From IMG/VR virus record IMGVR_UViG_3300029258_004290, positions 22,915 through 86,914 of that record: a stretch of DNA of 64,000 bases; one strand, 5' to 3'. This document shows positions 1 through 64,000 of the stretch, piece by piece (within the stretch, counting starts at the first letter, position 1; every line of letters begins with the position of its first letter). The translations under genes were made by a program, and so were the position numbers. The notes under the pieces were generated by a model. It ran no database searches. It was not told where the DNA came from and was given only the letters and a program-made list of their open reading frames with translations. The DNA comes from a virus.

Positions 1-147
1 GCCGCTCGCTTACTCGTGGCAACGGTGGTGGAGCCCGTTGTGGTGTCCGCCTGGTTGGCCGTACACGACGGTTGACGCGCCGAACTCCTCCGGCGCGATA
101 CAAGGAAGCGTGGTCATCAATGGGGTGACGTATGAGGCGAAGCGTGA

Positions 148-453
148 ATGCTGAGCAAGAGAGACAGGCGCTGCATCCGCCACATGGCCATGACGGCGCC
201 GCTGCGGTACCCCCAGGTCCTGCGGCCGGAGCAGCAGCGGAGGATAGCGCTGCTCCTGGCGAGGCTCGAGGGGCTCGAGGACGGTCTGGCGGGGAAGGAC
301 ACGGAGGCGGAGTGGCGGAAGGCGTGTGGGCCTGTCCGGCGTGCGGGGGCACGACGTTCAAGAAGAACATCGTCAGGCCGGGCGTCTGGCGGTGCGAGGC
401 GTGCCGGCGCGAGTGGTCGACGCTCGCGCTCGTGCGCTCGGCGCGCTAAGTAA
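148..453 (+). CDS. hypothetical protein (3' part overlaps next gene)
   Basis: ATG overlaps stop of an upstream partial ORF (2..154); first ~60 codons look coding. Confidence 0.45.
   Translation: MLSKRDRRCIRHMAMTAPLRYPQVLRPEQQRRIALLLARLEGLEDGLAGKDTEAEWRKACGPVRRAGARRSRRTSSGRASGGARRAGASGRRSRSCARRAK
312..449 (+). CDS. small zinc-ribbon protein
   Basis: GGAGG then GTG at 312; CPACGG...CEAC motifs. Confidence 0.55.
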   Translation: MAEGVWACPACGGTTFKKNIVRPGVWRCEACRREWSTLALVRSAR

Positions 454-463
454 GGAGGGGATC

Positions 464-784
464 ATGAGAGAGAGCAGGTGGATTTTCGTATCGGCGTTGG
501 TGGCGCTTGCCGCGGGAGCCGTGACGTGGGCGGTGCTGGACTACGCCAACAAGCCGGCGCAGGCAGCTGTCGCGTCGCCGCCGGCGGTGCACTTCGTGGA
601 GCTGCCGGTGCTCCATGAGGGGGCGCGGCTTTACGCGGCCCGGACGCCGGAGGGCTGGCTCGTGTGGGGCCGCGGTGGGGGTTTGACGTACGTCCCGGAC
701 CCCGATATGAAGTGGGGGCCGGCCGCGGCGGAGCTGCGTGAGCTCGAGGGATTGATGCCGGCTAAGGGACACGCGTCCCGGTGA
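464..784 (+). CDS. hypothetical membrane-anchored protein
   Basis: AAGGAGG RBS before ATG 464; N-terminal hydrophobic helix WIFVSALVALAAGAVTWAVL. Confidence 0.75.
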   Translation: MRESRWIFVSALVALAAGAVTWAVLDYANKPAQAAVASPPAVHFVELPVLHEGARLYAARTPEGWLVWGRGGGLTYVPDPDMKWGPAAAELRELEGLMPAKGHASR

Positions 785-1722
785 GTTTCTGGAGGGACGT
801 CCTGCGGCCCTGGCTGAAGTATCTGGCGATCGTCGGCATCGTCGCGGCGGTCATCGGCCTGTGGTGCTGGCTGGTCCTGGGGTGCGACGGCAACGAGACG
901 CCGCCGCAGGCGCGGGAGTACCCCGACGACTTCAGCATCGGGACGCACCCGAGGACGCAGGCCGGAGAGCGCAGCTTCCACAATGGGGTGAAGCTCTACA
1001 ACCTCAGGGAGTACGAGGACGCGGAGGTCCTGCTGGCGAAGTACGTCTTCGAGAAGGGCAGGTTGGAGGCCCGGCCGATGGCCTACCTGCTCCTAGGGGA
1101 GATCCAGCGGGAGAAGGACGACCACTGCGGGTCGATACCGTACTACGAGCACGCGCTGAAGTACGGCAGTCCGTACGTCCGGCACCACGCCGGGGTCAAC
1201 CTCGTCTACGCGGCCCTGCGGTGCGACCGCGTGGACCTCGCCGAGCAGGTTTCCACCAATCTCATGAATGACAGCGAGGCCCGGTTTCGGAAGGCCGACG
1301 TCGGGGCGAACGACGACATCGAGACGGCGCGGGCGTTCGTCTACCGGCGGATGGGCCACGACGCGGCGAACAAGGGGTGGTGGGTCACCGCGGTCGATAA
1401 CTACCATTGCGCCTTGGAGCTGAGGCCGGACCTGGTGGACGTGGCCTGCGACAAGGCGTGGGCTCTGCTGCGCCTGGCTGAGACGGTGTGGCGAAGCGGC
1501 CTGCGCGACCGGAGCATGCGGCACCTGGTGGATGCGAAGGACATCCTCTACGACCCGAGGTACTCCCGCTTCGATGACGGCCGGTGCGCCGACCTGCGCG
1601 TGGAGATCGAGAGCGAGATCACCCGGCAGTACGGCTTGACGGTCGGCCGGGACAAGGCGAGATACGAGGATCCGCGGCACATGCGGATCCTGGCGGAGAT
1701 AACGAACGGAGGAGGCAGCTGA
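781..1722 (+). CDS. TPR-repeat membrane protein / putative lipoprotein
   Basis: N-terminal TM ending LVLGC; TPR-like helices (FHNGVKLYNLREYEDA, AYLLLGEI..., YHCALELRPD). Confidence 0.7.
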   Translation: MSFWRDVLRPWLKYLAIVGIVAAVIGLWCWLVLGCDGNETPPQAREYPDDFSIGTHPRTQAGERSFHNGVKLYNLREYEDAEVLLAKYVFEKGRLEARPMAYLLLGEIQREKDDHCGSIPYYEHALKYGSPYVRHHAGVNLVYAALRCDRVDLAEQVSTNLMNDSEARFRKADVGANDDIETARAFVYRRMGHDAANKGWWVTAVDNYHCALELRPDLVDVACDKAWALLRLAETVWRSGLRDRSMRHLVDAKDILYDPRYSRFDDGRCADLRVEIESEITRQYGLTVGRDKARYEDPRHMRILAEITNGGGS

Positions 1723-1940
1723 TGCCAGTGAAAAAGAGGAAACCGCGGAGGCGGGTGAAGAAGGCGGTCGCAAAGGCCCGGGACCGGAAAGACCCGGGCT
1801 TCAAGATCGTGAAGGTGACGAAGGTGGGGTTCGGGGAGCTCGAGGTCGTCGTACGCGTCTCGCTGCTCAATGTCCTGAAGAAGGCGGTCGCCGCAGCGGT
1901 GGCCGGGATAGCGAAGAGGAAAGCGAGGAAAGCGAAGTGA
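1722..1940 (+). CDS. small basic hypothetical protein
   Basis: GGAGG RBS, TGATG coupling; Lys/Arg-rich. Confidence 0.65.
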   Translation: MPVKKRKPRRRVKKAVAKARDRKDPGFKIVKVTKVGFGELEVVVRVSLLNVLKKAVAAAVAGIAKRKARKAK

Positions 1941-2278
1941 GAAAGACCATCGACACGAACAGGGCCCTCGAGGCGCTGGACCGGGAGGCGACGCAGTGCG
2001 ACCTGCTCGCCGGCCAGGCGGTGCGGAAGGGCGACGAGAAGAACGCGCAGCGGTTCGCGGGGGCGGGCTCGCTCGCCTTGTCGCTGGCGGCCGCGATCCG
2101 CGCGGACAACTGGCCGACGCCTGCCAAGGAGCAGGAGGCCGAGAACCTGATGGCCGGCCTCGACAAGGCGGCGAAGGCCGCGGAGAAGGCCGTGGAGGAC
2201 GCGAAGGCCGGCGCGAAGGAGCCCGCGGCCGTGGACGGCGGAAAGGCGAAAGACGACGGGAAGGGGGCGGCCCAATGA
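1937..2278 (+). CDS. hypothetical protein
   Basis: GTGA coupling, phage-like codon use. Confidence 0.65.
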   Translation: MRKTIDTNRALEALDREATQCDLLAGQAVRKGDEKNAQRFAGAGSLALSLAAAIRADNWPTPAKEQEAENLMAGLDKAAKAAEKAVEDAKAGAKEPAAVDGGKAKDDGKGAAQ

Positions 2279-2637
2279 GCCTGGAGGAGAGGAAGCCGAC
2301 GTTCAAGGAGCGCAGCGAGTGCTGCAAGAAGGCGTTCACCGACGGCCTGAAGACCGCGATCCTGCAGGTGCTCCGCACGCTGCGGGACGAGGCGAAGCTG
2401 CCGGACGTGCTCGGGCAGGGCATGTACTTCGCGATGGGCGAGGAGTGCGAGTGCCCGTACGGCGAGGGGCCGGACCGCAACACGTGGATGGCCGGCTGGA
2501 TGAGGGCGTGCCGTCAGGACCACGCCAACAGGGCGCAGAAGGAGGGCCGCGACCGGGACAAGGCTGTGGTTGAGGAGGCCCAGAAGGCCATAGACCGGTT
2601 CGGCGAGAAGCTGGGCTTCATGGCCGCCAACGTCTAG
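2275..2637 (+). CDS. hypothetical protein with Rmf/CrpP-like motif
   Basis: ATGA coupling; GMYFAMGEECECPYGEGPDRNTWMAGWMRA resembles Rmf G..G....CPY....R..W..GW. Confidence 0.6.
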   Translation: MSLEERKPTFKERSECCKKAFTDGLKTAILQVLRTLRDEAKLPDVLGQGMYFAMGEECECPYGEGPDRNTWMAGWMRACRQDHANRAQKEGRDRDKAVVEEAQKAIDRFGEKLGFMAANV

Positions 2638-2641
2638 AGCC

Positions 2642-2899
2642 GTGGGAAAGCCGAGAAGGCGGGCGCTGCGCTGCCCGGTGTGCCGGGGGAAGATGGTCGT
2701 GACGCGCAACCGCGTCGACTACCCCGTCGTCTACGAGGTGAACGGCACGCCGCACCCCGACAGGAGGACGCCGCCGACCGCCGAGGCGAGCGCGGTCTGC
2801 CTGTGCGGGGCCGCGGTCGACCTGTCGGGCGACGGGCACAAGGTCGCCGACTTCGTGTCCGGCCTCGAGCTCGGAGACCTGCGGGCGGTCTCGCTGTGA
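2642..2899 (+). CDS. zinc-finger hypothetical protein
   Basis: CPVC ... CLCG motifs. Confidence 0.6.
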   Translation: MGKPRRRALRCPVCRGKMVVTRNRVDYPVVYEVNGTPHPDRRTPPTAEASAVCLCGAAVDLSGDGHKVADFVSGLELGDLRAVSL

Positions 2900-3117
2900 A
2901 GAGGGGGAAGGCCGTCTACACGTCGGGGAAGGTCGTGGCGTGCGTGGCCGAGGACTCGGCCGGCGTCACGCAGGTCTGCATCGAGTACCCGGAGCAGTCG
3001 CACACGGCGGCGGTGTGGGTGCCGCTAGGGGAGTTCGGCGACCTGCGCGAGATCGTGAGGCAGGTCGAGACGTACGAGCTGACCGGCCCGACGCGGCGGG
3101 AGACGCTGGGACGGTGA
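2896..3117 (+). CDS. hypothetical protein
   Basis: GTGA coupling to upstream stop. Confidence 0.55.
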   Translation: MKRGKAVYTSGKVVACVAEDSAGVTQVCIEYPEQSHTAAVWVPLGEFGDLREIVRQVETYELTGPTRRETLGR

Positions 3118-3263
3118 GGTGGCGGATCGCCCTGGCGCGCCGCGTCGCGGCCGGGAAGAGGATCGGGGCGTCGGTGGGCGCGCCGCGGCGGCTGGCCTCG
3201 TGGGTCGGCGACAGGTTCCGGTGGCTGCACGGGTACGATCCCGAGACGGAGGGGGCGTGGTAG
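3114..3263 (+). CDS. hypothetical protein
   Basis: GTGA coupling; fills gap between neighbours. Confidence 0.45.
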   Translation: MRWRIALARRVAAGKRIGASVGAPRRLASWVGDRFRWLHGYDPETEGAW

Positions 3264-3466
3264 CGGGCAGGCGAGCGGGCGTGTGGAGGTGGCTGGCGCC
3301 GGTCCTCGCCGGGCTGGTCGCGACGCTGGCGCCGATCGCGTACCGGTGCTACGAGGACAACCGGACGGAGCCGCCGGGGAGGATCGTCATCGAGCAGCGC
3401 GTCGTCGGCGGAGGGGGCGGGGGCGTGACGATCGACAAGACAGTCACGGTGCGGAGCAACCGGTGA
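3257..3466 (+). CDS. small membrane protein
   Basis: GGAGG RBS; hydrophobic WRWLAPVLAGLVATLAPIAY. Confidence 0.55.
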   Translation: MVAGRRAGVWRWLAPVLAGLVATLAPIAYRCYEDNRTEPPGRIVIEQRVVGGGGGGVTIDKTVTVRSNR

Positions 3467-3535
3467 CCAGGGAGCTGGCGTTGCGCCTGGAGTTCACCCG
3501 CCGCGTCATCGAGGAGATCGTGAGGCGGCTGCGGC

Positions 3536-5341
3536 GTGCCTAGCCTCGAGAACCTGAAGAGGGAGGCGGAGCTCCGCAAGGAGAAGCTGCGGCGGGACAG
3601 CCGCAAGCTCTTCTGGGCGCTCTACCACCACCGCAACACGAGGGGGAGGCGCATGTCCTTCAGGGACGCGCGCTTCCTCGTCCCCATCTACAAGGCGCTC
3701 GACGCGCACCGCGAGGTCGTGCTCGAGAAGAGCGTGCAGTGCGGGATCAGCGAGGCGTTCGTCATCTCCCACCTGGAGGAGGCGGCGAGGGGCTTGGCCG
3801 TCATCTACGCGCTGCCGACCGGGGACCTGCGGAACGGGTTCGTCCAGCACAGGGTCAACAAGCCGATCAAGGACATCCCGCTCTACGCCAGGATCCTGAA
3901 GGACACACCGGTCGCGAGGGCCGACAGCGTGAGGCAGAAGAACTTCGGGCGGGGCGTGATAAGGTACGCGGCGTCGGACGTCGTGGAGAGCTGGAAGGAA
4001 TTCCCGGCGGACGCGGTCTACCTCGACGAGAAGGACGAGATGGACCAGGACGTCATCAGGATGGCGCCGGACAGGCTGAAGTCGTCGGAGCACAGGCTCT
4101 TCAGGGCGGTGAGCAACCCGACGGTCGAGAACTACGGGATCGACGTGGACTGGAGGGAGTCGAGCAAGGGCCTGTGGCACGTGAGGTGCGGGTGCGGGGC
4201 GTGGCAGCCGCTCGAGTGGTACCGGAACGTGGTGAGGCGGGTCGGCGACGGGGAGTGGGAGTTCCTCGACAGAGAGTGGGACCCGGAGGACCCGGCGTCG
4301 GAGCTGAGGCCGGTGTGCGGGGAGTGCGGGAGGCCGCTGGACCGCTTCATGGCCGGGGAGTACGTGCACGAGAGGCCGGGGGCCAGGAAGCGCGGCTTCA
4401 GGGTGGACCAGACGTTCGGCGCGCCGAAGGTGCCGCTGCGGGAGGTCGGCGAGTGGTTCCTGAAGTCTAGGGGGAGCGCGCACGCGGAGCAGCTGTTCGA
4501 CAACAGCGCGTGCGGGATGCCGCACTCGAGCTCCGAGAACAGGGTGGACAGGGCCGCGCTCAGGGGGTGCGAGGTCCCCGGGGCGCGGAGGGCCAGGCCG
4601 CGGGCGGAGGGCGAGGAGCCGCTGCGGAACGCGGTGGCCGGGATCGACGTCGGCAAGCGGTGGAACATGGTGGTCAGGCAGGCGTTCAGGGCCGGCGAGG
4701 GGCTGCGGGCGCCGCTCGTCTGGTGCGGCGTCGTGGACGGCCCGGAGGGCGCGCGGGCGGAGCTGAGGAGGTGGGGCGTGAAGCGCGCCGTGGTGGACGC
4801 GCTGCCCGAGGCGAGGCTCGTGAAGGAGGCGCAGAAGCAGGAGAAGGGCCTGTGGAGGTGCTACTTCTCCGACTCCGCTAAGTACCCCATCGTGAATAGA
4901 GACGAGAGGGCCCTGACGCTGGACAGGACGGAGGCCATCGACGCCGTGCTGGCGCTGGTGAGGGCGCGGGGGTACGAGAACCCGCCCTGGCTGATGGACG
5001 TCCCCGACTACGCCGACCAGATGGGGGCGAACACCAGGGTCTTCGTCGAGAAGCGCGGCCGGTTCGCCTGGCTGCAGACCGGGCCGGACCACTACCTCCT
5101 GGCGGAGGCCTACTGCGTCCAGGCCGCGCTGATGACGGTGAAGGTCGACTTCCTGGACTTCTACAAGGACGCGAGCGGAGAGGCCCAGGACGAGATCGAG
5201 AGGCTCGCGGCCCAGGAGCCGTCGTTCGGCCAGAAGGTGGCGGCGGCGACCGAGGGCATGAGGCCGGACCAGGCGCTCGCGGCGATCGCGAGGCTGAACG
5301 GGTCTGAGGCCGCGCCGCCGGGGATACTCGGCGGCTTCTGA
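3536..5341 (+). CDS. terL: terminase large subunit (GpA/SPO1-like)
   Basis: ATPase motifs VVLEKSVQCGISE, YALPT, VYLDEKDEM, SNPT; Zn motifs CGCG/CGEC; nuclease motifs AGIDVG, VVDALP, PDHYLLA. Confidence 0.92.
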   Translation: MPSLENLKREAELRKEKLRRDSRKLFWALYHHRNTRGRRMSFRDARFLVPIYKALDAHREVVLEKSVQCGISEAFVISHLEEAARGLAVIYALPTGDLRNGFVQHRVNKPIKDIPLYARILKDTPVARADSVRQKNFGRGVIRYAASDVVESWKEFPADAVYLDEKDEMDQDVIRMAPDRLKSSEHRLFRAVSNPTVENYGIDVDWRESSKGLWHVRCGCGAWQPLEWYRNVVRRVGDGEWEFLDREWDPEDPASELRPVCGECGRPLDRFMAGEYVHERPGARKRGFRVDQTFGAPKVPLREVGEWFLKSRGSAHAEQLFDNSACGMPHSSSENRVDRAALRGCEVPGARRARPRAEGEEPLRNAVAGIDVGKRWNMVVRQAFRAGEGLRAPLVWCGVVDGPEGARAELRRWGVKRAVVDALPEARLVKEAQKQEKGLWRCYFSDSAKYPIVNRDERALTLDRTEAIDAVLALVRARGYENPPWLMDVPDYADQMGANTRVFVEKRGRFAWLQTGPDHYLLAEAYCVQAALMTVKVDFLDFYKDASGEAQDEIERLAAQEPSFGQKVAAATEGMRPDQALAAIARLNGSEAAPPGILGGF

Positions 5342-5352
5342 GGGGAGAGAAG

Positions 5353-5781
5353 ATGGAAGAGGGCCAGGACGTCAGGGAGCTCGAGACGCGCGTCAGCGTG
5401 GTCGCCGAGCCCGTCATACTGAGGCCGCGGTGCCAGCACGGCCACGAGTGCCCGCACGCCGGGTCGCACGAGACGACCGGCGAGCCGGAGACCCTGTCGG
5501 TCGACGCGGCGGACCTGGTCGAGCTGGCGCAGTCCAACCCGGGCCACCAGCCGCCGGAGCCGTGGCACGCGAGGATGACGCTCCGCGACGGGCGGAGGTT
5601 CGTCCTGCGCGCCGAGAGGGACTTCGCGGCGCTGGTCGAGGCGCACCGGAACAGGCTGCGGATCGACATCCTCGCGGAGCAGGCCAGGCAGGCCGAGGTC
5701 TGGTTGCGGCGGCACGGGCACGAGGGGCTGGCGGTCGAGGCCTGCGCCGAGCGCGCCGAGCTGACCGGGGCGGGCGAGTGA
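5353..5781 (+). CDS. hypothetical protein
   Basis: GAGGGGAG RBS; coding-like codon use. Confidence 0.65.
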   Translation: MEEGQDVRELETRVSVVAEPVILRPRCQHGHECPHAGSHETTGEPETLSVDAADLVELAQSNPGHQPPEPWHARMTLRDGRRFVLRAERDFAALVEAHRNRLRIDILAEQARQAEVWLRRHGHEGLAVEACAERAELTGAGE

Positions 5782-6113
5782 GCGCCCTGGTCTGCCCCTG
5801 CGGCGGCAGGGTGAGGGCGAGCGACGACCTCATGACCCTCGAGTGCGGCAAGTGCAAGGAGAGGTGGACCGGCGCGGACGCGGTCGACCTGCTCCGGACG
5901 GTCAACGAGGGCTCGGCGTCGCCACTGGACGCGGTCGACGAGCTGGTCGGGGCGCAGCGGAAACTGGCCGCCAGGATGGCGGCGGAGATCAGCGAGGACC
6001 GCACGGACGAGAAGAGGCGCCGGGCCGAGAGGGACCTGGCGCAGGCGAGGAAGAACGACGCGGAGCACACGCCGGAGAGGCTGAACGCGATCATGGGAGG
6101 AAAGACATGCTGA
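5778..6113 (+). CDS. zinc-ribbon hypothetical protein
   Basis: GTGA coupling; CPCGG...CGKC. Confidence 0.65.
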   Translation: MSALVCPCGGRVRASDDLMTLECGKCKERWTGADAVDLLRTVNEGSASPLDAVDELVGAQRKLAARMAAEISEDRTDEKRRRAERDLAQARKNDAEHTPERLNAIMGGKTC

Positions 6114-6355
6114 CGACGAAGAACACAGAAGACGGGAAGAAGAGGGGCGACGACAAGCCCAAGGCGAGGAAGAAGGCCGAGCCGAAGCCGTGCAAGGGCC
6201 ACGTCTTCAAGGTGGACCCCGGGCACGCGGGCCCGGCGGTGAAGTACGGGCGGGACGGGGCCGTCACGGTCGCGCCGGCGACCTGCGAGAACTGCGGGCG
6301 GACGACGATCGAGGCCGTCAACGAGGCGCTCGAGGGCGCCGAGTTCAGGCGGTAG
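6107..6355 (+). CDS. hypothetical protein
   Basis: GGAGG RBS; CKGH...CENCG. Confidence 0.6.
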   Translation: MLTTKNTEDGKKRGDDKPKARKKAEPKPCKGHVFKVDPGHAGPAVKYGRDGAVTVAPATCENCGRTTIEAVNEALEGAEFRR

Positions 6356-6478
6356 CGTGGTCCACTGGGCCTGGGTGCTGATCGCGTTCGCGGGGGGCGC
6401 CGCCGCCATGCTAGGCGGCATGGCCTTGGCGGTGCTGTCCGACCTGGGCCCGCACCACCGGCCCAGGGGGCGGAAGCC

Positions 6479-6823
6479 GTGACGCGCTACCCGCAGGTCC
6501 GCAGGTTCCCCCTGACGAGGGAGGGCGACGCCGCCAGGCACGCGAGCAAGGGCGGCATCGCCCTCGTCGTGCACCCGTCCAAGAAGATAGGGTACGACCG
6601 CAGGACCGCGGAGTTCGGGATCCTGATGCACAACGTCCGGGGCGTGCTCGAGCAGTTCGCCTCCAACCTCGGGAACAAGTACCCGACCATCACGCGGCGG
6701 TCCGCGAGGTGCTGGGAGGCGCAGCTGTTCGGCAAGCCGCTCGAGAACGCGAAGGGGCGGTCCGCGCCGGCGAGCCGGTTCGGCGTCTGCCAGGGGCTGA
6801 AGCGGCTCAGGAGGGCGAAGTGA
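6479..6823 (+). CDS. hypothetical protein
   Basis: ORF with coding-like codon use, coupled to next gene. Confidence 0.55.
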   Translation: MTRYPQVRRFPLTREGDAARHASKGGIALVVHPSKKIGYDRRTAEFGILMHNVRGVLEQFASNLGNKYPTITRRSARCWEAQLFGKPLENAKGRSAPASRFGVCQGLKRLRRAK

Positions 6824-7089
6824 CGAACACGGCCTACTTCATAGGCGCCGCGGACTACGCCCTGTACGGGGACAGCCGCAAGTGCCCGTACCCGGAAGGG
6901 ACGGAGGAGCGCGCGGCGTGGATCAAGGGCTGGGGCCGTGCCATGCGGCGCGACGAGGCCGCTAAGGCGGGGGTGCCTTGGGGCAAGGTCGGGCGGGGAA
7001 AGCTGACGGGAGACGCTAGGCGGGATGAGGCCGTCCAAAGGTTTACCCGCATGTCGAGGCTCCGGATACAGAGGGTGATCGCGAAGTGA
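6820..7089 (+). CDS. Rmf/CrpP-fold-like protein
   Basis: GGAGG RBS; AYFIGAADYALYGDSRKCPYPEGTEERAAWIKGWGRAM matches the Rmf pattern. Confidence 0.65.
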   Translation: MTNTAYFIGAADYALYGDSRKCPYPEGTEERAAWIKGWGRAMRRDEAAKAGVPWGKVGRGKLTGDARRDEAVQRFTRMSRLRIQRVIAK

Positions 7090-7203
7090 AGCTGGCGATG
7101 AAGTCGAAGGTCGTCCGCGTCCCGATCCACATGCCCACCGAGCTGACGGCCCGCTAGGGCCGCCGGCAGTCTTCATACCGACAACGACCAAGGAGGAACG
7201 CAG

Positions 7204-7557
7204 ATGGAGGCGAGGCTGACCCTCGACCTGAAGATCCAGGGGACCGGCGCGGCGACGGACCAGCGCCTGGACAAGGTCATAGACTCCGTGCAGTCGCTCG
7301 GGAACGGCCTGACCGTCGTGAAGGACGTGACGGTCGCGACAGGCGGCGGCGACGTGGCGATCGACCTCACGCAGGTCGCCACGGGCACGACGCTGCTCGT
7401 GAGCGCGCCCGCCGCGCTGAGCGCGAAGGTCAACGGGGGCCCGGCCGTCCAGTTCGGGCGGCTGCTCGTCATGCACTACGATGCGGCGGTCACGTCCCTG
7501 GTCCTGGTCAACGACACCGCGGCCGACGTGACCGCGACCGTGGCGGCGGCGTCGTGA
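7204..7557 (+). CDS. putative small virion structural protein (beta-rich)
   Basis: AAGGAGG RBS; Val/Thr/Ala-rich beta-type sequence. Confidence 0.65.
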   Translation: MEARLTLDLKIQGTGAATDQRLDKVIDSVQSLGNGLTVVKDVTVATGGGDVAIDLTQVATGTTLLVSAPAALSAKVNGGPAVQFGRLLVMHYDAAVTSLVLVNDTAADVTATVAAAS

Positions 7558-8219
7558 CCGGCCTCAGGATAGGCGGGGAGAGCGAGCGCCCCCTCTCGCG
7601 GGAGCTGGCGCTGCGGGAGGCGCTGATGAAGGCCAGGTCGGGCCTCGTGCGGAAGAAGGTCACGGTCTCCCGCGGCGGCAGGACCTTCCAGACGACGGTG
7701 TGGGCCAGGCCGGATTTGACGGTCAGTGACCTGACCACCAGGCAGTACGAGGGCGTCCGGCGGGTCGTCGACGAGGCGATCGACTACGCCAAGGACAAGT
7801 ACTCGCCGTTTGCCCGCGCCGCGTTCGACAAGTACGTCGCGCACCGCAACAGCGGGCTGCCGCATCGCCAGGCCCTGGCAAGGCTGCGCGGCTCCCTGCA
7901 GAAGGAGCCGGCCGAGGCGGCCAAGAAGGGGGTCGGCGTCCCCAAGGACCTCGACGCGGCCTACGAGGAGAAGTACAAGGTCATGGAGGCCGCGGAAAAG
8001 GAGGCGCTGGCCGTCTTCAAGAAGCGCGGCATGAAGGTGCGCGACATCAGCGACCGCGCCGCCGACCGCCTCTCCGAGAACGTCGGCGACGAGCTGCAGG
8101 GCCTCATGGACAAGATCGACGAGGGAAAGCCCGTGTCCGCCAAGGAATGGAAGGCGGCGAAGGGCCGCGCCCAGGACCGGGGCGTGGACGCAATCATGGC
8201 CGCGATGGGAGAGACGTGA
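7554..8219 (+). CDS. tagged head-associated protein 1
   Basis: LMKARSGLVRKKVTVSRGGRTFQTTVWARP shared N-terminal tag. Confidence 0.8.
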   Translation: MTGLRIGGESERPLSRELALREALMKARSGLVRKKVTVSRGGRTFQTTVWARPDLTVSDLTTRQYEGVRRVVDEAIDYAKDKYSPFARAAFDKYVAHRNSGLPHRQALARLRGSLQKEPAEAAKKGVGVPKDLDAAYEEKYKVMEAAEKEALAVFKKRGMKVRDISDRAADRLSENVGDELQGLMDKIDEGKPVSAKEWKAAKGRAQDRGVDAIMAAMGET

Positions 8220-8851
8220 TGGACATCCGCCGGAAAATGGAGCTGCAAGAGCGCCTGAGGAAGGCCCGGGAGGGGCTGGTGGCCAGGAAGAAGACGGTCT
8301 ACCGCAAGGGGAAGGCCGTGCAGACGACGGTGTACGTCAGGCCGGGCGAGAAGAGGGCGGCCGATAAGGAGGCGATCCGGGCCAAAGCGGGAAAGAAGCT
8401 GGCCGGCACAGGTAAAGCCGCGATGGACGCGGCCACAGAGGCGGCAAAACGCGCGTTAGGCGCCGACGCGGTTGTTAAGTACGGGCTGCGGACTGAGTGG
8501 GACAAGAAGCCGGAGTACTATGTGGAGACGAAGGACGCCGTTTATCCCGGCGCCAAGACTCCGGGCAAGGCGGTGGAGTCCGTGGTTTCCGAGCTCAGAA
8601 ACCGGGCCGGCGACATGGGCTTTAAGACGATCGGAGAGGTGCTAGTTTACGAGCGGGGCCTCGGCCGGGCTTCGACCTTCGCCAAAAGGCTGGAAAGGGC
8701 CGGTTGGCACGAAGACGACGCGTACGACTTTGCGATCACTGCCTACGACGAGGCCGTCAGCAGGGCCACGAAGGGCGGGAAGTCCATGACCGCCGAGGTC
8801 GCCAAGAAGGCGGTCGCCGCGGCGGCGAAGGCCGTAGAGGGGGAGGCGTAA
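8219..8851 (+). CDS. tagged head-associated protein 2
   Basis: TGATG coupling; LRKAREGLVARKKTVYRKGKAVQTTVYVRP. Confidence 0.8.
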   Translation: MDIRRKMELQERLRKAREGLVARKKTVYRKGKAVQTTVYVRPGEKRAADKEAIRAKAGKKLAGTGKAAMDAATEAAKRALGADAVVKYGLRTEWDKKPEYYVETKDAVYPGAKTPGKAVESVVSELRNRAGDMGFKTIGEVLVYERGLGRASTFAKRLERAGWHEDDAYDFAITAYDEAVSRATKGGKSMTAEVAKKAVAAAAKAVEGEA

Positions 8852-9405
8852 TGGACCCGCGGAGGGTCCTGGCGAAGTCCCGCTTGGCCCGCGACGTCGA
8901 GGGGCTGCGCAAGGGCGTCTCGGCCAGGCGCCGGGCCAGGCAGGCCGGGGCGGCGGGCACGCTCGGCCTGGCGAGGCAGCGGATGACCGGCGCGCCGCGG
9001 CCCGCGTTCGCGGCCAGGGTCGCGCTGCCGGGGGAGCGGCGCGAGTGGAAGGCCGGCACGCACCAGAAGACGGCCCAGGGCGGTTGGGTCAGGGTCGCGA
9101 AGACCGGGAGGGGCGCGAGGGTGAAGGGCCCGACGAACATACCGGAGGCGAACGCGATGGTCCGCGAGGCGATGCGGGGGGCGCGGGTCGTCGCCCGCAT
9201 GGTCGGCGTGAGGCACGAGTACGCCGTCCGCGTGGGCGAGCGGGACGTGATGGTCGGCGACGACCTCGGGACGCTGGTGCACGCGTTCCAGCGTGAGCAG
9301 AAGAGGAAGGCCAGGGAAGTCAAGACCGCCGTGGACGGGGTGCGCGGCGACGCGTACTCGCCCGTCATGCGGGTGAAAGGAGCCAGGAATGTCGGCAGGA
9401 ATTGA
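8851..9405 (+). CDS. head-associated protein 3 (type-2 tag)
   Basis: TAATG coupling, GGAGG RBS; LAKS/LRKG sites and PGERREWKAGTHQKTAQGGWVRV. Confidence 0.75.
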   Translation: MDPRRVLAKSRLARDVEGLRKGVSARRRARQAGAAGTLGLARQRMTGAPRPAFAARVALPGERREWKAGTHQKTAQGGWVRVAKTGRGARVKGPTNIPEANAMVREAMRGARVVARMVGVRHEYAVRVGERDVMVGDDLGTLVHAFQREQKRKAREVKTAVDGVRGDAYSPVMRVKGARNVGRN

Positions 9406-9787
9406 CACCGCGCTGTCGCTGAGGGCGACGCTGCGCAAGGCGAAGGCGATCGGGGGCGGGCGGTTCGGCCTCGTCCGGCAGAAGAGGACGATCTCCCGCG
9501 CCGGGGGGACGTTCCAGACGACCGTCTACGTCCGCCCGGACAGGAAGGAGGCGAGGGCGATCAAGCCGGCGAAGGCCAGCGGCGCACCCGGGGTCGCGGC
9601 GCAAGCGAAGTCTGACGCGCTGAAGACGCAGAGGGCCCGCAAGGAGCGCTTCGACAAGGTGTACTCCGAGTACAACCAGGCGCTGGCGAAGCTGAGGCCG
9701 ACGGACAAGACGGCCGCGGCGGAGACGCTCCGCGCCATGCACCGGGGCCTGCAGCTGGCGAAGAACATCCTAGAGGGAGGCGGCTGA
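9389..9787 (+). CDS. tagged head-associated protein 4
   Basis: AAAGGAG RBS; LRKAK...GLVRQKRTISRAGGTFQTTVYVRP. Confidence 0.8.
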   Translation: MSAGIDTALSLRATLRKAKAIGGGRFGLVRQKRTISRAGGTFQTTVYVRPDRKEARAIKPAKASGAPGVAAQAKSDALKTQRARKERFDKVYSEYNQALAKLRPTDKTAAAETLRAMHRGLQLAKNILEGGG

Positions 9788-11625
9788 TGAGCATCGAGAG
9801 GGAGCTGATCCGGCGCGACGCGCTGCGGAAGGCCCGCCGGGGCTGCGGCGCGGGGAACGCCGTCGCCGGCAGGGGCGGCAGGCCGCTGACCGAGGAGGAG
9901 CGCCGCAGGCGCCACAAGCGCCTGACCGGCGAGGACGAGCCGCCCCCGCGCGGGGCCGGCCGCCGCGAGGGGCTGAGGAAGGCGAGGGGCCGCGAGGGCC
10001 TCACGCCGCAGAAGAAGACCGTCACCAGGGGCGGCAGGACCTTCCAAACGACCGTGTACGTTCGCTCGGGTGAGAAGCCGGCCGGCGACGGGGGCAAGAA
10101 GGACAAGGCCGCCAGGGAAAAGGCCGGCTACGTGTTCCGCAACCGCGCCGCGCGGAGGATCTTCAGCCGAATGGAGAAGTTCGCCCCGGACCCGTTCGGC
10201 AACAAGGCGGACCGCGCGGCGTGGGACGCGGCGGAGAAGGCCTGGGTCGACGCCACGGTCGCCGGGGCCACCAAGACCCCGGCCGACGACGCGGCGGTCG
10301 CGGCCGCCAAGAAAGCGCGCGCCGCGCACGCCGGCGAGGAGTTCAAGGAGAAGGGCGCGCGGGAGATGAAGTTGTCCGCGGAGGGAAAGACCGGCGTGAA
10401 GCAGGGCGAGGCGGCGGAACCGGCAAAGTGGTCCACGGCGGGGGTCGCCAGGGCCGCCGCGAGGGACGCGGCCAGGAAGATGCTCGCCGGGGCCAAGGCG
10501 GGCCCAAAGGAGTCCGGCGCGGAGGCGGCCGGGCGCCGGGACAGGGAGGCCGAGGCCCTGGCGAAGAAGATCGAGGGCGCGGTCGCCGCCGAGATCAAGG
10601 GCCTGGACCCGAAGAAGTCCGCGACGCTGAGCGCGGCGATGCGCGTCGCCAGGGCGGAGGCGGTCCGGGAGTCCGGCGGCGTCGCCAGCGCCTCGCAGGC
10701 GCGGGACGAGATCGATGACCCCTTCGTGACGGAGGTCAGCCAGGAGATGGGCCTCGAGGTTATGTCCATCCTGGGCATTGAGGAGCCGGCCGGGAAGTCG
10801 TTCGACGAGGCGTACGCCGCCGGCCACAACGCCTACGTCGCGGCGAGGATGGCCGGGCGGTCTGTGAAGCAGGCCGAGGGGGACGCCGTGTCCGCCGCCG
10901 CCGCCATGGCGGAGCGGATGAAGGAGGAGGACCCCTACGACGAGTTCCGGGAGCGGCGGGTCGCCGAGGCGCAGGCGCGGGCGAAAGGGAAGGCCGGCGG
11001 GCCGAAAGCCGCGGCCAGCAAGAAGAAGATGGAAGGCATGACCGTCGGCGAGTGGATGTCCGAGGGCCGCCCGCGGCGCCCGTCGCCCAGGAAGAGGGGC
11101 CCGGCCGCGCCGTGGCTCGGGCCCGCGGAGAAGTCCACGGCCATCGGGCGTGAGCTCGGCCGCAGGGAGGCCCCAAAGGGCGGAAGGGCCCCATCCAAGG
11201 AGAAGGGGACCTATGAGGAAAGGATGCACGCGAAGTTCACGGGCGCGCTCCCGAGGGACGAGCGGCGGGCCGAGTACTACAAGAAGAACATCAACCGCCT
11301 CAAGAATCTGTCGGCGAAGGGCAACGAGACGGCGTGGGAGACGGTCGCCGACATGGAGCTGGACAGGGCCTTCGGCTTCCCGAAGGGTGTGACCATGCGG
11401 ATCAGGAAGACCGGCAAGGGCTGGTTCGCCGTCGCGGACGCCACGCGCGTCTCCACCTACAACAAGACGCCGGAGGGGGCGCTCGGCAGCGCGCTGCATT
11501 GGCGGAAGATCGGCCGGACGGAGTATGGCAAGAAGAGGCCAGAGGCCAGGAAGTCCACGGCCATCGGGCGCGAGCTCGGCCGCAGGGAGGCCCTGCGCAA
11601 GGCCAGGCTGAGGGGGCTGATATGA
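9787..11625 (+). CDS. tagged head-associated protein 5 (612 aa, Ala/Lys-rich)
   Basis: TGATG coupling; LRKARGREGLTPQKKTVTRGGRTFQTTVYVRS. Confidence 0.8.
   Translation: MSIERELIRRDALRKARRGCGAGNAVAGRGGRPLTEEERRRRHKRLTGEDEPPPRGAGRREGLRKARGREGLTPQKKTVTRGGRTFQTTVYVRSGEKPAGDGGKKDKAAREKAGYVFRNRAARRIFSRMEKFAPDPFGNKADRAAWDAAEKAWVDATVAGATKTPADDAAVAAAKKARAAHAGEEFKEKGAREMKLSAEGKTGVKQGEAAEPAKWSTAGVARAAARDAARKMLAGAKAGPKESGAEAAGRRDREAEALAKKIEGAVAAEIKGLDPKKSATLSAAMRVARAEAVRESGGVASASQARDEIDDPFVTEVSQEMGLEVMSILGIEEPAGKSFDEAYAAGHNAYVAARMAGRSVKQAEGDAVSAAAAMAERMKEEDPYDEFRERRVAEAQARAKGKAGGPKAAASKKKMEGMTVGEWMSEGRPRRPSPRKRGPAAPWLGPAEKSTAIGRELGRREAPKGGRAPSKEKGTYEERMHAKFTGALPRDERRAEYYKKNINRLKNLSAKGNETAWETVADMELDRAFGFPKGVTMRIRKTGKGWFAVADATRVSTYNKTPEGALGSALHWRKIGRTEYGKKRPEARKSTAIGRELGRREALRKARLRGLI
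11130..11593 (+). repeat. 44-bp direct repeat (11130-11173 and 11550-11593, one mismatch)
   Basis: GAAGTCCACGGCCATCGGGCG(T/C)GAGCTCGGCCGCAGGGAGGCCC, encoding KSTAIGRELGRREA twice. Confidence 0.9.
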
Positions 11626-12323
11626 CCGCCGACCAGGTCCGGCGCCGGCTGGCGCTTCTCGGGGAGCTGCGGAAGGCGAAGGGCCGGGCGCACGGCCGCG
11701 GCCACCTCGTCCCGCAGCAGAGGACCGTCATCCGCATGGGGAAGCAGGTGCAGACGACCGTGTGGGTGAGTCCGGGGGAGGCCGGGCCGACCGCGGAGGG
11801 CGAGGCGAAGCCGGCGGAGAAGAAGACCGGCGCCGACAAGCCGCAGGCCTCCCCGGTGTGGGAGGGTCCGGCGAAAGGGAGCGCGCAGTGGTGGGTGAGG
11901 CTCCGCCACGAGTGGGACTACTCCGGGCTCGGCCCGAGGGTCGCCGCCGTGCTCGGCAAGGTCGGGGGCGCCTCCGCCGAGGACTACGACGCCGCGGAGG
12001 GCCGCGTCATGGAGAAGTGGTACGCGGCCTACGATGAGGAGGAGCCGAAGAAAGCGGACCCCGTGGCCATGCGCGCCGCCAGGGCGGAGGCGAAGAGGCT
12101 GGCGAAGCCCGCGCCGAAGAAGGACAAGTTCGCGGAGTGGCAGAAGGCCTCCGACAAGGCGTGGCCCACCGTCGACCGCGTCGCCAGGGACCACGGCCTG
12201 GGCAAGGAGGAGCGCGGCCGGTTCCACACGGAGCTGTCCAATGCGATCATGGAGGGGAAGCCGACCGGCCCGATCGTCGGCAAGTACATCCCGAAGAACC
12301 CGGCCGTCCGCCACCGCTACTAG
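11622..12323 (+). CDS. tagged head-associated protein 6
   Basis: ATGA coupling; LRKAKGRAHGRGHLVPQQRTVIRMGKQVQTTVWVSP. Confidence 0.8.
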   Translation: MTADQVRRRLALLGELRKAKGRAHGRGHLVPQQRTVIRMGKQVQTTVWVSPGEAGPTAEGEAKPAEKKTGADKPQASPVWEGPAKGSAQWWVRLRHEWDYSGLGPRVAAVLGKVGGASAEDYDAAEGRVMEKWYAAYDEEEPKKADPVAMRAARAEAKRLAKPAPKKDKFAEWQKASDKAWPTVDRVARDHGLGKEERGRFHTELSNAIMEGKPTGPIVGKYIPKNPAVRHRY

Positions 12324-12488
12324 CAGGCACAACCTGCCCCCCTCGCCCGAAGCCAGGGCCGGGGAGCCAAAATAGCTACAGACTAGCCCCGCGGGCTCGG
12401 ACCCGGCGCCGTCGCAGTGGCGCGGCAGCCGGGCAACCGCGCGCGCCCGCAGAGGCGGGCGAGGCGAGCCGGGGGCAAGGAGAGTGGA

Positions 12489-13535
12489 ATGCTGCCTTCG
12501 ACAACGACACTGACCGCGAAGCAGCAGGACCGCCTCGACCGCATGTGCCCCGCCGGGCACAACGCGGCGATCGGGACGGTCGTGCGCGGCGTCCAGACGG
12601 ACATCGCAGACCTGCTGGGCTCGGCCTACGGGCCGGGGCTCACGCTCTACGTCGACGGGAAGTACGGGTCCGACGACGTCACCGTCGCCGCCCCGAACCG
12701 CTACCCCGCGAGCGCCGTCAACCACGGCACCACGTGGGCCACGGCGTTCAAGACCATCCAGGCCGCCCTGACGGTCGCGAGGGGCGCGGGCACGGGCTCC
12801 AACCCGGCGCTCGACAGCAACTACGACCAGGACCACCACGTCACGGTCGTGGTCGCGCCCGGCAACTACGCCGAGAACCTCATCATGGTCGGCGCGGGCA
12901 TCCGCCTGGTCGGCATCGGGGTCCCCGGCACGGACCGCGGCGTGAGCGTCACGCCCCCGGACATGAGCGGGAGCTACCCCGGGTCGATGATCGTCCAGGG
13001 GTCCGGGCTCGAGATCGGGAACATCCTGCTCGTCAACAACTTCGCCTACCCGACCATGTGGTTCGACAAGATGCACTCCAGCTGGGTGCACGACGTCGTC
13101 TTCTACGGGGACGGGGACGCGACGAAGGCGTTCACCACGAACGGGATGAAGAACTCGATCCTGGAGCACTGCCGGATCAGCGAGTTCTCGGCGGCCGGCA
13201 TCGAGGTCAATTACGACGCCAGTTCGCCCGACTACCTGATCGGGTCCCAGATCCGCCACAACCGGATCGGCCAGGGCTCGGGGACGGGCATCCTGGTCGA
13301 CGTCAACCTCGTCGCCTACGACAGCTCGATCTACGACAACACGGTCATCGGGGCCCTGACGCTTGGGATCGACAACAACGCCACCGGCCCGATCGCGATC
13401 CACGACAACTTCGCCTGTATCGTCGACAACACGGCGCCGATCGAGAGCGCCTCGACCATCGGCGGGATGCACCGGAACGCGGTCGTCTACAACGCCAACG
13501 GGACGCGGACGTTCCCGTTCCCGGCGAACGCGTAG
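12489..13535 (+). CDS. right-handed beta-helix (pectin lyase-like) protein, putative head fibre/decoration
   Basis: AAGGAG RBS; LYVDG.., G.TWATAFKTIQAAL, VAPGNYAE, repeated I.HN.I / GI.V beta-helix rungs. Confidence 0.75.
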   Translation: MLPSTTTLTAKQQDRLDRMCPAGHNAAIGTVVRGVQTDIADLLGSAYGPGLTLYVDGKYGSDDVTVAAPNRYPASAVNHGTTWATAFKTIQAALTVARGAGTGSNPALDSNYDQDHHVTVVVAPGNYAENLIMVGAGIRLVGIGVPGTDRGVSVTPPDMSGSYPGSMIVQGSGLEIGNILLVNNFAYPTMWFDKMHSSWVHDVVFYGDGDATKAFTTNGMKNSILEHCRISEFSAAGIEVNYDASSPDYLIGSQIRHNRIGQGSGTGILVDVNLVAYDSSIYDNTVIGALTLGIDNNATGPIAIHDNFACIVDNTAPIESASTIGGMHRNAVVYNANGTRTFPFPANA

Positions 13536-13570
13536 GCGCGCCGGAAGCCCGAGGAAAGGAGAACAGGACA

Positions 13571-13750
13571 GTGAAGACGGAAAAGGTCCACGACGAGAAG
13601 ACGGCCGCGGAGGTCGCCGCCGGATTCCGCAAGAGCGGCGTCGGCATGGCCCCCGAGCAGGCCGGGAAGATGTTCCCGCCCCCCTCCGAGGAGGCGCAGG
13701 CCGCGGCGAAGCCCGAGGCCGCGAAGAAGAAGGCCGGCGGGAAGAAGTAG
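13571..13750 (+). CDS. small hypothetical protein
   Basis: AAAGGAG RBS before GTG; 59 aa. Confidence 0.55.
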   Translation: MKTEKVHDEKTAAEVAAGFRKSGVGMAPEQAGKMFPPPSEEAQAAAKPEAAKKKAGGKK

Positions 13751-13959
13751 CACAGCCTTCGGCGCCCCCTTGGGGGGATTGACCGGGGGGTAGGCATCTA
13801 GCACTGCCTCCGGGGCCCGTCCGCGGGCCCCCCTCGCCGCCGCCTCCCCGCGCCCGCCTAGGCCACGGGGACCCGGAACCCGCCGGATCGCGGGCCGGGA
13901 TGCGGGGGGCGGCGAGGAAGACCCGCGGGCCGACAGAACAAAGGAGAGAAGGGGAGAGC

Positions 13960-15588
13960 ATGGCGACCAAGAGCCTGAAGGACATAGGGAGCCCCGGCAA
14001 GCTGCTCGCGCAGCTGACCACCGGCGGCTTCGTCCCGTTCGCGGAGGGCGTGCGCCGGCGCGTGATGCGCGTCAGCTTCGCCGTCCTCGAGCGGATGGCC
14101 GACCGCAACCCGATCGCGAACGCGATCGTCAACAAGCGGTGCCAGCAGGTGCGGCCGTTCTGCCGCGTCTCGACCGACCCCGCGGAGAGGGGCTTCTCCA
14201 TCCAGCCGAAGTCCGGCCTCACGCCGAAGATGAAGGAGGGGAAGAAGCCGCGGCGCATCGTCGAGCTCGAGGACTTCGTGATGAACACGGGGTTCGCCTA
14301 CGAGCCCGACAGGGAGGACGACTTCCCGGACTTCGCGCAGATGCTGGTCCGCGACGTCCTCACCTTCGACCAGAACGCGACGGAGCTGCGCAGGACGAAC
14401 GCCGGCAAGGTCTTCGACTACTGGTACATCGACCCGACGACCATCGCCCGCGCCGTCCCGATCGGGGGCGGCCAGGTGCACCACCCCTCGCCCGCGCCGG
14501 TCGGCGGGAAGGGCGCGGCATCGGCCACGCTCCGCTCCTGGATGGAGAGGGCGCGGGGCCCCAAGGGCCGGGACGTGCGCTTCGTGCAGCGCGAGCTGCA
14601 GAACAACCGGACGAAGATCACCGCGACGTTCACCGCGGAGAACATGATCTTCGACTACATGTACAAGAGGAGCCGGCAGCAGTACCGGGGCTACGGCTAC
14701 TCGCCGCTCGAGCAGTGCATCGACACGGTGACCACGCTCCTGTTCGGACTCACCTACAACAAGGACCTCTTCATACGCGAGCGCCTGCCCAAGGGCTTCC
14801 TCAAGGTCATGGGCGACGTCGACGCGGCGACGCTCCGGGCGGTGAAGAACGCCTGGGTCGCGGAGATGACCGGCTACGGGGCGAAGTTCCGCGTGCCGAT
14901 CATCCCCTCCGGCAAGGAGGGCGTCGGGATCGACTGGCAGGCGCTCGGCCAGTCCAACCGCGACATGGAGTACACCAAGCTCCTCCACCTCATCATTTCC
15001 ATCATGTGCGCCGTCTTCACCATCGACCCGATTGAGATCGGGATCAAGACGGACCTCGCGCCCCAGGGCCTCGGGCACTCCGGCACTAAGCCGAAGATCG
15101 AGGAGAGCAAGGACACCGGGCTCGGCGCGCTCCTCATGTACATCGAGACCTACATGAACAAGATCCTCCACAAGGTGGACGAGGACGTCGTCTTCAAGTT
15201 CACCGGCGTGAAGGAAGGGGACGCCAAGAAGAAGGCGGAGCTGCGGGAGATGCAGATCAAGCAGAGCCGGAGCGTCGACGACTTCCGCCGAGCCGACGGC
15301 CTCGAGCCCTACGAGGAGCTGTGGAGCAGCATCCCGCTGCGGCCCGAGATCGTGCAGCTGGTCCAGGCCGAGAAGCAGGAGCAGCAGATGGCCGCGATGG
15401 GCGGCGGGGCGCAGCCCGGCGGCGGGGAGGAACCCGCGGACGAGGGCGGGGACGGCGGCGAGGGCGGCCGGTTCTCCTGGGAGGTCGGCGAGGGGGACGC
15501 CGAGCTCGAGGGCGGGGCCGCGGAGAAGTCGCTAGCCTCCCTCGAGGACGCGCTCTTCAAGGGCGGGCCGTTGGAGGTCGTCATCTGA
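13960..15588 (+). CDS. portal protein
   Basis: YGYSPLEQC..., LF...LPKGFL, W..LGQSNRDMEY, AVFTIDPIEIG motifs typical of SPO1/Twort-like portals. Confidence 0.9.
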   Translation: MATKSLKDIGSPGKLLAQLTTGGFVPFAEGVRRRVMRVSFAVLERMADRNPIANAIVNKRCQQVRPFCRVSTDPAERGFSIQPKSGLTPKMKEGKKPRRIVELEDFVMNTGFAYEPDREDDFPDFAQMLVRDVLTFDQNATELRRTNAGKVFDYWYIDPTTIARAVPIGGGQVHHPSPAPVGGKGAASATLRSWMERARGPKGRDVRFVQRELQNNRTKITATFTAENMIFDYMYKRSRQQYRGYGYSPLEQCIDTVTTLLFGLTYNKDLFIRERLPKGFLKVMGDVDAATLRAVKNAWVAEMTGYGAKFRVPIIPSGKEGVGIDWQALGQSNRDMEYTKLLHLIISIMCAVFTIDPIEIGIKTDLAPQGLGHSGTKPKIEESKDTGLGALLMYIETYMNKILHKVDEDVVFKFTGVKEGDAKKKAELREMQIKQSRSVDDFRRADGLEPYEELWSSIPLRPEIVQLVQAEKQEQQMAAMGGGAQPGGGEEPADEGGDGGEGGRFSWEVGEGDAELEGGAAEKSLASLEDALFKGGPLEVVI

Positions 15589-15589
15589 C

Positions 15590-17419
15590 ATGAGGCCCCT
15601 GACCCTCATACCCAGGCCGCGCAGCGCCCTGAGGAAGGCGTTCGGCAAGCAGGCCGACCCCGACTTCACGGTCAAGCGCTTCTCCGACGGCAACTATCAC
15701 ATGAAGGTCCCCGGCAAGGGGTGGATGAAGCTCGGCAAGGACCGCGCGCGGGCGGAGGAGTTCGCCAGGAAGCGCAGGGCAGGCGGCGGCGAGAAGCCGC
15801 AGGCCAAGGTCGGCCAGACCGTCCGCATCAGGGGGAGCGGCCGCGGGTCGCTCGGCCGGGGCGTCGTGGGGAAGATCAAGGAGATAGGCCAGGGGTTCGT
15901 GCGCGTGGCGGACGAGGCGGGGCGCGTGTTCCGCGTCAAGACGCCCGCGCTCGCCCTGGCCAAGGCCGCGCCGCCCCCCGAGCCCGGGCCGTCGGGCCCC
16001 CTCGCGCTGTACAAGGCGCGGCCCGGGCTGGTGCGCCAGGCGCGCCTGGCCGCGCGGGGCGGCCGGACGTTCCGGACCCACGTGTGGGTGAGGCCCGGCG
16101 ATCGCCCGGCCGCGGCGGGGGGCTCCCGCGCCGCCGCCGTCAAGGAGTGGCTGAAGAGCCGCTCCTCCCTCGAGGTCGAGACGCTGTCGCCGGCCGAGGC
16201 GGCGTCGGTCCTCAACTCCCTCGGGACGGACCCGGACCGCCTGCACGCGGCCAGGGAGCCGGCGAACGCCGCGCACGCCGTCGGCAGGATCGCCGCGTCC
16301 GCCCTCGTCCGCCGGGCCGCGGGGCAGGACCTCTCCGCATTCCGCTCCCGCCTCGAGGACCTCGAGAGGGCCACCGGCGACGCGGTGTGGAACATGGACA
16401 TCCGCGAGGAGGCGACCCTCTACGACCCCTCCTCCTCCGAGGAGGACGTGGCCTACGCCATGATGGGCGCCTGGGGCAGCTCCACCAACAAGGTGGCGGC
16501 AGTGATGCTGCAGGAGGCCGCGGCGGAAGAGTTGCTGGGGGTAACCAAGTTCCGCGTCTGGCAACGGCACAACATGCCGGCGGTCAGGGACGAGGAGGCC
16601 AGGAGGCTGGAGGCCGAGGTAGTCCGCGCGCAGAAGGCCTGGCAGGTGACGCCCGCCAACACCCCCGAGTCTGCGGCGGCCTTCGACGAGCTGGACGGGC
16701 GGAGGGCGGCGCTGCACCGCCATCAAGACGCGGCACGGGCCAGCGGCACGAGGGCCTACGTGCCCCCGGAGGTGTTCGCCAGGGCGCGCCGCGCCGTCCG
16801 CGCCATGTGGGGGCGGACCCAGGAGGAGCTCCGCACGAGGCCCCCGTGGTCCCTCGAGGCCCAGGGAAGGGAGCGGGCGTGGCGCGTGGCCTGCAACACG
16901 GCGGCGATCCGGCTGCAGGACGTCCCGGGGTCCGCCGACGTGCTGGCGCGAATGGCGACGGCCGGCTCCAACGCGGCCGCCACGATGCGGGACTACTTCG
17001 GGGAGGTACCGGCCGACTGGTCCTCCCCGTCGGCGGAGGCCCCACGGCGGGTGCTGGCGGAGGCGCATTCGCTCATGGCCGGCGCCGTGGAGGAGGGGCG
17101 CGACCCGTTCGACGAGGAGACGTTCCGCCGGTGCGCGGCAGCCGTGGCGGAGGAGCTGACGCGGAAGCGGCCGTTGCTGCTGTATCGGGGCGTGACGCAG
17201 GACACCGTCGCCGGCAACGTCGTGGAGAGCTGGTCCACGTCGCGGAGCGTCGCCCGGCAGTTCGACGGCTACGACATCCTCGAGGACGCCGGCGTGCCGT
17301 ACGGCCGGATCCTCGCGTTCTGGGGGTCCGACAGCAAGCTGGCCAGGAACAACCTGCACCACGGGGAGAAGGAGTTCCTGCTGCTGTTTGACGACCCGGG
17401 AGAGGGCGGCCGGCCGTGA
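15590..17419 (+). CDS. tagged head-associated protein with C-terminal ADP-ribosyltransferase-like domain
   Basis: Tag LYKARPGLVRQARLAARGGRTFRTHVWVRP; C-terminal LLYRG..ESWSTS..GEKEFLLL (R-S-E). Confidence 0.8.
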   Translation: MRPLTLIPRPRSALRKAFGKQADPDFTVKRFSDGNYHMKVPGKGWMKLGKDRARAEEFARKRRAGGGEKPQAKVGQTVRIRGSGRGSLGRGVVGKIKEIGQGFVRVADEAGRVFRVKTPALALAKAAPPPEPGPSGPLALYKARPGLVRQARLAARGGRTFRTHVWVRPGDRPAAAGGSRAAAVKEWLKSRSSLEVETLSPAEAASVLNSLGTDPDRLHAAREPANAAHAVGRIAASALVRRAAGQDLSAFRSRLEDLERATGDAVWNMDIREEATLYDPSSSEEDVAYAMMGAWGSSTNKVAAVMLQEAAAEELLGVTKFRVWQRHNMPAVRDEEARRLEAEVVRAQKAWQVTPANTPESAAAFDELDGRRAALHRHQDAARASGTRAYVPPEVFARARRAVRAMWGRTQEELRTRPPWSLEAQGRERAWRVACNTAAIRLQDVPGSADVLARMATAGSNAAATMRDYFGEVPADWSSPSAEAPRRVLAEAHSLMAGAVEEGRDPFDEETFRRCAAAVAEELTRKRPLLLYRGVTQDTVAGNVVESWSTSRSVARQFDGYDILEDAGVPYGRILAFWGSDSKLARNNLHHGEKEFLLLFDDPGEGGRP

Positions 17420-20400
17420 AGCGCCGCGCGCTCCGGGGCCTCGGCGGCCGGCGGGTGGAGGTCCTGACGCCCGAGACCGAGGCCGACGCGGCCCGCCTCG
17501 CCTCCGCGGCGGCGGCGGGGGAGGCCGACGGCCGCGCCTCGTTCGGCGACGGGCGCCCCCTGCGCAAGGCCCGCCGCGGGATGGTGCTGGGTAGGCGCGG
17601 CCGCCTGGTCCCCGAGAAGCGGACCGTCACCCGCGGCGGCAGGACGTTCCAGCAGACGGTGTGGGTCCGGCCGGGCGAGAGGCCGAAGGCGCCGGCAACG
17701 GCGGCCGCGGTGGCAAGGGCGATCGAGCCCGTCGTGGCCGAGGTGAAGCGCATGGCCCCGAAGTGGCTGGCCTTCCGGCAGCAGGGAGAGCCCGCCTGGG
17801 GCGGCAAGCGGAAGAAGGAGACGGCCGCGGGCCTCGCCAGGTCCGCGATGCACGACTGGGACATCGGCAAGCAGGTGACGGCGATCCTCCGGAAAAGACC
17901 GAGGCTGGCGGCGGCGTTCTTCAACGACATGGAGGGCGTCAACCGCGAGCTGAAGAGGCAGACCGGGCTCGCGATGGACTACGCCCGCTTCGGCGAGATT
18001 GACCTGCTGGACACGATGAAGGCGGCGGCCGCCTCCGGTGAGAGCCTCGCCGGGTTCCGCGCGCAGGCGAAGGGGCTCGGCGAGAGGTACGACAAGGGCC
18101 GGATCATCGACAACCCGCGCTACGACCGCGGGCTGCGGTGGGTCGCCACCATGCACGACCCGACCTCGACGACCGAGGAGATCCAGCACGCGATGCTCGC
18201 GCAGTGGGAGCGTGGCGGCCTCGGGGCGAACGCGGTCACGCACCAGATCGTGCAGAGCGCGTTCGCCGGCAAGCCGGTCCGGGACGCGGGCATCCCCGAC
18301 GTTATGGTGGAGAAGGCGAAGCACGCTGTCCTCGACCTGTATCGCCGGACCCAGGACGCGCTGCGCGCCAGGGGCGAGAAGAAGATCCGCCTCTATCGCG
18401 GCGTACAGACGATGGCGGGCGGCAACATCCTCGAGAGCTGGACCCCGGACGAGGAGATGGCCACGTTCTTCGCCAACATCGGCAAGTTCAAGGGCAAGGT
18501 CCGGCGCGGGAACATCCCGGCCGCGCGCGTCCTGGCGACGTACGACACGCCGCCGGGCGAGGGCATCCTCCGCGACAATGAGCAGGAGTACATGGTCCTG
18601 ACCAAGCGGCCCGACGCGTTCGGCAAGAGCATGGCGTGGATCCTGGAAAAGGCTCGAGCCGGCCTGGTGCAGCGCGAGGTCCAGGTCAAGGGGCGGCGCA
18701 GGTTCTACTTCGCGAAGCGCTGGGTGAAGGTCGGGCCGGAAGAGGACGACCTGGAGCCGATGGCGCTCTCCACCATGCCGAAGCCGGTCGGCTACATCAC
18801 GCCGTCGGGGAACGTCCGCCGGCTGAGCAAGGCGGGCAGGTACGGCTGGGGCAAGGCGTCGAGGGCGCAGCTCGAGCGCTGGCGCGACGTCATCACCGGG
18901 AAGGCTGCGCCGGAGACCGAGGCGGAGCGGCTCGGCCGCCGGGAGTACGAGGCCGGCGAGTACGGCGGCACGCCGCCGGGGTACGAGCACAAGCATGGCA
19001 AGATGCCAGACGGGAGCCCGCCGCCCGGGGACGGGAGCAGGGCTACGCCGGAGCGGATGCTCGCGGAGTGCCCGAAGATCGGCGAGGCGCTGCGGAACAT
19101 GGCCGGGCCCTGGGACTACCTGGGGTCGCACGGCGACCAACGGATGTTCTTCGACGCGTACTCGGGAAAGGACGCCGTCCCGGTCGAATACCAGGACCGC
19201 TTCTGCCAGGACTACGAGTTCGCGTTCAAGACCTGGCGCGCCGCGGCCCCTGACGGGAGCCCGCGAAGGGGGATCCCGACGCCGCACGAGCTCGTCTCCA
19301 AGCTGCCCGGGGTCAAGGGCGTGCTCGGCCGGCTGAAGGGCGCGCAGGTGAAGAAGGCGGCGAAATGGCTGTGGGACCACCTGGCGTCGGTCGCGTGGGG
19401 CAGCTTCGTCAAGGGCGTGAAGACCGTGACCGAGGCGCAGCGCGCCCAGGCCGACGCGTGGATCGCGGCCTTCAAGGACCCGGAGGGGATGGGCATCTCG
19501 TACGCCGGGGCCCGCGCGCTCGCCCTCTACTCCGACGCGTGCCACCGGGAGGCGGAGGCGCAGAGCTACACGAAGCAGCGGACGAAGCGCCTGGTCGCGG
19601 GGATGAAGAACGCGGAGGGCTACGACTTCGCCGGCAGGCAGATCACGCCGAAGGAGGCGAAGGGGATCGACGCCATGCTCGGCCGGATAAGGGGCCTGGT
19701 GCCGAGCGCGAACCGCCTGGCCACGGCGTGGCAGCTGCGGGTCAACGTCATCGCGCTCGGGTCGATCAAGGGGCCGACGGGCCAGGGCGTCGCGGGCCAG
19801 TACTGGCCCGACCTCGGGCCGGAGGACGCCGCCGGCGAGCCGGAAACCTGGCGGAAGAGGGGCGTCAAGTCCCGCGAGCTGGACCTGGACTACAAGCACA
19901 CCTACGCGGTCGCGCACGAGCTCATGCACTCGTGGGACGACGCGGCGAAGAAGGGCATCGCCGTTGACCCGGGCGCCGGCGCCCCGAAGGCCAGGGGCTC
20001 CATTGGCTGGAAGTTCCGCGAGCTGATGGGCGACGCCATGGTGGAGAACGGCACGCTCGCCCGGTGGTACCGCTTCGGCACGGACGCGGCCATACCGACG
20101 ACCGCGAACGAGCGAGAGTACCGCGACGCGTCCGATAAGCTGGCCTACGCGGTCGGCGAGCCGGAGGCCTCGATCACCGCGCAGCTCGTGCGTTTCACCC
20201 ACACGAAGCACGGAAGCCGCGTCAAGACCCTCGACGCCGTGAGCAAGGCGTTCCGGAAGGCTGCCACGGAGGCGGGCCTGACGGAGAGCGAGAGCGGCGT
20301 GTTCTGGAAGGACGTGCGTCACACGTGGGAGGCGCGGCGGTCGCCCTTCGCCCGGCTGGTCCGCACCAAGTACGGGACGCGCAAGGAGACCGTCTACGAG

Positions 20401-22170
20401 ACCCTGCAGCGCGAGAAGAACTCCGGCGCGTACCTCTGCAGCACGGCGGAGTATACGGCGCGGTTCTTCGAGCAGTACGCCGCGTGGAAGCACCGCGGCA
20501 AGGAGATCGACGGGCCGGCCGGGTTCCTCAAGTGGGAGCGGTACCTCCGGCGGTCGCACTACTTCACCGAGGCGGAGTTCAAGGCGCTGCTCCCCCACTT
20601 CAAGGCCGCGTGCAGGGAGCGGATGGGCGAGAAGTTCCTCAAGTCGCTCCTCCGCCGGCTCACGCTGCTCCTGAAGGGCAAGGGCTTCCCGGTCGGGACC
20701 ATCCGGAAGATGGCCGGCCTGTGGCACAAGAAGCTCCCGACCGGGAAGTGGTGGCCGCTGAAGAAGGACGAGGTGAAGGCGCACGAGGCCATGCTCAAGG
20801 AGAAGGGCCTCCTGAAGCCGGGCGAGGAGCAGAAGCCGCGCAGGCGGAAGAAGAAGGGCGAGGCGCAGGACAAGGCGCCGCCGCCCCCGCCGGGGCCGGT
20901 CGGCGAGATGGCCGCCGCGATCGTGAAGAACAACCCGAGCGCCGGCAGGATCAAGCCGACGCCGGGGGCGACGTCCCAGAACTACGCCGTCCCCTACGAC
21001 TACGGCCAGCTCCTCGCCGAGTACACGAAGGACGACCCGGACCTCGCGGCGTCCGTGCTCAACGACCTCGAAGGGACGATGCGCGCCATCGCCCAGGCGT
21101 CGGGCGGCGTGAGCCCCCCGAACAGCGGCGCCTTCGCCGCGCTTCTCAACCGCATCACCGACTCAAACCTGCAGGCGATGCTGCTGGCCGCCCACAAGGG
21201 CGGGAAGTCGCTCGCCGGCCTCCGGGCGAAGATGCCGGCGTACGCGAAGCTCACCGGCAACAAAGAGTGGGACCTGCAGCGGAGGGAGTGGGCGACGTGG
21301 CCCGACCCGATGTCATCCAGGCAGGACGTCCACTACGCCATGCTCGGCGCCTGGGGCTCTAGCTCCGGGAAGCCGGGCGCGGTGCTGCTGCAGCAGACGG
21401 TCGGCGAGGTGCTCCTCGGGCGGAAGCCGTTCATCTGGCAGCACCTCGTGGCGAAGAAGGGCAAGGGCGGCAAGTTCCCCATCCACCCGAAGGTGCGCGA
21501 GACCGCGAAGGACGCGGTGCGCTGGCTGTACGCGCAGACGCAGCGGAGGCTCAAGGAGGTCGATGACATCAAGACGCTCCAGGACCTGGACTACAGGGGC
21601 AAGGACGCCGCCGCCCTGATGGACGCGGTCGGCGCGGAGCTCACGAGGGACATGCCGCCCGGCGACGCCAAAACCAAGCGCCTGGAGATCTACGCCGAGG
21701 TCGCCAAGTCGCTGCCGCGGGAGTACCCGACCTTCTTCGTATCCGAGCAGAACACCGTGCAGGTCATGCAGGCGATCGTGGCGATCGCCGCGGAACCGCT
21801 CAAGGCGGCCGGCCTGGACCAGCCGTACGGCATCGAAGTGACCGTCAGGAACGCGCTCAGGAAGGCCATGAAGGGGACGGCGGCGAAGGCCGGGTCGAAG
21901 GACAGGCTGGTCCTGTTCCGCGGCGTCAAGGCCCCGACCGTCGCGCGCAACGCCGTCGAAAGCTGGACCCGCCGCAAGTCCACCGCCGACAGCTTCGACC
22001 ACCACAAGGTGTTCCGCGAGGAGGTCCCGCTCTCGCAGATCCTTGCGTTCCCCAAGACCGACAGCAAGCTCGCGGCGAACGAGGGCAAGTACGGAGAGGA
22101 CGAGTTCCTCCTCCTAGCCACACCACCGCTCGAGCACCTGGCCACGCAGGCCAAGGAGGCGCACTCATGA
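17416..22170 (+). CDS. large polyvalent protein: ART - HExxH peptidase/LPD1-like - ART
   Basis: Three tag segments; LYRG/ESWT/NEQEYMVL; AHELMHSWD plus YLCSTAEYTARFFEQY; LFRG/ESWT/GEDEFLLL. Confidence 0.85.
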   Translation: MKRRALRGLGGRRVEVLTPETEADAARLASAAAAGEADGRASFGDGRPLRKARRGMVLGRRGRLVPEKRTVTRGGRTFQQTVWVRPGERPKAPATAAAVARAIEPVVAEVKRMAPKWLAFRQQGEPAWGGKRKKETAAGLARSAMHDWDIGKQVTAILRKRPRLAAAFFNDMEGVNRELKRQTGLAMDYARFGEIDLLDTMKAAAASGESLAGFRAQAKGLGERYDKGRIIDNPRYDRGLRWVATMHDPTSTTEEIQHAMLAQWERGGLGANAVTHQIVQSAFAGKPVRDAGIPDVMVEKAKHAVLDLYRRTQDALRARGEKKIRLYRGVQTMAGGNILESWTPDEEMATFFANIGKFKGKVRRGNIPAARVLATYDTPPGEGILRDNEQEYMVLTKRPDAFGKSMAWILEKARAGLVQREVQVKGRRRFYFAKRWVKVGPEEDDLEPMALSTMPKPVGYITPSGNVRRLSKAGRYGWGKASRAQLERWRDVITGKAAPETEAERLGRREYEAGEYGGTPPGYEHKHGKMPDGSPPPGDGSRATPERMLAECPKIGEALRNMAGPWDYLGSHGDQRMFFDAYSGKDAVPVEYQDRFCQDYEFAFKTWRAAAPDGSPRRGIPTPHELVSKLPGVKGVLGRLKGAQVKKAAKWLWDHLASVAWGSFVKGVKTVTEAQRAQADAWIAAFKDPEGMGISYAGARALALYSDACHREAEAQSYTKQRTKRLVAGMKNAEGYDFAGRQITPKEAKGIDAMLGRIRGLVPSANRLATAWQLRVNVIALGSIKGPTGQGVAGQYWPDLGPEDAAGEPETWRKRGVKSRELDLDYKHTYAVAHELMHSWDDAAKKGIAVDPGAGAPKARGSIGWKFRELMGDAMVENGTLARWYRFGTDAAIPTTANEREYRDASDKLAYAVGEPEASITAQLVRFTHTKHGSRVKTLDAVSKAFRKAATEAGLTESESGVFWKDVRHTWEARRSPFARLVRTKYGTRKETVYETLQREKNSGAYLCSTAEYTARFFEQYAAWKHRGKEIDGPAGFLKWERYLRRSHYFTEAEFKALLPHFKAACRERMGEKFLKSLLRRLTLLLKGKGFPVGTIRKMAGLWHKKLPTGKWWPLKKDEVKAHEAMLKEKGLLKPGEEQKPRRRKKKGEAQDKAPPPPPGPVGEMAAAIVKNNPSAGRIKPTPGATSQNYAVPYDYGQLLAEYTKDDPDLAASVLNDLEGTMRAIAQASGGVSPPNSGAFAALLNRITDSNLQAMLLAAHKGGKSLAGLRAKMPAYAKLTGNKEWDLQRREWATWPDPMSSRQDVHYAMLGAWGSSSGKPGAVLLQQTVGEVLLGRKPFIWQHLVAKKGKGGKFPIHPKVRETAKDAVRWLYAQTQRRLKEVDDIKTLQDLDYRGKDAAALMDAVGAELTRDMPPGDAKTKRLEIYAEVAKSLPREYPTFFVSEQNTVQVMQAIVAIAAEPLKAAGLDQPYGIEVTVRNALRKAMKGTAAKAGSKDRLVLFRGVKAPTVARNAVESWTRRKSTADSFDHHKVFREEVPLSQILAFPKTDSKLAANEGKYGEDEFLLLATPPLEHLATQAKEAHS

Positions 22171-22811
22171 GGCTCATAGTCTTCACCAAGGCGAAGAAGG
22201 AGACCGCCCCCTCGTCCCGGCCGCCGAAGGGCTGGTGGGAGAGGGTCACGGCCGCTCTCGGGGGGGAGAAGGGCGTCAAGTCGGTCCGCCGCCTCGCCGG
22301 CTGGATTTGGTACCACGGGATCAAGACCGGCAAGGGCCGCCAGGAGCGGCGGAAGGCCGAGGGGAAGACGTACCGGTGGCGCGAGGGCGAGAAGAAGAAG
22401 GGCACCAGGAAGTCCCTGGCCGCGGTCTTCTCGCCGTCCGCGATGCGTAAGTCCCGTGTCGGCGAGGAGGACTTCGGCAAGAAGTTCGCGGCCCTGGTCA
22501 AGAAGGGCGACCTGTCCGACGAGACGTTCCACGCCTGGGCCAAGCGCCAGGGCTGGGACGAGCACCGGGCCGAGGAGGCCGCGTACCGGATGCTCGCGTC
22601 CTTCCTGGGTGGCGGACTCGCCAGGAAGAAGGGCTTCACCGAGAAGGACGCCGACCCGAAGGAGCTCCGCCTGGGCGTCAAGGTCGAGATGGAGCACACC
22701 AACTCCAGGTGGATCGCGAAGCGCATCGCGCTCGACCACCTGGCCGAGAACCCGCGGTACTACTCCGAGGTCCTCCTGCCGGCCGAGAAGAGGGCGGGGT
22801 CAGCGCACTGA
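22167..22811 (+). CDS. hypothetical protein with C-terminal DUF5661-like domain
   Basis: ELRLGVKVEMEHT...AKRIALDHLAENPRYYS. Confidence 0.7.
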   Translation: MRLIVFTKAKKETAPSSRPPKGWWERVTAALGGEKGVKSVRRLAGWIWYHGIKTGKGRQERRKAEGKTYRWREGEKKKGTRKSLAAVFSPSAMRKSRVGEEDFGKKFAALVKKGDLSDETFHAWAKRQGWDEHRAEEAAYRMLASFLGGGLARKKGFTEKDADPKELRLGVKVEMEHTNSRWIAKRIALDHLAENPRYYSEVLLPAEKRAGSAH

Positions 22812-23053
22812 TGCCGCTGGCCGGAGGAAAGGAGCCCACCGGGAAGGACAAGGCCCGGTGGGAGGAGGCGAAGGCCGCGGCCCGGAAGAAGGGGCTGAAG
22901 GGCGATCGCTTCTGGGCGTACGCGAACTCGATCTACCAGACCCGCGCCGGGCGGAAGTCTTGGGCCGATGACCTCGAGGCGCACCACCGCTTCAAGTACG
23001 GCGAGCCCGGGGTCACGCGCATACGCTTTTACGTGAGGAGGGGCATCCATTGA
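22811..23053 (+). CDS. small head-module hypothetical protein
   Basis: TGATG coupling; WEEAKAAARKKG...WAYANSIY helical pattern. Confidence 0.65.
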   Translation: MPLAGGKEPTGKDKARWEEAKAAARKKGLKGDRFWAYANSIYQTRAGRKSWADDLEAHHRFKYGEPGVTRIRFYVRRGIH

Positions 23054-23277
23054 AGCGGCACAAGGTGCTCGCCTGGGACGGCGGCACGGTCGAGGTCGTC
23101 GAGGCGGAGAACGAGAGGGACGCGGCGGAGATCCTGAGGGGGGTCAGGTCCGGCGCGATCGACGGGCGTGCGAGCCACGCGGACATGAGGGAGTCCGTGC
23201 GGCGCGGCGAGCTCGGCAGGTCGCACCCGACGGGGCCGACCCGGCGGCTGACGATCCGGCGCAAGCGGCGCCGCTAG
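23050..23277 (+). CDS. hypothetical protein
   Basis: GAGGAGG RBS before TTG; coupled to upstream stop. Confidence 0.5.
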   Translation: MKRHKVLAWDGGTVEVVEAENERDAAEILRGVRSGAIDGRASHADMRESVRRGELGRSHPTGPTRRLTIRRKRRR

Positions 23278-23281
23278 CGAC

Positions 23282-23295
23282 ACAACGGTAGGGAG
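23282..23295 (+). promoter_or_regulatory. conserved upstream motif ACAACGGTAGGGAG (also 28090-28103; core CAACGGTAG at 24421-24429)
   Basis: Identical 14-mer in two short intergenic gaps of the head module, core in a third. Confidence 0.5.
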
Positions 23296-23300
23296 AGACC

Positions 23301-24395
23301 ATGGGGAAGGAGAGGGAGCTGACGCTCCGCGTCCGCCTGGACGGCGACGACGGGGAGCGGCGCGCCAGGCTCGCCAGGGGCGTGGCCGTCATGGCCAAGG
23401 CGCTCCGGACGCGGGCCAAGATTAGCGACGGCGACCCGCAGGCGCACCAGAAGGAGGTGCCCCTGCCGGTCGTCGCGGAGGTCGAGGAGGAGTTCAAGCG
23501 GCTCGGGCACGCGATCGGTCAGGAGCTCGCGGTCCTGGTGGCGAGGCACACGGGCCTGCTGTCCAAGGCTGCGGCCCCGTTCAGGCTGGGGACGAGGGTC
23601 TTCGTCGACCCGGCGACCGGCAAGCCGCTCACCCAGCGGCAGTGGAACCGCCTGACCAGGGCGATCGACGGCTACATCAAGCAGAGGATCGGCGGCGCGG
23701 CCGAGCGCCTGGTCGCGCGGCAGACGGCGCTCGGGGCCATCACGCAGCGGCTCGAGGCGCGCGGCCAGGACCCGGAGGCGCTGAAGCTGGCGGACATCCG
23801 GCAGCCGCTGCCCGCGTCCGCGAAGGCCGCGTCCGCCATCTTCAAGGAGGCGGCGCTGGCGGCGCGGCCCGCGTTCAACACCGAGCGGACGGCGCAGTAC
23901 GTGACCTCCGCCTCGGAGAAGATGCGGAACGACATCAAGCGCGTCATCAACGACGGTCTGTCGCAGCGGAAGGGCCGGGGCCAGATGGCCCAGGAGCTCC
24001 TCGAGCTGCGGGGCAAGTGGAACCGGGACTGGGACCGGATCGTCGAGACCGAGAGCCAGGACGCCTTCAACGACGGGTACCTGGCCTCGGAGCTCGACCA
24101 GGCCGACCCCGGGGAACCGGTCTACATGGTCGGGAAGGGGGCGGCGAACGCCTGCCCGGTCTGCCGGCGGGACGTCGTCGGCCGGGTGGTGCGGCTCCTG
24201 CCCGGCCCCCCGGAGGGCGGAGGGGAGAAGATTCGCGACCCGCACACGGACACGGCCATCTGGCCCGGGAAGTCGAGCGTCGGGCACGGGGCGAAGGAGT
24301 CGTACGCCGTCATCACGCGGCACCCCTGGTGCTGCTGCCGCTGGGCCAGGACCTACCCAGAGGACATCGAGTTTGAGAACACGCCGGCCCCGTAG
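23301..24395 (+). CDS. MuF-like minor head (head morphogenesis) protein
   Basis: RDWDRIVETE..AFNDG, ACPVC, HPWCCCRW (HPxCRC-type) between portal and protease. Confidence 0.8.
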   Translation: MGKERELTLRVRLDGDDGERRARLARGVAVMAKALRTRAKISDGDPQAHQKEVPLPVVAEVEEEFKRLGHAIGQELAVLVARHTGLLSKAAAPFRLGTRVFVDPATGKPLTQRQWNRLTRAIDGYIKQRIGGAAERLVARQTALGAITQRLEARGQDPEALKLADIRQPLPASAKAASAIFKEAALAARPAFNTERTAQYVTSASEKMRNDIKRVINDGLSQRKGRGQMAQELLELRGKWNRDWDRIVETESQDAFNDGYLASELDQADPGEPVYMVGKGAANACPVCRRDVVGRVVRLLPGPPEGGGEKIRDPHTDTAIWPGKSSVGHGAKESYAVITRHPWCCCRWARTYPEDIEFENTPAP

Positions 24396-24443
24396 GACGC
24401 TTCCGCAGGCGCTAAGGGCCCAACGGTAGTTAGAGAACCCTAT

Positions 24444-24833
24444 ATGTCGAACCAATGGAAAAAGGATCATCCCGAGAAGGCGCGCGAGATTGGAAGGGCG
24501 GCGTCCGCCCGCTTTCGCGTTAAGCATCCGCGCCGGCACAAGGACCAGTACATCCGCTGGAAATACGGTATCAGTTTGAAGGAGTTTGAGACCCTGCTCA
24601 AGGCTCAGGGGTATTGCTGCGCTATTTGTGGTGGCAATCTACGTGGGCGGCGGAGAAAGAACATCGACCACGACCATGAGACCGGTGAAGTGCGCGGGGT
24701 CCTCTGCTATGCCTGTAACTTGATGCTCGGGTTTGGGCGGGATAACCCGGAAACCCTGAGGCGCGCTGCGAAATATCTCGAAGCCGAGAAAGGGTCCGTC
24801 CTCTGGCTGGTAAGGAGCGAGGCCAATGGATAA
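24444..24833 (+). CDS. free-standing endonuclease VII-type (HNH-like) homing endonuclease
   Basis: KYGISL.EF..LL..Q...[31 protein letters not shown]; AT-richer than flanks. Confidence 0.88.
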
Positions 24834-25698
24834 ATACGCGTATATCACTCTGCCGTCCATTCTCATTAAGGCAGATAAAAAGGAGAAGGACATCCTCTAT
24901 TTGGAGGCGTCCAATCCGCAGGTTGACCAGCAAAGAGAGAAGGTGCTGCCATCCGCGCTTGAAGACGAGGCGCACAACTTCCTCAAGTCCGGCGTCATTA
25001 GCTGGGATCACCAGCACAAAATCCGTCAAGACCCGTCTTACATCATCGGGGAGCCCCTCGACGTCCGTGTCGGGAAGAAGCGCGCAACCCTGGTGAAGGC
25101 GCGGATCTACCGGGACTGCCGGTACGGGAGGGCGGTGCTCGAGCTCGCGAAGTCCGCGTGCACCCGCCTGGGCGCCAGTATCGGCGGCTTCATTGTGAAG
25201 AGGGTCACGCAGTTCGACGCGGCCCTGAAGAAGTCCATCCCCACGATCGCGAAGATCCTGTGGGACGAGGTGGCCATCACCCATCGGGCCGTCAACGCCG
25301 CGACCGCGGCGGCCGGCGGCGGGCAGGGCGTGTCGATCACGCCCTTCGCGGAGTTCGCGAAGAGCTGGATCCTGGACGAGGCCGAGCGGGCGGAGGTCAT
25401 CAAGGGCCTGACCGCCGGCTACGGGACGGACGCCGCGGCGTACGCGGGCGGCCGCGCCCTCCAGAAGGAGAGCCTCATGGGGGCGAAGGAGCCGATGGAC
25501 TCGCAGCACCGCCGGCACCTGCAGGGGGCGTTCGTGGACCTGCTGCGCCACCTGTCGACCGGGCAGGTGCGGCACTACGGGGATTTGACGAGGGTGCTCC
25601 GCGCCCACGGCGCGGAGGACGCGGCGGACGAGGCCGCGAAGCTCATCGTGGAGAATAAAGACCGACTCAAGCGCATGCTACCAACCATAAGGAGGTAA
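24826..25698 (+). CDS. prohead protease
   Basis: [39 protein letters not shown] (His/Ser assemblin-like motifs); position before scaffold and capsid. Confidence 0.85.
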
Positions 25699-25705
25699 GA
25701 ACGGC

Positions 25706-26584
25706 ATGGACGTGACGAAGGAAGCCAGGGACCTGGCGCGCCTGCTCAAGTCCGCCGCGGGCGGCGAGGCCGCCGCGGAGGCCGAGGCCGAGGAGTCGCC
25801 CACGCGGGCGGCGTTCGACCAGGCCGCCGAGGAGCTCCGGAAGGCCGCGGGCCTCCCGGGTCCCGAGGACGAGGACGAGGAGACGGACGCCGGCGACGAC
25901 GACGCGGAGGAGGCCCCTGAGGCCGACGCCGACGACGAGGCAACCGAGGAGAGCGGCGAGGACGCCGCCGACGACACGGAGCCGACCCCGGAGAACCTGA
26001 AGAAGGCCTGGGACGACTTCATGAAGAAGAAGAAGAACGGGAAGAAGAACGGGAAGAAGGGCAAGAAGGACAACGAGGACGACGACGACGAGGAGGACGA
26101 GGCCTACAAGTCCCGCGCCGTCGCCGAGACCGTCGCCGCCGACCCGGAGGCCGAGGCGGCCATGGACATCGAGCCCTTCCTCAAGGCGCTCGTCCACGGC
26201 ATCGACCGCCGGCTCGACGCGATCGAGGCGACCGTCGCCAAGGCCGCCAAGGCCCAGGAGGCGGTGTTCGCGGTCCAGAAGAGCGCGGCGGGCCTGGCCC
26301 TGTCGCACGGCGACCTGGTCCGCGAGGTCCACGAGGTCGTCTCCGCGGCCGGCGGCCAGCCCGCGGAGCGCCGCGGCAGGCTCCGCGTCGTCGAGCGCTT
26401 CGGGAAGAGCGCCGCCGAGGACGGCGCCGACTACGACCCCCAGGAGGCGAAGGCCAAGCTGCTCGAGCTCGCCAAGAGCAAGGCGCTGTCGCCGGAGCAG
26501 ATCGGGGTCTGCGAGATGCGGATCAACCACGGGCAGGAGCTGCCCGCCTACTTCGCGAAGCACTTCGCCGGGTCCGGCGAGTAG
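25706..26584 (+). CDS. capsid scaffolding protein
   Basis: Acidic/coiled; between protease and capsid; many hydrophobic-x-K|S/A sites. Confidence 0.75.
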   Translation: MDVTKEARDLARLLKSAAGGEAAAEAEAEESPTRAAFDQAAEELRKAAGLPGPEDEDEETDAGDDDAEEAPEADADDEATEESGEDAADDTEPTPENLKKAWDDFMKKKKNGKKNGKKGKKDNEDDDDEEDEAYKSRAVAETVAADPEAEAAMDIEPFLKALVHGIDRRLDAIEATVAKAAKAQEAVFAVQKSAAGLALSHGDLVREVHEVVSAAGGQPAERRGRLRVVERFGKSAAEDGADYDPQEAKAKLLELAKSKALSPEQIGVCEMRINHGQELPAYFAKHFAGSGE

Positions 26585-26619
26585 CCGAGCGCAGAGAGAA
26601 CACAAGGAGGTAAAGGGCA

Positions 26620-28011
26620 GTGGAAAACGCTGTTGTGGAACTTCTCGCGTCGCAGGCCGGTGACGGCTTCGCGATGGCGAACGACCTGGTGCTCGAGGAC
26701 CTGCAGAAGGCCCTGACCGCCGGGTACGGCACCGACGCCGCCACCTTCACGGGCGGCCGCGCGCTCATGCCCGAGTCCCTGGACACGACGCTCGTCTCCG
26801 TCCTGCACACGCAGGAGGAGGCCAAGCTCTTCCAGCGGCTCAAGAAGCAGCCGGTCAGCTCGACCGTGCACCAGTACGTGAAGCGGACCGAGGTCGGGGA
26901 CGACGACGGGGCGTTCGTCGCAGAGGGCGGCAACTCCCAGGAGAAGGACCAGACCCTCGCCCGCAAGATCGTCAACATGAAGTACCTGCAGACCAAGAGG
27001 CAGGCGACGATCCAGGCGGTCACGGCGAACACCATCGAGGACGCCATGGCCATCGAGCAGAACGCGGCGACCCTCTGGGTCATCCGCAACGTCGAGAAGA
27101 CCCTGTTCACCGGGAACAGCTCCTTCGTGACCGAGCAGTTCGACGGGCTCGACGCGCTCCTCACCACGCACGTCCTGGACATGCGCGGCGGGGACGCGAC
27201 CGGCTCGGCGTTCGAGAACAAGGTCAACGAGAGCTGCCGCCGCATCCGGGACTACTTCGGGAAGCCGAGCCTCATGCTCAGCTCGACGATGGTCATGGAG
27301 GACATCCAGAAGCTCCTCCGCGACCGGATCCGCGTCGGCACCGGGGAGATCGTCTCCGGCAACGTCGTCTTCAACGCCTACCCGACCAAGTTCGGGAAGC
27401 CGGAGCTCGAGGACGACGTGTTCATCAAGGAGGGGACCACGCCGGTCGCCTCCACGATCACCGCGTCCAGGCCGGGCGCGCCCACGATCAACTCCGAGGC
27501 CGCCGGCGCCCACGCCTCCAGCGAGTTCGCCGCGGCCGACGCCGGCGCCTACTGGTACAAGGTGGTCGCGGTCAACGCCTACGGCGACTCGACCGCCGAC
27601 ACCTCGTCCAGCGCCGTCACCGTCGCCTCGGGGGACCGCGTCACGCTCAACGTGACCGAGGGCTCCCCAGCCGCCACCGCGTACAAGGTCTACCGGAGCC
27701 AGAAGGGCGCGGCCACCGCGGCCGACTGCCGGTACGCCTTCACGGTCGCGCGCACCGCGGCCACCCAGGACATCTACGACACCAACTCGTTCCTGCCGGG
27801 GACGTCGAGCGTCTACATCCTCACGATGGAGGCGCTCTACAACGGCATCGAGTGGAACCAGTTCCTCCCGATGATGAAGTTCCCCCTGTTCCCGACCGCC
27901 GCCGCGGTCTACCCGTTCCTGATGCTTCTCTTCGGCGCGCTCAACGTGAAGAAGGAAGAGCAGATGGTCCGGATCAAGAACGTGGCCTACAGCGGGATGG
28001 GGTGGTTCTAG
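26620..28011 (+). CDS. major capsid protein (SPO1/Twort-like, with C-terminal Ig/FN3-like insertion)
   Basis: LQK|ALTAGYGTD...GRAL..ESLD, STVHQY, RKIVNMKYL, E..LF.GNS, FDGL; AAGGAGG RBS. Confidence 0.92.
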   Translation: MENAVVELLASQAGDGFAMANDLVLEDLQKALTAGYGTDAATFTGGRALMPESLDTTLVSVLHTQEEAKLFQRLKKQPVSSTVHQYVKRTEVGDDDGAFVAEGGNSQEKDQTLARKIVNMKYLQTKRQATIQAVTANTIEDAMAIEQNAATLWVIRNVEKTLFTGNSSFVTEQFDGLDALLTTHVLDMRGGDATGSAFENKVNESCRRIRDYFGKPSLMLSSTMVMEDIQKLLRDRIRVGTGEIVSGNVVFNAYPTKFGKPELEDDVFIKEGTTPVASTITASRPGAPTINSEAAGAHASSEFAAADAGAYWYKVVAVNAYGDSTADTSSSAVTVASGDRVTLNVTEGSPAATAYKVYRSQKGAATAADCRYAFTVARTAATQDIYDTNSFLPGTSSVYILTMEALYNGIEWNQFLPMMKFPLFPTAAAVYPFLMLLFGALNVKKEEQMVRIKNVAYSGMGWF

Positions 28012-28036
28012 GCCCCGCCACAACCGAGTGACTGAC

Positions 28037-28080
28037 GCGGGCGCGCCCGCCGGCATCGAGCCGGGCCAGGGCGCGCCCGC
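28037..28080 (+). terminator. GC-rich hairpin after capsid gene (no U-tract)
   Basis: GCGGGCGCGCCC (28037-28048) / GGGCGCGCCCGC (28069-28080). Confidence 0.45.
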
Positions 28081-28112
28081 CCGCGCATAACAACGGTAGG
28101 GAGTGCAAAGAC

Positions 28113-28556
28113 ATGGCAAAGGCGAAGAAGAAGAAGAAGGAGACCGACGGGGAGGAGGCGGAGGAGCTCGACCAGGCGGCAGCCGAGGCGGCCCTCGACG
28201 GCATCGTCGAGAGCGAGCCCGAGCCCGAGCCCGAGCCCGAGGACGAGGACGAGCCCGACGAGGAAGAGGAAGAGGAAGACGAGGACGAGGTGGACGAGCC
28301 CAAGCCCAGGAAGAGGGACAGAATGGACTTCGTGTCCCAGGCGGAGGCGACCAAGGAGCGGAGGGAAGCGCCGGTGACGGTGAAGAGCCCCGAGCTCCGC
28401 GAGTCGAAGCTCTGGCTCAACAAGCCGGGGTGCGAGGGCCAAATCACGTTCGACGAGTTCGGCGAGGCCACGGTCCCGCAGTACATCGCCGACGAGCTGA
28501 TGCGCATCCACCCGCACGTCACGATCGCCGAGAAGAAGAAGAGAAGCCGGCGCTAG
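28113..28556 (+). CDS. acidic hypothetical protein
   Basis: ORF after capsid; EP and E/D tracts. Confidence 0.7.
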   Translation: MAKAKKKKKETDGEEAEELDQAAAEAALDGIVESEPEPEPEPEDEDEPDEEEEEEDEDEVDEPKPRKRDRMDFVSQAEATKERREAPVTVKSPELRESKLWLNKPGCEGQITFDEFGEATVPQYIADELMRIHPHVTIAEKKKRSRR

Positions 28557-28707
28557 CGCCGGAGGGGGCCTGCGCCCCCGCCATCCCCCGCCCGCCAGAC
28601 CTCCTCTAGCTGGACCGGGCCCAGGGACGCAGACACGCCCCCAAACCGATCGCGGCGGGGGATAGCGGGAACGCAGGACAGCCCACCCACCACACAGGAG
28701 GGACCAC

Positions 28708-30426
28708 ATGCCCAACAAGGACTTCACCCGCGCACAGATCGGCGCCGACGAGGTGCTGGCCTACATCGCGGTCGACACGGACGACGACGGGAAGCCGGAC
28801 GCGATAGGCGTCTGCAACGCCGACGGGTCGTCCGTCGGCACCGCGGCGACCGTCCTCGACGACATGGAGGACGCGGCGCCCTGGTCCGCCATCTCCGGCC
28901 TGGCGGCGGACAACCTGGCCGAGTCCACAACCCACAAGATCGGCTCCAAGTCGCTCGAGTTCGACAAGGCCGCCGGCCACGTGGACGCCGGCGTCGAGCG
29001 GACCTTCAACGTGCCGTTCGACCTCGGGACCGCGGAGGCGACCAGGAAGAGCATCCAGTTCGCGGTCAACCTCTCCAGCCTGACCGACGTCGTCTCGGCG
29101 TGGGTCCGGCTCGGGACCGACGGCAGCAACTACGCCGAGTTCCGGGTCCCGGTCGCGGACCTGGCCAGCGGGTGGAACAGGTGCACCAGGCACCTGCTCG
29201 ACAACGGCTGGACTCAGGCCGGGACCGGGCTCAACACGGCCGCGCTCACCTACCTGGCCGTCGGCGTGGAGTTCTCCGCCGCCGGCGACACGCTCGCCGA
29301 CATCCTCTTCGACAACGTCCTGTTCCTCGAGCACGTCGAAGTGGAGAGCAAGGTGCTCCTATCGACGTCCGTCACCGTAGGCGTCGTCGACGCGAACATG
29401 CGGGACGGCGGCGGGACGGCGCTCACCTCGACGACCGTTGGGGCTGACCGCGCCCTGGACGTCAACGTGGTCCAGGCCGTCGGCGGCGCCGGGCTCGCGA
29501 CTGAGGCGACCCTCGCGTCGATGGCGGCGGCCGTGGCGACGGCGGCGAACCAGGCCACCGGGAACGCGAGCCTGGCGACGGTTGCCGGGGACACGACGTC
29601 GATGGATGGGAAGATGCCGGCGGACCCGGCGCGCGAGGGTGGGAACCTCGCGACCGCGGTCACGCATCTCTCTACCGTCGCGGGGGACACGACGAGCATC
29701 GACGCGAAGGTGTCGACCGCCGCGAACCAAGCGACCGCGAACGGGCTGCTCGCGACGATCGACTCCGACACGAGCGATCTCGCGAGCACGGTCGGGACTT
29801 ACGCGGGAGGGTTCGCCAACAAGCTGCTGGTCGTCGGCGGGCACGACAGCGGTACGCTTCGCGCTCTGGAGCTGGACAGCAACCGGTACCTCCACGTGAC
29901 GGTGAAGGACGCGCCGTATTTCAATGCGTGGGAGGGCGCTGCGAGGCCGGCGTTCGCCGTCCACGACAACGCGCTCGGTGCGTCCACGGGGCTCCACGTC
30001 CTCGGGTCGCGGTACGAGAGCAGCCTGTCGAAGGTGTCCACCGACGGGGACTGGACGCGACAGAAGGCGACGATCGAGGGCATCCCGCTCACGCGGCCGG
30101 AGCACCCGACGTCGACGACGCATGGCGAGACATTCGCGGCGGCGCAGACGGACTACAGCCCGGCCAACGGGAAGTGGGACGCCCCCGGGGCGGGGAAGCG
30201 GCTGGTGATCGTTGGTTACGATTTCTCGGCAGCGGCGGCGCAGGGGTTCTCGCTGCAGGACGAAGACGACAACGAGCTGATCGGAAAGGTCTGGCTGCCC
30301 GCGACCGGCAACAAGGGGAAGGAGAAGTGCTACATCCCCTTGCCGACGAACAAGGCGCTGGAGCTGACGACGGACAACGCGGTTAACCATTCGGCGACAG
30401 TGAGCGTAATCACGGAGCAGGTGTAG
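28708..30426 (+). CDS. putative virion fibre/decoration protein
   Basis: AGGAGG RBS; N-terminal beta-sandwich-like region, internal repeats TAANQAT / TVAGDTTS.D.K. Confidence 0.7.
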   Translation: MPNKDFTRAQIGADEVLAYIAVDTDDDGKPDAIGVCNADGSSVGTAATVLDDMEDAAPWSAISGLAADNLAESTTHKIGSKSLEFDKAAGHVDAGVERTFNVPFDLGTAEATRKSIQFAVNLSSLTDVVSAWVRLGTDGSNYAEFRVPVADLASGWNRCTRHLLDNGWTQAGTGLNTAALTYLAVGVEFSAAGDTLADILFDNVLFLEHVEVESKVLLSTSVTVGVVDANMRDGGGTALTSTTVGADRALDVNVVQAVGGAGLATEATLASMAAAVATAANQATGNASLATVAGDTTSMDGKMPADPAREGGNLATAVTHLSTVAGDTTSIDAKVSTAANQATANGLLATIDSDTSDLASTVGTYAGGFANKLLVVGGHDSGTLRALELDSNRYLHVTVKDAPYFNAWEGAARPAFAVHDNALGASTGLHVLGSRYESSLSKVSTDGDWTRQKATIEGIPLTRPEHPTSTTHGETFAAAQTDYSPANGKWDAPGAGKRLVIVGYDFSAAAAQGFSLQDEDDNELIGKVWLPATGNKGKEKCYIPLPTNKALELTTDNAVNHSATVSVITEQV

Positions 30427-30968
30427 TGAAGGCGCTCGTCGTCTACGAGACGGCAACGGGGATCGTCAAGAAGATCGCGTGGGACCGGGAGGACCCGGGG
30501 ACTGCGGCGCTGCCGGCTGGATGCGATTGGGTCGTCATCGGCGAGTTCGCCACGCGGAAGGACGTCAAGAACCGCTACCTGAACACGGCGGTCGTGGTCC
30601 CGCACACGATCATGGACAAGGACACGCCGGACCTCGTGAAGAAGTGCCGTTACCTGACGATCGAGGCACCGGCGAGTTGTACGGTTGGGGAGCCCGTGAG
30701 CGTGACGGTGAAGGCGTGGAACGCTGATGGTTCTCCTTGCACAGCGAGCGGAACGTATCGCCGGAGGGTGTGGTACGCGAAGACCATGTGGATCGAAACG
30801 CTGGAACGTCCGATCAGCGGAGGCGAAGACACGTGGGGCGGAACAGTCCCAGACAGGCCAACCGTTGAGGGAGAGCCGCACGCGGGAGGGATCGTGGTTG
30901 AGGTCAAGCCGAATTTCGATCTCGCGTACGGTGCGCGGTGCCATATCGACGTGGAGGACCCGGCATGA
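30426..30968 (+). CDS. hypothetical protein
   Basis: TAGTG coupling. Confidence 0.6.
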   Translation: MKALVVYETATGIVKKIAWDREDPGTAALPAGCDWVVIGEFATRKDVKNRYLNTAVVVPHTIMDKDTPDLVKKCRYLTIEAPASCTVGEPVSVTVKAWNADGSPCTASGTYRRRVWYAKTMWIETLERPISGGEDTWGGTVPDRPTVEGEPHAGGIVVEVKPNFDLAYGARCHIDVEDPA

Positions 30969-32137
30969 CGACGCTGACGGTTGGATCGACCGGTGACTAC
31001 TCTACGTTCGGGGACCTGCTGACCTACCTGCGCGGGATAGATCCGCTTGGCGACGACTACACGATCCTCGTGCAAGACGAGACGTTCAACGAGCTGGTCT
31101 ACTGGGACGTGGACAACGGTGGCAACACGGTGACGATCGAGCCAGTGCCGGGGGCGACGCCGATCATCGACGGAGAGAGTACTCGCGACCACGCGATCGA
31201 CATCGAAGGTGGCGGTGGGCTCATCATCAAAAGCATCCAGATGGAGGACACGCTCGGGGGCGCGGTCTGCGTCCACAGCGACGTCACGCAGGCTGTTCAG
31301 GTGCTCGGCTGCTCCTTCTACCGATGCCTCCGCGGCGTGAACGACGGGAACAACGACATGGACCTGCTGGTGCAGGGCTGCTACTTCGAGGACATGGACG
31401 AAGACGCGGTCGACTGCTATTCGTACAACGGGTTGAAGATCATCCGCGGGTGCCATGCACATTGGACGAGCAGCGGGCCCACAGCAGATTTCGGCTTCGA
31501 GTTTGACGGGACCGGGGACGCGAACTGCATCATTGAGGGATGCAGGATAGACACGGACGACGTTACAAAGGGGCCGGCGCACGCCATCTTCGGTGCGAAT
31601 TACACCGTGGACAGATGCAAGGTCTTCAACCCGCGAGGGTCGTTCTTCCGGCCGGGGTGGGGGAGCACGTTCGTTCTGCGCCGATCGCTCGCGTCTGCAA
31701 GCGCAGGATCGTGCTACCACGGGGTCTACTCAACCGGAGGGACAACGTGGACGATCTTGAACTGCCTCATCCGTGGGGCAGGCCGGAGCTACACGGGGGT
31801 CCGCGTCACGGGCGGATCGACGGTGACGATCAAGAACACCGGGTTCCTAGACCTGTCGAGCGACAGCGCAGTGGACACGGATGCTGGAACGACGGTCGAC
31901 AACAGCTACAACGGCTACTACAACTGCGCGACGAAGGTTGGTGGCGGCGGAAGCTGGAACAACCCGGAGACAGGCGAAGTCACGACGGACCCGACGGAGT
32001 ATGGAGACGATGGCGACCTGATCCCAGAGGGCTCTCCGTGGGAGGGGGCCGGGACCGATGTTGGACTTCCGTACCCGGGAACGGCAGCGGACATCGGGTG
32101 CGAAGAGCTGATGCCGGCGAACCTCATGGAGTCATGA
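30965..32137 (+). CDS. right-handed beta-helix protein
   Basis: GGAGG RBS; TVGSTGDYST, PIIDG, repeated V.GC.F / I.GC.I rungs. Confidence 0.7.
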   Translation: MTTLTVGSTGDYSTFGDLLTYLRGIDPLGDDYTILVQDETFNELVYWDVDNGGNTVTIEPVPGATPIIDGESTRDHAIDIEGGGGLIIKSIQMEDTLGGAVCVHSDVTQAVQVLGCSFYRCLRGVNDGNNDMDLLVQGCYFEDMDEDAVDCYSYNGLKIIRGCHAHWTSSGPTADFGFEFDGTGDANCIIEGCRIDTDDVTKGPAHAIFGANYTVDRCKVFNPRGSFFRPGWGSTFVLRRSLASASAGSCYHGVYSTGGTTWTILNCLIRGAGRSYTGVRVTGGSTVTIKNTGFLDLSSDSAVDTDAGTTVDNSYNGYYNCATKVGGGGSWNNPETGEVTTDPTEYGDDGDLIPEGSPWEGAGTDVGLPYPGTAADIGCEELMPANLMES

Positions 32138-32138
32138 C

Positions 32139-33092
32139 ATGAAGAGGATATTGCAGGTCGACGGAGGAGGGATCATGGGGATCATCCCCGCGGTCTTCCT
32201 CGCAGGGCTTGAGGCCCGGCTCCGCGAGAGGGGGATCACGACACCACTGTACGATCTGTTCGATCTCATGTCCGGAAGCAGCACGGGCGCCGTCCTCACG
32301 GCAGCGTTGGCGAGCGGGCTCACGGCCGAGCAGGCATCGAAGATCTACACGGAGGAGGGCGTGGCACTCTTCGCCGACGCGGTCCACCGCAACTGGCGTT
32401 TCCGGCGACCGTGGAGGGGGAAGTACCGCCGGGAGGATTTCGTCGAGGAGTTCCGCCGGCATCTGAGCAAGGGGACGCTTGCCGACCTTCACTGTCGCAT
32501 CATGATAACCGCGGTCTCGATCGTGGACTTCCGAACGCACTACCTCAAGAGCGACGACACACGGAGACCGAGCCGGGGGGGACCGGCGGACGCGGAAATC
32601 CGAGTGATCGACGCCGTTGCCAGAAGCGGACTGAGCGCACCGTACTACTTCAACCCGGTTGACGATCCCGCCGGCAAGCAGGTCTGGATCGACGGCGGGA
32701 GCTTCACGGAGAACTGCTCCGCGGAGGAGTGCGTCATCGAGGCGATCGACCGCGGCTGGCACAACAAGGCGGAGGTCCGGGTCTTGTCCCTGGGGACGGG
32801 GCACTACGACCCGTCGCGGACTTTCGAGAAGGCCGTCAAGGTCGAGTCCTGGGGGACGGTCACCGACTACGTCAACCGGGCGCGGCAGCTGTGCGTGCCC
32901 CGGCAGTTCGAGCGCATGAAGAAGGGGTTGCTCAAGCTGGCCCCCCAGATCAGGGTCATGCGCGTGGACATGCCGGTGCCGAAGGAGGTCAACGTCCTGG
33001 ACGGCGCGGAGCACGCCGAGAAGTACAAGAGCTTCGGCCTGCAGCTGGGCGAGGGCCTGGCCGAGAAGGCCGCCGAGTTCCTGGAGGTGTAG
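32139..33092 (+). CDS. patatin-like phospholipase
   Basis: ILQVDGGGIMG oxyanion loop, FDLMSGSSTG (GxSxG), SAPYYF, IDGG catalytic Asp, VLSLGTG. Confidence 0.92.
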   Translation: MKRILQVDGGGIMGIIPAVFLAGLEARLRERGITTPLYDLFDLMSGSSTGAVLTAALASGLTAEQASKIYTEEGVALFADAVHRNWRFRRPWRGKYRREDFVEEFRRHLSKGTLADLHCRIMITAVSIVDFRTHYLKSDDTRRPSRGGPADAEIRVIDAVARSGLSAPYYFNPVDDPAGKQVWIDGGSFTENCSAEECVIEAIDRGWHNKAEVRVLSLGTGHYDPSRTFEKAVKVESWGTVTDYVNRARQLCVPRQFERMKKGLLKLAPQIRVMRVDMPVPKEVNVLDGAEHAEKYKSFGLQLGEGLAEKAAEFLEV

Positions 33093-33093
33093 G

Positions 33094-33960
33094 ATGCCCA
33101 AGACCGGTCACACGTTCGGCAACTACACGCCGCCCGCGGGGGAGTGGGGCGACGGCCTGACGCCGGACGACATCCGCTACACCTTCCTCTACGGGGTCGA
33201 CCTGGTCGCGAACAACGGCCAGGAGGTCGAGGACGAGCAGCTCCGCTACATGTCCAGGGTCGCCGTCGCGTTCGTGGAGAGGTCGCTCGGCCTCACGATC
33301 CGGAAGAGGATCTTCAAGACCAGGCCGGCTGCTTCGCTCGTCAGGGCGAAGGAGGTCGGCCCCGGCGTCGACTACACGGACGAGGAGGACACGTACGCCT
33401 ACGACTCCGACACGTGGGCGAACGGGTACGCGTTCCTCCAGCTGCGGCACAGGCCGGTCATCTCGGTCGAGAGCGCGGTCCTGAAGTCCCCGGTCGACAC
33501 GGACGTCATCCTGCTGTCGGCCGACAACTGGACCCGCCTGCAGAAGCAGGCCGGCCAGTGCTACTTCTACCCGAGGTCCGGGGTCGGGACGCTCACGCAC
33601 GGGCCGTTCCTCGGGGCGTACGGCACGGTCGTCTCGCGCTTCCGCGGCTACTACCCCGACGGCTACTTCATCGACTACACCGCGGGCTACGAGACGGCGA
33701 ACGACATGCCGGAGGACCTGCGGGAGGCGGTGTCGAAGATCGCCACCGTCGGGACGCTGCAGTGGGTCGGGGACGGCCTGCTCGCCGGCTTCTCGAGCTC
33801 GTCCATCAGCATGGACGGCCTGAGCGAGAGTTTCAGCTCGACGCAGTCCGCGACGAGCGCCTACTTCGGCGCGCGCATCCTCTCGCTCCAGAAGGAGTGG
33901 AAGGAGCTGCTCAAGGAGCTGAAGCGCAAGTACCAAAACCTTCCCATCGAGTTCTGCTAG
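33094..33960 (+). CDS. head-tail adaptor (neck protein)
   Basis: LTPDDIRY.FLYGVDL, LRHRPVISV, IDYTAG...P.DL, SISMDGLSESFSSTQSA. Confidence 0.8.
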   Translation: MPKTGHTFGNYTPPAGEWGDGLTPDDIRYTFLYGVDLVANNGQEVEDEQLRYMSRVAVAFVERSLGLTIRKRIFKTRPAASLVRAKEVGPGVDYTDEEDTYAYDSDTWANGYAFLQLRHRPVISVESAVLKSPVDTDVILLSADNWTRLQKQAGQCYFYPRSGVGTLTHGPFLGAYGTVVSRFRGYYPDGYFIDYTAGYETANDMPEDLREAVSKIATVGTLQWVGDGLLAGFSSSSISMDGLSESFSSTQSATSAYFGARILSLQKEWKELLKELKRKYQNLPIEFC

Positions 33961-33977
33961 GCAAAGGAGAGAGACGC

Positions 33978-34355
33978 ATGATCTTCAACAACAGGCTGGT
34001 GCTCCGGAAGGCGAAGTCCGGCGACCTTAAGCCCGTGCCCGCGAAGGAGGGCGCGATCACCAGGGAGAACGTCGAGGCGAAGATCCAGGCGGTCGACCTG
34101 ATCGTGAAGAACCTCTGCGAGAAGATGGGGCTGTTCCAGATGGAGAACACCTGGACGGACAAGAAGGGCCTCGTCGGACAGTGGGCGACGGTGCGGCGCG
34201 AGCTGGCCGACAAGGCGAGCGCGTGCCTCCGCCGGGAGGCGGACGCCTCCAGGGCGAAGGCCGCGAAGAGGCTCGTCGAGGAGGCGGGGCTCGATCCGGC
34301 CCCGGCGTACGGCGACTCCACGGTCCGCCTCGCGAAGTCCAGGTTCGAGGCCTGA
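33978..34355 (+). CDS. hypothetical protein with LRKA/LAKS sites
   Basis: AAAGGAG RBS; RLVLRKAK at N-terminus, RLAKS at C-terminus. Confidence 0.65.
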   Translation: MIFNNRLVLRKAKSGDLKPVPAKEGAITRENVEAKIQAVDLIVKNLCEKMGLFQMENTWTDKKGLVGQWATVRRELADKASACLRREADASRAKAAKRLVEEAGLDPAPAYGDSTVRLAKSRFEA

Positions 34356-34364
34356 CCGGGGAAC

Positions 34365-35516
34365 ATGCCCTCCGCGCGCTCCGGCATCGACGTCTTCCTG
34401 ACGCAGGAGTCCTACGACAGGCAGATCACCAAGCACGGTCAGTGGGTCCGGTGGCTCCGCTCTCAGCCGTGCTTCTGCATCCTGAACACCGGGCAGCCGG
34501 ACCCGGGGTGCGACAAGTGCGTCGGCCGCGGGAGGCTCTTCTCCCACCAGGAGAGGGCCGCGGTGAAGTCGGAGAACAGCGCGCACGACCTGTCGGAGGT
34601 CCTGCCGACGAACACGCCGGTCACCTCCGTCCAGGCGGTGAGGCGCGGCGTCAACGGGACCGACGAGTACGCCGTGACGGGCTTCACCGACACGAAGGTC
34701 ACGATCGCGGCGACCGCCGCCCTGCCGGAGCTCCCGCGGCCGCACCAGACCCTGGAGGTCGACTACACCTACTCCATGGTCCAGGAGCTGACCCAGGCCC
34801 CGACGTACCGGGGGAACGGCGTCTTCGACGTGGTCCTGCCGCCGGTGCGGACCAGGAACCAGGAGCCGGTCACCGGCGAGGTGGTCTCGGTCTCGAACCT
34901 GGAGAACACGACGAAGGGCGTGACGTACGCTGTCTCGGCGACGGCGCGGAGCGAGATCCACGCGGAGTTCGTCGACCCCGGCGACGAGCCGGCCGCCGGC
35001 GACGCGCTCACGGCGACCTTCAAGTACGCGAACCCTGTCCTGGCGCTCCTGCTGGGGGTCCAGGAGAGGCTTCGCTCGGAGGACCCCTCGCTCGCCATCG
35101 GCGGCGAGGCGGTCATCACGGTCCCCTACAACCTGGCGATCGGGTCGGGCGACCTCATCACGCAGCTGGCAGGCTTCCAGCGCGGCACCGCCGTCCAGGA
35201 GCCGACGCACGGGTCGGACGTCGACGAGATCGCGTCCGCGTTCGAGGTGCACTCGGTCCTGCGGGTCGTGGACGCGGTACGCGACTACGAGGAGGGGACG
35301 GACTTCGTCCTCTGGGGGCGCAACGGGATCAAGTGGGTCCAGGGCGGGAGCAGGCCCGGGGGATACTACTCGATCATGTACAACTACCACCCCACGTTCT
35401 CCGCGCTCCCCGGCCGGCCGATGGTGCGGGCGGGCGAGAACCTCCGGCTGCCGCGGCGCGTCGGGCTCACCGTCTTCGACAAGGTGAGCGCGCGCTTCGA
35501 CGCGGAGGTGAGGTAG
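34365..35516 (+). CDS. neck/head-closure protein
   Basis: W.RS.PCFC...GQPDPGC.KC.GRG motif typical of Twort-like neck proteins. Confidence 0.72.
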   Translation: MPSARSGIDVFLTQESYDRQITKHGQWVRWLRSQPCFCILNTGQPDPGCDKCVGRGRLFSHQERAAVKSENSAHDLSEVLPTNTPVTSVQAVRRGVNGTDEYAVTGFTDTKVTIAATAALPELPRPHQTLEVDYTYSMVQELTQAPTYRGNGVFDVVLPPVRTRNQEPVTGEVVSVSNLENTTKGVTYAVSATARSEIHAEFVDPGDEPAAGDALTATFKYANPVLALLLGVQERLRSEDPSLAIGGEAVITVPYNLAIGSGDLITQLAGFQRGTAVQEPTHGSDVDEIASAFEVHSVLRVVDAVRDYEEGTDFVLWGRNGIKWVQGGSRPGGYYSIMYNYHPTFSALPGRPMVRAGENLRLPRRVGLTVFDKVSARFDAEVR

Positions 35517-36304
35517 TGGCCGAGATCTTCGACCTGCGCCGGCTCGAGGCGAGCATCGCCCCGCTCCTGGCCGCGGGGGAGGCGCTGACCAGGCACGAAC
35601 TGCCGGCGACCAGGCACGCGCTCAAGCGCGCGGCTGCGTACGTCGAGCGGACCTGGATCGACTTCGCCAGCGGGCATCCGATCCCCGGCACGGACCGGAC
35701 GGTCAACAGCACGGAGTACCGCAACGGCATCACCAAGACCCAGGTCGGGCGGTTCGCGTGGATCATCCACAACACGGCCGGCGCCGTCGCCGACAGGGTC
35801 GAGGACGGAACGCCGAAGCGGGACCTCAAGGAGGAGGTCGCCACCTGGCGCCGCCGCCGTGAGACGAACGACGGCCTCGCCTCCTACGCGCACATCCCGT
35901 TCCGGCACAAGGTCGCCGCCATAAAGAAGGCGGCCGCGAAGTCGCCGGGCCTGGCGCGCCGGATCACCCGCATGAAGAAGAGCCGGGTGGTCGGCCGCTA
36001 CAAGGACAAGCGCGGGATCATGCGCAACGCCTACCGGTGGGGGGCCAGGGTCAAGAGCGACCCGGAGCTCGACGTGCCGGCGCGGCTCGTCGGGATGGTG
36101 CGGTTCGAGGCGTCGGCGGGCAAGGCCGGCAGCTCGGTCTACATGACGTTCCGCACGGTGTCGACGCGGAGCCCGGCGGGCACCTGGATCATAAAGAAGA
36201 AGGACGGGGTCCCGATGGTGCAGAAGGTCCGGGAGGCGACCGAGCAGAGAGTCACGCAGATGGTGGCCGAGGGCCTCGACACTGACCTGGGGATGCTGGG
36301 ATGA
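35516..36304 (+). CDS. neck/tail-completion protein
   Basis: TAGTG coupling; VEDGT..RDLK, YAHIPFRH, YMTFRTVS..SP..WI motifs. Confidence 0.7.
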   Translation: MAEIFDLRRLEASIAPLLAAGEALTRHELPATRHALKRAAAYVERTWIDFASGHPIPGTDRTVNSTEYRNGITKTQVGRFAWIIHNTAGAVADRVEDGTPKRDLKEEVATWRRRRETNDGLASYAHIPFRHKVAAIKKAAAKSPGLARRITRMKKSRVVGRYKDKRGIMRNAYRWGARVKSDPELDVPARLVGMVRFEASAGKAGSSVYMTFRTVSTRSPAGTWIIKKKDGVPMVQKVREATEQRVTQMVAEGLDTDLGMLG

Positions 36305-37032
36305 TCTTCAAGTTCGCGGCGCGGGAGAACATCAAGTCCGACACGATCGACGCGCTCAAGGCCTACCTGCACGACGCCGACGGCATCGGGTGGAAGGAGC
36401 TCTTCCCCCACCACAGCCCGGTCCGCGTCGAGGCGACGCACCCCTTCGCCAGGATCAACGCGGCGAAGATCGCGGGCCAGGCGGAGCCGGCCGGGCTGTT
36501 CCCCTCGGTGACCGTGAGCGTGACCAGCGAGACGGACGCGGAGCAGCTGCTGGCGTTCTCGAACCAGGTCGCGACGGTGACTGAGGCGATCATACAGGGC
36601 TGGATCGGCCTGGAGGCGCACCAGCGGCTCCTGTCGAAGGCGCGGCTGCAGCAGCTCCTTGCAGCGGCGCAGGGCAAGGGGGGCCAGGTCTTCGCGGAGG
36701 TGAAGACCCGGCACTTCACGCAGCAGGTCGCGTTCTCCGTTTGGTCGGAGAACGACGCGGTCTCCGACTCGCTCTACTACGCGACCAAGGCGTTCATCGA
36801 GCAGAACCTGGAGACGTTCTCCGACGCCGGCATGGAGAACCTGGCCCTGAGCGGGTCGCCGAACGGCATCTACAGCGTCGACACCGGGCGCGTCCTCTAC
36901 GGGGGCGAGCTCATGCTGTCCGGCACGAACCGGACGGAGGCTTACTACATAGACACGGAGTGGACCCAGTCGACGGTCATCAAGCACTCCGCGGCGAACA
37001 ACGACATCCAGAACGTTGACTGGAACCCCTGA
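36301..37032 (+). CDS. putative tail terminator
   Basis: Position before sheath; FPSVTV, FSVWSEN motifs. Confidence 0.6.
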   Translation: MIFKFAARENIKSDTIDALKAYLHDADGIGWKELFPHHSPVRVEATHPFARINAAKIAGQAEPAGLFPSVTVSVTSETDAEQLLAFSNQVATVTEAIIQGWIGLEAHQRLLSKARLQQLLAAAQGKGGQVFAEVKTRHFTQQVAFSVWSENDAVSDSLYYATKAFIEQNLETFSDAGMENLALSGSPNGIYSVDTGRVLYGGELMLSGTNRTEAYYIDTEWTQSTVIKHSAANNDIQNVDWNP

Positions 37033-37046
37033 CGGAGGAGGGCGCA

Positions 37047-37325
37047 ATGAGCGGAAAGATCCTAGGGAAGAAGCGTAAGGCGGAAGAGGCCGAGCCGGCC
37101 GCGGCCGCCGACGAGAAGGAGCCCGTCGAAAAGGAGGCGAAGCCGGCGGAGCCGGACGCGCCGCCCGAGGGGCCGGTGAAGCTCGACGTCTACCTGGCGT
37201 ACACGCCGATGGACAAGTACCTGAAGGCGCTGCTGCGGCAGGCGCACGGGACCGAGCTGCACGACATGCGCGAGTGGTCCGAGCTGGCCAAGGCGGCCAC
37301 GGCGCAGGAACACAGAAGCGACTAA
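37047..37325 (+). CDS. hypothetical protein
   Basis: GGAGGAGG RBS. Confidence 0.65.
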   Translation: MSGKILGKKRKAEEAEPAAAADEKEPVEKEAKPAEPDAPPEGPVKLDVYLAYTPMDKYLKALLRQAHGTELHDMREWSELAKAATAQEHRSD

Positions 37326-37340
37326 GGAGGAAACCAGGCC

Positions 37341-39077
37341 ATGAGTGTCAAGACCAGAACATTCACCTCTGCCGGTCGGACCACGCAGCACACCATCCCC
37401 GGCGCGTACTCGCGCTTCACGAGCGCGAAGGGGGCGGGCGGGCTCGCGTCGACCAGCAACTGCGTCTTCCTGGGCACCGCGTTCGGCGGCGAGCCCGGGA
37501 AGATCCACGTGGTGCAGAACGCCGACGACGCCGTCGCCCTCCTGCAGGGGCAGGGCAACCTGATGGAGTGCATCCGCGCGTTCTTCAAGCCGGGGAACGA
37601 GCTGCGCCCGCAGGAGGTCGGCATCTACCGGATCAACACGGCGGTCCAGGCGTCGGCGTTCATCGAGGACGCGGCGACGGACAACGTCGTGAAGATCCTC
37701 AGCCGCGACTACGGGATCCTGTTCAACCAGATCCAGTACAAGGTCGAGACGGGGACGGTCGCGGGGACGAAGAAGTTCACCGAGAAGTTCAAGGGGGTGG
37801 AGAACGTCTTCGACAACATCGAGAAGAAGTCCTTCACCGTCCAGTACACCGGGGCCGCGGCGAGCGCCACCATGACGATCAGCGCCACCCAGCTGACGAC
37901 GTCGTGCGCGGCGACCCCCGCCGACGACCTCACCATCCTGTTCAGCGCGTACCCGAACGTGGAGGCGCTCGTCGCCTACATCAACAACCACGCCTCGTAC
38001 ACGTGCACGGCAGACGACGCGAACGCGGCCTCCGCGGCGTGCTCGGAGCTGGACGCGGTGACCGCGCAGGACATCAAGACCGCCCCGTACACGGCGGACA
38101 GCAACGTCCAGGCCATGATCGACACGATCACCGACCAGGCGTCGTTCGTGACGGCGGAGCTCGTCGCCGCGGCGGTGCGGGACCCGCTCGCCAACACGAC
38201 CGGCTACCCGTACCTCACCGGCGGGTCGGAGGGGAGCGCGACCTCCACGGAGTGGACCGCGGCCCTGACGGACCTCGAGGACGAGGACGTCCAGCTGATC
38301 GGCGTCGCCATCGAGGACGCGTCGATCAACACGCTGGTCGAGACCCACCTCGACACGACCAACTCCGAGACCGGGAAGCGGGAGCGGCGCGCGCTGCTGC
38401 CGTCGACCCAGTCCACGATCGACACGGCCATCACCGAGGCGGAGGGGAAGAACCGCTACGCCGAGGGCATGGCCTACGGGGCCTACAACGACTACAACGT
38501 CAACAACGTCTGGACGGGCTTCACCTCCATGCACGTGGCGGCGAAGCTGCTCGGCATGACGGTGGCGCTCAGCCTCAACGAGCCGCTCACCTACAAGTGG
38601 CTCGACGTCGGGGAGCTCACCTCCAAGCCGACCAAGACCCAGCAGAAGAACGCGATCCTGGCGGGGCTCATGATCCCCCGGGTCGACGGGAGCCTGGCCC
38701 GCGTCGTGCGGAGCGTCACGACCTCGAAGCTCGACGACCTGAAGTACGTCGAGTGGAGCTGCGTCGGCGAGATGCTCTTCATGAGCTACGACATGCGGAC
38801 GCTCCTGGAGACCACGTTCACCGGGAAGGCGGGGACCAACAGCTCCATGGTCGCGGTCGAGCCGACGATGCGGGAGCGCCTGCAGGTCTACGAGGAGCGG
38901 GAGAAGCTGATCGTGGCCGACCCCGACAACCCGAAGGCCAACCCGGCCTTCGACGACATCCAGGTCATCCGGCAGGCGGACGTCACGCGCGCCCGCTACA
39001 AGGCGAACATCGTGGCGCCCAACAACTTCATCTTCCTGACCCACTACTTCGACCTCCTGGTCCAGGCGGCGACGTAG
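37341..39077 (+). CDS. tail sheath protein
   Basis: IPGAYS, FLGTAFGGEPG, YLTGGSEG, EPLTYK, RVVRSVTT, PNNFIFLT; TAAGGAGG RBS. Confidence 0.92.
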   Translation: MSVKTRTFTSAGRTTQHTIPGAYSRFTSAKGAGGLASTSNCVFLGTAFGGEPGKIHVVQNADDAVALLQGQGNLMECIRAFFKPGNELRPQEVGIYRINTAVQASAFIEDAATDNVVKILSRDYGILFNQIQYKVETGTVAGTKKFTEKFKGVENVFDNIEKKSFTVQYTGAAASATMTISATQLTTSCAATPADDLTILFSAYPNVEALVAYINNHASYTCTADDANAASAACSELDAVTAQDIKTAPYTADSNVQAMIDTITDQASFVTAELVAAAVRDPLANTTGYPYLTGGSEGSATSTEWTAALTDLEDEDVQLIGVAIEDASINTLVETHLDTTNSETGKRERRALLPSTQSTIDTAITEAEGKNRYAEGMAYGAYNDYNVNNVWTGFTSMHVAAKLLGMTVALSLNEPLTYKWLDVGELTSKPTKTQQKNAILAGLMIPRVDGSLARVVRSVTTSKLDDLKYVEWSCVGEMLFMSYDMRTLLETTFTGKAGTNSSMVAVEPTMRERLQVYEEREKLIVADPDNPKANPAFDDIQVIRQADVTRARYKANIVAPNNFIFLTHYFDLLVQAAT

Positions 39078-39104
39078 GGGCGCGGGTGAAAGGAGAATAG
39101 GGAG

Positions 39105-39527
39105 ATGGCAAAGCAGCTTGCAACGTCGATCGCCGGCGGCGCGTGGGTCGAGGTCCAGGTGGACGGGGTGCCGATCCTCCTAGCGCAGGGGTGCTCCTAC
39201 TCCGAGGACTTCAACGTCCAGCCGCTCGAGACCCTCGGGTTCCTCGGCGCGCGGGAGTACGAGTCCTTCGGCTACACGTGTGAGATCACCCTCCGGTGGC
39301 TCATCGCGAAGAACAAGGCAGACTACAACCGCCTGGTCCCGAAGCGCAGCGACATCCAGAAGGACGGCCTGCTCCAGGACCACGTCGTCACGTTCGTCGA
39401 CATCTCGCAGCAGACGGTGCACACCGCGTTCCGCGGCGCCGTCATCGCGAGGGCGGGGGAGAACATCGACGCCAACCAGTTCGTGGCCGGCGACGTGACC
39501 ATGTTCTCGGTCGAGCGGATCCAGTAG
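39105..39527 (+). CDS. tail tube protein
   Basis: 140 aa directly after sheath; V.VDG..I..AQ.CSY.EDF..QP...LG. Confidence 0.85.
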   Translation: MAKQLATSIAGGAWVEVQVDGVPILLAQGCSYSEDFNVQPLETLGFLGAREYESFGYTCEITLRWLIAKNKADYNRLVPKRSDIQKDGLLQDHVVTFVDISQQTVHTAFRGAVIARAGENIDANQFVAGDVTMFSVERIQ

Positions 39528-39541
39528 GGGTCCGAGCAACG

Positions 39542-39575
39542 GGCCGGCGGCGGTTTCGGTAGGCCGCCGCCGGCC
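39542..39575 (+). terminator. GC-rich hairpin after tail tube gene
   Basis: GGCCGGCGGCGG / CCGCCGCCGGCC 12-bp stem; no U-tract. Confidence 0.5.
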
Positions 39576-39593
39576 AGAGAAGGGGAAGAGAAA

Positions 39594-40112
39594 ATGAGGA
39601 AGGTTTCAGAGACGCCCGAGAAGTACACAGACGAGGAGATCCGCATCGGCGACTACCTCCTCAACCGGGAGGACGTCACCAAGGAGATAGACACGCCCAG
39701 GGGGACGTTCACCATCAGGATACCGTCGGCGGGGATGCGGAGACTCATCATCTCTTCGACCGCCAAGTCGCTCGGAGCACCGCTCGACCACGTCCCCGCG
39801 GAGGACTACCTGTTCGTGGCCGCCCTCTGCACCCTCGACAGGGTGCTGGTGGGGTGGCCCGACTGGTGGAAGGGCGCGGCGCAGTGCCACGACGAGGAGC
39901 TGATCGGCACCATCTTCGCGGCGTTCCGCGAGTTCGACGAAGCCTTCAGGAGGCGTCTTCGGGGAGACGGACCTGGCGCGAGTGGCGAAGTCGAGGTCGC
40001 TGGAGGCGTGGGTGATAAACAAGTTCCGCGTGCTGCCGACGGATCCCCGCTTCCAGGAGCTGACGGAGGAGCAGATGCTGCTCCTATACGAGATGGAGGC
40101 GAACCTACCTAG
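39594..40112 (+). CDS. tail assembly chaperone (short form)
   Basis: Between tube and tape measure; GTFTIRIP, ..P.WW motifs. Confidence 0.75.
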   Translation: MRKVSETPEKYTDEEIRIGDYLLNREDVTKEIDTPRGTFTIRIPSAGMRRLIISSTAKSLGAPLDHVPAEDYLFVAALCTLDRVLVGWPDWWKGAAQCHDEELIGTIFAAFREFDEAFRRRLRGDGPGASGEVEVAGGVGDKQVPRAADGSPLPGADGGADAAPIRDGGEPT

Positions 40113-40383
40113 CGAAGAGGAGGTGCGGCTCGGCATCCGGCTGGCGGCGCGGCGCAAGGTCGAGGCCGACGAGCGGGTGCACGAGCGCGCCAAGGGCATG
40201 GGGATCGACCTCAGGGGAGCGCTCGACCTCATCGCGGGGAAGGGCGGGCCCGCGCCGACCCCCGGGGAGCAGCACGTGACCAAGGAGCAGTTCTACGGCA
40301 AGCGCCAGGCGCCCGCGCGCCGCGCGCCCCGGACGCTGCGGCGGCACCCCGGCCTCGGGGGCTGGAAGCGGAGAAGAAGATAG
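39958..40383 (+). CDS. tail assembly chaperone C-terminal extension (+1 frame, probably via programmed frameshift)
   Basis: W.I.KFRVLPTDPRFQELTEEQ in +1 frame; AGGAGG-CGT-CTT-CGG site at 39948-39962. Confidence 0.7.
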   Translation, partial: FGETDLARVAKSRSLEAWVINKFRVLPTDPRFQELTEEQMLLLYEMEANLPSEEEVRLGIRLAARRKVEADERVHERAKGMGIDLRGALDLIAGKGGPAPTPGEQHVTKEQFYGKRQAPARRAPRTLRRHPGLGGWKRRRR

Positions 40384-40389
40384 GACGGC

Positions 40390-42390
40390 ATGCCGACGGG
40401 TAGACACAACATCTGGCTCGGCTTCAGCGGACCCTGGGAGCGCCAGCTCAAGACGCTCTACAGGGAGCTAGAGAAGAACGCGCAGTCCGCGAAGAAGTTC
40501 GCGTCGACGAAGTCGTCTGCGATCCAGGACCAGATCGCGGCCCTGGGCAAGGAGCAGGCGGCGACCGAGGCCAGCTGGAAGGCCGGCGAGCGCCAGGAGC
40601 GGCGCGGCCGCTCGGTCCGCCAGCGCCAGGCCCAGATGATCCGGTCCGCCGCGACGGCGCCCCTGGCCGCGGTCAGCGGCGGGATGGGCGCCGGCCCGAT
40701 CGGTGCGGCCGGCGGCGGCGCGGAGGCCGTCGGCGGCATGCTCCAAAACCGGGGAATGCTGCGCACGGGCGTCGCGGTCGCGGCCGGCGGCATGATCGCC
40801 AAGTTCCTGGGGCAGCAGGCCGCGTCGTTCGCGCCGATCCTCGAGCAGCTACAGTCGCTCCGCGCCCTGACGGGGACGTTCGGGGGCGAGACGACGCGGG
40901 CGCAGCTCGACCGGTACCAGGCGCTTGCCAGGGAGACCGGCATCGCCCCGCGGGACATGCGGCAGGCCGCGCTCATCATCGCGCAGCAGACCGGGGAGGC
41001 GGTCGAGGACGCGGACATGAAGCAGCTCGGCCTGGTCGCCAGGACGGTCGGGATGCAGGCCGAGGAGCTCGCGCAGTTCCGCGCCATACAGGAGCGGTTC
41101 GGCACGGGCCAGGCGTTCACGGACGCGATCGTCAAGGGCACCGCGGCCGGCCTCACCAAGGGCCAGATGCCGGAGTTCCTGAAGTCGATCGTCTCCCTGC
41201 AGCAGCAGCAGGCGCAGGCCGGCGTCGAGGACCGCGGCGAGATGGCCGCCACCCTGGCCAGGCTCGGGGAGATCAACACGACGTGGGAGGGCCAGTTCGG
41301 CGCGGCGAAGCTGCAGGGGATGGCCGGGGCGTTCCGCGGGGCCGCGGCCGGCGCCGGCGGCTTCGGGGCGAACCTCATGTTCTCCGCGCTCTCGGCGGCG
41401 GACCCCTCCGCCGGCTACTACAAGCTCCTCGAGCAGATGGAGAAGGGCGCGACGGACGAGAACATCACCGCCGTCGTCAGGCGCCTCGAGAAGATGGGGG
41501 GCACGGAGGAGAGCCGCGCGCGCCTGCTGCAGCGGGTGTTCACCAGCCTGACCTACACGGACGCCCTGGCGCTGAGCCGGGACTACGCCGACGACTCGCC
41601 GGCGAGGCGGTCGGCCAGGGAGGAGAAGGCCCGACTGGCGCTCGAGGACGCGGGCGAGGCGTACATGGGCGACGAGACCCGGTACCAGCTGCAGAGCAAG
41701 ATCGCCACCGACGTCTTCGGCGAGGAGGTCAAGTCCCTATCGGCCGGCATCGTCGGCGGCCTCGTAAAGGAGGTTCAGGGCGGGCCCGAGCAGGTGGACC
41801 TGCAGCGCCGGGCGCTGACGCACCTCCGGGCGCTGGAGCGCGGGGAGTTCATCGGCCAGCAAGGCGCGTTCCGCCCGGTCGATCCGGAGTCGCGGTACAT
41901 CGTGGCCGCGAAGTACCTCAGCCTGAAGTACGGCGAGGAGCAGGCGGCCACGATGCTCGCCGGCTACGCGCAGAAGGAGGGCGTCAGGTACGGGACCGGC
42001 GGCCAGATGGACCCGGCGACGGTGTACAACATCGGCAAGCGGGTCTACCAGGAGGAGTTCGGCGGCGGGGCGTTCCGCTACATGCGCCGCGGCGCCGAGG
42101 CCCAGGGTCGCGCCGCGCAGGTCCGCACGTTCCTCGAGGCGCAGCCCGACATCGGCAGGCGCTTCTACATGACCGAGGGCGAGGCCAGGGCCGAGGCCTA
42201 CACCATGATCGCGTCGCACTTCGAGAAGCTCGGGGAGAGCGCGGACGCGGACCGCGCGGCCATGGTCGAGACGCTCGTCGCCGGGCTGCGGGAGGTCCTC
42301 ACCGAGGACCGCGAGGCCGGCAGGAAGGTCACGATCTTCGCCGGCAAGGCTGAGGTCGCCGAGGGCCAGGAAGGGGACGTGCGCAAGTGA
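40390..42390 (+). CDS. tape measure protein
   Basis: 666 aa helical Ala/Gly/Gln-rich ORF after the chaperones. Confidence 0.8.
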   Translation: MPTGRHNIWLGFSGPWERQLKTLYRELEKNAQSAKKFASTKSSAIQDQIAALGKEQAATEASWKAGERQERRGRSVRQRQAQMIRSAATAPLAAVSGGMGAGPIGAAGGGAEAVGGMLQNRGMLRTGVAVAAGGMIAKFLGQQAASFAPILEQLQSLRALTGTFGGETTRAQLDRYQALARETGIAPRDMRQAALIIAQQTGEAVEDADMKQLGLVARTVGMQAEELAQFRAIQERFGTGQAFTDAIVKGTAAGLTKGQMPEFLKSIVSLQQQQAQAGVEDRGEMAATLARLGEINTTWEGQFGAAKLQGMAGAFRGAAAGAGGFGANLMFSALSAADPSAGYYKLLEQMEKGATDENITAVVRRLEKMGGTEESRARLLQRVFTSLTYTDALALSRDYADDSPARRSAREEKARLALEDAGEAYMGDETRYQLQSKIATDVFGEEVKSLSAGIVGGLVKEVQGGPEQVDLQRRALTHLRALERGEFIGQQGAFRPVDPESRYIVAAKYLSLKYGEEQAATMLAGYAQKEGVRYGTGGQMDPATVYNIGKRVYQEEFGGGAFRYMRRGAEAQGRAAQVRTFLEAQPDIGRRFYMTEGEARAEAYTMIASHFEKLGESADADRAAMVETLVAGLREVLTEDREAGRKVTIFAGKAEVAEGQEGDVRK

Positions 42391-43748
42391 GCGTCATCGC
42401 CAGGCCGGCGAGCAAGGCGAACCTGGACGTCCGGGTCTTCCGCCGCAGCCGGCCCGAGGCGCCGCTGACGCTGGCGGGCCCGCGCAACACGCACCTCCTG
42501 TCGCTGCAGATCCAGAAGACGATGCAGCAGCCGGTCGGCGGCCTGTCCGCGGAGCTCGCGAACGTCGGCCCCCACCAGGACTGGGAGCGGCAGATCGAGA
42601 ACGGCGACCTGATCCACGCGCGGGTCGACGGCAAGCTGAAGATGCTGGGGATCATCAACTCCGTCGGCGCGGCCTCGACCGTCGGAGACAAGGGGCAGAT
42701 CAACAACCGGGTGGCGATCAAGGCCGCGGACTTCGGGATCCTCTTCACGAACTTCGCGCAGCTCATCCACGACGCGACGTGGGGCGGGGAGCGCTTCAAC
42801 CTGGGCGCGACGTTCGCCCTCGTGTTCGAGGCCATCCACGCGGCCATCACCATGGAGGGGCTGCGCGACGGGTACAACATTAAGGGTCTCCTGCAGCTGA
42901 CGTGGGACAAGATCATGACCGCCTATTCCGACGTCGCCGCGGCGATGGGGCAGCCGCTGCGGTTCGCGGACGGCTCGGACTTCAAGACCATGTTCGGCGG
43001 GGCGAGGGGGGCCAGGCTGTTCGAGACGGTCTCCTCCGCGTACGACACGCGGTACCCGCTGCTGGTGCACATCCCCGAGGAGCACAAGGCCCTGTGGGAC
43101 CTGTGGACCGCGGCGGCGAACATGCCGTTCAACGAGATCTGGGCGGATACGTGCTACGCGGGGCAGCTCGTCGACACGCTCGACCCCCTGACTACGCCCG
43201 TGACGGCGGAGGGCTTCCGGGTCATCTGCCGGCCGAACCCCTGGCTGGGGGGCCGGTTCGCGGACATGGCGGACCACGAGTACCCCGCGAGCAAGATCAC
43301 CGCCGTCAACGCGGTGAAGAGCGCGGCGGAGGTCAAGTCCCTCTACCTGGTGTACCCGGCGTCCGACCAGCGCAACGCGAACGACATGCGGGCGACCGGG
43401 AACTACGCGGTCGACAAGCGCCTCTTCTCCATCTGGGGGCCGGGGGCGCAGGAGACCGCGCTCAACTTCGTCGACGGCAGCGAGGACCCGATCGCGGCGG
43501 CCGCGGGCCTGGCCGACCTCCTCCAGGAGGGGTACGCCGACATCGACAGCTACTGGGCCGGGACCCTGGCCGGCCGGTACCACGACGTGCGCGTCGGCCA
43601 GAAAATCCTGTTCCCCAGGAAGCTGCACTACCCGACCCGGCTGACCGCGGCGCTGGCGCAGTCGGTCACGGACAAGCTCGACTTCAGCGCGGGGGCGCCC
43701 AAGCTCACGACGCAGGTGACCTTTACCAGGGGGGTGGACTACTACTGA
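42387..43748 (+). CDS. baseplate hub-like protein
   Basis: Position after tape measure; beta-rich N-terminus, DVRVGQK...SVT C-terminus. Confidence 0.65.
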   Translation: MSVIARPASKANLDVRVFRRSRPEAPLTLAGPRNTHLLSLQIQKTMQQPVGGLSAELANVGPHQDWERQIENGDLIHARVDGKLKMLGIINSVGAASTVGDKGQINNRVAIKAADFGILFTNFAQLIHDATWGGERFNLGATFALVFEAIHAAITMEGLRDGYNIKGLLQLTWDKIMTAYSDVAAAMGQPLRFADGSDFKTMFGGARGARLFETVSSAYDTRYPLLVHIPEEHKALWDLWTAAANMPFNEIWADTCYAGQLVDTLDPLTTPVTAEGFRVICRPNPWLGGRFADMADHEYPASKITAVNAVKSAAEVKSLYLVYPASDQRNANDMRATGNYAVDKRLFSIWGPGAQETALNFVDGSEDPIAAAAGLADLLQEGYADIDSYWAGTLAGRYHDVRVGQKILFPRKLHYPTRLTAALAQSVTDKLDFSAGAPKLTTQVTFTRGVDYY

Positions 43749-44506
43749 TGCTCGGCGTGAAGGACATGCTGACGGACACCTACAAGTACGTCGCGCAGCG
43801 CGCGGACGTGCCCAAACACGTGAGGGACGTCCTCGGAGCGACCAAGGCGGTGTTCGTCACCGTCGAGGCCGCCTACGAGGACGACTACACGGTCGACGTC
43901 ACGCTCGGCACGCCGACCCCGCAGGGAAAAAAGCGGACGCTTTACCGGAGGTGCCTGGTCGTGTCCCCCGGCGGTGTGCCGGCCGCAGGCCAGGAGTGGG
44001 CCGAGCTCGGGCTGCCCCTGAAGAACAGCCAAGCGCTGGCCCTCTTCGTGCCGGGGCGAACGACCCCCGTCGTCATTGGCGGCCTGTACTTCCCGGACGC
44101 GACGATACAGAAGGGGATGCGGGGGCTCATCGCGGAGCTCACGGACCCCGGCGACAGGATCGCGACGCACCCCAGCGGTGTGAAGATTAAGCTCTTGAAG
44201 GACAAGACCGTCGAGATCACGCAGCCGGCCGGCGCGGAGGTCACCATCTCCCCGGCGGGCGAGATCCACCTAAAGCAGAAAAGCGGCGAGAAGATCAAGG
44301 TCGGCCTGACCTCGACGGACAAGGTGGTGATGGAGGCGCTGCTGCAAACGCGGTGGGCGGCGTTCAAGACGTGGCTGTCGGCCCACGTTCACCCGACCCC
44401 GGCCGGCCCGTCCGGGCCGCCCGTTTCCCCCGCGCCCCCGTTGCCCCCGACCGCGATACCCGACATGACGGGCGCGGGCAGCGCGACTGTCGATGGGCAG
44501 CCGTAG
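43748..44506 (+). CDS. baseplate central spike (gpV/gp5-like)
   Basis: OB-fold-like N-terminus (LP...QAL.LF..G...PVVIG), short beta repeats HPSG/QPAG, C-terminal AHVHP. Confidence 0.78.
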   Translation: MLGVKDMLTDTYKYVAQRADVPKHVRDVLGATKAVFVTVEAAYEDDYTVDVTLGTPTPQGKKRTLYRRCLVVSPGGVPAAGQEWAELGLPLKNSQALALFVPGRTTPVVIGGLYFPDATIQKGMRGLIAELTDPGDRIATHPSGVKIKLLKDKTVEITQPAGAEVTISPAGEIHLKQKSGEKIKVGLTSTDKVVMEALLQTRWAAFKTWLSAHVHPTPAGPSGPPVSPAPPLPPTAIPDMTGAGSATVDGQP

Positions 44507-44515
44507 GAGACGTCG

Positions 44516-45046
44516 ATGGCGATGACTGTAGGTGACGCGGAAAACTACACCGGGCTCGCCGGCCGGTTTCGCACTCGGATGGAGGCGGAGTTCGGGGCCG
44601 CCTACGTCTATGACCAGAGCTCGCGGAAGTTCCTCAACTCAATGGCGCAGGGTGTCGTGGACGAGGTGGAGCTCGAGGGGCCGGGCAACGCCACGAAATA
44701 CGTTTCGATAACGCGGGCGACAATCTTCGACACGACGGAGCCGGTCATAGGCGCCTGGACCCCGGTGGACATTTCCAGCGTCATTCCTGCGGACGCGTTC
44801 GCGGTGCAGATGATGACGAAGCTGTACAACCCCGACACCGACTCGCTCATGTACTGGGGGCCCGTCGCCGCAAGCAGCGAGCTGGAGCTGTTCGTCGGTT
44901 CGGCGTCGAACTACTGGGGGTCAGCGGCTGGCATCGTGAACGTCGGCCCAAGTAGGACCCTTCAGTACCTGGCCCAGGGCGACGCAACATGGAACTTCAA
45001 CCGGGCATTCGTGTTCGGCTACTACATTTTGGCGGCTGACGTATGA
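44516..45046 (+). CDS. hypothetical tail protein
   Basis: AGGAG RBS; within baseplate module. Confidence 0.6.
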   Translation: MAMTVGDAENYTGLAGRFRTRMEAEFGAAYVYDQSSRKFLNSMAQGVVDEVELEGPGNATKYVSITRATIFDTTEPVIGAWTPVDISSVIPADAFAVQMMTKLYNPDTDSLMYWGPVAASSELELFVGSASNYWGSAAGIVNVGPSRTLQYLAQGDATWNFNRAFVFGYYILAADV

Positions 45047-45297
45047 GTTACCTGTATACCAAGCCGAACGGGACGATCACGGCGTTCTGTGTTGGGCGGC
45101 TACCGGACCGCCTCGACGCCGGCGACACGGAGCACGTCGTGTCCGAGTATCCTAAAGAGGTGGGCGAAGTGGATAGTCTCTCGTACTTCACTTACATCGA
45201 CAAGGTGGTAAAGAGGGTGACCGCTACTCCGGCCATAGGGCCGTCGGAGGTCGAGAAGCTGAAGGCCCGGGTCGACGCATTGGAGGCGAAGCAATAG
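45043..45297 (+). CDS. hypothetical protein
   Basis: ATGA coupling; C-terminal coiled coil. Confidence 0.55.
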   Translation: MSYLYTKPNGTITAFCVGRLPDRLDAGDTEHVVSEYPKEVGEVDSLSYFTYIDKVVKRVTATPAIGPSEVEKLKARVDALEAKQ

Positions 45298-45298
45298 A

Positions 45299-47038
45299 AT
45301 GCCGCTAAGGAGCGAGTTCTACCGGTTCGAGTTGGTGAGGGGCGGCCTCATCCTCGACCAGTTCAATTTCGTCGTGCCCCCGCAGGAGATGCAGTACCAG
45401 GGCAAGTACCGCGGCACGGTCTACAAGACGTTTGGCGGGACGCACGTCGACCTGCAGGGGATGGACAACATCAAGATCACCCTGTCGGGGACGACGGGCG
45501 GGCCGCGCGCGAGGCGCAGGTGGGGGCGCCAGCTTCTGGCCGGCGACGGCCTCGACGCGCTGAAGTACTTCCGCGACAGGATCTGGCGGTACCCCGAGAA
45601 CCCGCGCTACGTGGGGAACTTCGAGGACCTCGCGGTCCGCTTCTGGGACATCGAGCTCGGGGAGTCCTACTGGGTGTTCATTGACAACTTCACCTTCAAG
45701 AAGAGCAAGGCGAGACCGGTCGGCGGCTGGTACGACTTCACCATCGCCATGACGGCGACGGACCCGCCCGAGGAGAAGCAGAAGCTCGGGAAGTATTTCC
45801 AGGCACTGAAGAAGTACCGCCAGGCCATGCAGGGCGCGCTGCTGGGGGTGCAGGACACCATCGACGAGCTGCGCGGCTACGTCGACAAGGGGCTCGAGTA
45901 CGTCGACGCGACGCTCGGCTTCGTCGACGTCTCGATCGAGTTCCTGACCGGCATCCTGGACCAGGCCACCGACATCCTCACCATCCTGGAGGACACGACG
46001 CTCGCGCTACTCGACAGGGCGCGGCAGACCGTCAACCTGCTGTCCGACACGGCCGAGGCCGTGGACCGGATGGTCGCGGCCGGCGAGACGTTCGGCGGCT
46101 TCTTCGAGGGGGAGTTCGGCGAGTCCGTCGAGAAGACGTTCAACGACCTGAAGACGGCGTGCGAGCAGCTGCGCCTGGACTTCGAGCAGGCACTCGAGAC
46201 CAACCGGCGCCTGGAGGCGCCCGGCGAGGAGGCGCCGTTCATCTATGCGAACGAGGCGCAGCGGGCGCAGGACGCGGAGAACGACGTCATCCTGGAGCAG
46301 TCCCGGGAGTCGGCCGCGCAGGCGACGGACGACACGGAGGACAGCCAGGCGATCCTCGTCGCGACGTACCCGAAGGAGGACGGCACCACGACGGCCAGCG
46401 ACGTCGCCCCGGGGAGCACCGGCGACCCGCCCTGGACCCGGGCGAACCGCGTGCTCCTCGTCATCGCGGGGGACGGCACGACGCTCACCGACCTGTCGAT
46501 CGAGTACTACGGCACCATCGACGGCGCCGAGGCGATCGCGGCCTTCAACAACCTGACGACGTCCGACCTCGAGCCGGGCCAGGTGGTCCGCGTCCCGACC
46601 TACGTCGACCAGGCCTCGCTCGAGGACAACCTGGTCCTCGACCGGTCGGGCGACCAGTACGGCCAGGACATCCGGCTGCACCACTCCAGCCCGGCCACCC
46701 TGGTGGTGGCGTCGACCGGGGACCTGGCCGTCACGTCCGAGGCCCAGACGATCATGCAGGCCCTGCAGAACCGCGTCACCGCGTCGACCGGGGACCTCAG
46801 GTCCGACAACAACTACGGCTTCCCCCGCGAGTCGACGATCGGGGAGCCCGGCATAACCGAGGCGCGAGCGCTGTTCGCCGCCAGGGTCCGCGAGATGGTC
46901 GAGGCCGACCCGCGCGTCGACGAGGCCGAGATCCTGGGCGTGACCATCTCCTCCGACACGTTCGAGATGCAGACGCGCGTGCGCCTGGCCGACGGGCTGG
47001 AGTCGGACACCACACTCTACGTCAGGAGCAAGGACTGA
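45299..47038 (+). CDS. baseplate protein: tube-initiator-like + LysM + gp25/GPW-like
   Basis: ITLSGTTG; GDGTTL..LS.EYYG......IA.FNNL...L.PGQVVRVP (LysM); GDL, NYG, ADPRV (gp25-like). Confidence 0.75.
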   Translation: MPLRSEFYRFELVRGGLILDQFNFVVPPQEMQYQGKYRGTVYKTFGGTHVDLQGMDNIKITLSGTTGGPRARRRWGRQLLAGDGLDALKYFRDRIWRYPENPRYVGNFEDLAVRFWDIELGESYWVFIDNFTFKKSKARPVGGWYDFTIAMTATDPPEEKQKLGKYFQALKKYRQAMQGALLGVQDTIDELRGYVDKGLEYVDATLGFVDVSIEFLTGILDQATDILTILEDTTLALLDRARQTVNLLSDTAEAVDRMVAAGETFGGFFEGEFGESVEKTFNDLKTACEQLRLDFEQALETNRRLEAPGEEAPFIYANEAQRAQDAENDVILEQSRESAAQATDDTEDSQAILVATYPKEDGTTTASDVAPGSTGDPPWTRANRVLLVIAGDGTTLTDLSIEYYGTIDGAEAIAAFNNLTTSDLEPGQVVRVPTYVDQASLEDNLVLDRSGDQYGQDIRLHHSSPATLVVASTGDLAVTSEAQTIMQALQNRVTASTGDLRSDNNYGFPRESTIGEPGITEARALFAARVREMVEADPRVDEAEILGVTISSDTFEMQTRVRLADGLESDTTLYVRSKD

Positions 47039-56043: not shown

Positions 56044-57416
56044 AGGACATCCTGGAGATCGTCGACGCGAAGTACCGGGACCTGAAGGCGGAGATCGCAC
56101 TGCTCGCCTACGTCATGAAGCGGCGGCTGCACCCGCAGGCGGAGGAGGGGCTGTTCAGCTCGCCGCCGCACCGCTTCCTCTTCAAGGTGGCCCGCGCCCA
56201 CAACGGGCCGGTGCCGAAGGCTGTCGCGCTGGACGAGATCGAGCGCCGGGTCCCGTCGATCCGCGCGGACGCGTACCGCGCCGCTGCGGACCGCGCGTAC
56301 GGAAGGAGGGTGAAGACCCTGACGGCCAAGGGCGTCAGGTCGCTGCTCGCTAGGCTGAAGCGCATGGCCGCGAGTCGGACGATCCTCGTCGACGCGGACA
56401 GGATTGTCGACAGCGTCCTGGACGGGAAGCTCGACGCCGCGCGCCAGCTAGGGCGGGGGATCGCGCTGGCCGGCAAGAGGCCCGGGTCGCAGTACGCGGG
56501 TGACTACCTGGCGGATTTCGAGGAAAGGCGCGCGATCGTGCGGGCCAGGCGGAAGAACCCCGACCGCGTCGGCATCCCGACGGGGATTCGGAAGTTCGAC
56601 GCGGCGGCCGGCGGCCTTATGCCCGGGGAGTTCGCCATCATCCTGGGGCAGACGAACATCGGGAAAAGCATGATGCTCGAGAACCTGGCGCTCAACGCCT
56701 GGCTCCCCGAGCTGAACGCGGCGGGGCGAGCTCACAACGTCCTCTACGTCTCCATCGAGATGACGAAGCACGAGCTCGAGTTCCGGGCGGACGCCCGGCT
56801 GGCCAGGGTGGAGCACATGAAGTTCCGGCTCGGCCGCGGCTGGACCAAGGAGGACGCACGGAGGTGGAAGTCGAGGATCGAGGACCTGCGCAACACGTCG
56901 GAGACGTTCCTCCACTTTGAGTGCGTGCCGCGGCACTGCACGCCGTCCATGATCGAGGCCGTCGCCGAGCGCGTGCAGGACGAGTATGGGAGGAAGCTCG
57001 ATCTCCTTATTGTGGACTACCTCAACATCCTGGGCGCGGACGGCGAGGAGAGGTCCGGCTCGAAGCAGTGGTACTTCCAGGCGGACATCGCCTGGCAGCT
57101 GAAGGCCCTGGCCACCGACTTCAACGACGGCGAGGGGTTGGCGCTGTGGACGGCGAACCAGCTCACGGACGAGGGCGCGCGGAAGGAGGTGCTCGACTTC
57201 ACGGCCACGAAGTACGGGCGTGCGGCGGCGGAGGTCGCACCGGTCGTGGTCGGCCTGGTCCGGACGCAGGACGACGCGCTGAAGAACCAGATGCAGCTGC
57301 AGGTGGTAAAGCACAGGGGGGCGCGGCGCGTGGACCCGATCATCCTCCGGCCGAACCTCGACTTCTGCACGATGGACGACGAGCGCCGCGGGCTCAAGAC
57401 GCTGGAGGCACTGTGA
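56040..57416 (+). CDS. dnaB: DnaB-like replicative helicase
   Basis: IPTGI..FD..GGL.PGE, GQTNIGKS, YVSIEM, LLIVDYL, TANQL, VVKHR. Confidence 0.92.
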   Translation: MKDILEIVDAKYRDLKAEIALLAYVMKRRLHPQAEEGLFSSPPHRFLFKVARAHNGPVPKAVALDEIERRVPSIRADAYRAAADRAYGRRVKTLTAKGVRSLLARLKRMAASRTILVDADRIVDSVLDGKLDAARQLGRGIALAGKRPGSQYAGDYLADFEERRAIVRARRKNPDRVGIPTGIRKFDAAAGGLMPGEFAIILGQTNIGKSMMLENLALNAWLPELNAAGRAHNVLYVSIEMTKHELEFRADARLARVEHMKFRLGRGWTKEDARRWKSRIEDLRNTSETFLHFECVPRHCTPSMIEAVAERVQDEYGRKLDLLIVDYLNILGADGEERSGSKQWYFQADIAWQLKALATDFNDGEGLALWTANQLTDEGARKEVLDFTATKYGRAAAEVAPVVVGLVRTQDDALKNQMQLQVVKHRGARRVDPIILRPNLDFCTMDDERRGLKTLEAL

Positions 57417-58315
57417 GGCTCGAGGCGTCGCAGCTGCGCGCCCTGGGCCTCGAGGGGGAGGCGCGCGGCGGGGAATTCGTCGCGCTCTGCCCGTTCCACG
57501 ACGACACGCAGCCGTCGCTCGGCGTCCGGCTGCGGGACGGGGTGTGGAACTGCCTCGGATGCGGGAGGCACGGCAGCTGGGCGACGCTGCGCAGGGAGCT
57601 AGGCGCGCCGCCGGACCCGCTTGAGGACGAGCTGGCGCCAGAACCCGATCCGGAGCCGGTCAGCTGGCAGCGGCGACTGAGGGAGAAGTCCAGGGCGGGT
57701 GGGCTGACGATCCGCGTGCTGCAGGAGAACACGCTCGAGCAGTTCCCGTGCGTGGAATGGGAGACCGTGGTGTGGCTGGCGGAGCGCCGCCGCATCTCGC
57801 CGGAGGTGGCCCTGACGTACGACGTCAGGACGGGGAAGGGCCGGCTCGCCGGGTACGCGGTCATCCCGATCCGCGACCGCAGGGGCCGGCTCATCTCGTT
57901 CACGGCCCGCCACATGTCCAGCAACGACCCGCGGGAAAAGGTGAGGAAGGCGACGAACACCGACGCGCGGAAGGTCCTCTTCGGGGAGGACGTGCTCGAG
58001 CGCTTCTGGTCCAAGACGAAGGAGGTAGCCTTGGTGGAGGGAGAGATCGACGCCATGTCCGGGATGCAGTGCGGCTTCCCGACGCTCGCCCTGATGGGGT
58101 GGGTGCCGACGCAGTCGCAGCTGCGGAAGATCCGCTCGCGCTTCCTGCGGGTTACGCTCTGCCTGGACTCGACCGTCGCGGCGGAGGACGTGGACCGCGT
58201 CGCCAGGATGCTGCGGCCGTACGTCCAGGTGCGGACGGCGTGCACCAGAGAGAAGGACCTGAACGCCGAGCTGTGCGAGCACGGCGTGACGGGGGTGCGG
58301 CATGCACTCGCCTGA
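57413..58315 (+). CDS. DNA primase (CHC2 zinc finger + TOPRIM)
   Basis: CPFHDDTQPS...WNCLGC; LVEGEIDAMS; LCLD; KDLN. Confidence 0.9.
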   Translation: MRLEASQLRALGLEGEARGGEFVALCPFHDDTQPSLGVRLRDGVWNCLGCGRHGSWATLRRELGAPPDPLEDELAPEPDPEPVSWQRRLREKSRAGGLTIRVLQENTLEQFPCVEWETVVWLAERRRISPEVALTYDVRTGKGRLAGYAVIPIRDRRGRLISFTARHMSSNDPREKVRKATNTDARKVLFGEDVLERFWSKTKEVALVEGEIDAMSGMQCGFPTLALMGWVPTQSQLRKIRSRFLRVTLCLDSTVAAEDVDRVARMLRPYVQVRTACTREKDLNAELCEHGVTGVRHALA

Positions 58316-59834
58316 CTTCCCCAACCCGATGCGGGGCTTCCCGTACCCGGAGCCGCGCGACATCCAGCGCAAGGCGATCATGGCGACAATGAGGCAGCTC
58401 CTCAAGGGGAAGCGGGTCGTCGTGCTCGAGCTGCCGACCGGAGTGGGGAAGAGCGCGGTCGGCCTGACGCTCGCGCTGGCGGAGGGGCCGTGCTTTTACA
58501 TCACGGTGCAGAAGATGCTGCAGGACCAGTACGAGCGGGAGTTCCCCGACCGCTTCGCCGTGCTCAAGGGGAGGAACGCGTACGAGTGCGCGGCCGAGCG
58601 CGGGTCGAACTGCGCGGAGGGGCCGTGCACCGTCGACCCGGCGCTGAGGAAGCAGCACGCCGACCGCTGCCCGTACACGCAGGCGGCGGAGAGAGCGCTC
58701 AACCACGCCAGGCCGCTCTTCAACATGGACTCCTTCTACTACCAGTCGGAGCACGGCTGGTTCCGCGGCGCGCGGCGCCCCCTCCTGGTCGTCGACGAGG
58801 GGCACCTCATCGAGGACAAGTTCATGTCGTTCATCGAGGTCCGCGTCACGGCCGACGACTTCGGGGAGAAGCCGCCGGAGGAGGGGACGCCGCTCGCGGA
58901 CTGCGTGCCGTACCTTGAGGCGTGCAGGGTCGAGGCGGAGGCGGAGGTCGAGGCGAAGAAGGACTCGCCCGGCCTGACGAAGGCGGAGGCGAAGCGCCTG
59001 GCGCACCTACACTCGGTCGCGGCCAGGATCGGGGAGTTGCTCGACGACCTGCCGAAGAACCCGCAGAACTGGGTGCACCAGTGGGAGACGACCAGGCGCG
59101 GCCGCCAGGTCCTGGTCGTCAAGCCGGTCGTCGTCGGGAGGTGGGCGAGGGATCGGCTGTTCGACAAGGCGGAGCGCGCGGTCGTCATGAGCGCGACGAT
59201 CGTCTCCATCGAGCAGTGGTGCCAGGCCGTCGGGCTCGAGCGGTCGGAGGTCGCGTACCTCTGCGCCGGCTCGCCGTTCCCGAAGGAGAACCGGCGGATA
59301 GTCAAGCGGTACGCCGGGAGCATGTCGTTCCGCAACTACGAGAGGACCAGGCCGAAGATGCTGCGAGAGCTGCGCGCGATCCTGGCGGAGCACGAGGGGG
59401 AGCGCGGCATCGTGCACACCCACTCCTACAAGGTGGAGCGGGCGATCCGCGACGGCATCCGCGACCCGCGGCTGACGTTCAAGAACGGCGACGTCGCCGC
59501 GATGCTGCGCGAGCACGAGGCGAAGAGGGGCAGCGTCATCGTCGCGCCCGGCCTCGCGGAGGGGCTCGACCTCAAGGACGACCTCTCCAGGTTCCAGGTG
59601 GTGTGCAAGGTGCCGTACCCCTCGCTCGGCGACGCGCAGATGCAGCGGAGGTTCGAGCTGAGCAGGTCCTACTACGCCTACCGCACGATGCTCACGCTCG
59701 TGCAGGAGTACGGGCGGAGCGTGAGGCACGAGGGCGACCGCGCGGTGACGTACGTCGTCGACTCCGACCTCGACCGCTTCCTCCGGCAGAACGCCCGCAT
59801 CACCCCCTCGTGGTTCGCGGAGGCGCTGGAGTAG
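58302..59834 (+). CDS. DinG/XPD-family (Fe-S) helicase
   Basis: PR.IQ, ELPTGVGKS, LKGRNAYEC...C...C...CPY, VVDEGH, MSAT, EGLDL, Q..GR.VRHEGD. Confidence 0.9.
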   Translation: MHSPDFPNPMRGFPYPEPRDIQRKAIMATMRQLLKGKRVVVLELPTGVGKSAVGLTLALAEGPCFYITVQKMLQDQYEREFPDRFAVLKGRNAYECAAERGSNCAEGPCTVDPALRKQHADRCPYTQAAERALNHARPLFNMDSFYYQSEHGWFRGARRPLLVVDEGHLIEDKFMSFIEVRVTADDFGEKPPEEGTPLADCVPYLEACRVEAEAEVEAKKDSPGLTKAEAKRLAHLHSVAARIGELLDDLPKNPQNWVHQWETTRRGRQVLVVKPVVVGRWARDRLFDKAERAVVMSATIVSIEQWCQAVGLERSEVAYLCAGSPFPKENRRIVKRYAGSMSFRNYERTRPKMLRELRAILAEHEGERGIVHTHSYKVERAIRDGIRDPRLTFKNGDVAAMLREHEAKRGSVIVAPGLAEGLDLKDDLSRFQVVCKVPYPSLGDAQMQRRFELSRSYYAYRTMLTLVQEYGRSVRHEGDRAVTYVVDSDLDRFLRQNARITPSWFAEALE

Positions 59835-59886
59835 GCCTCCGGGGCCGCGGGCGGGCCGAGCCCTCGCGGATCGGCCCGAAGGCCTA
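59832..59886 (+). terminator. GC-rich hairpin at end of replication module
   Basis: TAGGCCT...AGGCCTA outer stem with nested GGGCCG/CGGCCC. Confidence 0.4.
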
Positions 59887-59892
59887 GGTTGG

Positions 59893-59951
59893 GCTTACAT
59901 TATTCTAGAAAAGTGCTGTACGCGGCGGAGTTCCTACTTTATAATGTAAGC
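59893..59951 (+). promoter_or_regulatory. early promoter (TATAAT 59940-59945) with 11-bp inverted repeat operator candidate
   Basis: GCTTACATTAT (59893-59903) and ATAATGTAAGC (59941-59951) in an AT-rich gap. Confidence 0.7.
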
Positions 59952-59995
59952 AGATCAAAGCAAGGGGCGAGCAGCCCCGGAAAGAGGGAACGACG

Positions 59996-60685
59996 ATGGG
60001 AGCCGAGACGAAGAAGAGCGGAGCGAAGGGAACGAACGAAGAGGCCGCCATGGGAGCGGCCTCCAACATTTCCGAGGAGGGAACGACGATGGACACGAAC
60101 AACAACAACATGGTGGTGATCGACGAGCAGGGGACGACGGTGCCGGCCGACAGCGAGATGGCGGACGACGCGATCGAGGCCAGCGGAGAGGAAGAGGAGG
60201 CCGTTGACACGAGCATCCCGCTGCGCGTCCGCGTGCGGGCCGCCTTCAGCGCGGAGGAGCAGAGCGAGATCCTCAAGGGCAACGCCGCCCGCCTGCGGCT
60301 GCCCGCCCCCTACAAGGCGATGCAGTGCCCCAACGGCATGATGATCGAGAACAAGAAGACCGGACGCCGCGTGGTCGTCGGCAACTACGCCTTCGGAGAG
60401 GTCAGCCGCGCGCTGAACGCTCTCCTTTACGGCGGGAGCGGCAATGGCGACTACATCGACGCGGGGCAGTGGGCGGAGATCCGGCAGCACCTCTGCGGCG
60501 AGACGCCGCTCACCGACGAGCAGGTCAACGAGTTGTGGGCGATGGGAGACGGCTACGGGAAGCTGACCGCCGAGGAGGTCGCGGGCATGCTCTACGACTT
60601 CACGCACATCAAGGCCTCGAGCGTCGAGGCGAAGCGCGCCATCGCGGACGCGCTGAAGAACATGCTCGAAGGGGCGGCGGCGTAA
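59996..60685 (+). CDS. early hypothetical protein (second in-frame start at 60089)
   Basis: Two motif-associated ATGs 93 nt apart. Confidence 0.75.
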   Translation: MGAETKKSGAKGTNEEAAMGAASNISEEGTTMDTNNNNMVVIDEQGTTVPADSEMADDAIEASGEEEEAVDTSIPLRVRVRAAFSAEEQSEILKGNAARLRLPAPYKAMQCPNGMMIENKKTGRRVVVGNYAFGEVSRALNALLYGGSGNGDYIDAGQWAEIRQHLCGETPLTDEQVNELWAMGDGYGKLTAEEVAGMLYDFTHIKASSVEAKRAIADALKNMLEGAAA

Positions 60686-60714
60686 GCCGCCCCCCGGGCA
60701 CGGAGGGAACGACG

Positions 60715-61623
60715 ATGAACACTGAACTGAAGAACAACACCAACACGAACAAAGCCCCGGACCCCGAGGTCGCCAAGGCGATCGCGGCGGCGGAGGAGAA
60801 GCAGCGCGAGGCGGCCGAGCTGAGGCGGAAGGCCGAGACCCTCGAGAAGAAGGGCGTGTTCCAGCAGGAGGCGGCGCAGCGCCTCGCCGACGCGCAGAAG
60901 GAGTTCGGCGCCGAGACCGCGCTGCGCGTCGAGGAGGACGAGGACGGCCACGTCCACTGCGCCGTCTACGTCGGCGTCACCCGCTACGGCTACTCGCACC
61001 GCGGATGGCTCGACGCCCTGAATACGGCGCGGGGCTGGGTCGCCAGCCGCGAGACGCGCCGCCGCATCGCGCAGGGGTACAAGGACATCGCGTCGGCGTT
61101 CACCGGCGCGGGGTGCGTGGTCGAGCGCGGGGCCGAGAAGCTGGACTACGGCATCGTCTGCCGGAAGGTCGAGAAGGTCAACGGCACCCGGGTGCGCATC
61201 CACATCGAGGAGCAGTATCGCGGCGGCCACTACAGCTACCGCAGCACCGGCCGGCTGGTCGCCGTCGTGGAGCCGGCCAGCTGGCGGCAGGGCGACCGGG
61301 TGCGCCGCTACCCCGAGCTGAAGGCAGGGGGCTTCAACTATAAGAAGATCGTGGAGACGGTCCTCGAGGAGATCCGCATCGCGAAGGCCTGCGCGAAGAG
61401 GCGCTCTGAGGAGGAGGGGGCGCGCATGCGGTCGTCCGCCCTCGCCACCCACCTCAACCTGCAGCTCTTCGGCAAGGAGCGGCCCTACGGCGTCGGGACC
61501 TTCCGCGGCTGCATGTCCGGTGACAGGGTTGCGATGGACCTCCCGTCGACCGTGACGAAGGAGCAGGCGCGCGCGCTGCTGGCGACACTCCGTGAGCTCG
61601 GCCTCGCGAAGGAGGGGAAGTAA
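60715..61623 (+). CDS. early hypothetical protein
   Basis: Motif-associated ATG. Confidence 0.75.
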   Translation: MNTELKNNTNTNKAPDPEVAKAIAAAEEKQREAAELRRKAETLEKKGVFQQEAAQRLADAQKEFGAETALRVEEDEDGHVHCAVYVGVTRYGYSHRGWLDALNTARGWVASRETRRRIAQGYKDIASAFTGAGCVVERGAEKLDYGIVCRKVEKVNGTRVRIHIEEQYRGGHYSYRSTGRLVAVVEPASWRQGDRVRRYPELKAGGFNYKKIVETVLEEIRIAKACAKRRSEEEGARMRSSALATHLNLQLFGKERPYGVGTFRGCMSGDRVAMDLPSTVTKEQARALLATLRELGLAKEGK

Positions 61624-61624
61624 G

Positions 61625-61885
61625 ATGCTGGGCACCGACACGATCCACGGTGACAAGGTCATAGCCGCGGCTCACCTCCCGTACGAGGAGGGCCGCGGTA
61701 TCCGCGACCGCAGGCTCGTGCTGGTAGACCGGGGCGCGGAGCGCGGGGAGGTCGGCTGCCGGTGGGTGGTCGCCCTCGAGAACTTCGGCGACGGGGAGTG
61801 GTACTCCAGCGGCTACCACAATACGAAGCAGAACGCGGTCGACGAGTTCGTCGCCCGCATGCGCGAGTACCTCGGCGTCGGCTGA
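61625..61885 (+). CDS. early hypothetical protein
   Basis: AAGGAGG RBS. Confidence 0.65.
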   Translation: MLGTDTIHGDKVIAAAHLPYEEGRGIRDRRLVLVDRGAERGEVGCRWVVALENFGDGEWYSSGYHNTKQNAVDEFVARMREYLGVG

Positions 61886-61915
61886 GGCGAATATGAAGGA
61901 AGAGAGGGAACGACG

Positions 61916-62320
61916 ATGGCGAACGGAACACTGAGGAAGGCGGACGTGCGGGAGATCCTTGCGGCGACGTACCCGGGCTACCGGGGGCGGAAGTTCGGTG
62001 CGGAGCTCCTCCGAGACGGGAGGTACCTCGTGCAGGATCACTGGTCCGGGGGCACGAGGTACTACGTGAAGGCCGTGACGCGCGACCCGGAGACCGGCCG
62101 GCTGGTCGTGCGGGGCGCCGCGGCGTACAATCCCATCACGGTGGACCACAGCCGCCTCGAGATCGAGGTGCCGGACGACGTGCTCCTCGTCGAGCACGTG
62201 TACTTCTGCGGGAGGGACCTAGGGATCCGCTTCCGCATGACCGCGAGGTCCACGTGGACCCGCGAGCTCCCGTTCTCGCGGGTGCTCGCGCTGCCGCAGC
62301 CGCTCGAGGCGCTGCGATAA
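61916..62320 (+). CDS. early hypothetical protein
   Basis: Motif-associated ATG. Confidence 0.75.
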   Translation: MANGTLRKADVREILAATYPGYRGRKFGAELLRDGRYLVQDHWSGGTRYYVKAVTRDPETGRLVVRGAAAYNPITVDHSRLEIEVPDDVLLVEHVYFCGRDLGIRFRMTARSTWTRELPFSRVLALPQPLEALR

Positions 62321-62344
62321 AGAGAGGGAAGAGAGGGAACGACG

Positions 62345-62962
62345 ATGACCAGAATGACGAAGACCATGCCCAGGAAGGGCAGGCGGGTCAAGGCGGCCGG
62401 CCTCCTCACGGAGGACGACGTGCGGGCCATGACGAAGGGGCAGCTGCGCAAGGTCGCGCTCGGGGCGCTCGAGGCGCACAGGTCGCTGACGGCGCGGCAC
62501 TACGCCGCGAGGCTGAAGGCCAAGGACTCGCCGGCCGACCGTCGCGAGGCGGACGTCGCCGCGGACGCGGCGTTCTGCGTCCGCCTCGCGCTCGCCCAGG
62601 CGATCGGGATGAAGAAGCTTGACGAGCTCGAAGGGCGCGCGGCCACGGGCAAGCCGACGCGCAGCAAGATAGAGAGGACGCCGCTCGGGGGCTACCTCGT
62701 CCGCGTCGGGAAGCTCGCGGTCGAGCGCTGGTGGAACCGGCAGGAGCGGTCGTGGGTCGTGATGCTGCTCGACGAGAACGGGTACCAGTTCGGGACGTCG
62801 ACGTACCTCTGCGGCAAGGAGGCCGCGGTGGGCCTGCAGGAGGGCTGGGTCCAGATCCTCGAGGCGGGGAAGCTTCCGGCCGAGGCGTTCCCCCCGCACG
62901 TGTGGAACCCCAAGATCGACGAGCGCGACCTCGTCGCGTCGGCAGAGGAGGCCCGCAAGTGA
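62345..62962 (+). CDS. early hypothetical protein
   Basis: Motif-associated ATG. Confidence 0.75.
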   Translation: MTRMTKTMPRKGRRVKAAGLLTEDDVRAMTKGQLRKVALGALEAHRSLTARHYAARLKAKDSPADRREADVAADAAFCVRLALAQAIGMKKLDELEGRAATGKPTRSKIERTPLGGYLVRVGKLAVERWWNRQERSWVVMLLDENGYQFGTSTYLCGKEAAVGLQEGWVQILEAGKLPAEAFPPHVWNPKIDERDLVASAEEARK

Positions 62963-63423
62963 CGACGAAGAAGGACCTGCGGCAGGAGTCGTCGGATACG
63001 AAGGGCGCGCTGCGGGAGTTGCGCCGCCGGAAGATGGTGATGCTCCACGACCTGCGGGAGCTGAACCGCGCGATCCGCTACCTCTCCAAGGAGCAGGAGC
63101 GGGTCGACAAGGCGCTGCGGAAGCCGCGGCGCAAGGCGCGGCCGATGAAGGAGCCGTGCACGTATCACGCCGAGACGCGCGTCGGCAAAAGTAAGTTCCG
63201 TCGGCTGCATGGCCGCGTCGACGCGGCGGGCTTTCATGCGCCGCGCTTCGCGGTGCTGCGCCGCCTCAACCGCCGGCTGCGCAACCCGGGCCAGTGGGAC
63301 GGGGTCAAGCTTGAGGTTATGACCGCGACGACCGCGCGGGAGTTCACCATGCAGGTGGTGGACGGCCGCGTGCAGCTCCTGTCGGCCTACGTCGCGCCCG
63401 ACCTGGCGAGGGAGACAGTCTGA
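62959..63423 (+). CDS. hypothetical protein
   Basis: GAGGAGG RBS, GTGA coupling. Confidence 0.65.
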   Translation: MTTKKDLRQESSDTKGALRELRRRKMVMLHDLRELNRAIRYLSKEQERVDKALRKPRRKARPMKEPCTYHAETRVGKSKFRRLHGRVDAAGFHAPRFAVLRRLNRRLRNPGQWDGVKLEVMTATTAREFTMQVVDGRVQLLSAYVAPDLARETV

Positions 63424-63932
63424 TGGCCTTCGGCGGCATGGCCAAGGAGAAGGTGATGGCCCGGGCGCGCAAGCGCTGGGGGGCCAAGGCGCACGCCGCG
63501 CCCGGCCACCTGTACGGGAAGAAGGAGTGCTGGGTCGGCTACAGAGCAGAGGGCGGGCGCTTCGAGGTGAAGGGGCGCGGTCCGACGTGGAAGGAGGCGT
63601 TCCGCATGGCCGATCACTTCGAGAACCCGGACCCGGAGCAGCTCCGTCTGGGGAAGGAGATCAATGGGAAGTGGCTGAAGGCGCACGTCGGGAAGACCGG
63701 CGTCCAGGTGAAGGACCGGCAGGGCGAGGGCACTGTGCGGCAGCTCGAGCGCCGTGCGAAGATCGACCTGGCCAAGGAGATGATCCAGGGCGGGAAGGGC
63801 AGGCACGAGACGATCGAGGCGATCATGGCGAAGTTCGAGGGCGGCACGTACAACTCCATCTCCTCCTCGATCATACAGGCGGCGCGCAAGGAGCTCGGCC
63901 TGAGCGGTGCCGGGAAGGTAAAGAGGAAATGA
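63423..63932 (+). CDS. hypothetical protein
   Basis: TGATG coupling. Confidence 0.65.
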   Translation: MAFGGMAKEKVMARARKRWGAKAHAAPGHLYGKKECWVGYRAEGGRFEVKGRGPTWKEAFRMADHFENPDPEQLRLGKEINGKWLKAHVGKTGVQVKDRQGEGTVRQLERRAKIDLAKEMIQGGKGRHETIEAIMAKFEGGTYNSISSSIIQAARKELGLSGAGKVKRK

Positions 63933-64000
63933 GCGCGGAGGGCTGGGACAAGAAGAGGGTCGTCGCCCTGCTCGACAGCAACCCGCGGGCGGTCGAGCGG

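What the first reader, a model, noticed from the sequence alone, without database searches (positions are those of the whole stretch)
7554..22170. Family of head-region proteins sharing an LxK|A site plus a ~25-aa tag: candidate modular capsid-cargo system
Seen: consensus L-x-K-A-(R/K)...G-L-V-x-x-K-x-T-V-x-R-x-G-(R/K)-T-F-Q-T-T-V-(W/Y)-V-R-P occurs in seven separate ORFs (about 7623, 8255, 9431, 9973, 11667, 16007, 17560) and in degenerate form internally at about 18643. What follows the tag is unrelated between most ORFs, which range from 132 to 1584 aa. The genes flank the portal and precede MuF, protease and capsid. The same hydrophobic-x-K|(A/S/G) site sits at the capsid propeptide junction (LQK30|A31). 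Known: Twort-like capsids are cleaved at K|S before TGYG, and T4 internal proteins and Alt use a cleaved capsid-targeting leader. Inference: a portable 'package, cleave, inject' tag that lets this phage load a variable effector payload into the head, potentially usable for protein delivery.
Basis: partly seen in the sequence, partly recalled or inferred. Interest (0 to 1): 0.88.

Follow-up and report, generated by a model that had tools for sequence, protein, structure and literature searches.

The report
Cut-site-plus-hairpin tag on phage cargo
Seven genes around the portal gene of an uncultured 87-kb phage start with the same short label (a likely head-protease cutting site, then a small basic beta-hairpin) in front of otherwise unrelated proteins, so these are probably proteins packed into the capsid, trimmed and delivered with the DNA; no experiment shows this yet.

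Summary
Seven ORFs (7554, 8219, 9389, 9787, 11622, 15590, 17416) carry L-x-K-A followed by GLVxxKxTVxRGGRTFQTTVWVRP. Profile E-values are 1e-13 to 1e-22. One degenerate internal copy exists and none elsewhere in the complete 86,914-bp genome.

The copies are old: 66% nucleotide identity, and 43% of conserved residues use different codons.

The cassette has no Pfam model and no solved structure. It occurs in at least 169 protein clusters, N-terminally or between domains, joined to the domain set of phage "polyvalent proteins" (InPase, ART, NUDIX, Zeta toxin, MuF-C and others). In 10 of 11 loci over 4 kb it lies beside SPO1/Twort-type portal, MuF, protease or capsid genes.

L-x-K-[AGS] is threefold enriched only in head-module proteins. 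In the capsid protein it aligns with the phi812 maturation cut (K24|S25).

Most likely reading (about 0.6): the head protease cuts after Lys, and the hairpin stays on the mature cargo as a docking or retention element. This differs from the T4 leader, which is removed. Packaging, cleavage and injection are all untested.

This scan has already reported the same cassette on other phage genomes.

The parts
7554..8219 (+). g7554, 221-aa tagged protein (pI 9.7); leader, LMK26|A, hairpin; tag at 7599-7718
8219..8851 (+). g8219, 210-aa tagged protein; LRK|A then hairpin; tag at 8231-8350
   Evidence: (P0006)
8851..9405 (+). 184-aa very basic protein (pI 11.8) with N-terminal LAK9|S and LRK21|G but no hairpin (leader/site only)
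9389..9787 (+). g9389, 132-aa tagged protein; LRK17|A; tag at 9407-9544; weak LPD22 match after the tag
9787..11625 (+). g9787, 612-aa tagged protein; full tag at 9949-10074 (LRK65|A); leader-only copies at aa 15 (9799-9843) and at the C-terminal end (11569-11622, ALRK605|ARLRGLI*)
11622..12323 (+). g11622, 233-aa tagged protein; LRK18|A; tag at 11643-11780
   Evidence: phrog_1917 2.4e-5 over the tag
13900..15588 (+). portal protein, SPO1/Twort-type; C-terminal ALFK554|GG site
15590..17419 (+). g15590, 609 aa: leader (LRK16|A), beta-rich N-domain 15644-15964 ending LAK125|A, tag 15983-16102 (LYK142|A), C-terminal ART-like module 17117-17416 (LYRG..ESWS..EKEF)
17416..22170 (+). g17416, 1584-aa three-module protein: 51-aa leader; tag 17536-17679; ART-like module 1 (18337-18630); degenerate tag 18628-18753; HExxH module (HELMH at 19915-19929); type-2 cassette 20665-20778; ART-like module 2 (21838-22167)
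22167..22811 (+). DUF5661 protein; starts MRLIVFTK8|AKK (leader and site, no hairpin)
23301..24395 (+). MuF-like head morphogenesis protein, not fused to cargo; MAK33|A near the N-terminus
24826..25698 (+). prohead protease (presumed enzyme for the K| sites); four L-x-K-[AGS] sites (seven with any hydrophobic residue at P3); aa 193-217 (25402-25476) copy the mature MCP N-terminus
25706..26584 (+). acidic scaffold-like protein (pI 4.5) with eight hydrophobic-x-K-[AS] sites
26620..28011 (+). major capsid protein; LQK30|A31 (26707-26712) aligned to the phi812 K24|S25 maturation cut

Best explanation
The seven genes encode basic internal head proteins (cargo) of an SPO1/Twort-type capsid. Each starts with a two-part cassette.

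Part 1 is a short, probably helical or flexible leader ending in hydrophobic-x-Lys|Ala. This is the cutting rule of the phage's prohead protease, the same rule that trims the capsid protein, scaffold, portal tail and the protease itself.

Part 2 is a 20-residue amphipathic, basic beta-hairpin (GLVxKKVTVTRGGKTFQTTVWVRP). It lies after the cut, so it remains at the new N-terminus of every mature cargo piece.

Proposed sequence of events:
- Cargo, including the three-module 1584-aa protein, is co-assembled into the procapsid.
- The protease removes leaders and separates modules.
- Each released module keeps its hairpin as a docking or retention element, on the capsid or scaffold interior first and on DNA later.
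- The modules leave with the genome at infection and act as ADP-ribosyltransferase-like and other effectors.

Shown: the cassette, its modularity, its link to head genes, the enrichment of the site, the homology of the capsid site to a known cut, and the hairpin fold prediction.

Inferred: loading, cleavage, retention and ejection, and which head component binds the hairpin.
For: - Seven full copies occur only in the head module of a complete 86,914-bp genome. They are kept by selection, not by recent duplication.
- The family has 169 clusters at E<=1e-3 among 1.84 billion representatives.
- There are 239 instances in 204 other proteins, 125 N-terminal and 114 internal. 84% have hydrophobic-x-K-[ASG] within 14 residues upstream.
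- Fusion partners are the phage polyvalent-protein repertoire: InPase 12, DUF5661 10, LPD1 7, ART/PARP families, NUDIX, Zeta toxin, MuF_C, SNF2, SAM lyase, RelA/SpoT, 2H, GNAT.
- 10 of 11 loci longer than 4 kb place tag genes beside a portal, MuF, protease or MCP gene homologous to this phage's.
- L-x-K-[AGS] occurs 27 times against 8.2 expected in head proteins, and 17 against 18.0 in the rest of the proteome.
- An N-proximal site is present in 10/14 head genes against 13/84 others, p 4.6e-5.
- MCP K30 aligns with K24 of the phi812 MCP. The deposited mature phi812 chain (9row, 439 aa) starts at S25, against 463 aa in 5lii. Eight MCP homologues keep the site.
- The protease copies the MCP sequence starting exactly at that Lys: 19/25 identical, E 1e-8.
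- AlphaFold2 with 57 sequences gives a hairpin at pLDDT 85-90 and a leader at about 53.
- All tagged proteins have pI 9.7-11.2; the scaffold has pI 4.5.
- In g17416 all three module borders carry a K|small site plus a small beta element.
Against: - There is no virion proteomics, N-terminal data or genetics for this phage or any carrier. The YungSlug paper has none.
- Many relatives have leaders of only 3-6 residues (MILK|A, MKLILK|A). Cutting there seems pointless, so the 'site' could partly be a structural piece of the module.
- 16% of instances have no site.
- One tag per polyprotein would suffice for loading, so repeated tags argue for some function other than loading, or in addition to it.
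- Not every L-x-K-[AGS] can be cut: K1483 lies inside ART-like module 2.
- The binding partner of the hairpin is unknown, and no sequence mimicry of MCP, scaffold or portal was found.
- The enzymatic identity of the cargo here rests on R/S/ExE motifs and a sub-threshold DRAT match only.
Confidence: 0.6

Rival explanations
1. The hairpin is mainly a nucleic-acid-binding element: a basic beta-ribbon that holds each cargo piece on the packaged DNA, or acts on host nucleic acid after entry. It is not an address for the procapsid. Loading would depend on the leader or on other contacts.
For: - The hairpin is very basic and sits on uniformly basic proteins.
- It is retained after the presumed cut and repeated before every module, which fits a post-cleavage role.
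- The generic structural neighbours of the model include the RNA-binding hairpin of ribosomal protein S7, though none is significant.
Against: - One face of the predicted hairpin is hydrophobic (V, V, F, V, V). This suits protein docking better than DNA contact (inference from the strand register).
- The tag was found only with one head lineage, which is unexpected for a generic DNA binder.
Confidence: 0.2
2. The cassette is a processing signal used after delivery or by the cargo's own peptidase (the HExxH/MPTase idea of Iyer et al. 2017), not by the prohead protease. The similarity to the capsid site is coincidental.
For: - g17416 holds an HExxH module.
- Polyvalent proteins are proposed to be cut by their MPTase domains (PMC5512222).
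- Cassettes sit at module borders.
Against: - Most carriers here and elsewhere are small proteins without any peptidase domain.
- The site is also enriched in scaffold, protease, portal and MCP.
- It matches a known capsid maturation cut.
- The protease-MCP copy begins at the Lys.
Confidence: 0.1
3. The hairpin is an ejection leader: the N-terminal element that engages the portal or tail channel so that cargo can be threaded out ahead of or with the DNA. It plays no part in loading.
For: In every case the hairpin ends up within 3-14 residues of the mature N-terminus, or is at the very N-terminus in site-less Herelleviridae proteins.
Against: - There is no direct evidence.
- No similarity to known portal-binding or tail-lumen proteins was found.
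- This reading is compatible with, rather than exclusive of, the main explanation.
Confidence: 0.08
4. The resemblance is due to chance or recent duplication and has no function.
For: None beyond the short length of the motif.
Against: - E-values are 1e-13 to 1e-22 in the genome, with 169 clusters in other genomes.
- Synonymous sites are diverged.
- The position before unrelated domains is fixed.
Confidence: 0.02

Closest known systems
Phage T4 capsid-targeting sequence of internal proteins IPII/IPIII (and processed Alt), removed by prohead protease gp21 (Mullaney and Black 1996, as summarised in PMC9958956)
   Same: A short N-terminal signal is shared by unrelated internal head proteins, including an ADP-ribosyltransferase. 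The prohead protease processes them inside the prohead, and they are delivered with the DNA. The signal is transferable to foreign proteins.
   Different: In T4 the address is the roughly 10-residue leader, which is cut off. Here the conserved element is a beta-hairpin downstream of the cut and would be retained. The cut is after Lys here; T4 gp21 cuts after Glu (my knowledge, not tested here). The cassette also occurs internally between domains of polyproteins. No sequence comparison with T4 was made.
Phage-type polyvalent proteins (Iyer, Burroughs, Anand, de Souza, Aravind 2017, PMC5512222)
   Same: The effector domain set is the same (InPase, ART-PolyVal, NUDIX, Zeta, MuF-C/PBECR, 2H, RelA/SpoT, LPD1, SNF2). 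The position beside portal and terminase genes is the same. So is the idea of head-packaged, injected, processed multi-domain proteins.
   Different: Term searches of that paper found no description of this cassette. It proposes MPTase autoprocessing rather than the prohead protease. In this phage most carriers are single small proteins, not polyproteins.
Maturation cleavage of SPO1/Twort-type (Herelleviridae) major capsid proteins (phi812: 5lii full length, 9row mature chain; SPO1 Gp6.1: 9vel)
   Same: The MCP is homologous (E 3e-38 and 9e-26). The hydrophobic-x-K|small junction sits at the same alignment column just before (T/A)GYG.
   Different: In these entries the cut is documented for the capsid protein only. 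Its use on a family of tagged cargo proteins is the new part.
MuF/SPP1 gp7-fused polymorphic toxins of temperate phages (Jamet et al. 2017; my knowledge) and the MuF fusions noted in PMC5512222
   Same: Effector domains ride into the capsid on a head-internal carrier and are delivered at infection. One family member (P0013) has MuF followed by tagged modules.
   Different: There the carrier is a whole MuF domain bound to the portal. Here it is a roughly 35-residue cassette, and the MuF-like gene of this phage is separate and untagged.
Protease-processed ejection proteins of giant phages (SPN3US/phiKZ; PMC7411985, seen only in the listing)
   Same: Many head-internal proteins are trimmed by the prohead protease at a short consensus.
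   Different: The head lineage and cut rule differ, and no shared retained hairpin is described. I did not read that paper beyond its abstract.

Membership tests
T4-type capsid-targeting-sequence system | A short N-terminal leader is sufficient to target foreign proteins into the prohead | not testable with these tools
   Needs a reporter-loading experiment. Background in PMC9958956.
T4-type capsid-targeting-sequence system | The targeting element is removed by the prohead protease | tested here: not met
   The conserved hairpin lies 3-14 residues downstream of the presumed cut and would be retained. Only a variable 3-51-residue leader would be removed.
T4-type capsid-targeting-sequence system | Sequence relatedness to the T4 IP leaders and T4-type head genes | not tested
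   No T4 sequence was compared. The head genes here match SPO1/Twort-type families.
Phage-type polyvalent proteins (Iyer et al. 2017) | Two or more effector domains of the described repertoire in one polypeptide | tested here: inconclusive
   The family as a whole meets this. In this window only g17416 is multi-module. Its modules have ART-like R/S/ExE motifs and HExxH, but no Pfam hit above threshold (DRAT 16.2 bits against a cutoff of 25).
Phage-type polyvalent proteins (Iyer et al. 2017) | Encoded among portal/terminase late genes | tested here: met
SPO1/Twort-type head module with Lys-specific maturation | MCP, portal and protease homologous to Herelleviridae proteins | tested here: met
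   MCP against 9vel 3e-38 and 5lii 9e-26. Portal about 30% identical to Bacillus phage portals. Protease matches phrog_1028 at 2.9e-16.
SPO1/Twort-type head module with Lys-specific maturation | Capsid protein cut after Lys just before (T/A)GYG | tested here: inconclusive
   The site is conserved in alignment with the phi812 K24|S25 junction. The cut itself cannot be observed here.
R-S-E clade ADP-ribosyltransferases (cargo modules) | Arg, Ser-x-Ser/Thr and Glu-x-Glu motifs in order | tested here: met
   LYRG / ESWS(T) / E(K,Q,D)E in all three modules
R-S-E clade ADP-ribosyltransferases (cargo modules) | Significant profile or fold match to a known ART | tested here: inconclusive
   Only DRAT at E 0.006, below cutoff. 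The PDB profile search found nothing at E<0.1. The model was too poor for a fold search.
MuF-fused toxins | Effector fused to a MuF domain | tested here: not met
   The MuF-like gene 23301-24395 is separate and carries no effector or hairpin.

The most novel reading that the evidence does not exclude
The 20-residue hairpin is a self-sufficient, transferable address read by a conserved component of SPO1/Twort-type heads. It stays on the mature protein to hold it inside the capsid and to take it out with the DNA. With the Lys|small cut site it forms a plug-in cassette. Through it a whole lineage of phages swaps, strings together and delivers enzymes, and it could be used to load chosen proteins into such capsids.
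Probability: 0.4. Interest if true: 0.8.

Novelty: new variant of a known kind. Interest (0 to 1): 0.6.

Why it matters
How phages choose which proteins go into the capsid and into the host is understood in detail only for T4 and a few others. Here a compact cassette marks dozens of unrelated enzyme families next to the head genes of a widespread, mostly uncultured phage lineage. I found no Pfam model, no solved structure and no description of it in the papers searched.

If it is the loading and processing signal, three things follow:
- The injected first-strike proteins of these phages could be read directly from sequence.
- It would explain how polyvalent proteins are cut into working units.
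- It would offer a small tag for loading reporter proteins into capsids.

Four cultivable Bacillus and Lysinibacillus phages carry the hairpin, so the idea can be tested at the bench.

Tried and rejected
- Scans of viral contigs with patterns or alignments gave only two loci. One exact DNA pattern gave none, and one alignment was too diverse to use.
- The genome-collection scan found only two MAG contigs, both phage-like.
- The canonical tag was not found in the cultured capsid relatives Touem01, Thermus Cumys and Bordetella PHB04. PHB04 has only a weak divergent candidate at E 0.3.
- AlphaFold2 of g15590 without an alignment was poor (pLDDT 49.7). Its structure search gave only generic helical matches.
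- Foldseek of the 46-residue tag model gave nothing at E<=0.001.
- A profile search of PDB sequences with the tag found only chance integrin matches.
- A profile search with the ART-like modules found nothing significant.
- The ESM Atlas gave no usable hit.
- Full-text search for the motif strings found only unrelated T-cell epitope papers.
- No paper in the library holds 'polyvalent protein', 'prohead protease' and 'capsid' together.
- PF26856, precomputed on several carriers, is a different roughly 55-residue W..NWMRA domain, not the tag.
- Chance and recent duplication were rejected.
- A third beta-strand role for L-x-K-A was not supported by the model (helix, low confidence).
Full report
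**What the DNA is.** The window is bases 22915-86914 of a single 86,914-bp virus record with direct terminal repeats, rated complete. G+C is about 70%. Nearly all genes lie on the + strand.

The region holds a head module:

| Gene | Coordinates |
|---|---|
| Large terminase | 3536-5341 |
| Portal | 13900-15588 |
| MuF-like protein | 23301-24395 |
| Endonuclease VII | 24444-24833 |
| Prohead protease | 24826-25698 |
| Acidic scaffold-like protein | 25706-26584 |
| Major capsid protein (MCP) | 26620-28011 |

Portal and MCP are about 28-31% identical to those of Herelleviridae and of some 90-kb Pseudomonas, Bordetella and Thermus myophages. By sequence the MCP matches solved SPO1 Gp6.1 (9vel, 3e-38) and phi812 MCP (5lii, 9e-26).

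**Checking the observation.**
- A profile of the seven segments finds exactly these seven in the six-frame translation of the whole genome (i-E 1e-19 to 1e-22).
- A broader profile made from 57 family members scores them 1e-13 to 1e-19. It gives the internal copy in the 1584-aa protein E 0.008 and finds nothing else better than E 0.29.
- The frames are coding (GC3 0.84-0.97).
- The hairpin-coding DNA is only 53-74% identical between copies. 43% of codon pairs for identical residues use different codons. The copies are therefore old and kept by selection on the peptide.
- Downstream sequences are unrelated, except that g15590 and g17416 share ART-like modules.

**Anatomy of the cassette.** A variable leader (about 14-50 residues before the conserved L-x-K here) ends in L-x-K-A. 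After 1-12 residues comes G-L-V-x-x-K-x-T-V-x-R-G-G-R-T-F-Q-T-T-V-W/Y-V-R-P-G-E/D.

AlphaFold2 with a 57-sequence alignment predicts a two-stranded hairpin (strands 23-31 and 34-42 of the 46-mer, pLDDT 85-90). The low-confidence helix before it holds the Lys (pLDDT about 53). From the strand register, one face is hydrophobic (V, V, F, V, V) and the other is Thr/Gln/Lys plus the Trp; this is my inference.

**The family.** A profile search of 1.84 billion cluster representatives gives 169 proteins at E<=1e-3. They range from 58 to 2249 aa and have up to four copies each.
- Across 204 non-self proteins I count 239 instances, 125 N-terminal and 114 internal.
- 84% have hydrophobic-x-K-[A/S/G] within 14 residues upstream. 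P3 is mostly L or I. P1' is A in 125, S in 57 and G in 19.
- Leaders of N-terminal copies are 3-28 residues.
- 38 instances lack the site, among them proteins where the hairpin follows the initiator Met directly.

No Pfam model covers the cassette. PHROG 1917, 'virion structural protein', touches it weakly. No PDB chain contains it.

The attached domains are those of phage-type polyvalent proteins. They include InPase, DUF5661, LPD1, ART-PolyVal, ADPrib_exo_Tox, PARP, NUDIX, Zeta toxin, MuF_C, SNF2/Sno helicases, SAM lyase, RelA/SpoT, 2H, GNAT and topoisomerase IB (PMC5512222).

**Neighbourhoods.** Of 11 fetched loci longer than 4 kb, 10 place the tag genes next to a portal, MuF, protease, scaffold or MCP gene homologous to this phage's. 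These loci are three cultured Herelleviridae records, two IMG/VR contigs, four metagenome contigs and two MAG contigs.

Arrays of two or three small tagged genes recur (L009, L013, L015). Only two of 185,579 species genomes hold the searched pattern, both on phage-like MAG contigs. Among 50,697 phage records only YungSlug, Nachito and LysYB1/2 carry it. In each it heads a roughly 870-aa PARP-like protein just upstream of the portal gene, without a Lys site.

**The cut site.**
- L-x-K-[AGS] occurs 27 times in head-module proteins against 8.2 expected from composition. It occurs 17 times against 18.0 in the other 84 called genes.
- An N-proximal site is present in 10 of 14 head genes against 13 of 84 others (Fisher p 4.6e-5).
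- Sites are dense in the scaffold and the protease and sit at the portal's C-terminal tail.
- In the MCP, K30 aligns with K24 of phi812. The phi812 full-length chain has 463 residues, and the deposited mature chain has 439 and starts at S25. SPO1 Gp6.1 has LNK|A there.
- Eight MCP homologues from the fetched loci keep hydrophobic-x-K|[A/S].
- The protease carries, right after its own VIK193|G, a 25-residue copy of MCP residues 30-54, 19/25 identical and E 1e-8.

These results support, but do not prove, that the prohead protease cuts after this Lys in many head proteins.

**The large protein.** g17416 reads as follows:
- A leader, LRK51|A and the hairpin.
- ART-like module 1.
- LEK412|A and a degenerate hairpin.
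- A module with HELMH at aa 834.
- LLK1087|G and a different small element (GFPVGTIRKMAGLWHKKLPTGKWWPL).
- ART-like module 2.

A profile of that second element, built from six other proteins, hits only this place in the genome (E 1.8e-4). So all three module borders carry 'cut site plus small beta element'.

The three ART-like modules are homologous to one another and keep Arg / Ser / Glu-x-Glu motifs. They reach no curated threshold.

**Mechanism.** The best-supported reading is protease-processed head cargo. The genes lie in the head module. The proteins are uniformly basic (pI 9.7-11.2) beside an acidic scaffold (pI 4.5). They share the head proteins' cut rule, and their relatives are the proteins long argued to be packaged and injected.

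The new point against the T4 model is order. The conserved hairpin is downstream of the cut and would stay on every mature piece. It also exists without any site. So the hairpin, not the leader, is the constant element. I take it to be a docking or retention element.

Its partner (scaffold, MCP inner face, portal or DNA) is not identified. A DNA-binding role or an ejection-leader role is not excluded. Very short leaders (MILK|A) and repeated tags inside polyproteins are not fully explained by a pure loading signal.

**What is known.** The closest precedents are the following:
- The T4 capsid-targeting sequence (PMC9958956).
- Polyvalent proteins (PMC5512222).
- The Lys-specific maturation of Twort/SPO1-type capsids (PDB entries).

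I found no description of this cassette in the polyvalent-protein paper by term search. Motif strings found nothing relevant, and neither did combined terms. The YungSlug paper has no virion proteomics. My searches cover only the held library.

**Earlier notes of this scan.** At least eight follow-up reports on other phage genomes describe the same or sister cassettes with the same reading. I treated these as leads. The tests above were run here independently.

**Verdict.** This is a real, widespread, uncatalogued cassette. Its function is inferred and none of it has been measured. I rate it a new variant of a known kind (head-internal, protease-processed, injected proteins), with interest 0.6.

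Noticed in passing
window 25402-25476 (protease aa 193-217) and 26707-26781 (MCP aa 30-54): The prohead protease carries a 25-residue copy (19/25 identical, E 1e-8) of the start of the mature capsid protein, beginning exactly at the Lys of both cut sites. Protease ORFs of relatives L012 and L020 also hit the MCP. This may be how the protease is built into the procapsid and then frees itself.
   Followed up: partly
window 20665-20778 (g17416 aa 1084-1121): This is a second cassette type: hydrophobic-x-K|[AGS], then P-[VI]-G-T-[IV]..G..W/Y.K[VI]....W.P. It is shared with P0007, P0022, P0048, P0064, P0109 and P0176. A profile built without this phage hits only this place in the genome (E 1.8e-4).
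   Followed up: partly
window 15644-15964 (g15590 aa 19-125): A beta-rich domain (partly confident even in a single-sequence model) is bracketed by two Lys|Ala sites and placed before the tag. The same domain (VGxxVxI...GSLGRGVVGxVKEIGxxFxRV.D..GR.FRVP) recurs inside polyvalent proteins P0013, P0015 and P0025. No family was assigned.
   Followed up: partly
window 11569-11625: g9787 ends with a leader-only copy, ALRK|ARLRGLI, cut short by the stop codon. It abuts the start of the next tagged gene in another frame, and KSTAIGRELGRREA occurs twice in g9787. This looks like a relic of a once-fused polyprotein or of cassette shuffling.
   Followed up: no
window 22167-22811 and 8851-9405: Two head-module proteins have the leader and Lys|small site but no hairpin. 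They are the DUF5661 protein, which starts MRLIVFTK|AKK, and the pI 11.8 protein, which starts MDPRRVLAK|S. The site is therefore used without the hairpin too.
   Followed up: partly
window 12489-13535: A 348-aa acidic protein lies between the tagged genes and the portal gene. Its sequence pattern looks beta-helix-like (my impression from the sequence). It has no tag and was not searched.
   Followed up: no
window 24444-24833: An endonuclease VII gene (phrog_2914, 4.8e-32) is wedged between the MuF-like and protease genes.
   Followed up: no
window 28110-28556 and 25706-26584: There are two very acidic proteins (pI 4.5) with long Asp/Glu runs. One is the scaffold-like protein and the other a 148-aa protein just after the MCP gene. 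They contrast with the uniformly basic tagged proteins.
   Followed up: partly
L001 9001-11613 (YungSlug PARP-like protein), P0020, P0165, P0180, P0195: A roughly 55-residue repeat (G[IV]TW.EH...G[IV]NWMRA.MA.K) follows the hairpin in many carriers. It probably corresponds to the precomputed label PF26856, which is missing from the local Pfam copy.
   Followed up: partly
L018 about 1750-1870 (Bordetella phage PHB04, gene after the portal): This is a weak, divergent tag-like stretch, FFKADNHDMPPANRAGLTRKQIVDRTGRKQTKWVRTD (E 0.3). It hints that cultured 90-kb relatives may carry unrecognised variants.
   Followed up: no

Follow-up and report, generated by a model that had tools for sequence, protein, structure and literature searches.

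What is the product of the long gene lodged among the head genes of an uncultured high-GC phage, and what becomes of that product in the virion? The window, the whole 64,000 nucleotide stretch of DNA that was analysed, comes from an 86.9-kb virus record that is complete and bears terminal repeats. Here, the gene order is portal, a gene at positions 15590-17419, the gene of interest, a DUF5661 protein, a MuF-like head-morphogenesis gene, endonuclease VII, protease, scaffold and capsid protein. The gene of interest therefore sits in the head neighbourhood, with the portal on one side and the protease, scaffold and capsid genes on the other. It is a stop-free open frame of 1584 amino acids (aa) at 17416-22170; this and the P0001 domains, tagged neighbours, protease and capsid gene described below are on the + strand. 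The GTG start overlaps the stop codon of the upstream gene (GTGA), and the frame has a GC3/GC2 pattern typical of coding DNA.

The original prediction was that this protein, hereafter P0001, is a chain of three tagged units. The open frame and all of the motifs quoted in support were found exactly where predicted. These are PLRKARR (aa 48-54), a first linker (aa 402-439, 18619-18732), AHELMH (19912-19929) and YLCSTAEYTARFFEQY (20431-20478) in unit 2, and a second linker (aa 1074-1115, 20635-20760). ADP-ribosyltransferase (ART) motifs, unit alignments and fold matches agree with an order of ART, zincin with an LPD1-like end, and ART. Hence, one chain carries at least two distinct enzymatic domains, as polyvalent proteins require. 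The N-terminal 51 aa (17416-17568), delimited by alignments and the list of sites, comprise a leader that ends L-R-K51/A52 and a KOW/SH3-like strand remnant, which aligns with a strand of gene 15590-17419.

Units 1 and 3 are paralogous (BLASTP E 1e-12 and 3e-5). The ART of unit 1 (aa 248-396, 18157-18603; R328, S341, E389-x-E391) was located by motifs, BLASTP and homology to the unit 3 model, and is without a large insertion. The ART of unit 3 (aa 1297-1574, 21304-22137; R1502, S1516, E1561-x-E1563) was located by AF2 and VIA-align; it is interrupted by a helical insertion of ~110 aa (aa 1388-1498, 21577-21909). The motifs R (L[YF]RGV), S (ESW[ST]) and ExE are invariant in all five aligned copies, which come from three phages. 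The AF2 model of unit 3 (mean pLDDT 69) matched the fold of five R-S-E ARTs: 8za7_B, CPILE-a, ART2.2, Vis and C2-I. The Z-scores, 4.7-5.3 over 120-125 aligned residues, are in the middling range, and the matches span model residues 244-515, omitting 329-439. Weak matches were to ExoS (Foldseek probability 0.75, E 0.19), to Pfam DRAT (16 bits, under the cut-off of 25) and to the fold of VIP2-like phage proteins (E 0.03-0.07). Taken together, the motifs and alignments identify units 1 and 3 as R-S-ExE ARTs of the Alt/VIP2-like type, with predicted activity. The Tox-ART-HYD2 (H-Y-D/E) clade was ruled out by the R, S and ExE motifs and by the R-S-E fold matches.

The zincin metallopeptidase core of unit 2 (aa 714-879, 19555-20052; H834-E-L-M-H838) was defined by VIA-align and by an alignment of six peptidase units. 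The fold matches to model residues 335-500 are mostly zincins, led by PPEP-2 (Z 7.0), anthrax LF (6.7) and BoNT/A LC (6.0) with many others behind them, and come from a model of low confidence (mean pLDDT 49). The HExxH motif and the helix bearing the conserved Glu, E1012 in P0001, are present in 6/6 aligned units. The E1012 helix is part of an LPD1-like C-terminal region (20422-20643) that ends F-L-K1076. Pfam LPD1 (PF18796) did not match P0001 directly, even at E 5. Conversely, on the segments of P0003 and P0004 that align with unit 2 it scored 33.3 and 31.1 bits, above the cut-off of 27. These two, of 2626 and 2102 aa respectively, are the only homologous giant proteins among 1.8 billion representatives. 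From these alignments, unit 2 is a zincin metallopeptidase, of predicted activity, with a C-terminal helix region that probably corresponds to LPD1. That polyvalent proteins combine metallopeptidase (MPTase), ART and LPD domains, as the original prediction stated, agrees with the published description (Iyer et al. 2017, PMC5512222).

The units of P0001 are separated by joints that follow one pattern: hydrophobic-x-Lys/Ser, a short helix, hydrophobic-x-Lys/Ala or Gly, and a β-hairpin tag of ~30 residues. Joint 1 (18619-18747; motif positions and HMM) consists of F-G-K404/S, the 8-aa helix SMAWILEK, L-E-K412/A and the second copy of tag 1 (aa 412-444, tag-1 HMM E 3e-15). In joint 2 (20635-20784; motif positions and tag-2 profile) we found F-L-K1076/S, the 11-aa helix SLLRRLTLLLK, L-L-K1087/G and tag 2 (aa 1088-1123, E 3e-17). 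The first copy of tag 1 (aa 60-92, 17593-17691; domain E 7e-15) lies near the N-terminus and belongs to DNA repeat family D2. AF2 modelled joint 1, at low confidence, as a helix followed by a β hairpin, and joint 2 as a helix and three short strands, after which a Lys/Pro-rich stretch is disordered; the K1076/S site was modelled within a continuous helix. Both joints are outside the zincin and ART cores, a placement that, given the pLDDT of unit 2, relies on weak models.

The same arrangement recurs nearby. The tag-1 profile detected 9 copies spread over 7 genes of this genome, with domain E of 5e-8 to 4e-16; no further match fell under E 0.7. The tag-2 profile recovered the unit 3 copy and an N-terminal copy in gene 15590-17419 (E ~1e-17). 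Six neighbouring genes open with leader, Lys site and tag; the leaders of tagged genes are 6-50 aa long and end in hydrophobic-x-K/[ASG]. Profiles and alignments show that gene 15590-17419 (609 aa) encodes a leader, tag 2, a KOW-like domain, Lys sites, tag 1 and an ART with an insertion. As a stand-alone paralog of unit 3 (E 3e-36), this gene shows that a unit also occurs as a separate gene. Five further genes within 7554-12323 (7554-8219, 8219-8851, 9389-9787, 9787-11625 and 11622-12323) begin with a leader, L-x-K/A and tag 1, as detected by the tag-1 profile. Thus, the internal joints of P0001 have the leader, Lys site and tag found at the N-termini of neighbouring single-cassette genes. Because the joints are the same as the starts of its neighbours, P0001 is probably packaged in the capsid and cleaved to give three enzymes that are injected. 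Our best explanation, to which we assign about an even chance, is a multi-effector protein that resides inside the head and is injected; packing, cleavage, injection and enzyme activity are all presumed.

If P0001 is cut at its joints, the candidate enzyme is the prohead protease (24826-25698; phrog_1028). By motif counts, the protease has paired Lys sites of its own and, after them, a copy of the capsid N-arm. The major capsid protein (26620-28011) is of SPO1/phi812 type, with a predicted maturation site, L-Q-K30/A31, assigned by homology to PDB 9row. This phi812-type capsid protein (439 aa, deposited in mature form) starts just after V-V-K, at a position homologous to K30/A31. The protease contains 7 Lys motifs where 1.7 are expected (z 4.2) and the scaffold 8 where 1.5 are expected (z 5.8), an enrichment in both. 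The motif falls within the first 40 residues of 10/16 head-block genes compared with 12/63 elsewhere (Fisher p 0.0012). Furthermore, a joint in the protease, F-A-K/SWIL...V-I-K/G, is similar to joint 1 of P0001. Within P0001 itself, the loose motif hydrophobic-x-K-[ASG] is mildly enriched (14 against 8.1 ± 2.8 in shuffles). Ten of these matches are outside both joints, nine of them inside units and one at the end of the N-terminal leader. A weight matrix built from N-terminal leaders alone did not score the internal joints of P0001 above shuffles. Its best match, A-L-R-K1483/A, is inside the unit 3 ART and is not conserved among paralogs. Cleavage at the joints by the prohead protease, as originally proposed, is a coherent inference from the capsid homology and from the surplus of motif copies in protease and scaffold.

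The tag is not confined to this phage. Overall, the tag-1 profile found 23 proteins, many with polyvalent-type effector domains, and in unrelated phage proteins tag 1 precedes NUDIX, ligase, RadC, Zeta, PBECR2 and SNF2 domains. The Lys motif is just upstream in 16/20 external copies (0.19 expected per copy, p 6e-9). In LysYB1, a cultured Lysinibacillus phage (herellevirus), a gene adjoining the portal encodes an 872-aa ART-like protein that opens with tag 1 and has neither leader nor Lys site. The Lys is likewise missing from P0007, P0021 and the L027 phage. It follows that the tag can function without the cleavage site.

These exceptions, and the lack of discriminating power in the leader matrix, fit a second reading, possible yet clearly less probable than the first. 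Here, P0001 is a packaged polyvalent protein that the prohead protease does not cut: it would be injected whole, or its own zincin would cut it, either within the head or once injected, and the joints would be flexible docking or spacer modules. The intact HExxH and conserved Glu of unit 2 are compatible with self-cutting. Autoprocessing by MPTase domains has been proposed (Iyer et al. 2017, PMC5512222); the same paper notes transfer without cleavage for N4 vRNAP, which is packaged uncut, and for ArdC and TraC1. However, the single-cassette neighbours share the leader and Lys site yet have no zincin, and P0003 has two zincin units and P0004 three, more than processing needs, which fits effectors. 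The Lys motif is also that of capsid maturation, enriched in protease and scaffold, and most external tag copies retain it.

Comparison of the giant proteins supports a modular history. P0003 and P0004 have the same joint pattern at all unit boundaries, whilst unit content and order vary among the three proteins. In the related phage L007, a single 2102-aa ORF directly after the portal contains a short-ART, three peptidase units and other cassettes. The original prediction derived the P0001 gene by fusion of tagged single-effector genes. Units that are separate, or reshuffled between relatives, agree with modular fusion or fission, and the direction could be either. That cassettes are fused or split as modules at the joints is, on these alignments, well supported.

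The relatives also bear on whether P0001 is virion cargo at all. Were it an intracellular multi-enzyme protein, the tag would be a nucleic-acid-binding or oligomerisation hairpin and the position among head genes incidental. The basic and aromatic character of the tag would suit such a role, and the motif enrichment in protease and scaffold could be compositional. Against this, three independent lineages, represented by this phage, L007 and L027/LysYB1, keep the location between portal and protease, and tag 1 matches phrog_1917, annotated 'virion structural protein'. In addition, the N-terminus of P0003 is a homolog (E 1e-36) of the MuF-like protein that is encoded here by a separate gene (23301-24395). 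The latter protein is 53% identical to its L007 counterpart and weakly matches phrog_2468, 'head morphogenesis' (E 0.003); P0001 itself contains no region corresponding to a MuF / SPP1 gp7 domain. We regard an intracellular role as the least probable reading, and a poor one.

Slightly less improbable, and still unlikely, is a structural role in ejection, or as a 'DNA pilot', in which P0001 contributes to a conduit or internal body and its enzyme-like domains are secondary or inactive. A match to phrog_4529, annotated 'minor head protein and DNA pilot', was obtained with the peptidase unit of P0003 (E 7e-6), and AF2 models give P0001 long, disordered, basic spacers. A conduit role has been proposed for phi24B gp47 (bioRxiv 10.64898/2026.04.10.717836; compare the P22 and T7 ejection proteins). 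Conversely, no membrane segments were apparent by eye in the P0001 translation. The R, S, ExE, HExxH and Glu motifs are kept in every paralog and homolog, which argues for selection on enzymatic activity.

For the favoured reading, a multi-effector protein cut in the head, we propose the following. Each cassette consists of a short amphipathic leader, hydrophobic-x-Lys/Ala, Ser or Gly, the ~30-residue tag, a disordered spacer and an enzyme. P0001 would co-assemble into the procapsid with about six similarly tagged neighbours. The prohead protease, cutting the capsid protein after hydrophobic-x-Lys, would cut both Lys sites of each joint, so that leader peptides are excised and three tag-headed enzymes are freed. 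These may then exit with the DNA and target host proteins early in infection. Between related phages, the cassettes act as evolutionary units, being fused, split, duplicated and reordered at the joints.

P0001 is a variant on two known kinds of protein, the polyvalent proteins and the T4-style capsid cargo. Phage-type polyvalent proteins (PMC5512222) are also giant multi-domain proteins encoded among head genes and predicted to be packaged and injected. They share the zincin MPTase, the hub domain of the class, an ART and, judging by the homologs of unit 2 in P0003 and P0004, probably an LPD1-type region, and relatives also carry fusions with MuF-like, 2H and further conflict domains. In contrast, their ARTs are of the Tox-ART-HYD2 clade, and the units of P0001 are parted by the conserved cassette of Lys site, leader, Lys site and tag. 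This cassette, which here also heads small single-domain genes, was not found in the text of PMC5512222 or in Pfam.

In T4, the capsid targeting sequence of Alt and IPI-III is removed by the gp21 prohead protease. Common to both systems are a short N-terminal leader ending at a prohead protease motif, the use of that motif in capsid maturation (predicted here), the attachment of leaders to unrelated cargo that includes an R-S-E ART, and head packing and injection (presumed here). The T4 site is Leu/Ile-x-Glu rather than hydrophobic-x-Lys, and the head here is SPO1/phi812-like. Unlike T4 cargo, P0001 has cassettes chained in one polypeptide with paired sites, and a conserved tag after the site that would remain on the product. 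We found no sequence relation between P0001 and T4 Alt or the internal proteins; the likeness is one of analogy, not homology.

MuF-VIP2 fusions of Microbacterium phages Percival and Goodman (PMC7302621) and MuF polymorphic toxins (PMC5576092) similarly tie an R-S-E-type ART to a portal-proximal head-morphogenesis module, and are predicted virion components with modular C-terminal effectors. Here, the MuF-like protein is separate and P0001 chains several effectors via tagged joints; the sole similarity found to the MuF-VIP2 fusions is the weak fold match to VIP2-like phage proteins given above. In the giant phages SPN3US, phiKZ and 201phi2-1, ejection proteins are processed by the prohead protease at several sites (PMC10052503). 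As in our proposal, there are many internal head proteins, a short motif, multiple cuts and paralog families. Those cuts, however, follow a Glu-ending motif and mostly remove long propeptides rather than separating independent enzymes, and no shared tag after the site is described. Finally, phi24B gp47 (2811 aa; LPD5, LPD1, LPD38 and MuF-C) is, like P0001, a giant protein of LPD1 type, that of P0001 being recognised via homologs. It is reported as one large ejection protein, with no joints or ARTs described, from a podovirus whose capsid protein is uncleaved, unlike that predicted here. Mass spectrometry has found gp47 in virions (bioRxiv 10.64898/2026.04.10.717836).

The source record represents a complete virus of 86,914 bp with direct terminal repeats, and the window covers its bases 22915-86914. 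The window is ~70% G+C and almost all transcription is carried by the + strand. The gene encoding P0001, the 1584-aa protein, lies within the head module (17416-22170, + strand). Upstream are the genes for the portal (13900-15588) and a 609-aa protein (15590-17419). Downstream are genes for a DUF5661 protein (22167-22811), a MuF-like head-morphogenesis protein (23301-24395), endonuclease VII (24444-24833), the prohead protease (24826-25698; phrog_1028), an acidic scaffold-like protein (25706-26584) and an SPO1/phi812-type major capsid protein (26620-28011; phrog_752). The endonuclease VII gene, between the MuF-like and protease genes, is probably a mobile insertion because L007, a contig from a related phage, has no gene at that place. 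The DUF5661 protein opens with a hydrophobic leader of 8 residues ending in Lys-Ala (MRLIVFTK|A), and its L007 ortholog starts similarly.

P0001 was originally predicted to consist of three units: an ART, a zincin peptidase and a second ART. The reading frame is open from a GTG codon, and this start overlaps the stop of the upstream gene. The motifs quoted for P0001, and both linkers, were all found in their assigned places. A domain check with AlphaFold models upheld the three-unit build, with ART motifs and zincin fold matches. Unit 1 is paralogous to unit 3 (E 1e-12), and the product of gene 15590-17419, next to the P0001 gene, is a paralog of both (E 3e-36 against unit 3). The search for relatives encoding the units separately found this stand-alone paralog. 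Five ART copies were aligned, three of them encoded by this phage and the other two by the homologous giant proteins P0003 and P0004; the Arg of L[YF]RGV, the Ser of ESW and the ExE pair are invariant across all five.

The AlphaFold model of unit 3 has a mean pLDDT of 69. An all-against-all structural search matched it to five R-S-E ARTs with Z values of 4.7-5.3: the Listeria ART-ARH toxin (8za7_B), CPILE-a, ART2.2, Vis and C2-I. The matches cover model residues 244-515 and skip a helical insertion of ~110 residues. Despite the middling Z values we accept unit 3 as a predicted ART, because the five structural matches are consistent among themselves and with the motifs. The P0001 ARTs are Alt/VIP2-like and not of the HYD2 clade, to which the polyvalent-protein ARTs described by Iyer et al. 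belong (PMC5512222).

Unit 2 was modelled poorly (mean pLDDT 49). The match list of its better-modelled part, aa 714-879, which includes HELMH, is almost wholly made up of zincins: PPEP-2 (Z 7.0), anthrax lethal factor (6.7) and botulinum light chain (6.0), followed by Wss1, collagenases and ADAMs. The helix YLCSTAEYTARFFEQY, picked out in the original prediction, corresponds in the alignment to the segment of P0003 and P0004 scored as LPD1 above the Pfam cut-off. Residue E1012 of P0001 is kept in 6 of 6 aligned peptidase units and is likely the third zinc ligand. Pfam and PHROGs searches with P0001 and its three parts gave nothing except a sub-threshold DRAT match, and the five-copy ART profile gave only chance matches to PDB sequences. 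Foldseek found no match at E ≤ 0.001 in the PDB and BFVD for the unit 2 and unit 3 models; family-consistent structural lists came solely from the all-against-all VIA search. We also considered the two ARTs as MuF domains. This was rejected; the MuF-like protein is encoded by a separate gene.

HMMER, run exhaustively over 1.84 billion representatives, identified only two true homologs of unit 2, P0003 (2626 aa) and P0004 (2102 aa). Word-indexed searches with whole P0001, and with gene 15590-17419, returned only the queries themselves. There was no tblastn match in 50,697 phage records, no P0001 homolog in more distant phages, whose capsid proteins are 26-31% identical, and no locus in a related-locus search for P0003 and P0022, another tag-bearing protein. 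P0004 is encoded directly after the portal on the 22.9-kb contig L007. Between L007 and this phage, the capsid proteins are 68% identical, the proteases 54%, and both the portals and the MuF-like proteins 53%. The N-terminus of P0003 is homologous to the separate MuF-like gene product (E 1e-36), and P0003 also contains a 2H phosphoesterase domain. The latter (aa 654-763; PF13563, E 1e-13) weakly resembles the anti-CBASS protein Acb1 (E 0.002).

All three giant proteins are chains of homologous units that differ in number and order. P0001 reads ART, peptidase, ART. P0004 reads short ART, unknown, Zn-ribbon domain and three peptidases, and P0003 reads MuF, 2H, two peptidases, Zn-ribbon domain and ART. 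Every boundary follows one grammar: hydrophobic-x-Lys-Ser, a hydrophobic or amphipathic stretch, hydrophobic-x-Lys-Ala/Gly/Ser, then one of three interchangeable tags. The stretch between the paired Lys sites spans 8-17 residues at most joints and is longer at one P0003 joint. Homology between P0001 and P0004 runs across joint 2 and tag 2, and ends where the cargo differs. Searched with a tag-1 profile, this genome yielded nine copies, spread over seven genes, and no other match. The leader, L-x-K-A and tag 1 also open five small upstream genes (7554-12323) and gene 15590-17419. The internal joints thus resemble embedded gene starts, which supports an origin of P0001 by fusion, or conversely fission, of tagged cassettes. 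The original prediction had proposed fusion of tagged single-effector genes; the tagged cassettes fit both this proposal and the opposite direction. Upstream of Met406, at joint 1, we found no convincing internal ribosome-binding site.

Gene 9787-11625 contains two direct repeats of 44 nt (11130-11173 and 11550-11593) that are 98% identical and 420 nt apart. The second leads into a C-terminal A-L-R-K-A with only 7 codons after it, a 'dangling' leader. The C-terminus of P0004 is similar, having a joint helix with no following unit. Gene 15590-17419 encodes a small KOW/SH3-like domain, placed after tag 2 and before tag 1 (window 15809-15973; aa 74-128). Two further copies occur in P0004, the domain is present in the unrelated tag-bearing proteins P0012 and P0025, and a remnant of its last strand forms the start of P0001.

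We next consider the Lys motif. In PDB 9row, the phi812-type capsid protein has 439 rather than 463 residues and its first residue comes right after V-V-K. This start is homologous to L-Q-K30-A31 in the capsid protein of this phage. The protease and scaffold are classic substrates degraded by prohead proteases. The scaffold (25706-26584) has 8 hydrophobic-x-K-[ASG] motifs where 1.5 are expected (z 5.8) and the protease has 7 (1.7 expected; z 4.2). No other gene exceeds z 3, bar one small gene with just two sites. Of the 16 head-block genes, 10 have the motif in the N-terminal 40 residues of their product, compared with 12 of 63 genes elsewhere (p 0.0012). Paired Lys sites in the protease, F-A-K-SWIL...V-I-K-G, resemble joint 1 (F-G-K-SMAWILEK-A). 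The protease segment aa 185-217 (window 25378-25476) holds these sites and, after them, a sequence nearly identical to the N-arm of the mature capsid protein (LTAGYGTD...GGRAL); the L007 protease has the same arrangement. This indirect evidence points to the Lys motif as a putative prohead protease site. One of the scaffold motifs, the N-terminal R-L-L-K-S, is conserved in L007, and phrog_1028 also matched capsid residues 25-59.

Some results speak against this role. Within P0001 the loose motif is only mildly enriched (14 versus 8.1). Apart from those at the two joints there are ten matches, of which nine fall within units. An exact A-L-R-K-A (window 21856-21870; aa 1481-1485), not conserved in the paralogs, sits just ahead of strand 1 of the unit 3 ART; a cut here, if made, would split the domain. 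The main rival explanation, that P0001 acts as an uncleaved polyvalent protein or is processed by its own zincin, as proposed for polyvalent proteins by Iyer et al. (PMC5512222), seems to us unlikely. The most likely course, in our judgement as apt to hold as to fail, is that P0001 would be loaded into the procapsid, the prohead protease would cut both joints to give three tag-headed enzymes, and these would enter the host with the DNA. We also considered leaders as a recognisable sequence family. A weight matrix of N-terminal leaders placed the internal joints no higher than shuffles, which also counts against the Lys motif as the cut site; the idea was dropped and our claim is restricted to the Lys site and the tags.

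Across 5.8 billion proteins the tag-1 profile found 23 proteins. The following examples come from outside this phage and L007. Tag 1 is joined to NUDIX, DNA ligase and a C-terminal ART-like end in P0007; to DUF5661, here an N-terminal domain, MuF-C and InPase in P0012; to RadC and Zeta toxin in P0020; to PBECR2 in P0023; to an SNF2 helicase in P0024; and to NUDIX in P0025 and P0026. Such domains are typical of polyvalent proteins. The Lys motif stands just upstream of tag 1 in 16 of 20 external copies, some of them interrelated (p 6e-9 relative to random windows drawn from these proteins). Tag 1 occurs without the Lys in P0007, P0021 and the phage L027, whose protease belongs to another PHROG family (23555/80). 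Cleavage would leave the tag attached to the products, and some phages have the tag but no cut site; we therefore suspect that the tag would be the addressing element and the leader with its Lys sites the release element. L027 is a different lineage with other portal and protease families, and carries tag 1 at least five times, in three genes located between portal and protease (L027:8708-17955); the residues ahead of these tags lack Lys. This hints that the pre-tag residue co-varies with the protease family and the capsid maturation site.

More tentatively, the leader, hydrophobic-x-Lys site and tag 1 hairpin may form a portable, widely shared address-and-release code, with P0001 a three-cargo example. 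If so, phages with SPO1-like heads, and some others, would rely on it to bring enzymes of any kind into the capsid (ART, zincin, NUDIX, ligase, RadC, Zeta kinase, PBECR RNase or SNF2 helicase), single or chained and cut apart inside it. This would explain the packaging and cassette-shuffling evolution of polyvalent proteins. By what route these proteins enter the capsid, and whether they function intact or in fragments, has been a question since their description in 2017. P0001 and its neighbours offer a concrete, testable sequence grammar that ties a capsid maturation protease to a conserved tag, for which there is no Pfam model, and to variable host-modifying enzymes. If it holds, the grammar would aid annotation of many unexplained phage head-module proteins, account for cassette shuffling at joints, and provide a second natural capsid-loading signal beside the T4 capsid targeting sequence. 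We found no description of the joint cassette in the literature searched. Conceptually closest are polyvalent proteins (PMC5512222), the T4 capsid targeting sequence, MuF-VIP2 fusions (PMC7302621), the SPN3US ejection proteins, which are processed at multiple sites (PMC10052503), and the virion-borne phi24B gp47.

Tag 1 matches phrog_1917, annotated 'virion structural protein'. In the cultured herellevirus Lysinibacillus phage LysYB1 it starts an 872-aa protein encoded directly upstream of the portal, protease and capsid genes, which puts testing of the grammar within practical reach. This protein (M3_0224, L036:9001-11619; phage vB_LfM_LysYB1, Spounavirinae) carries tag 1 without a leader, and by eye its C-terminus looks like an H-Y-E ART. 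The LysYB1 capsid protein has L-N-K-A at the homologous site.
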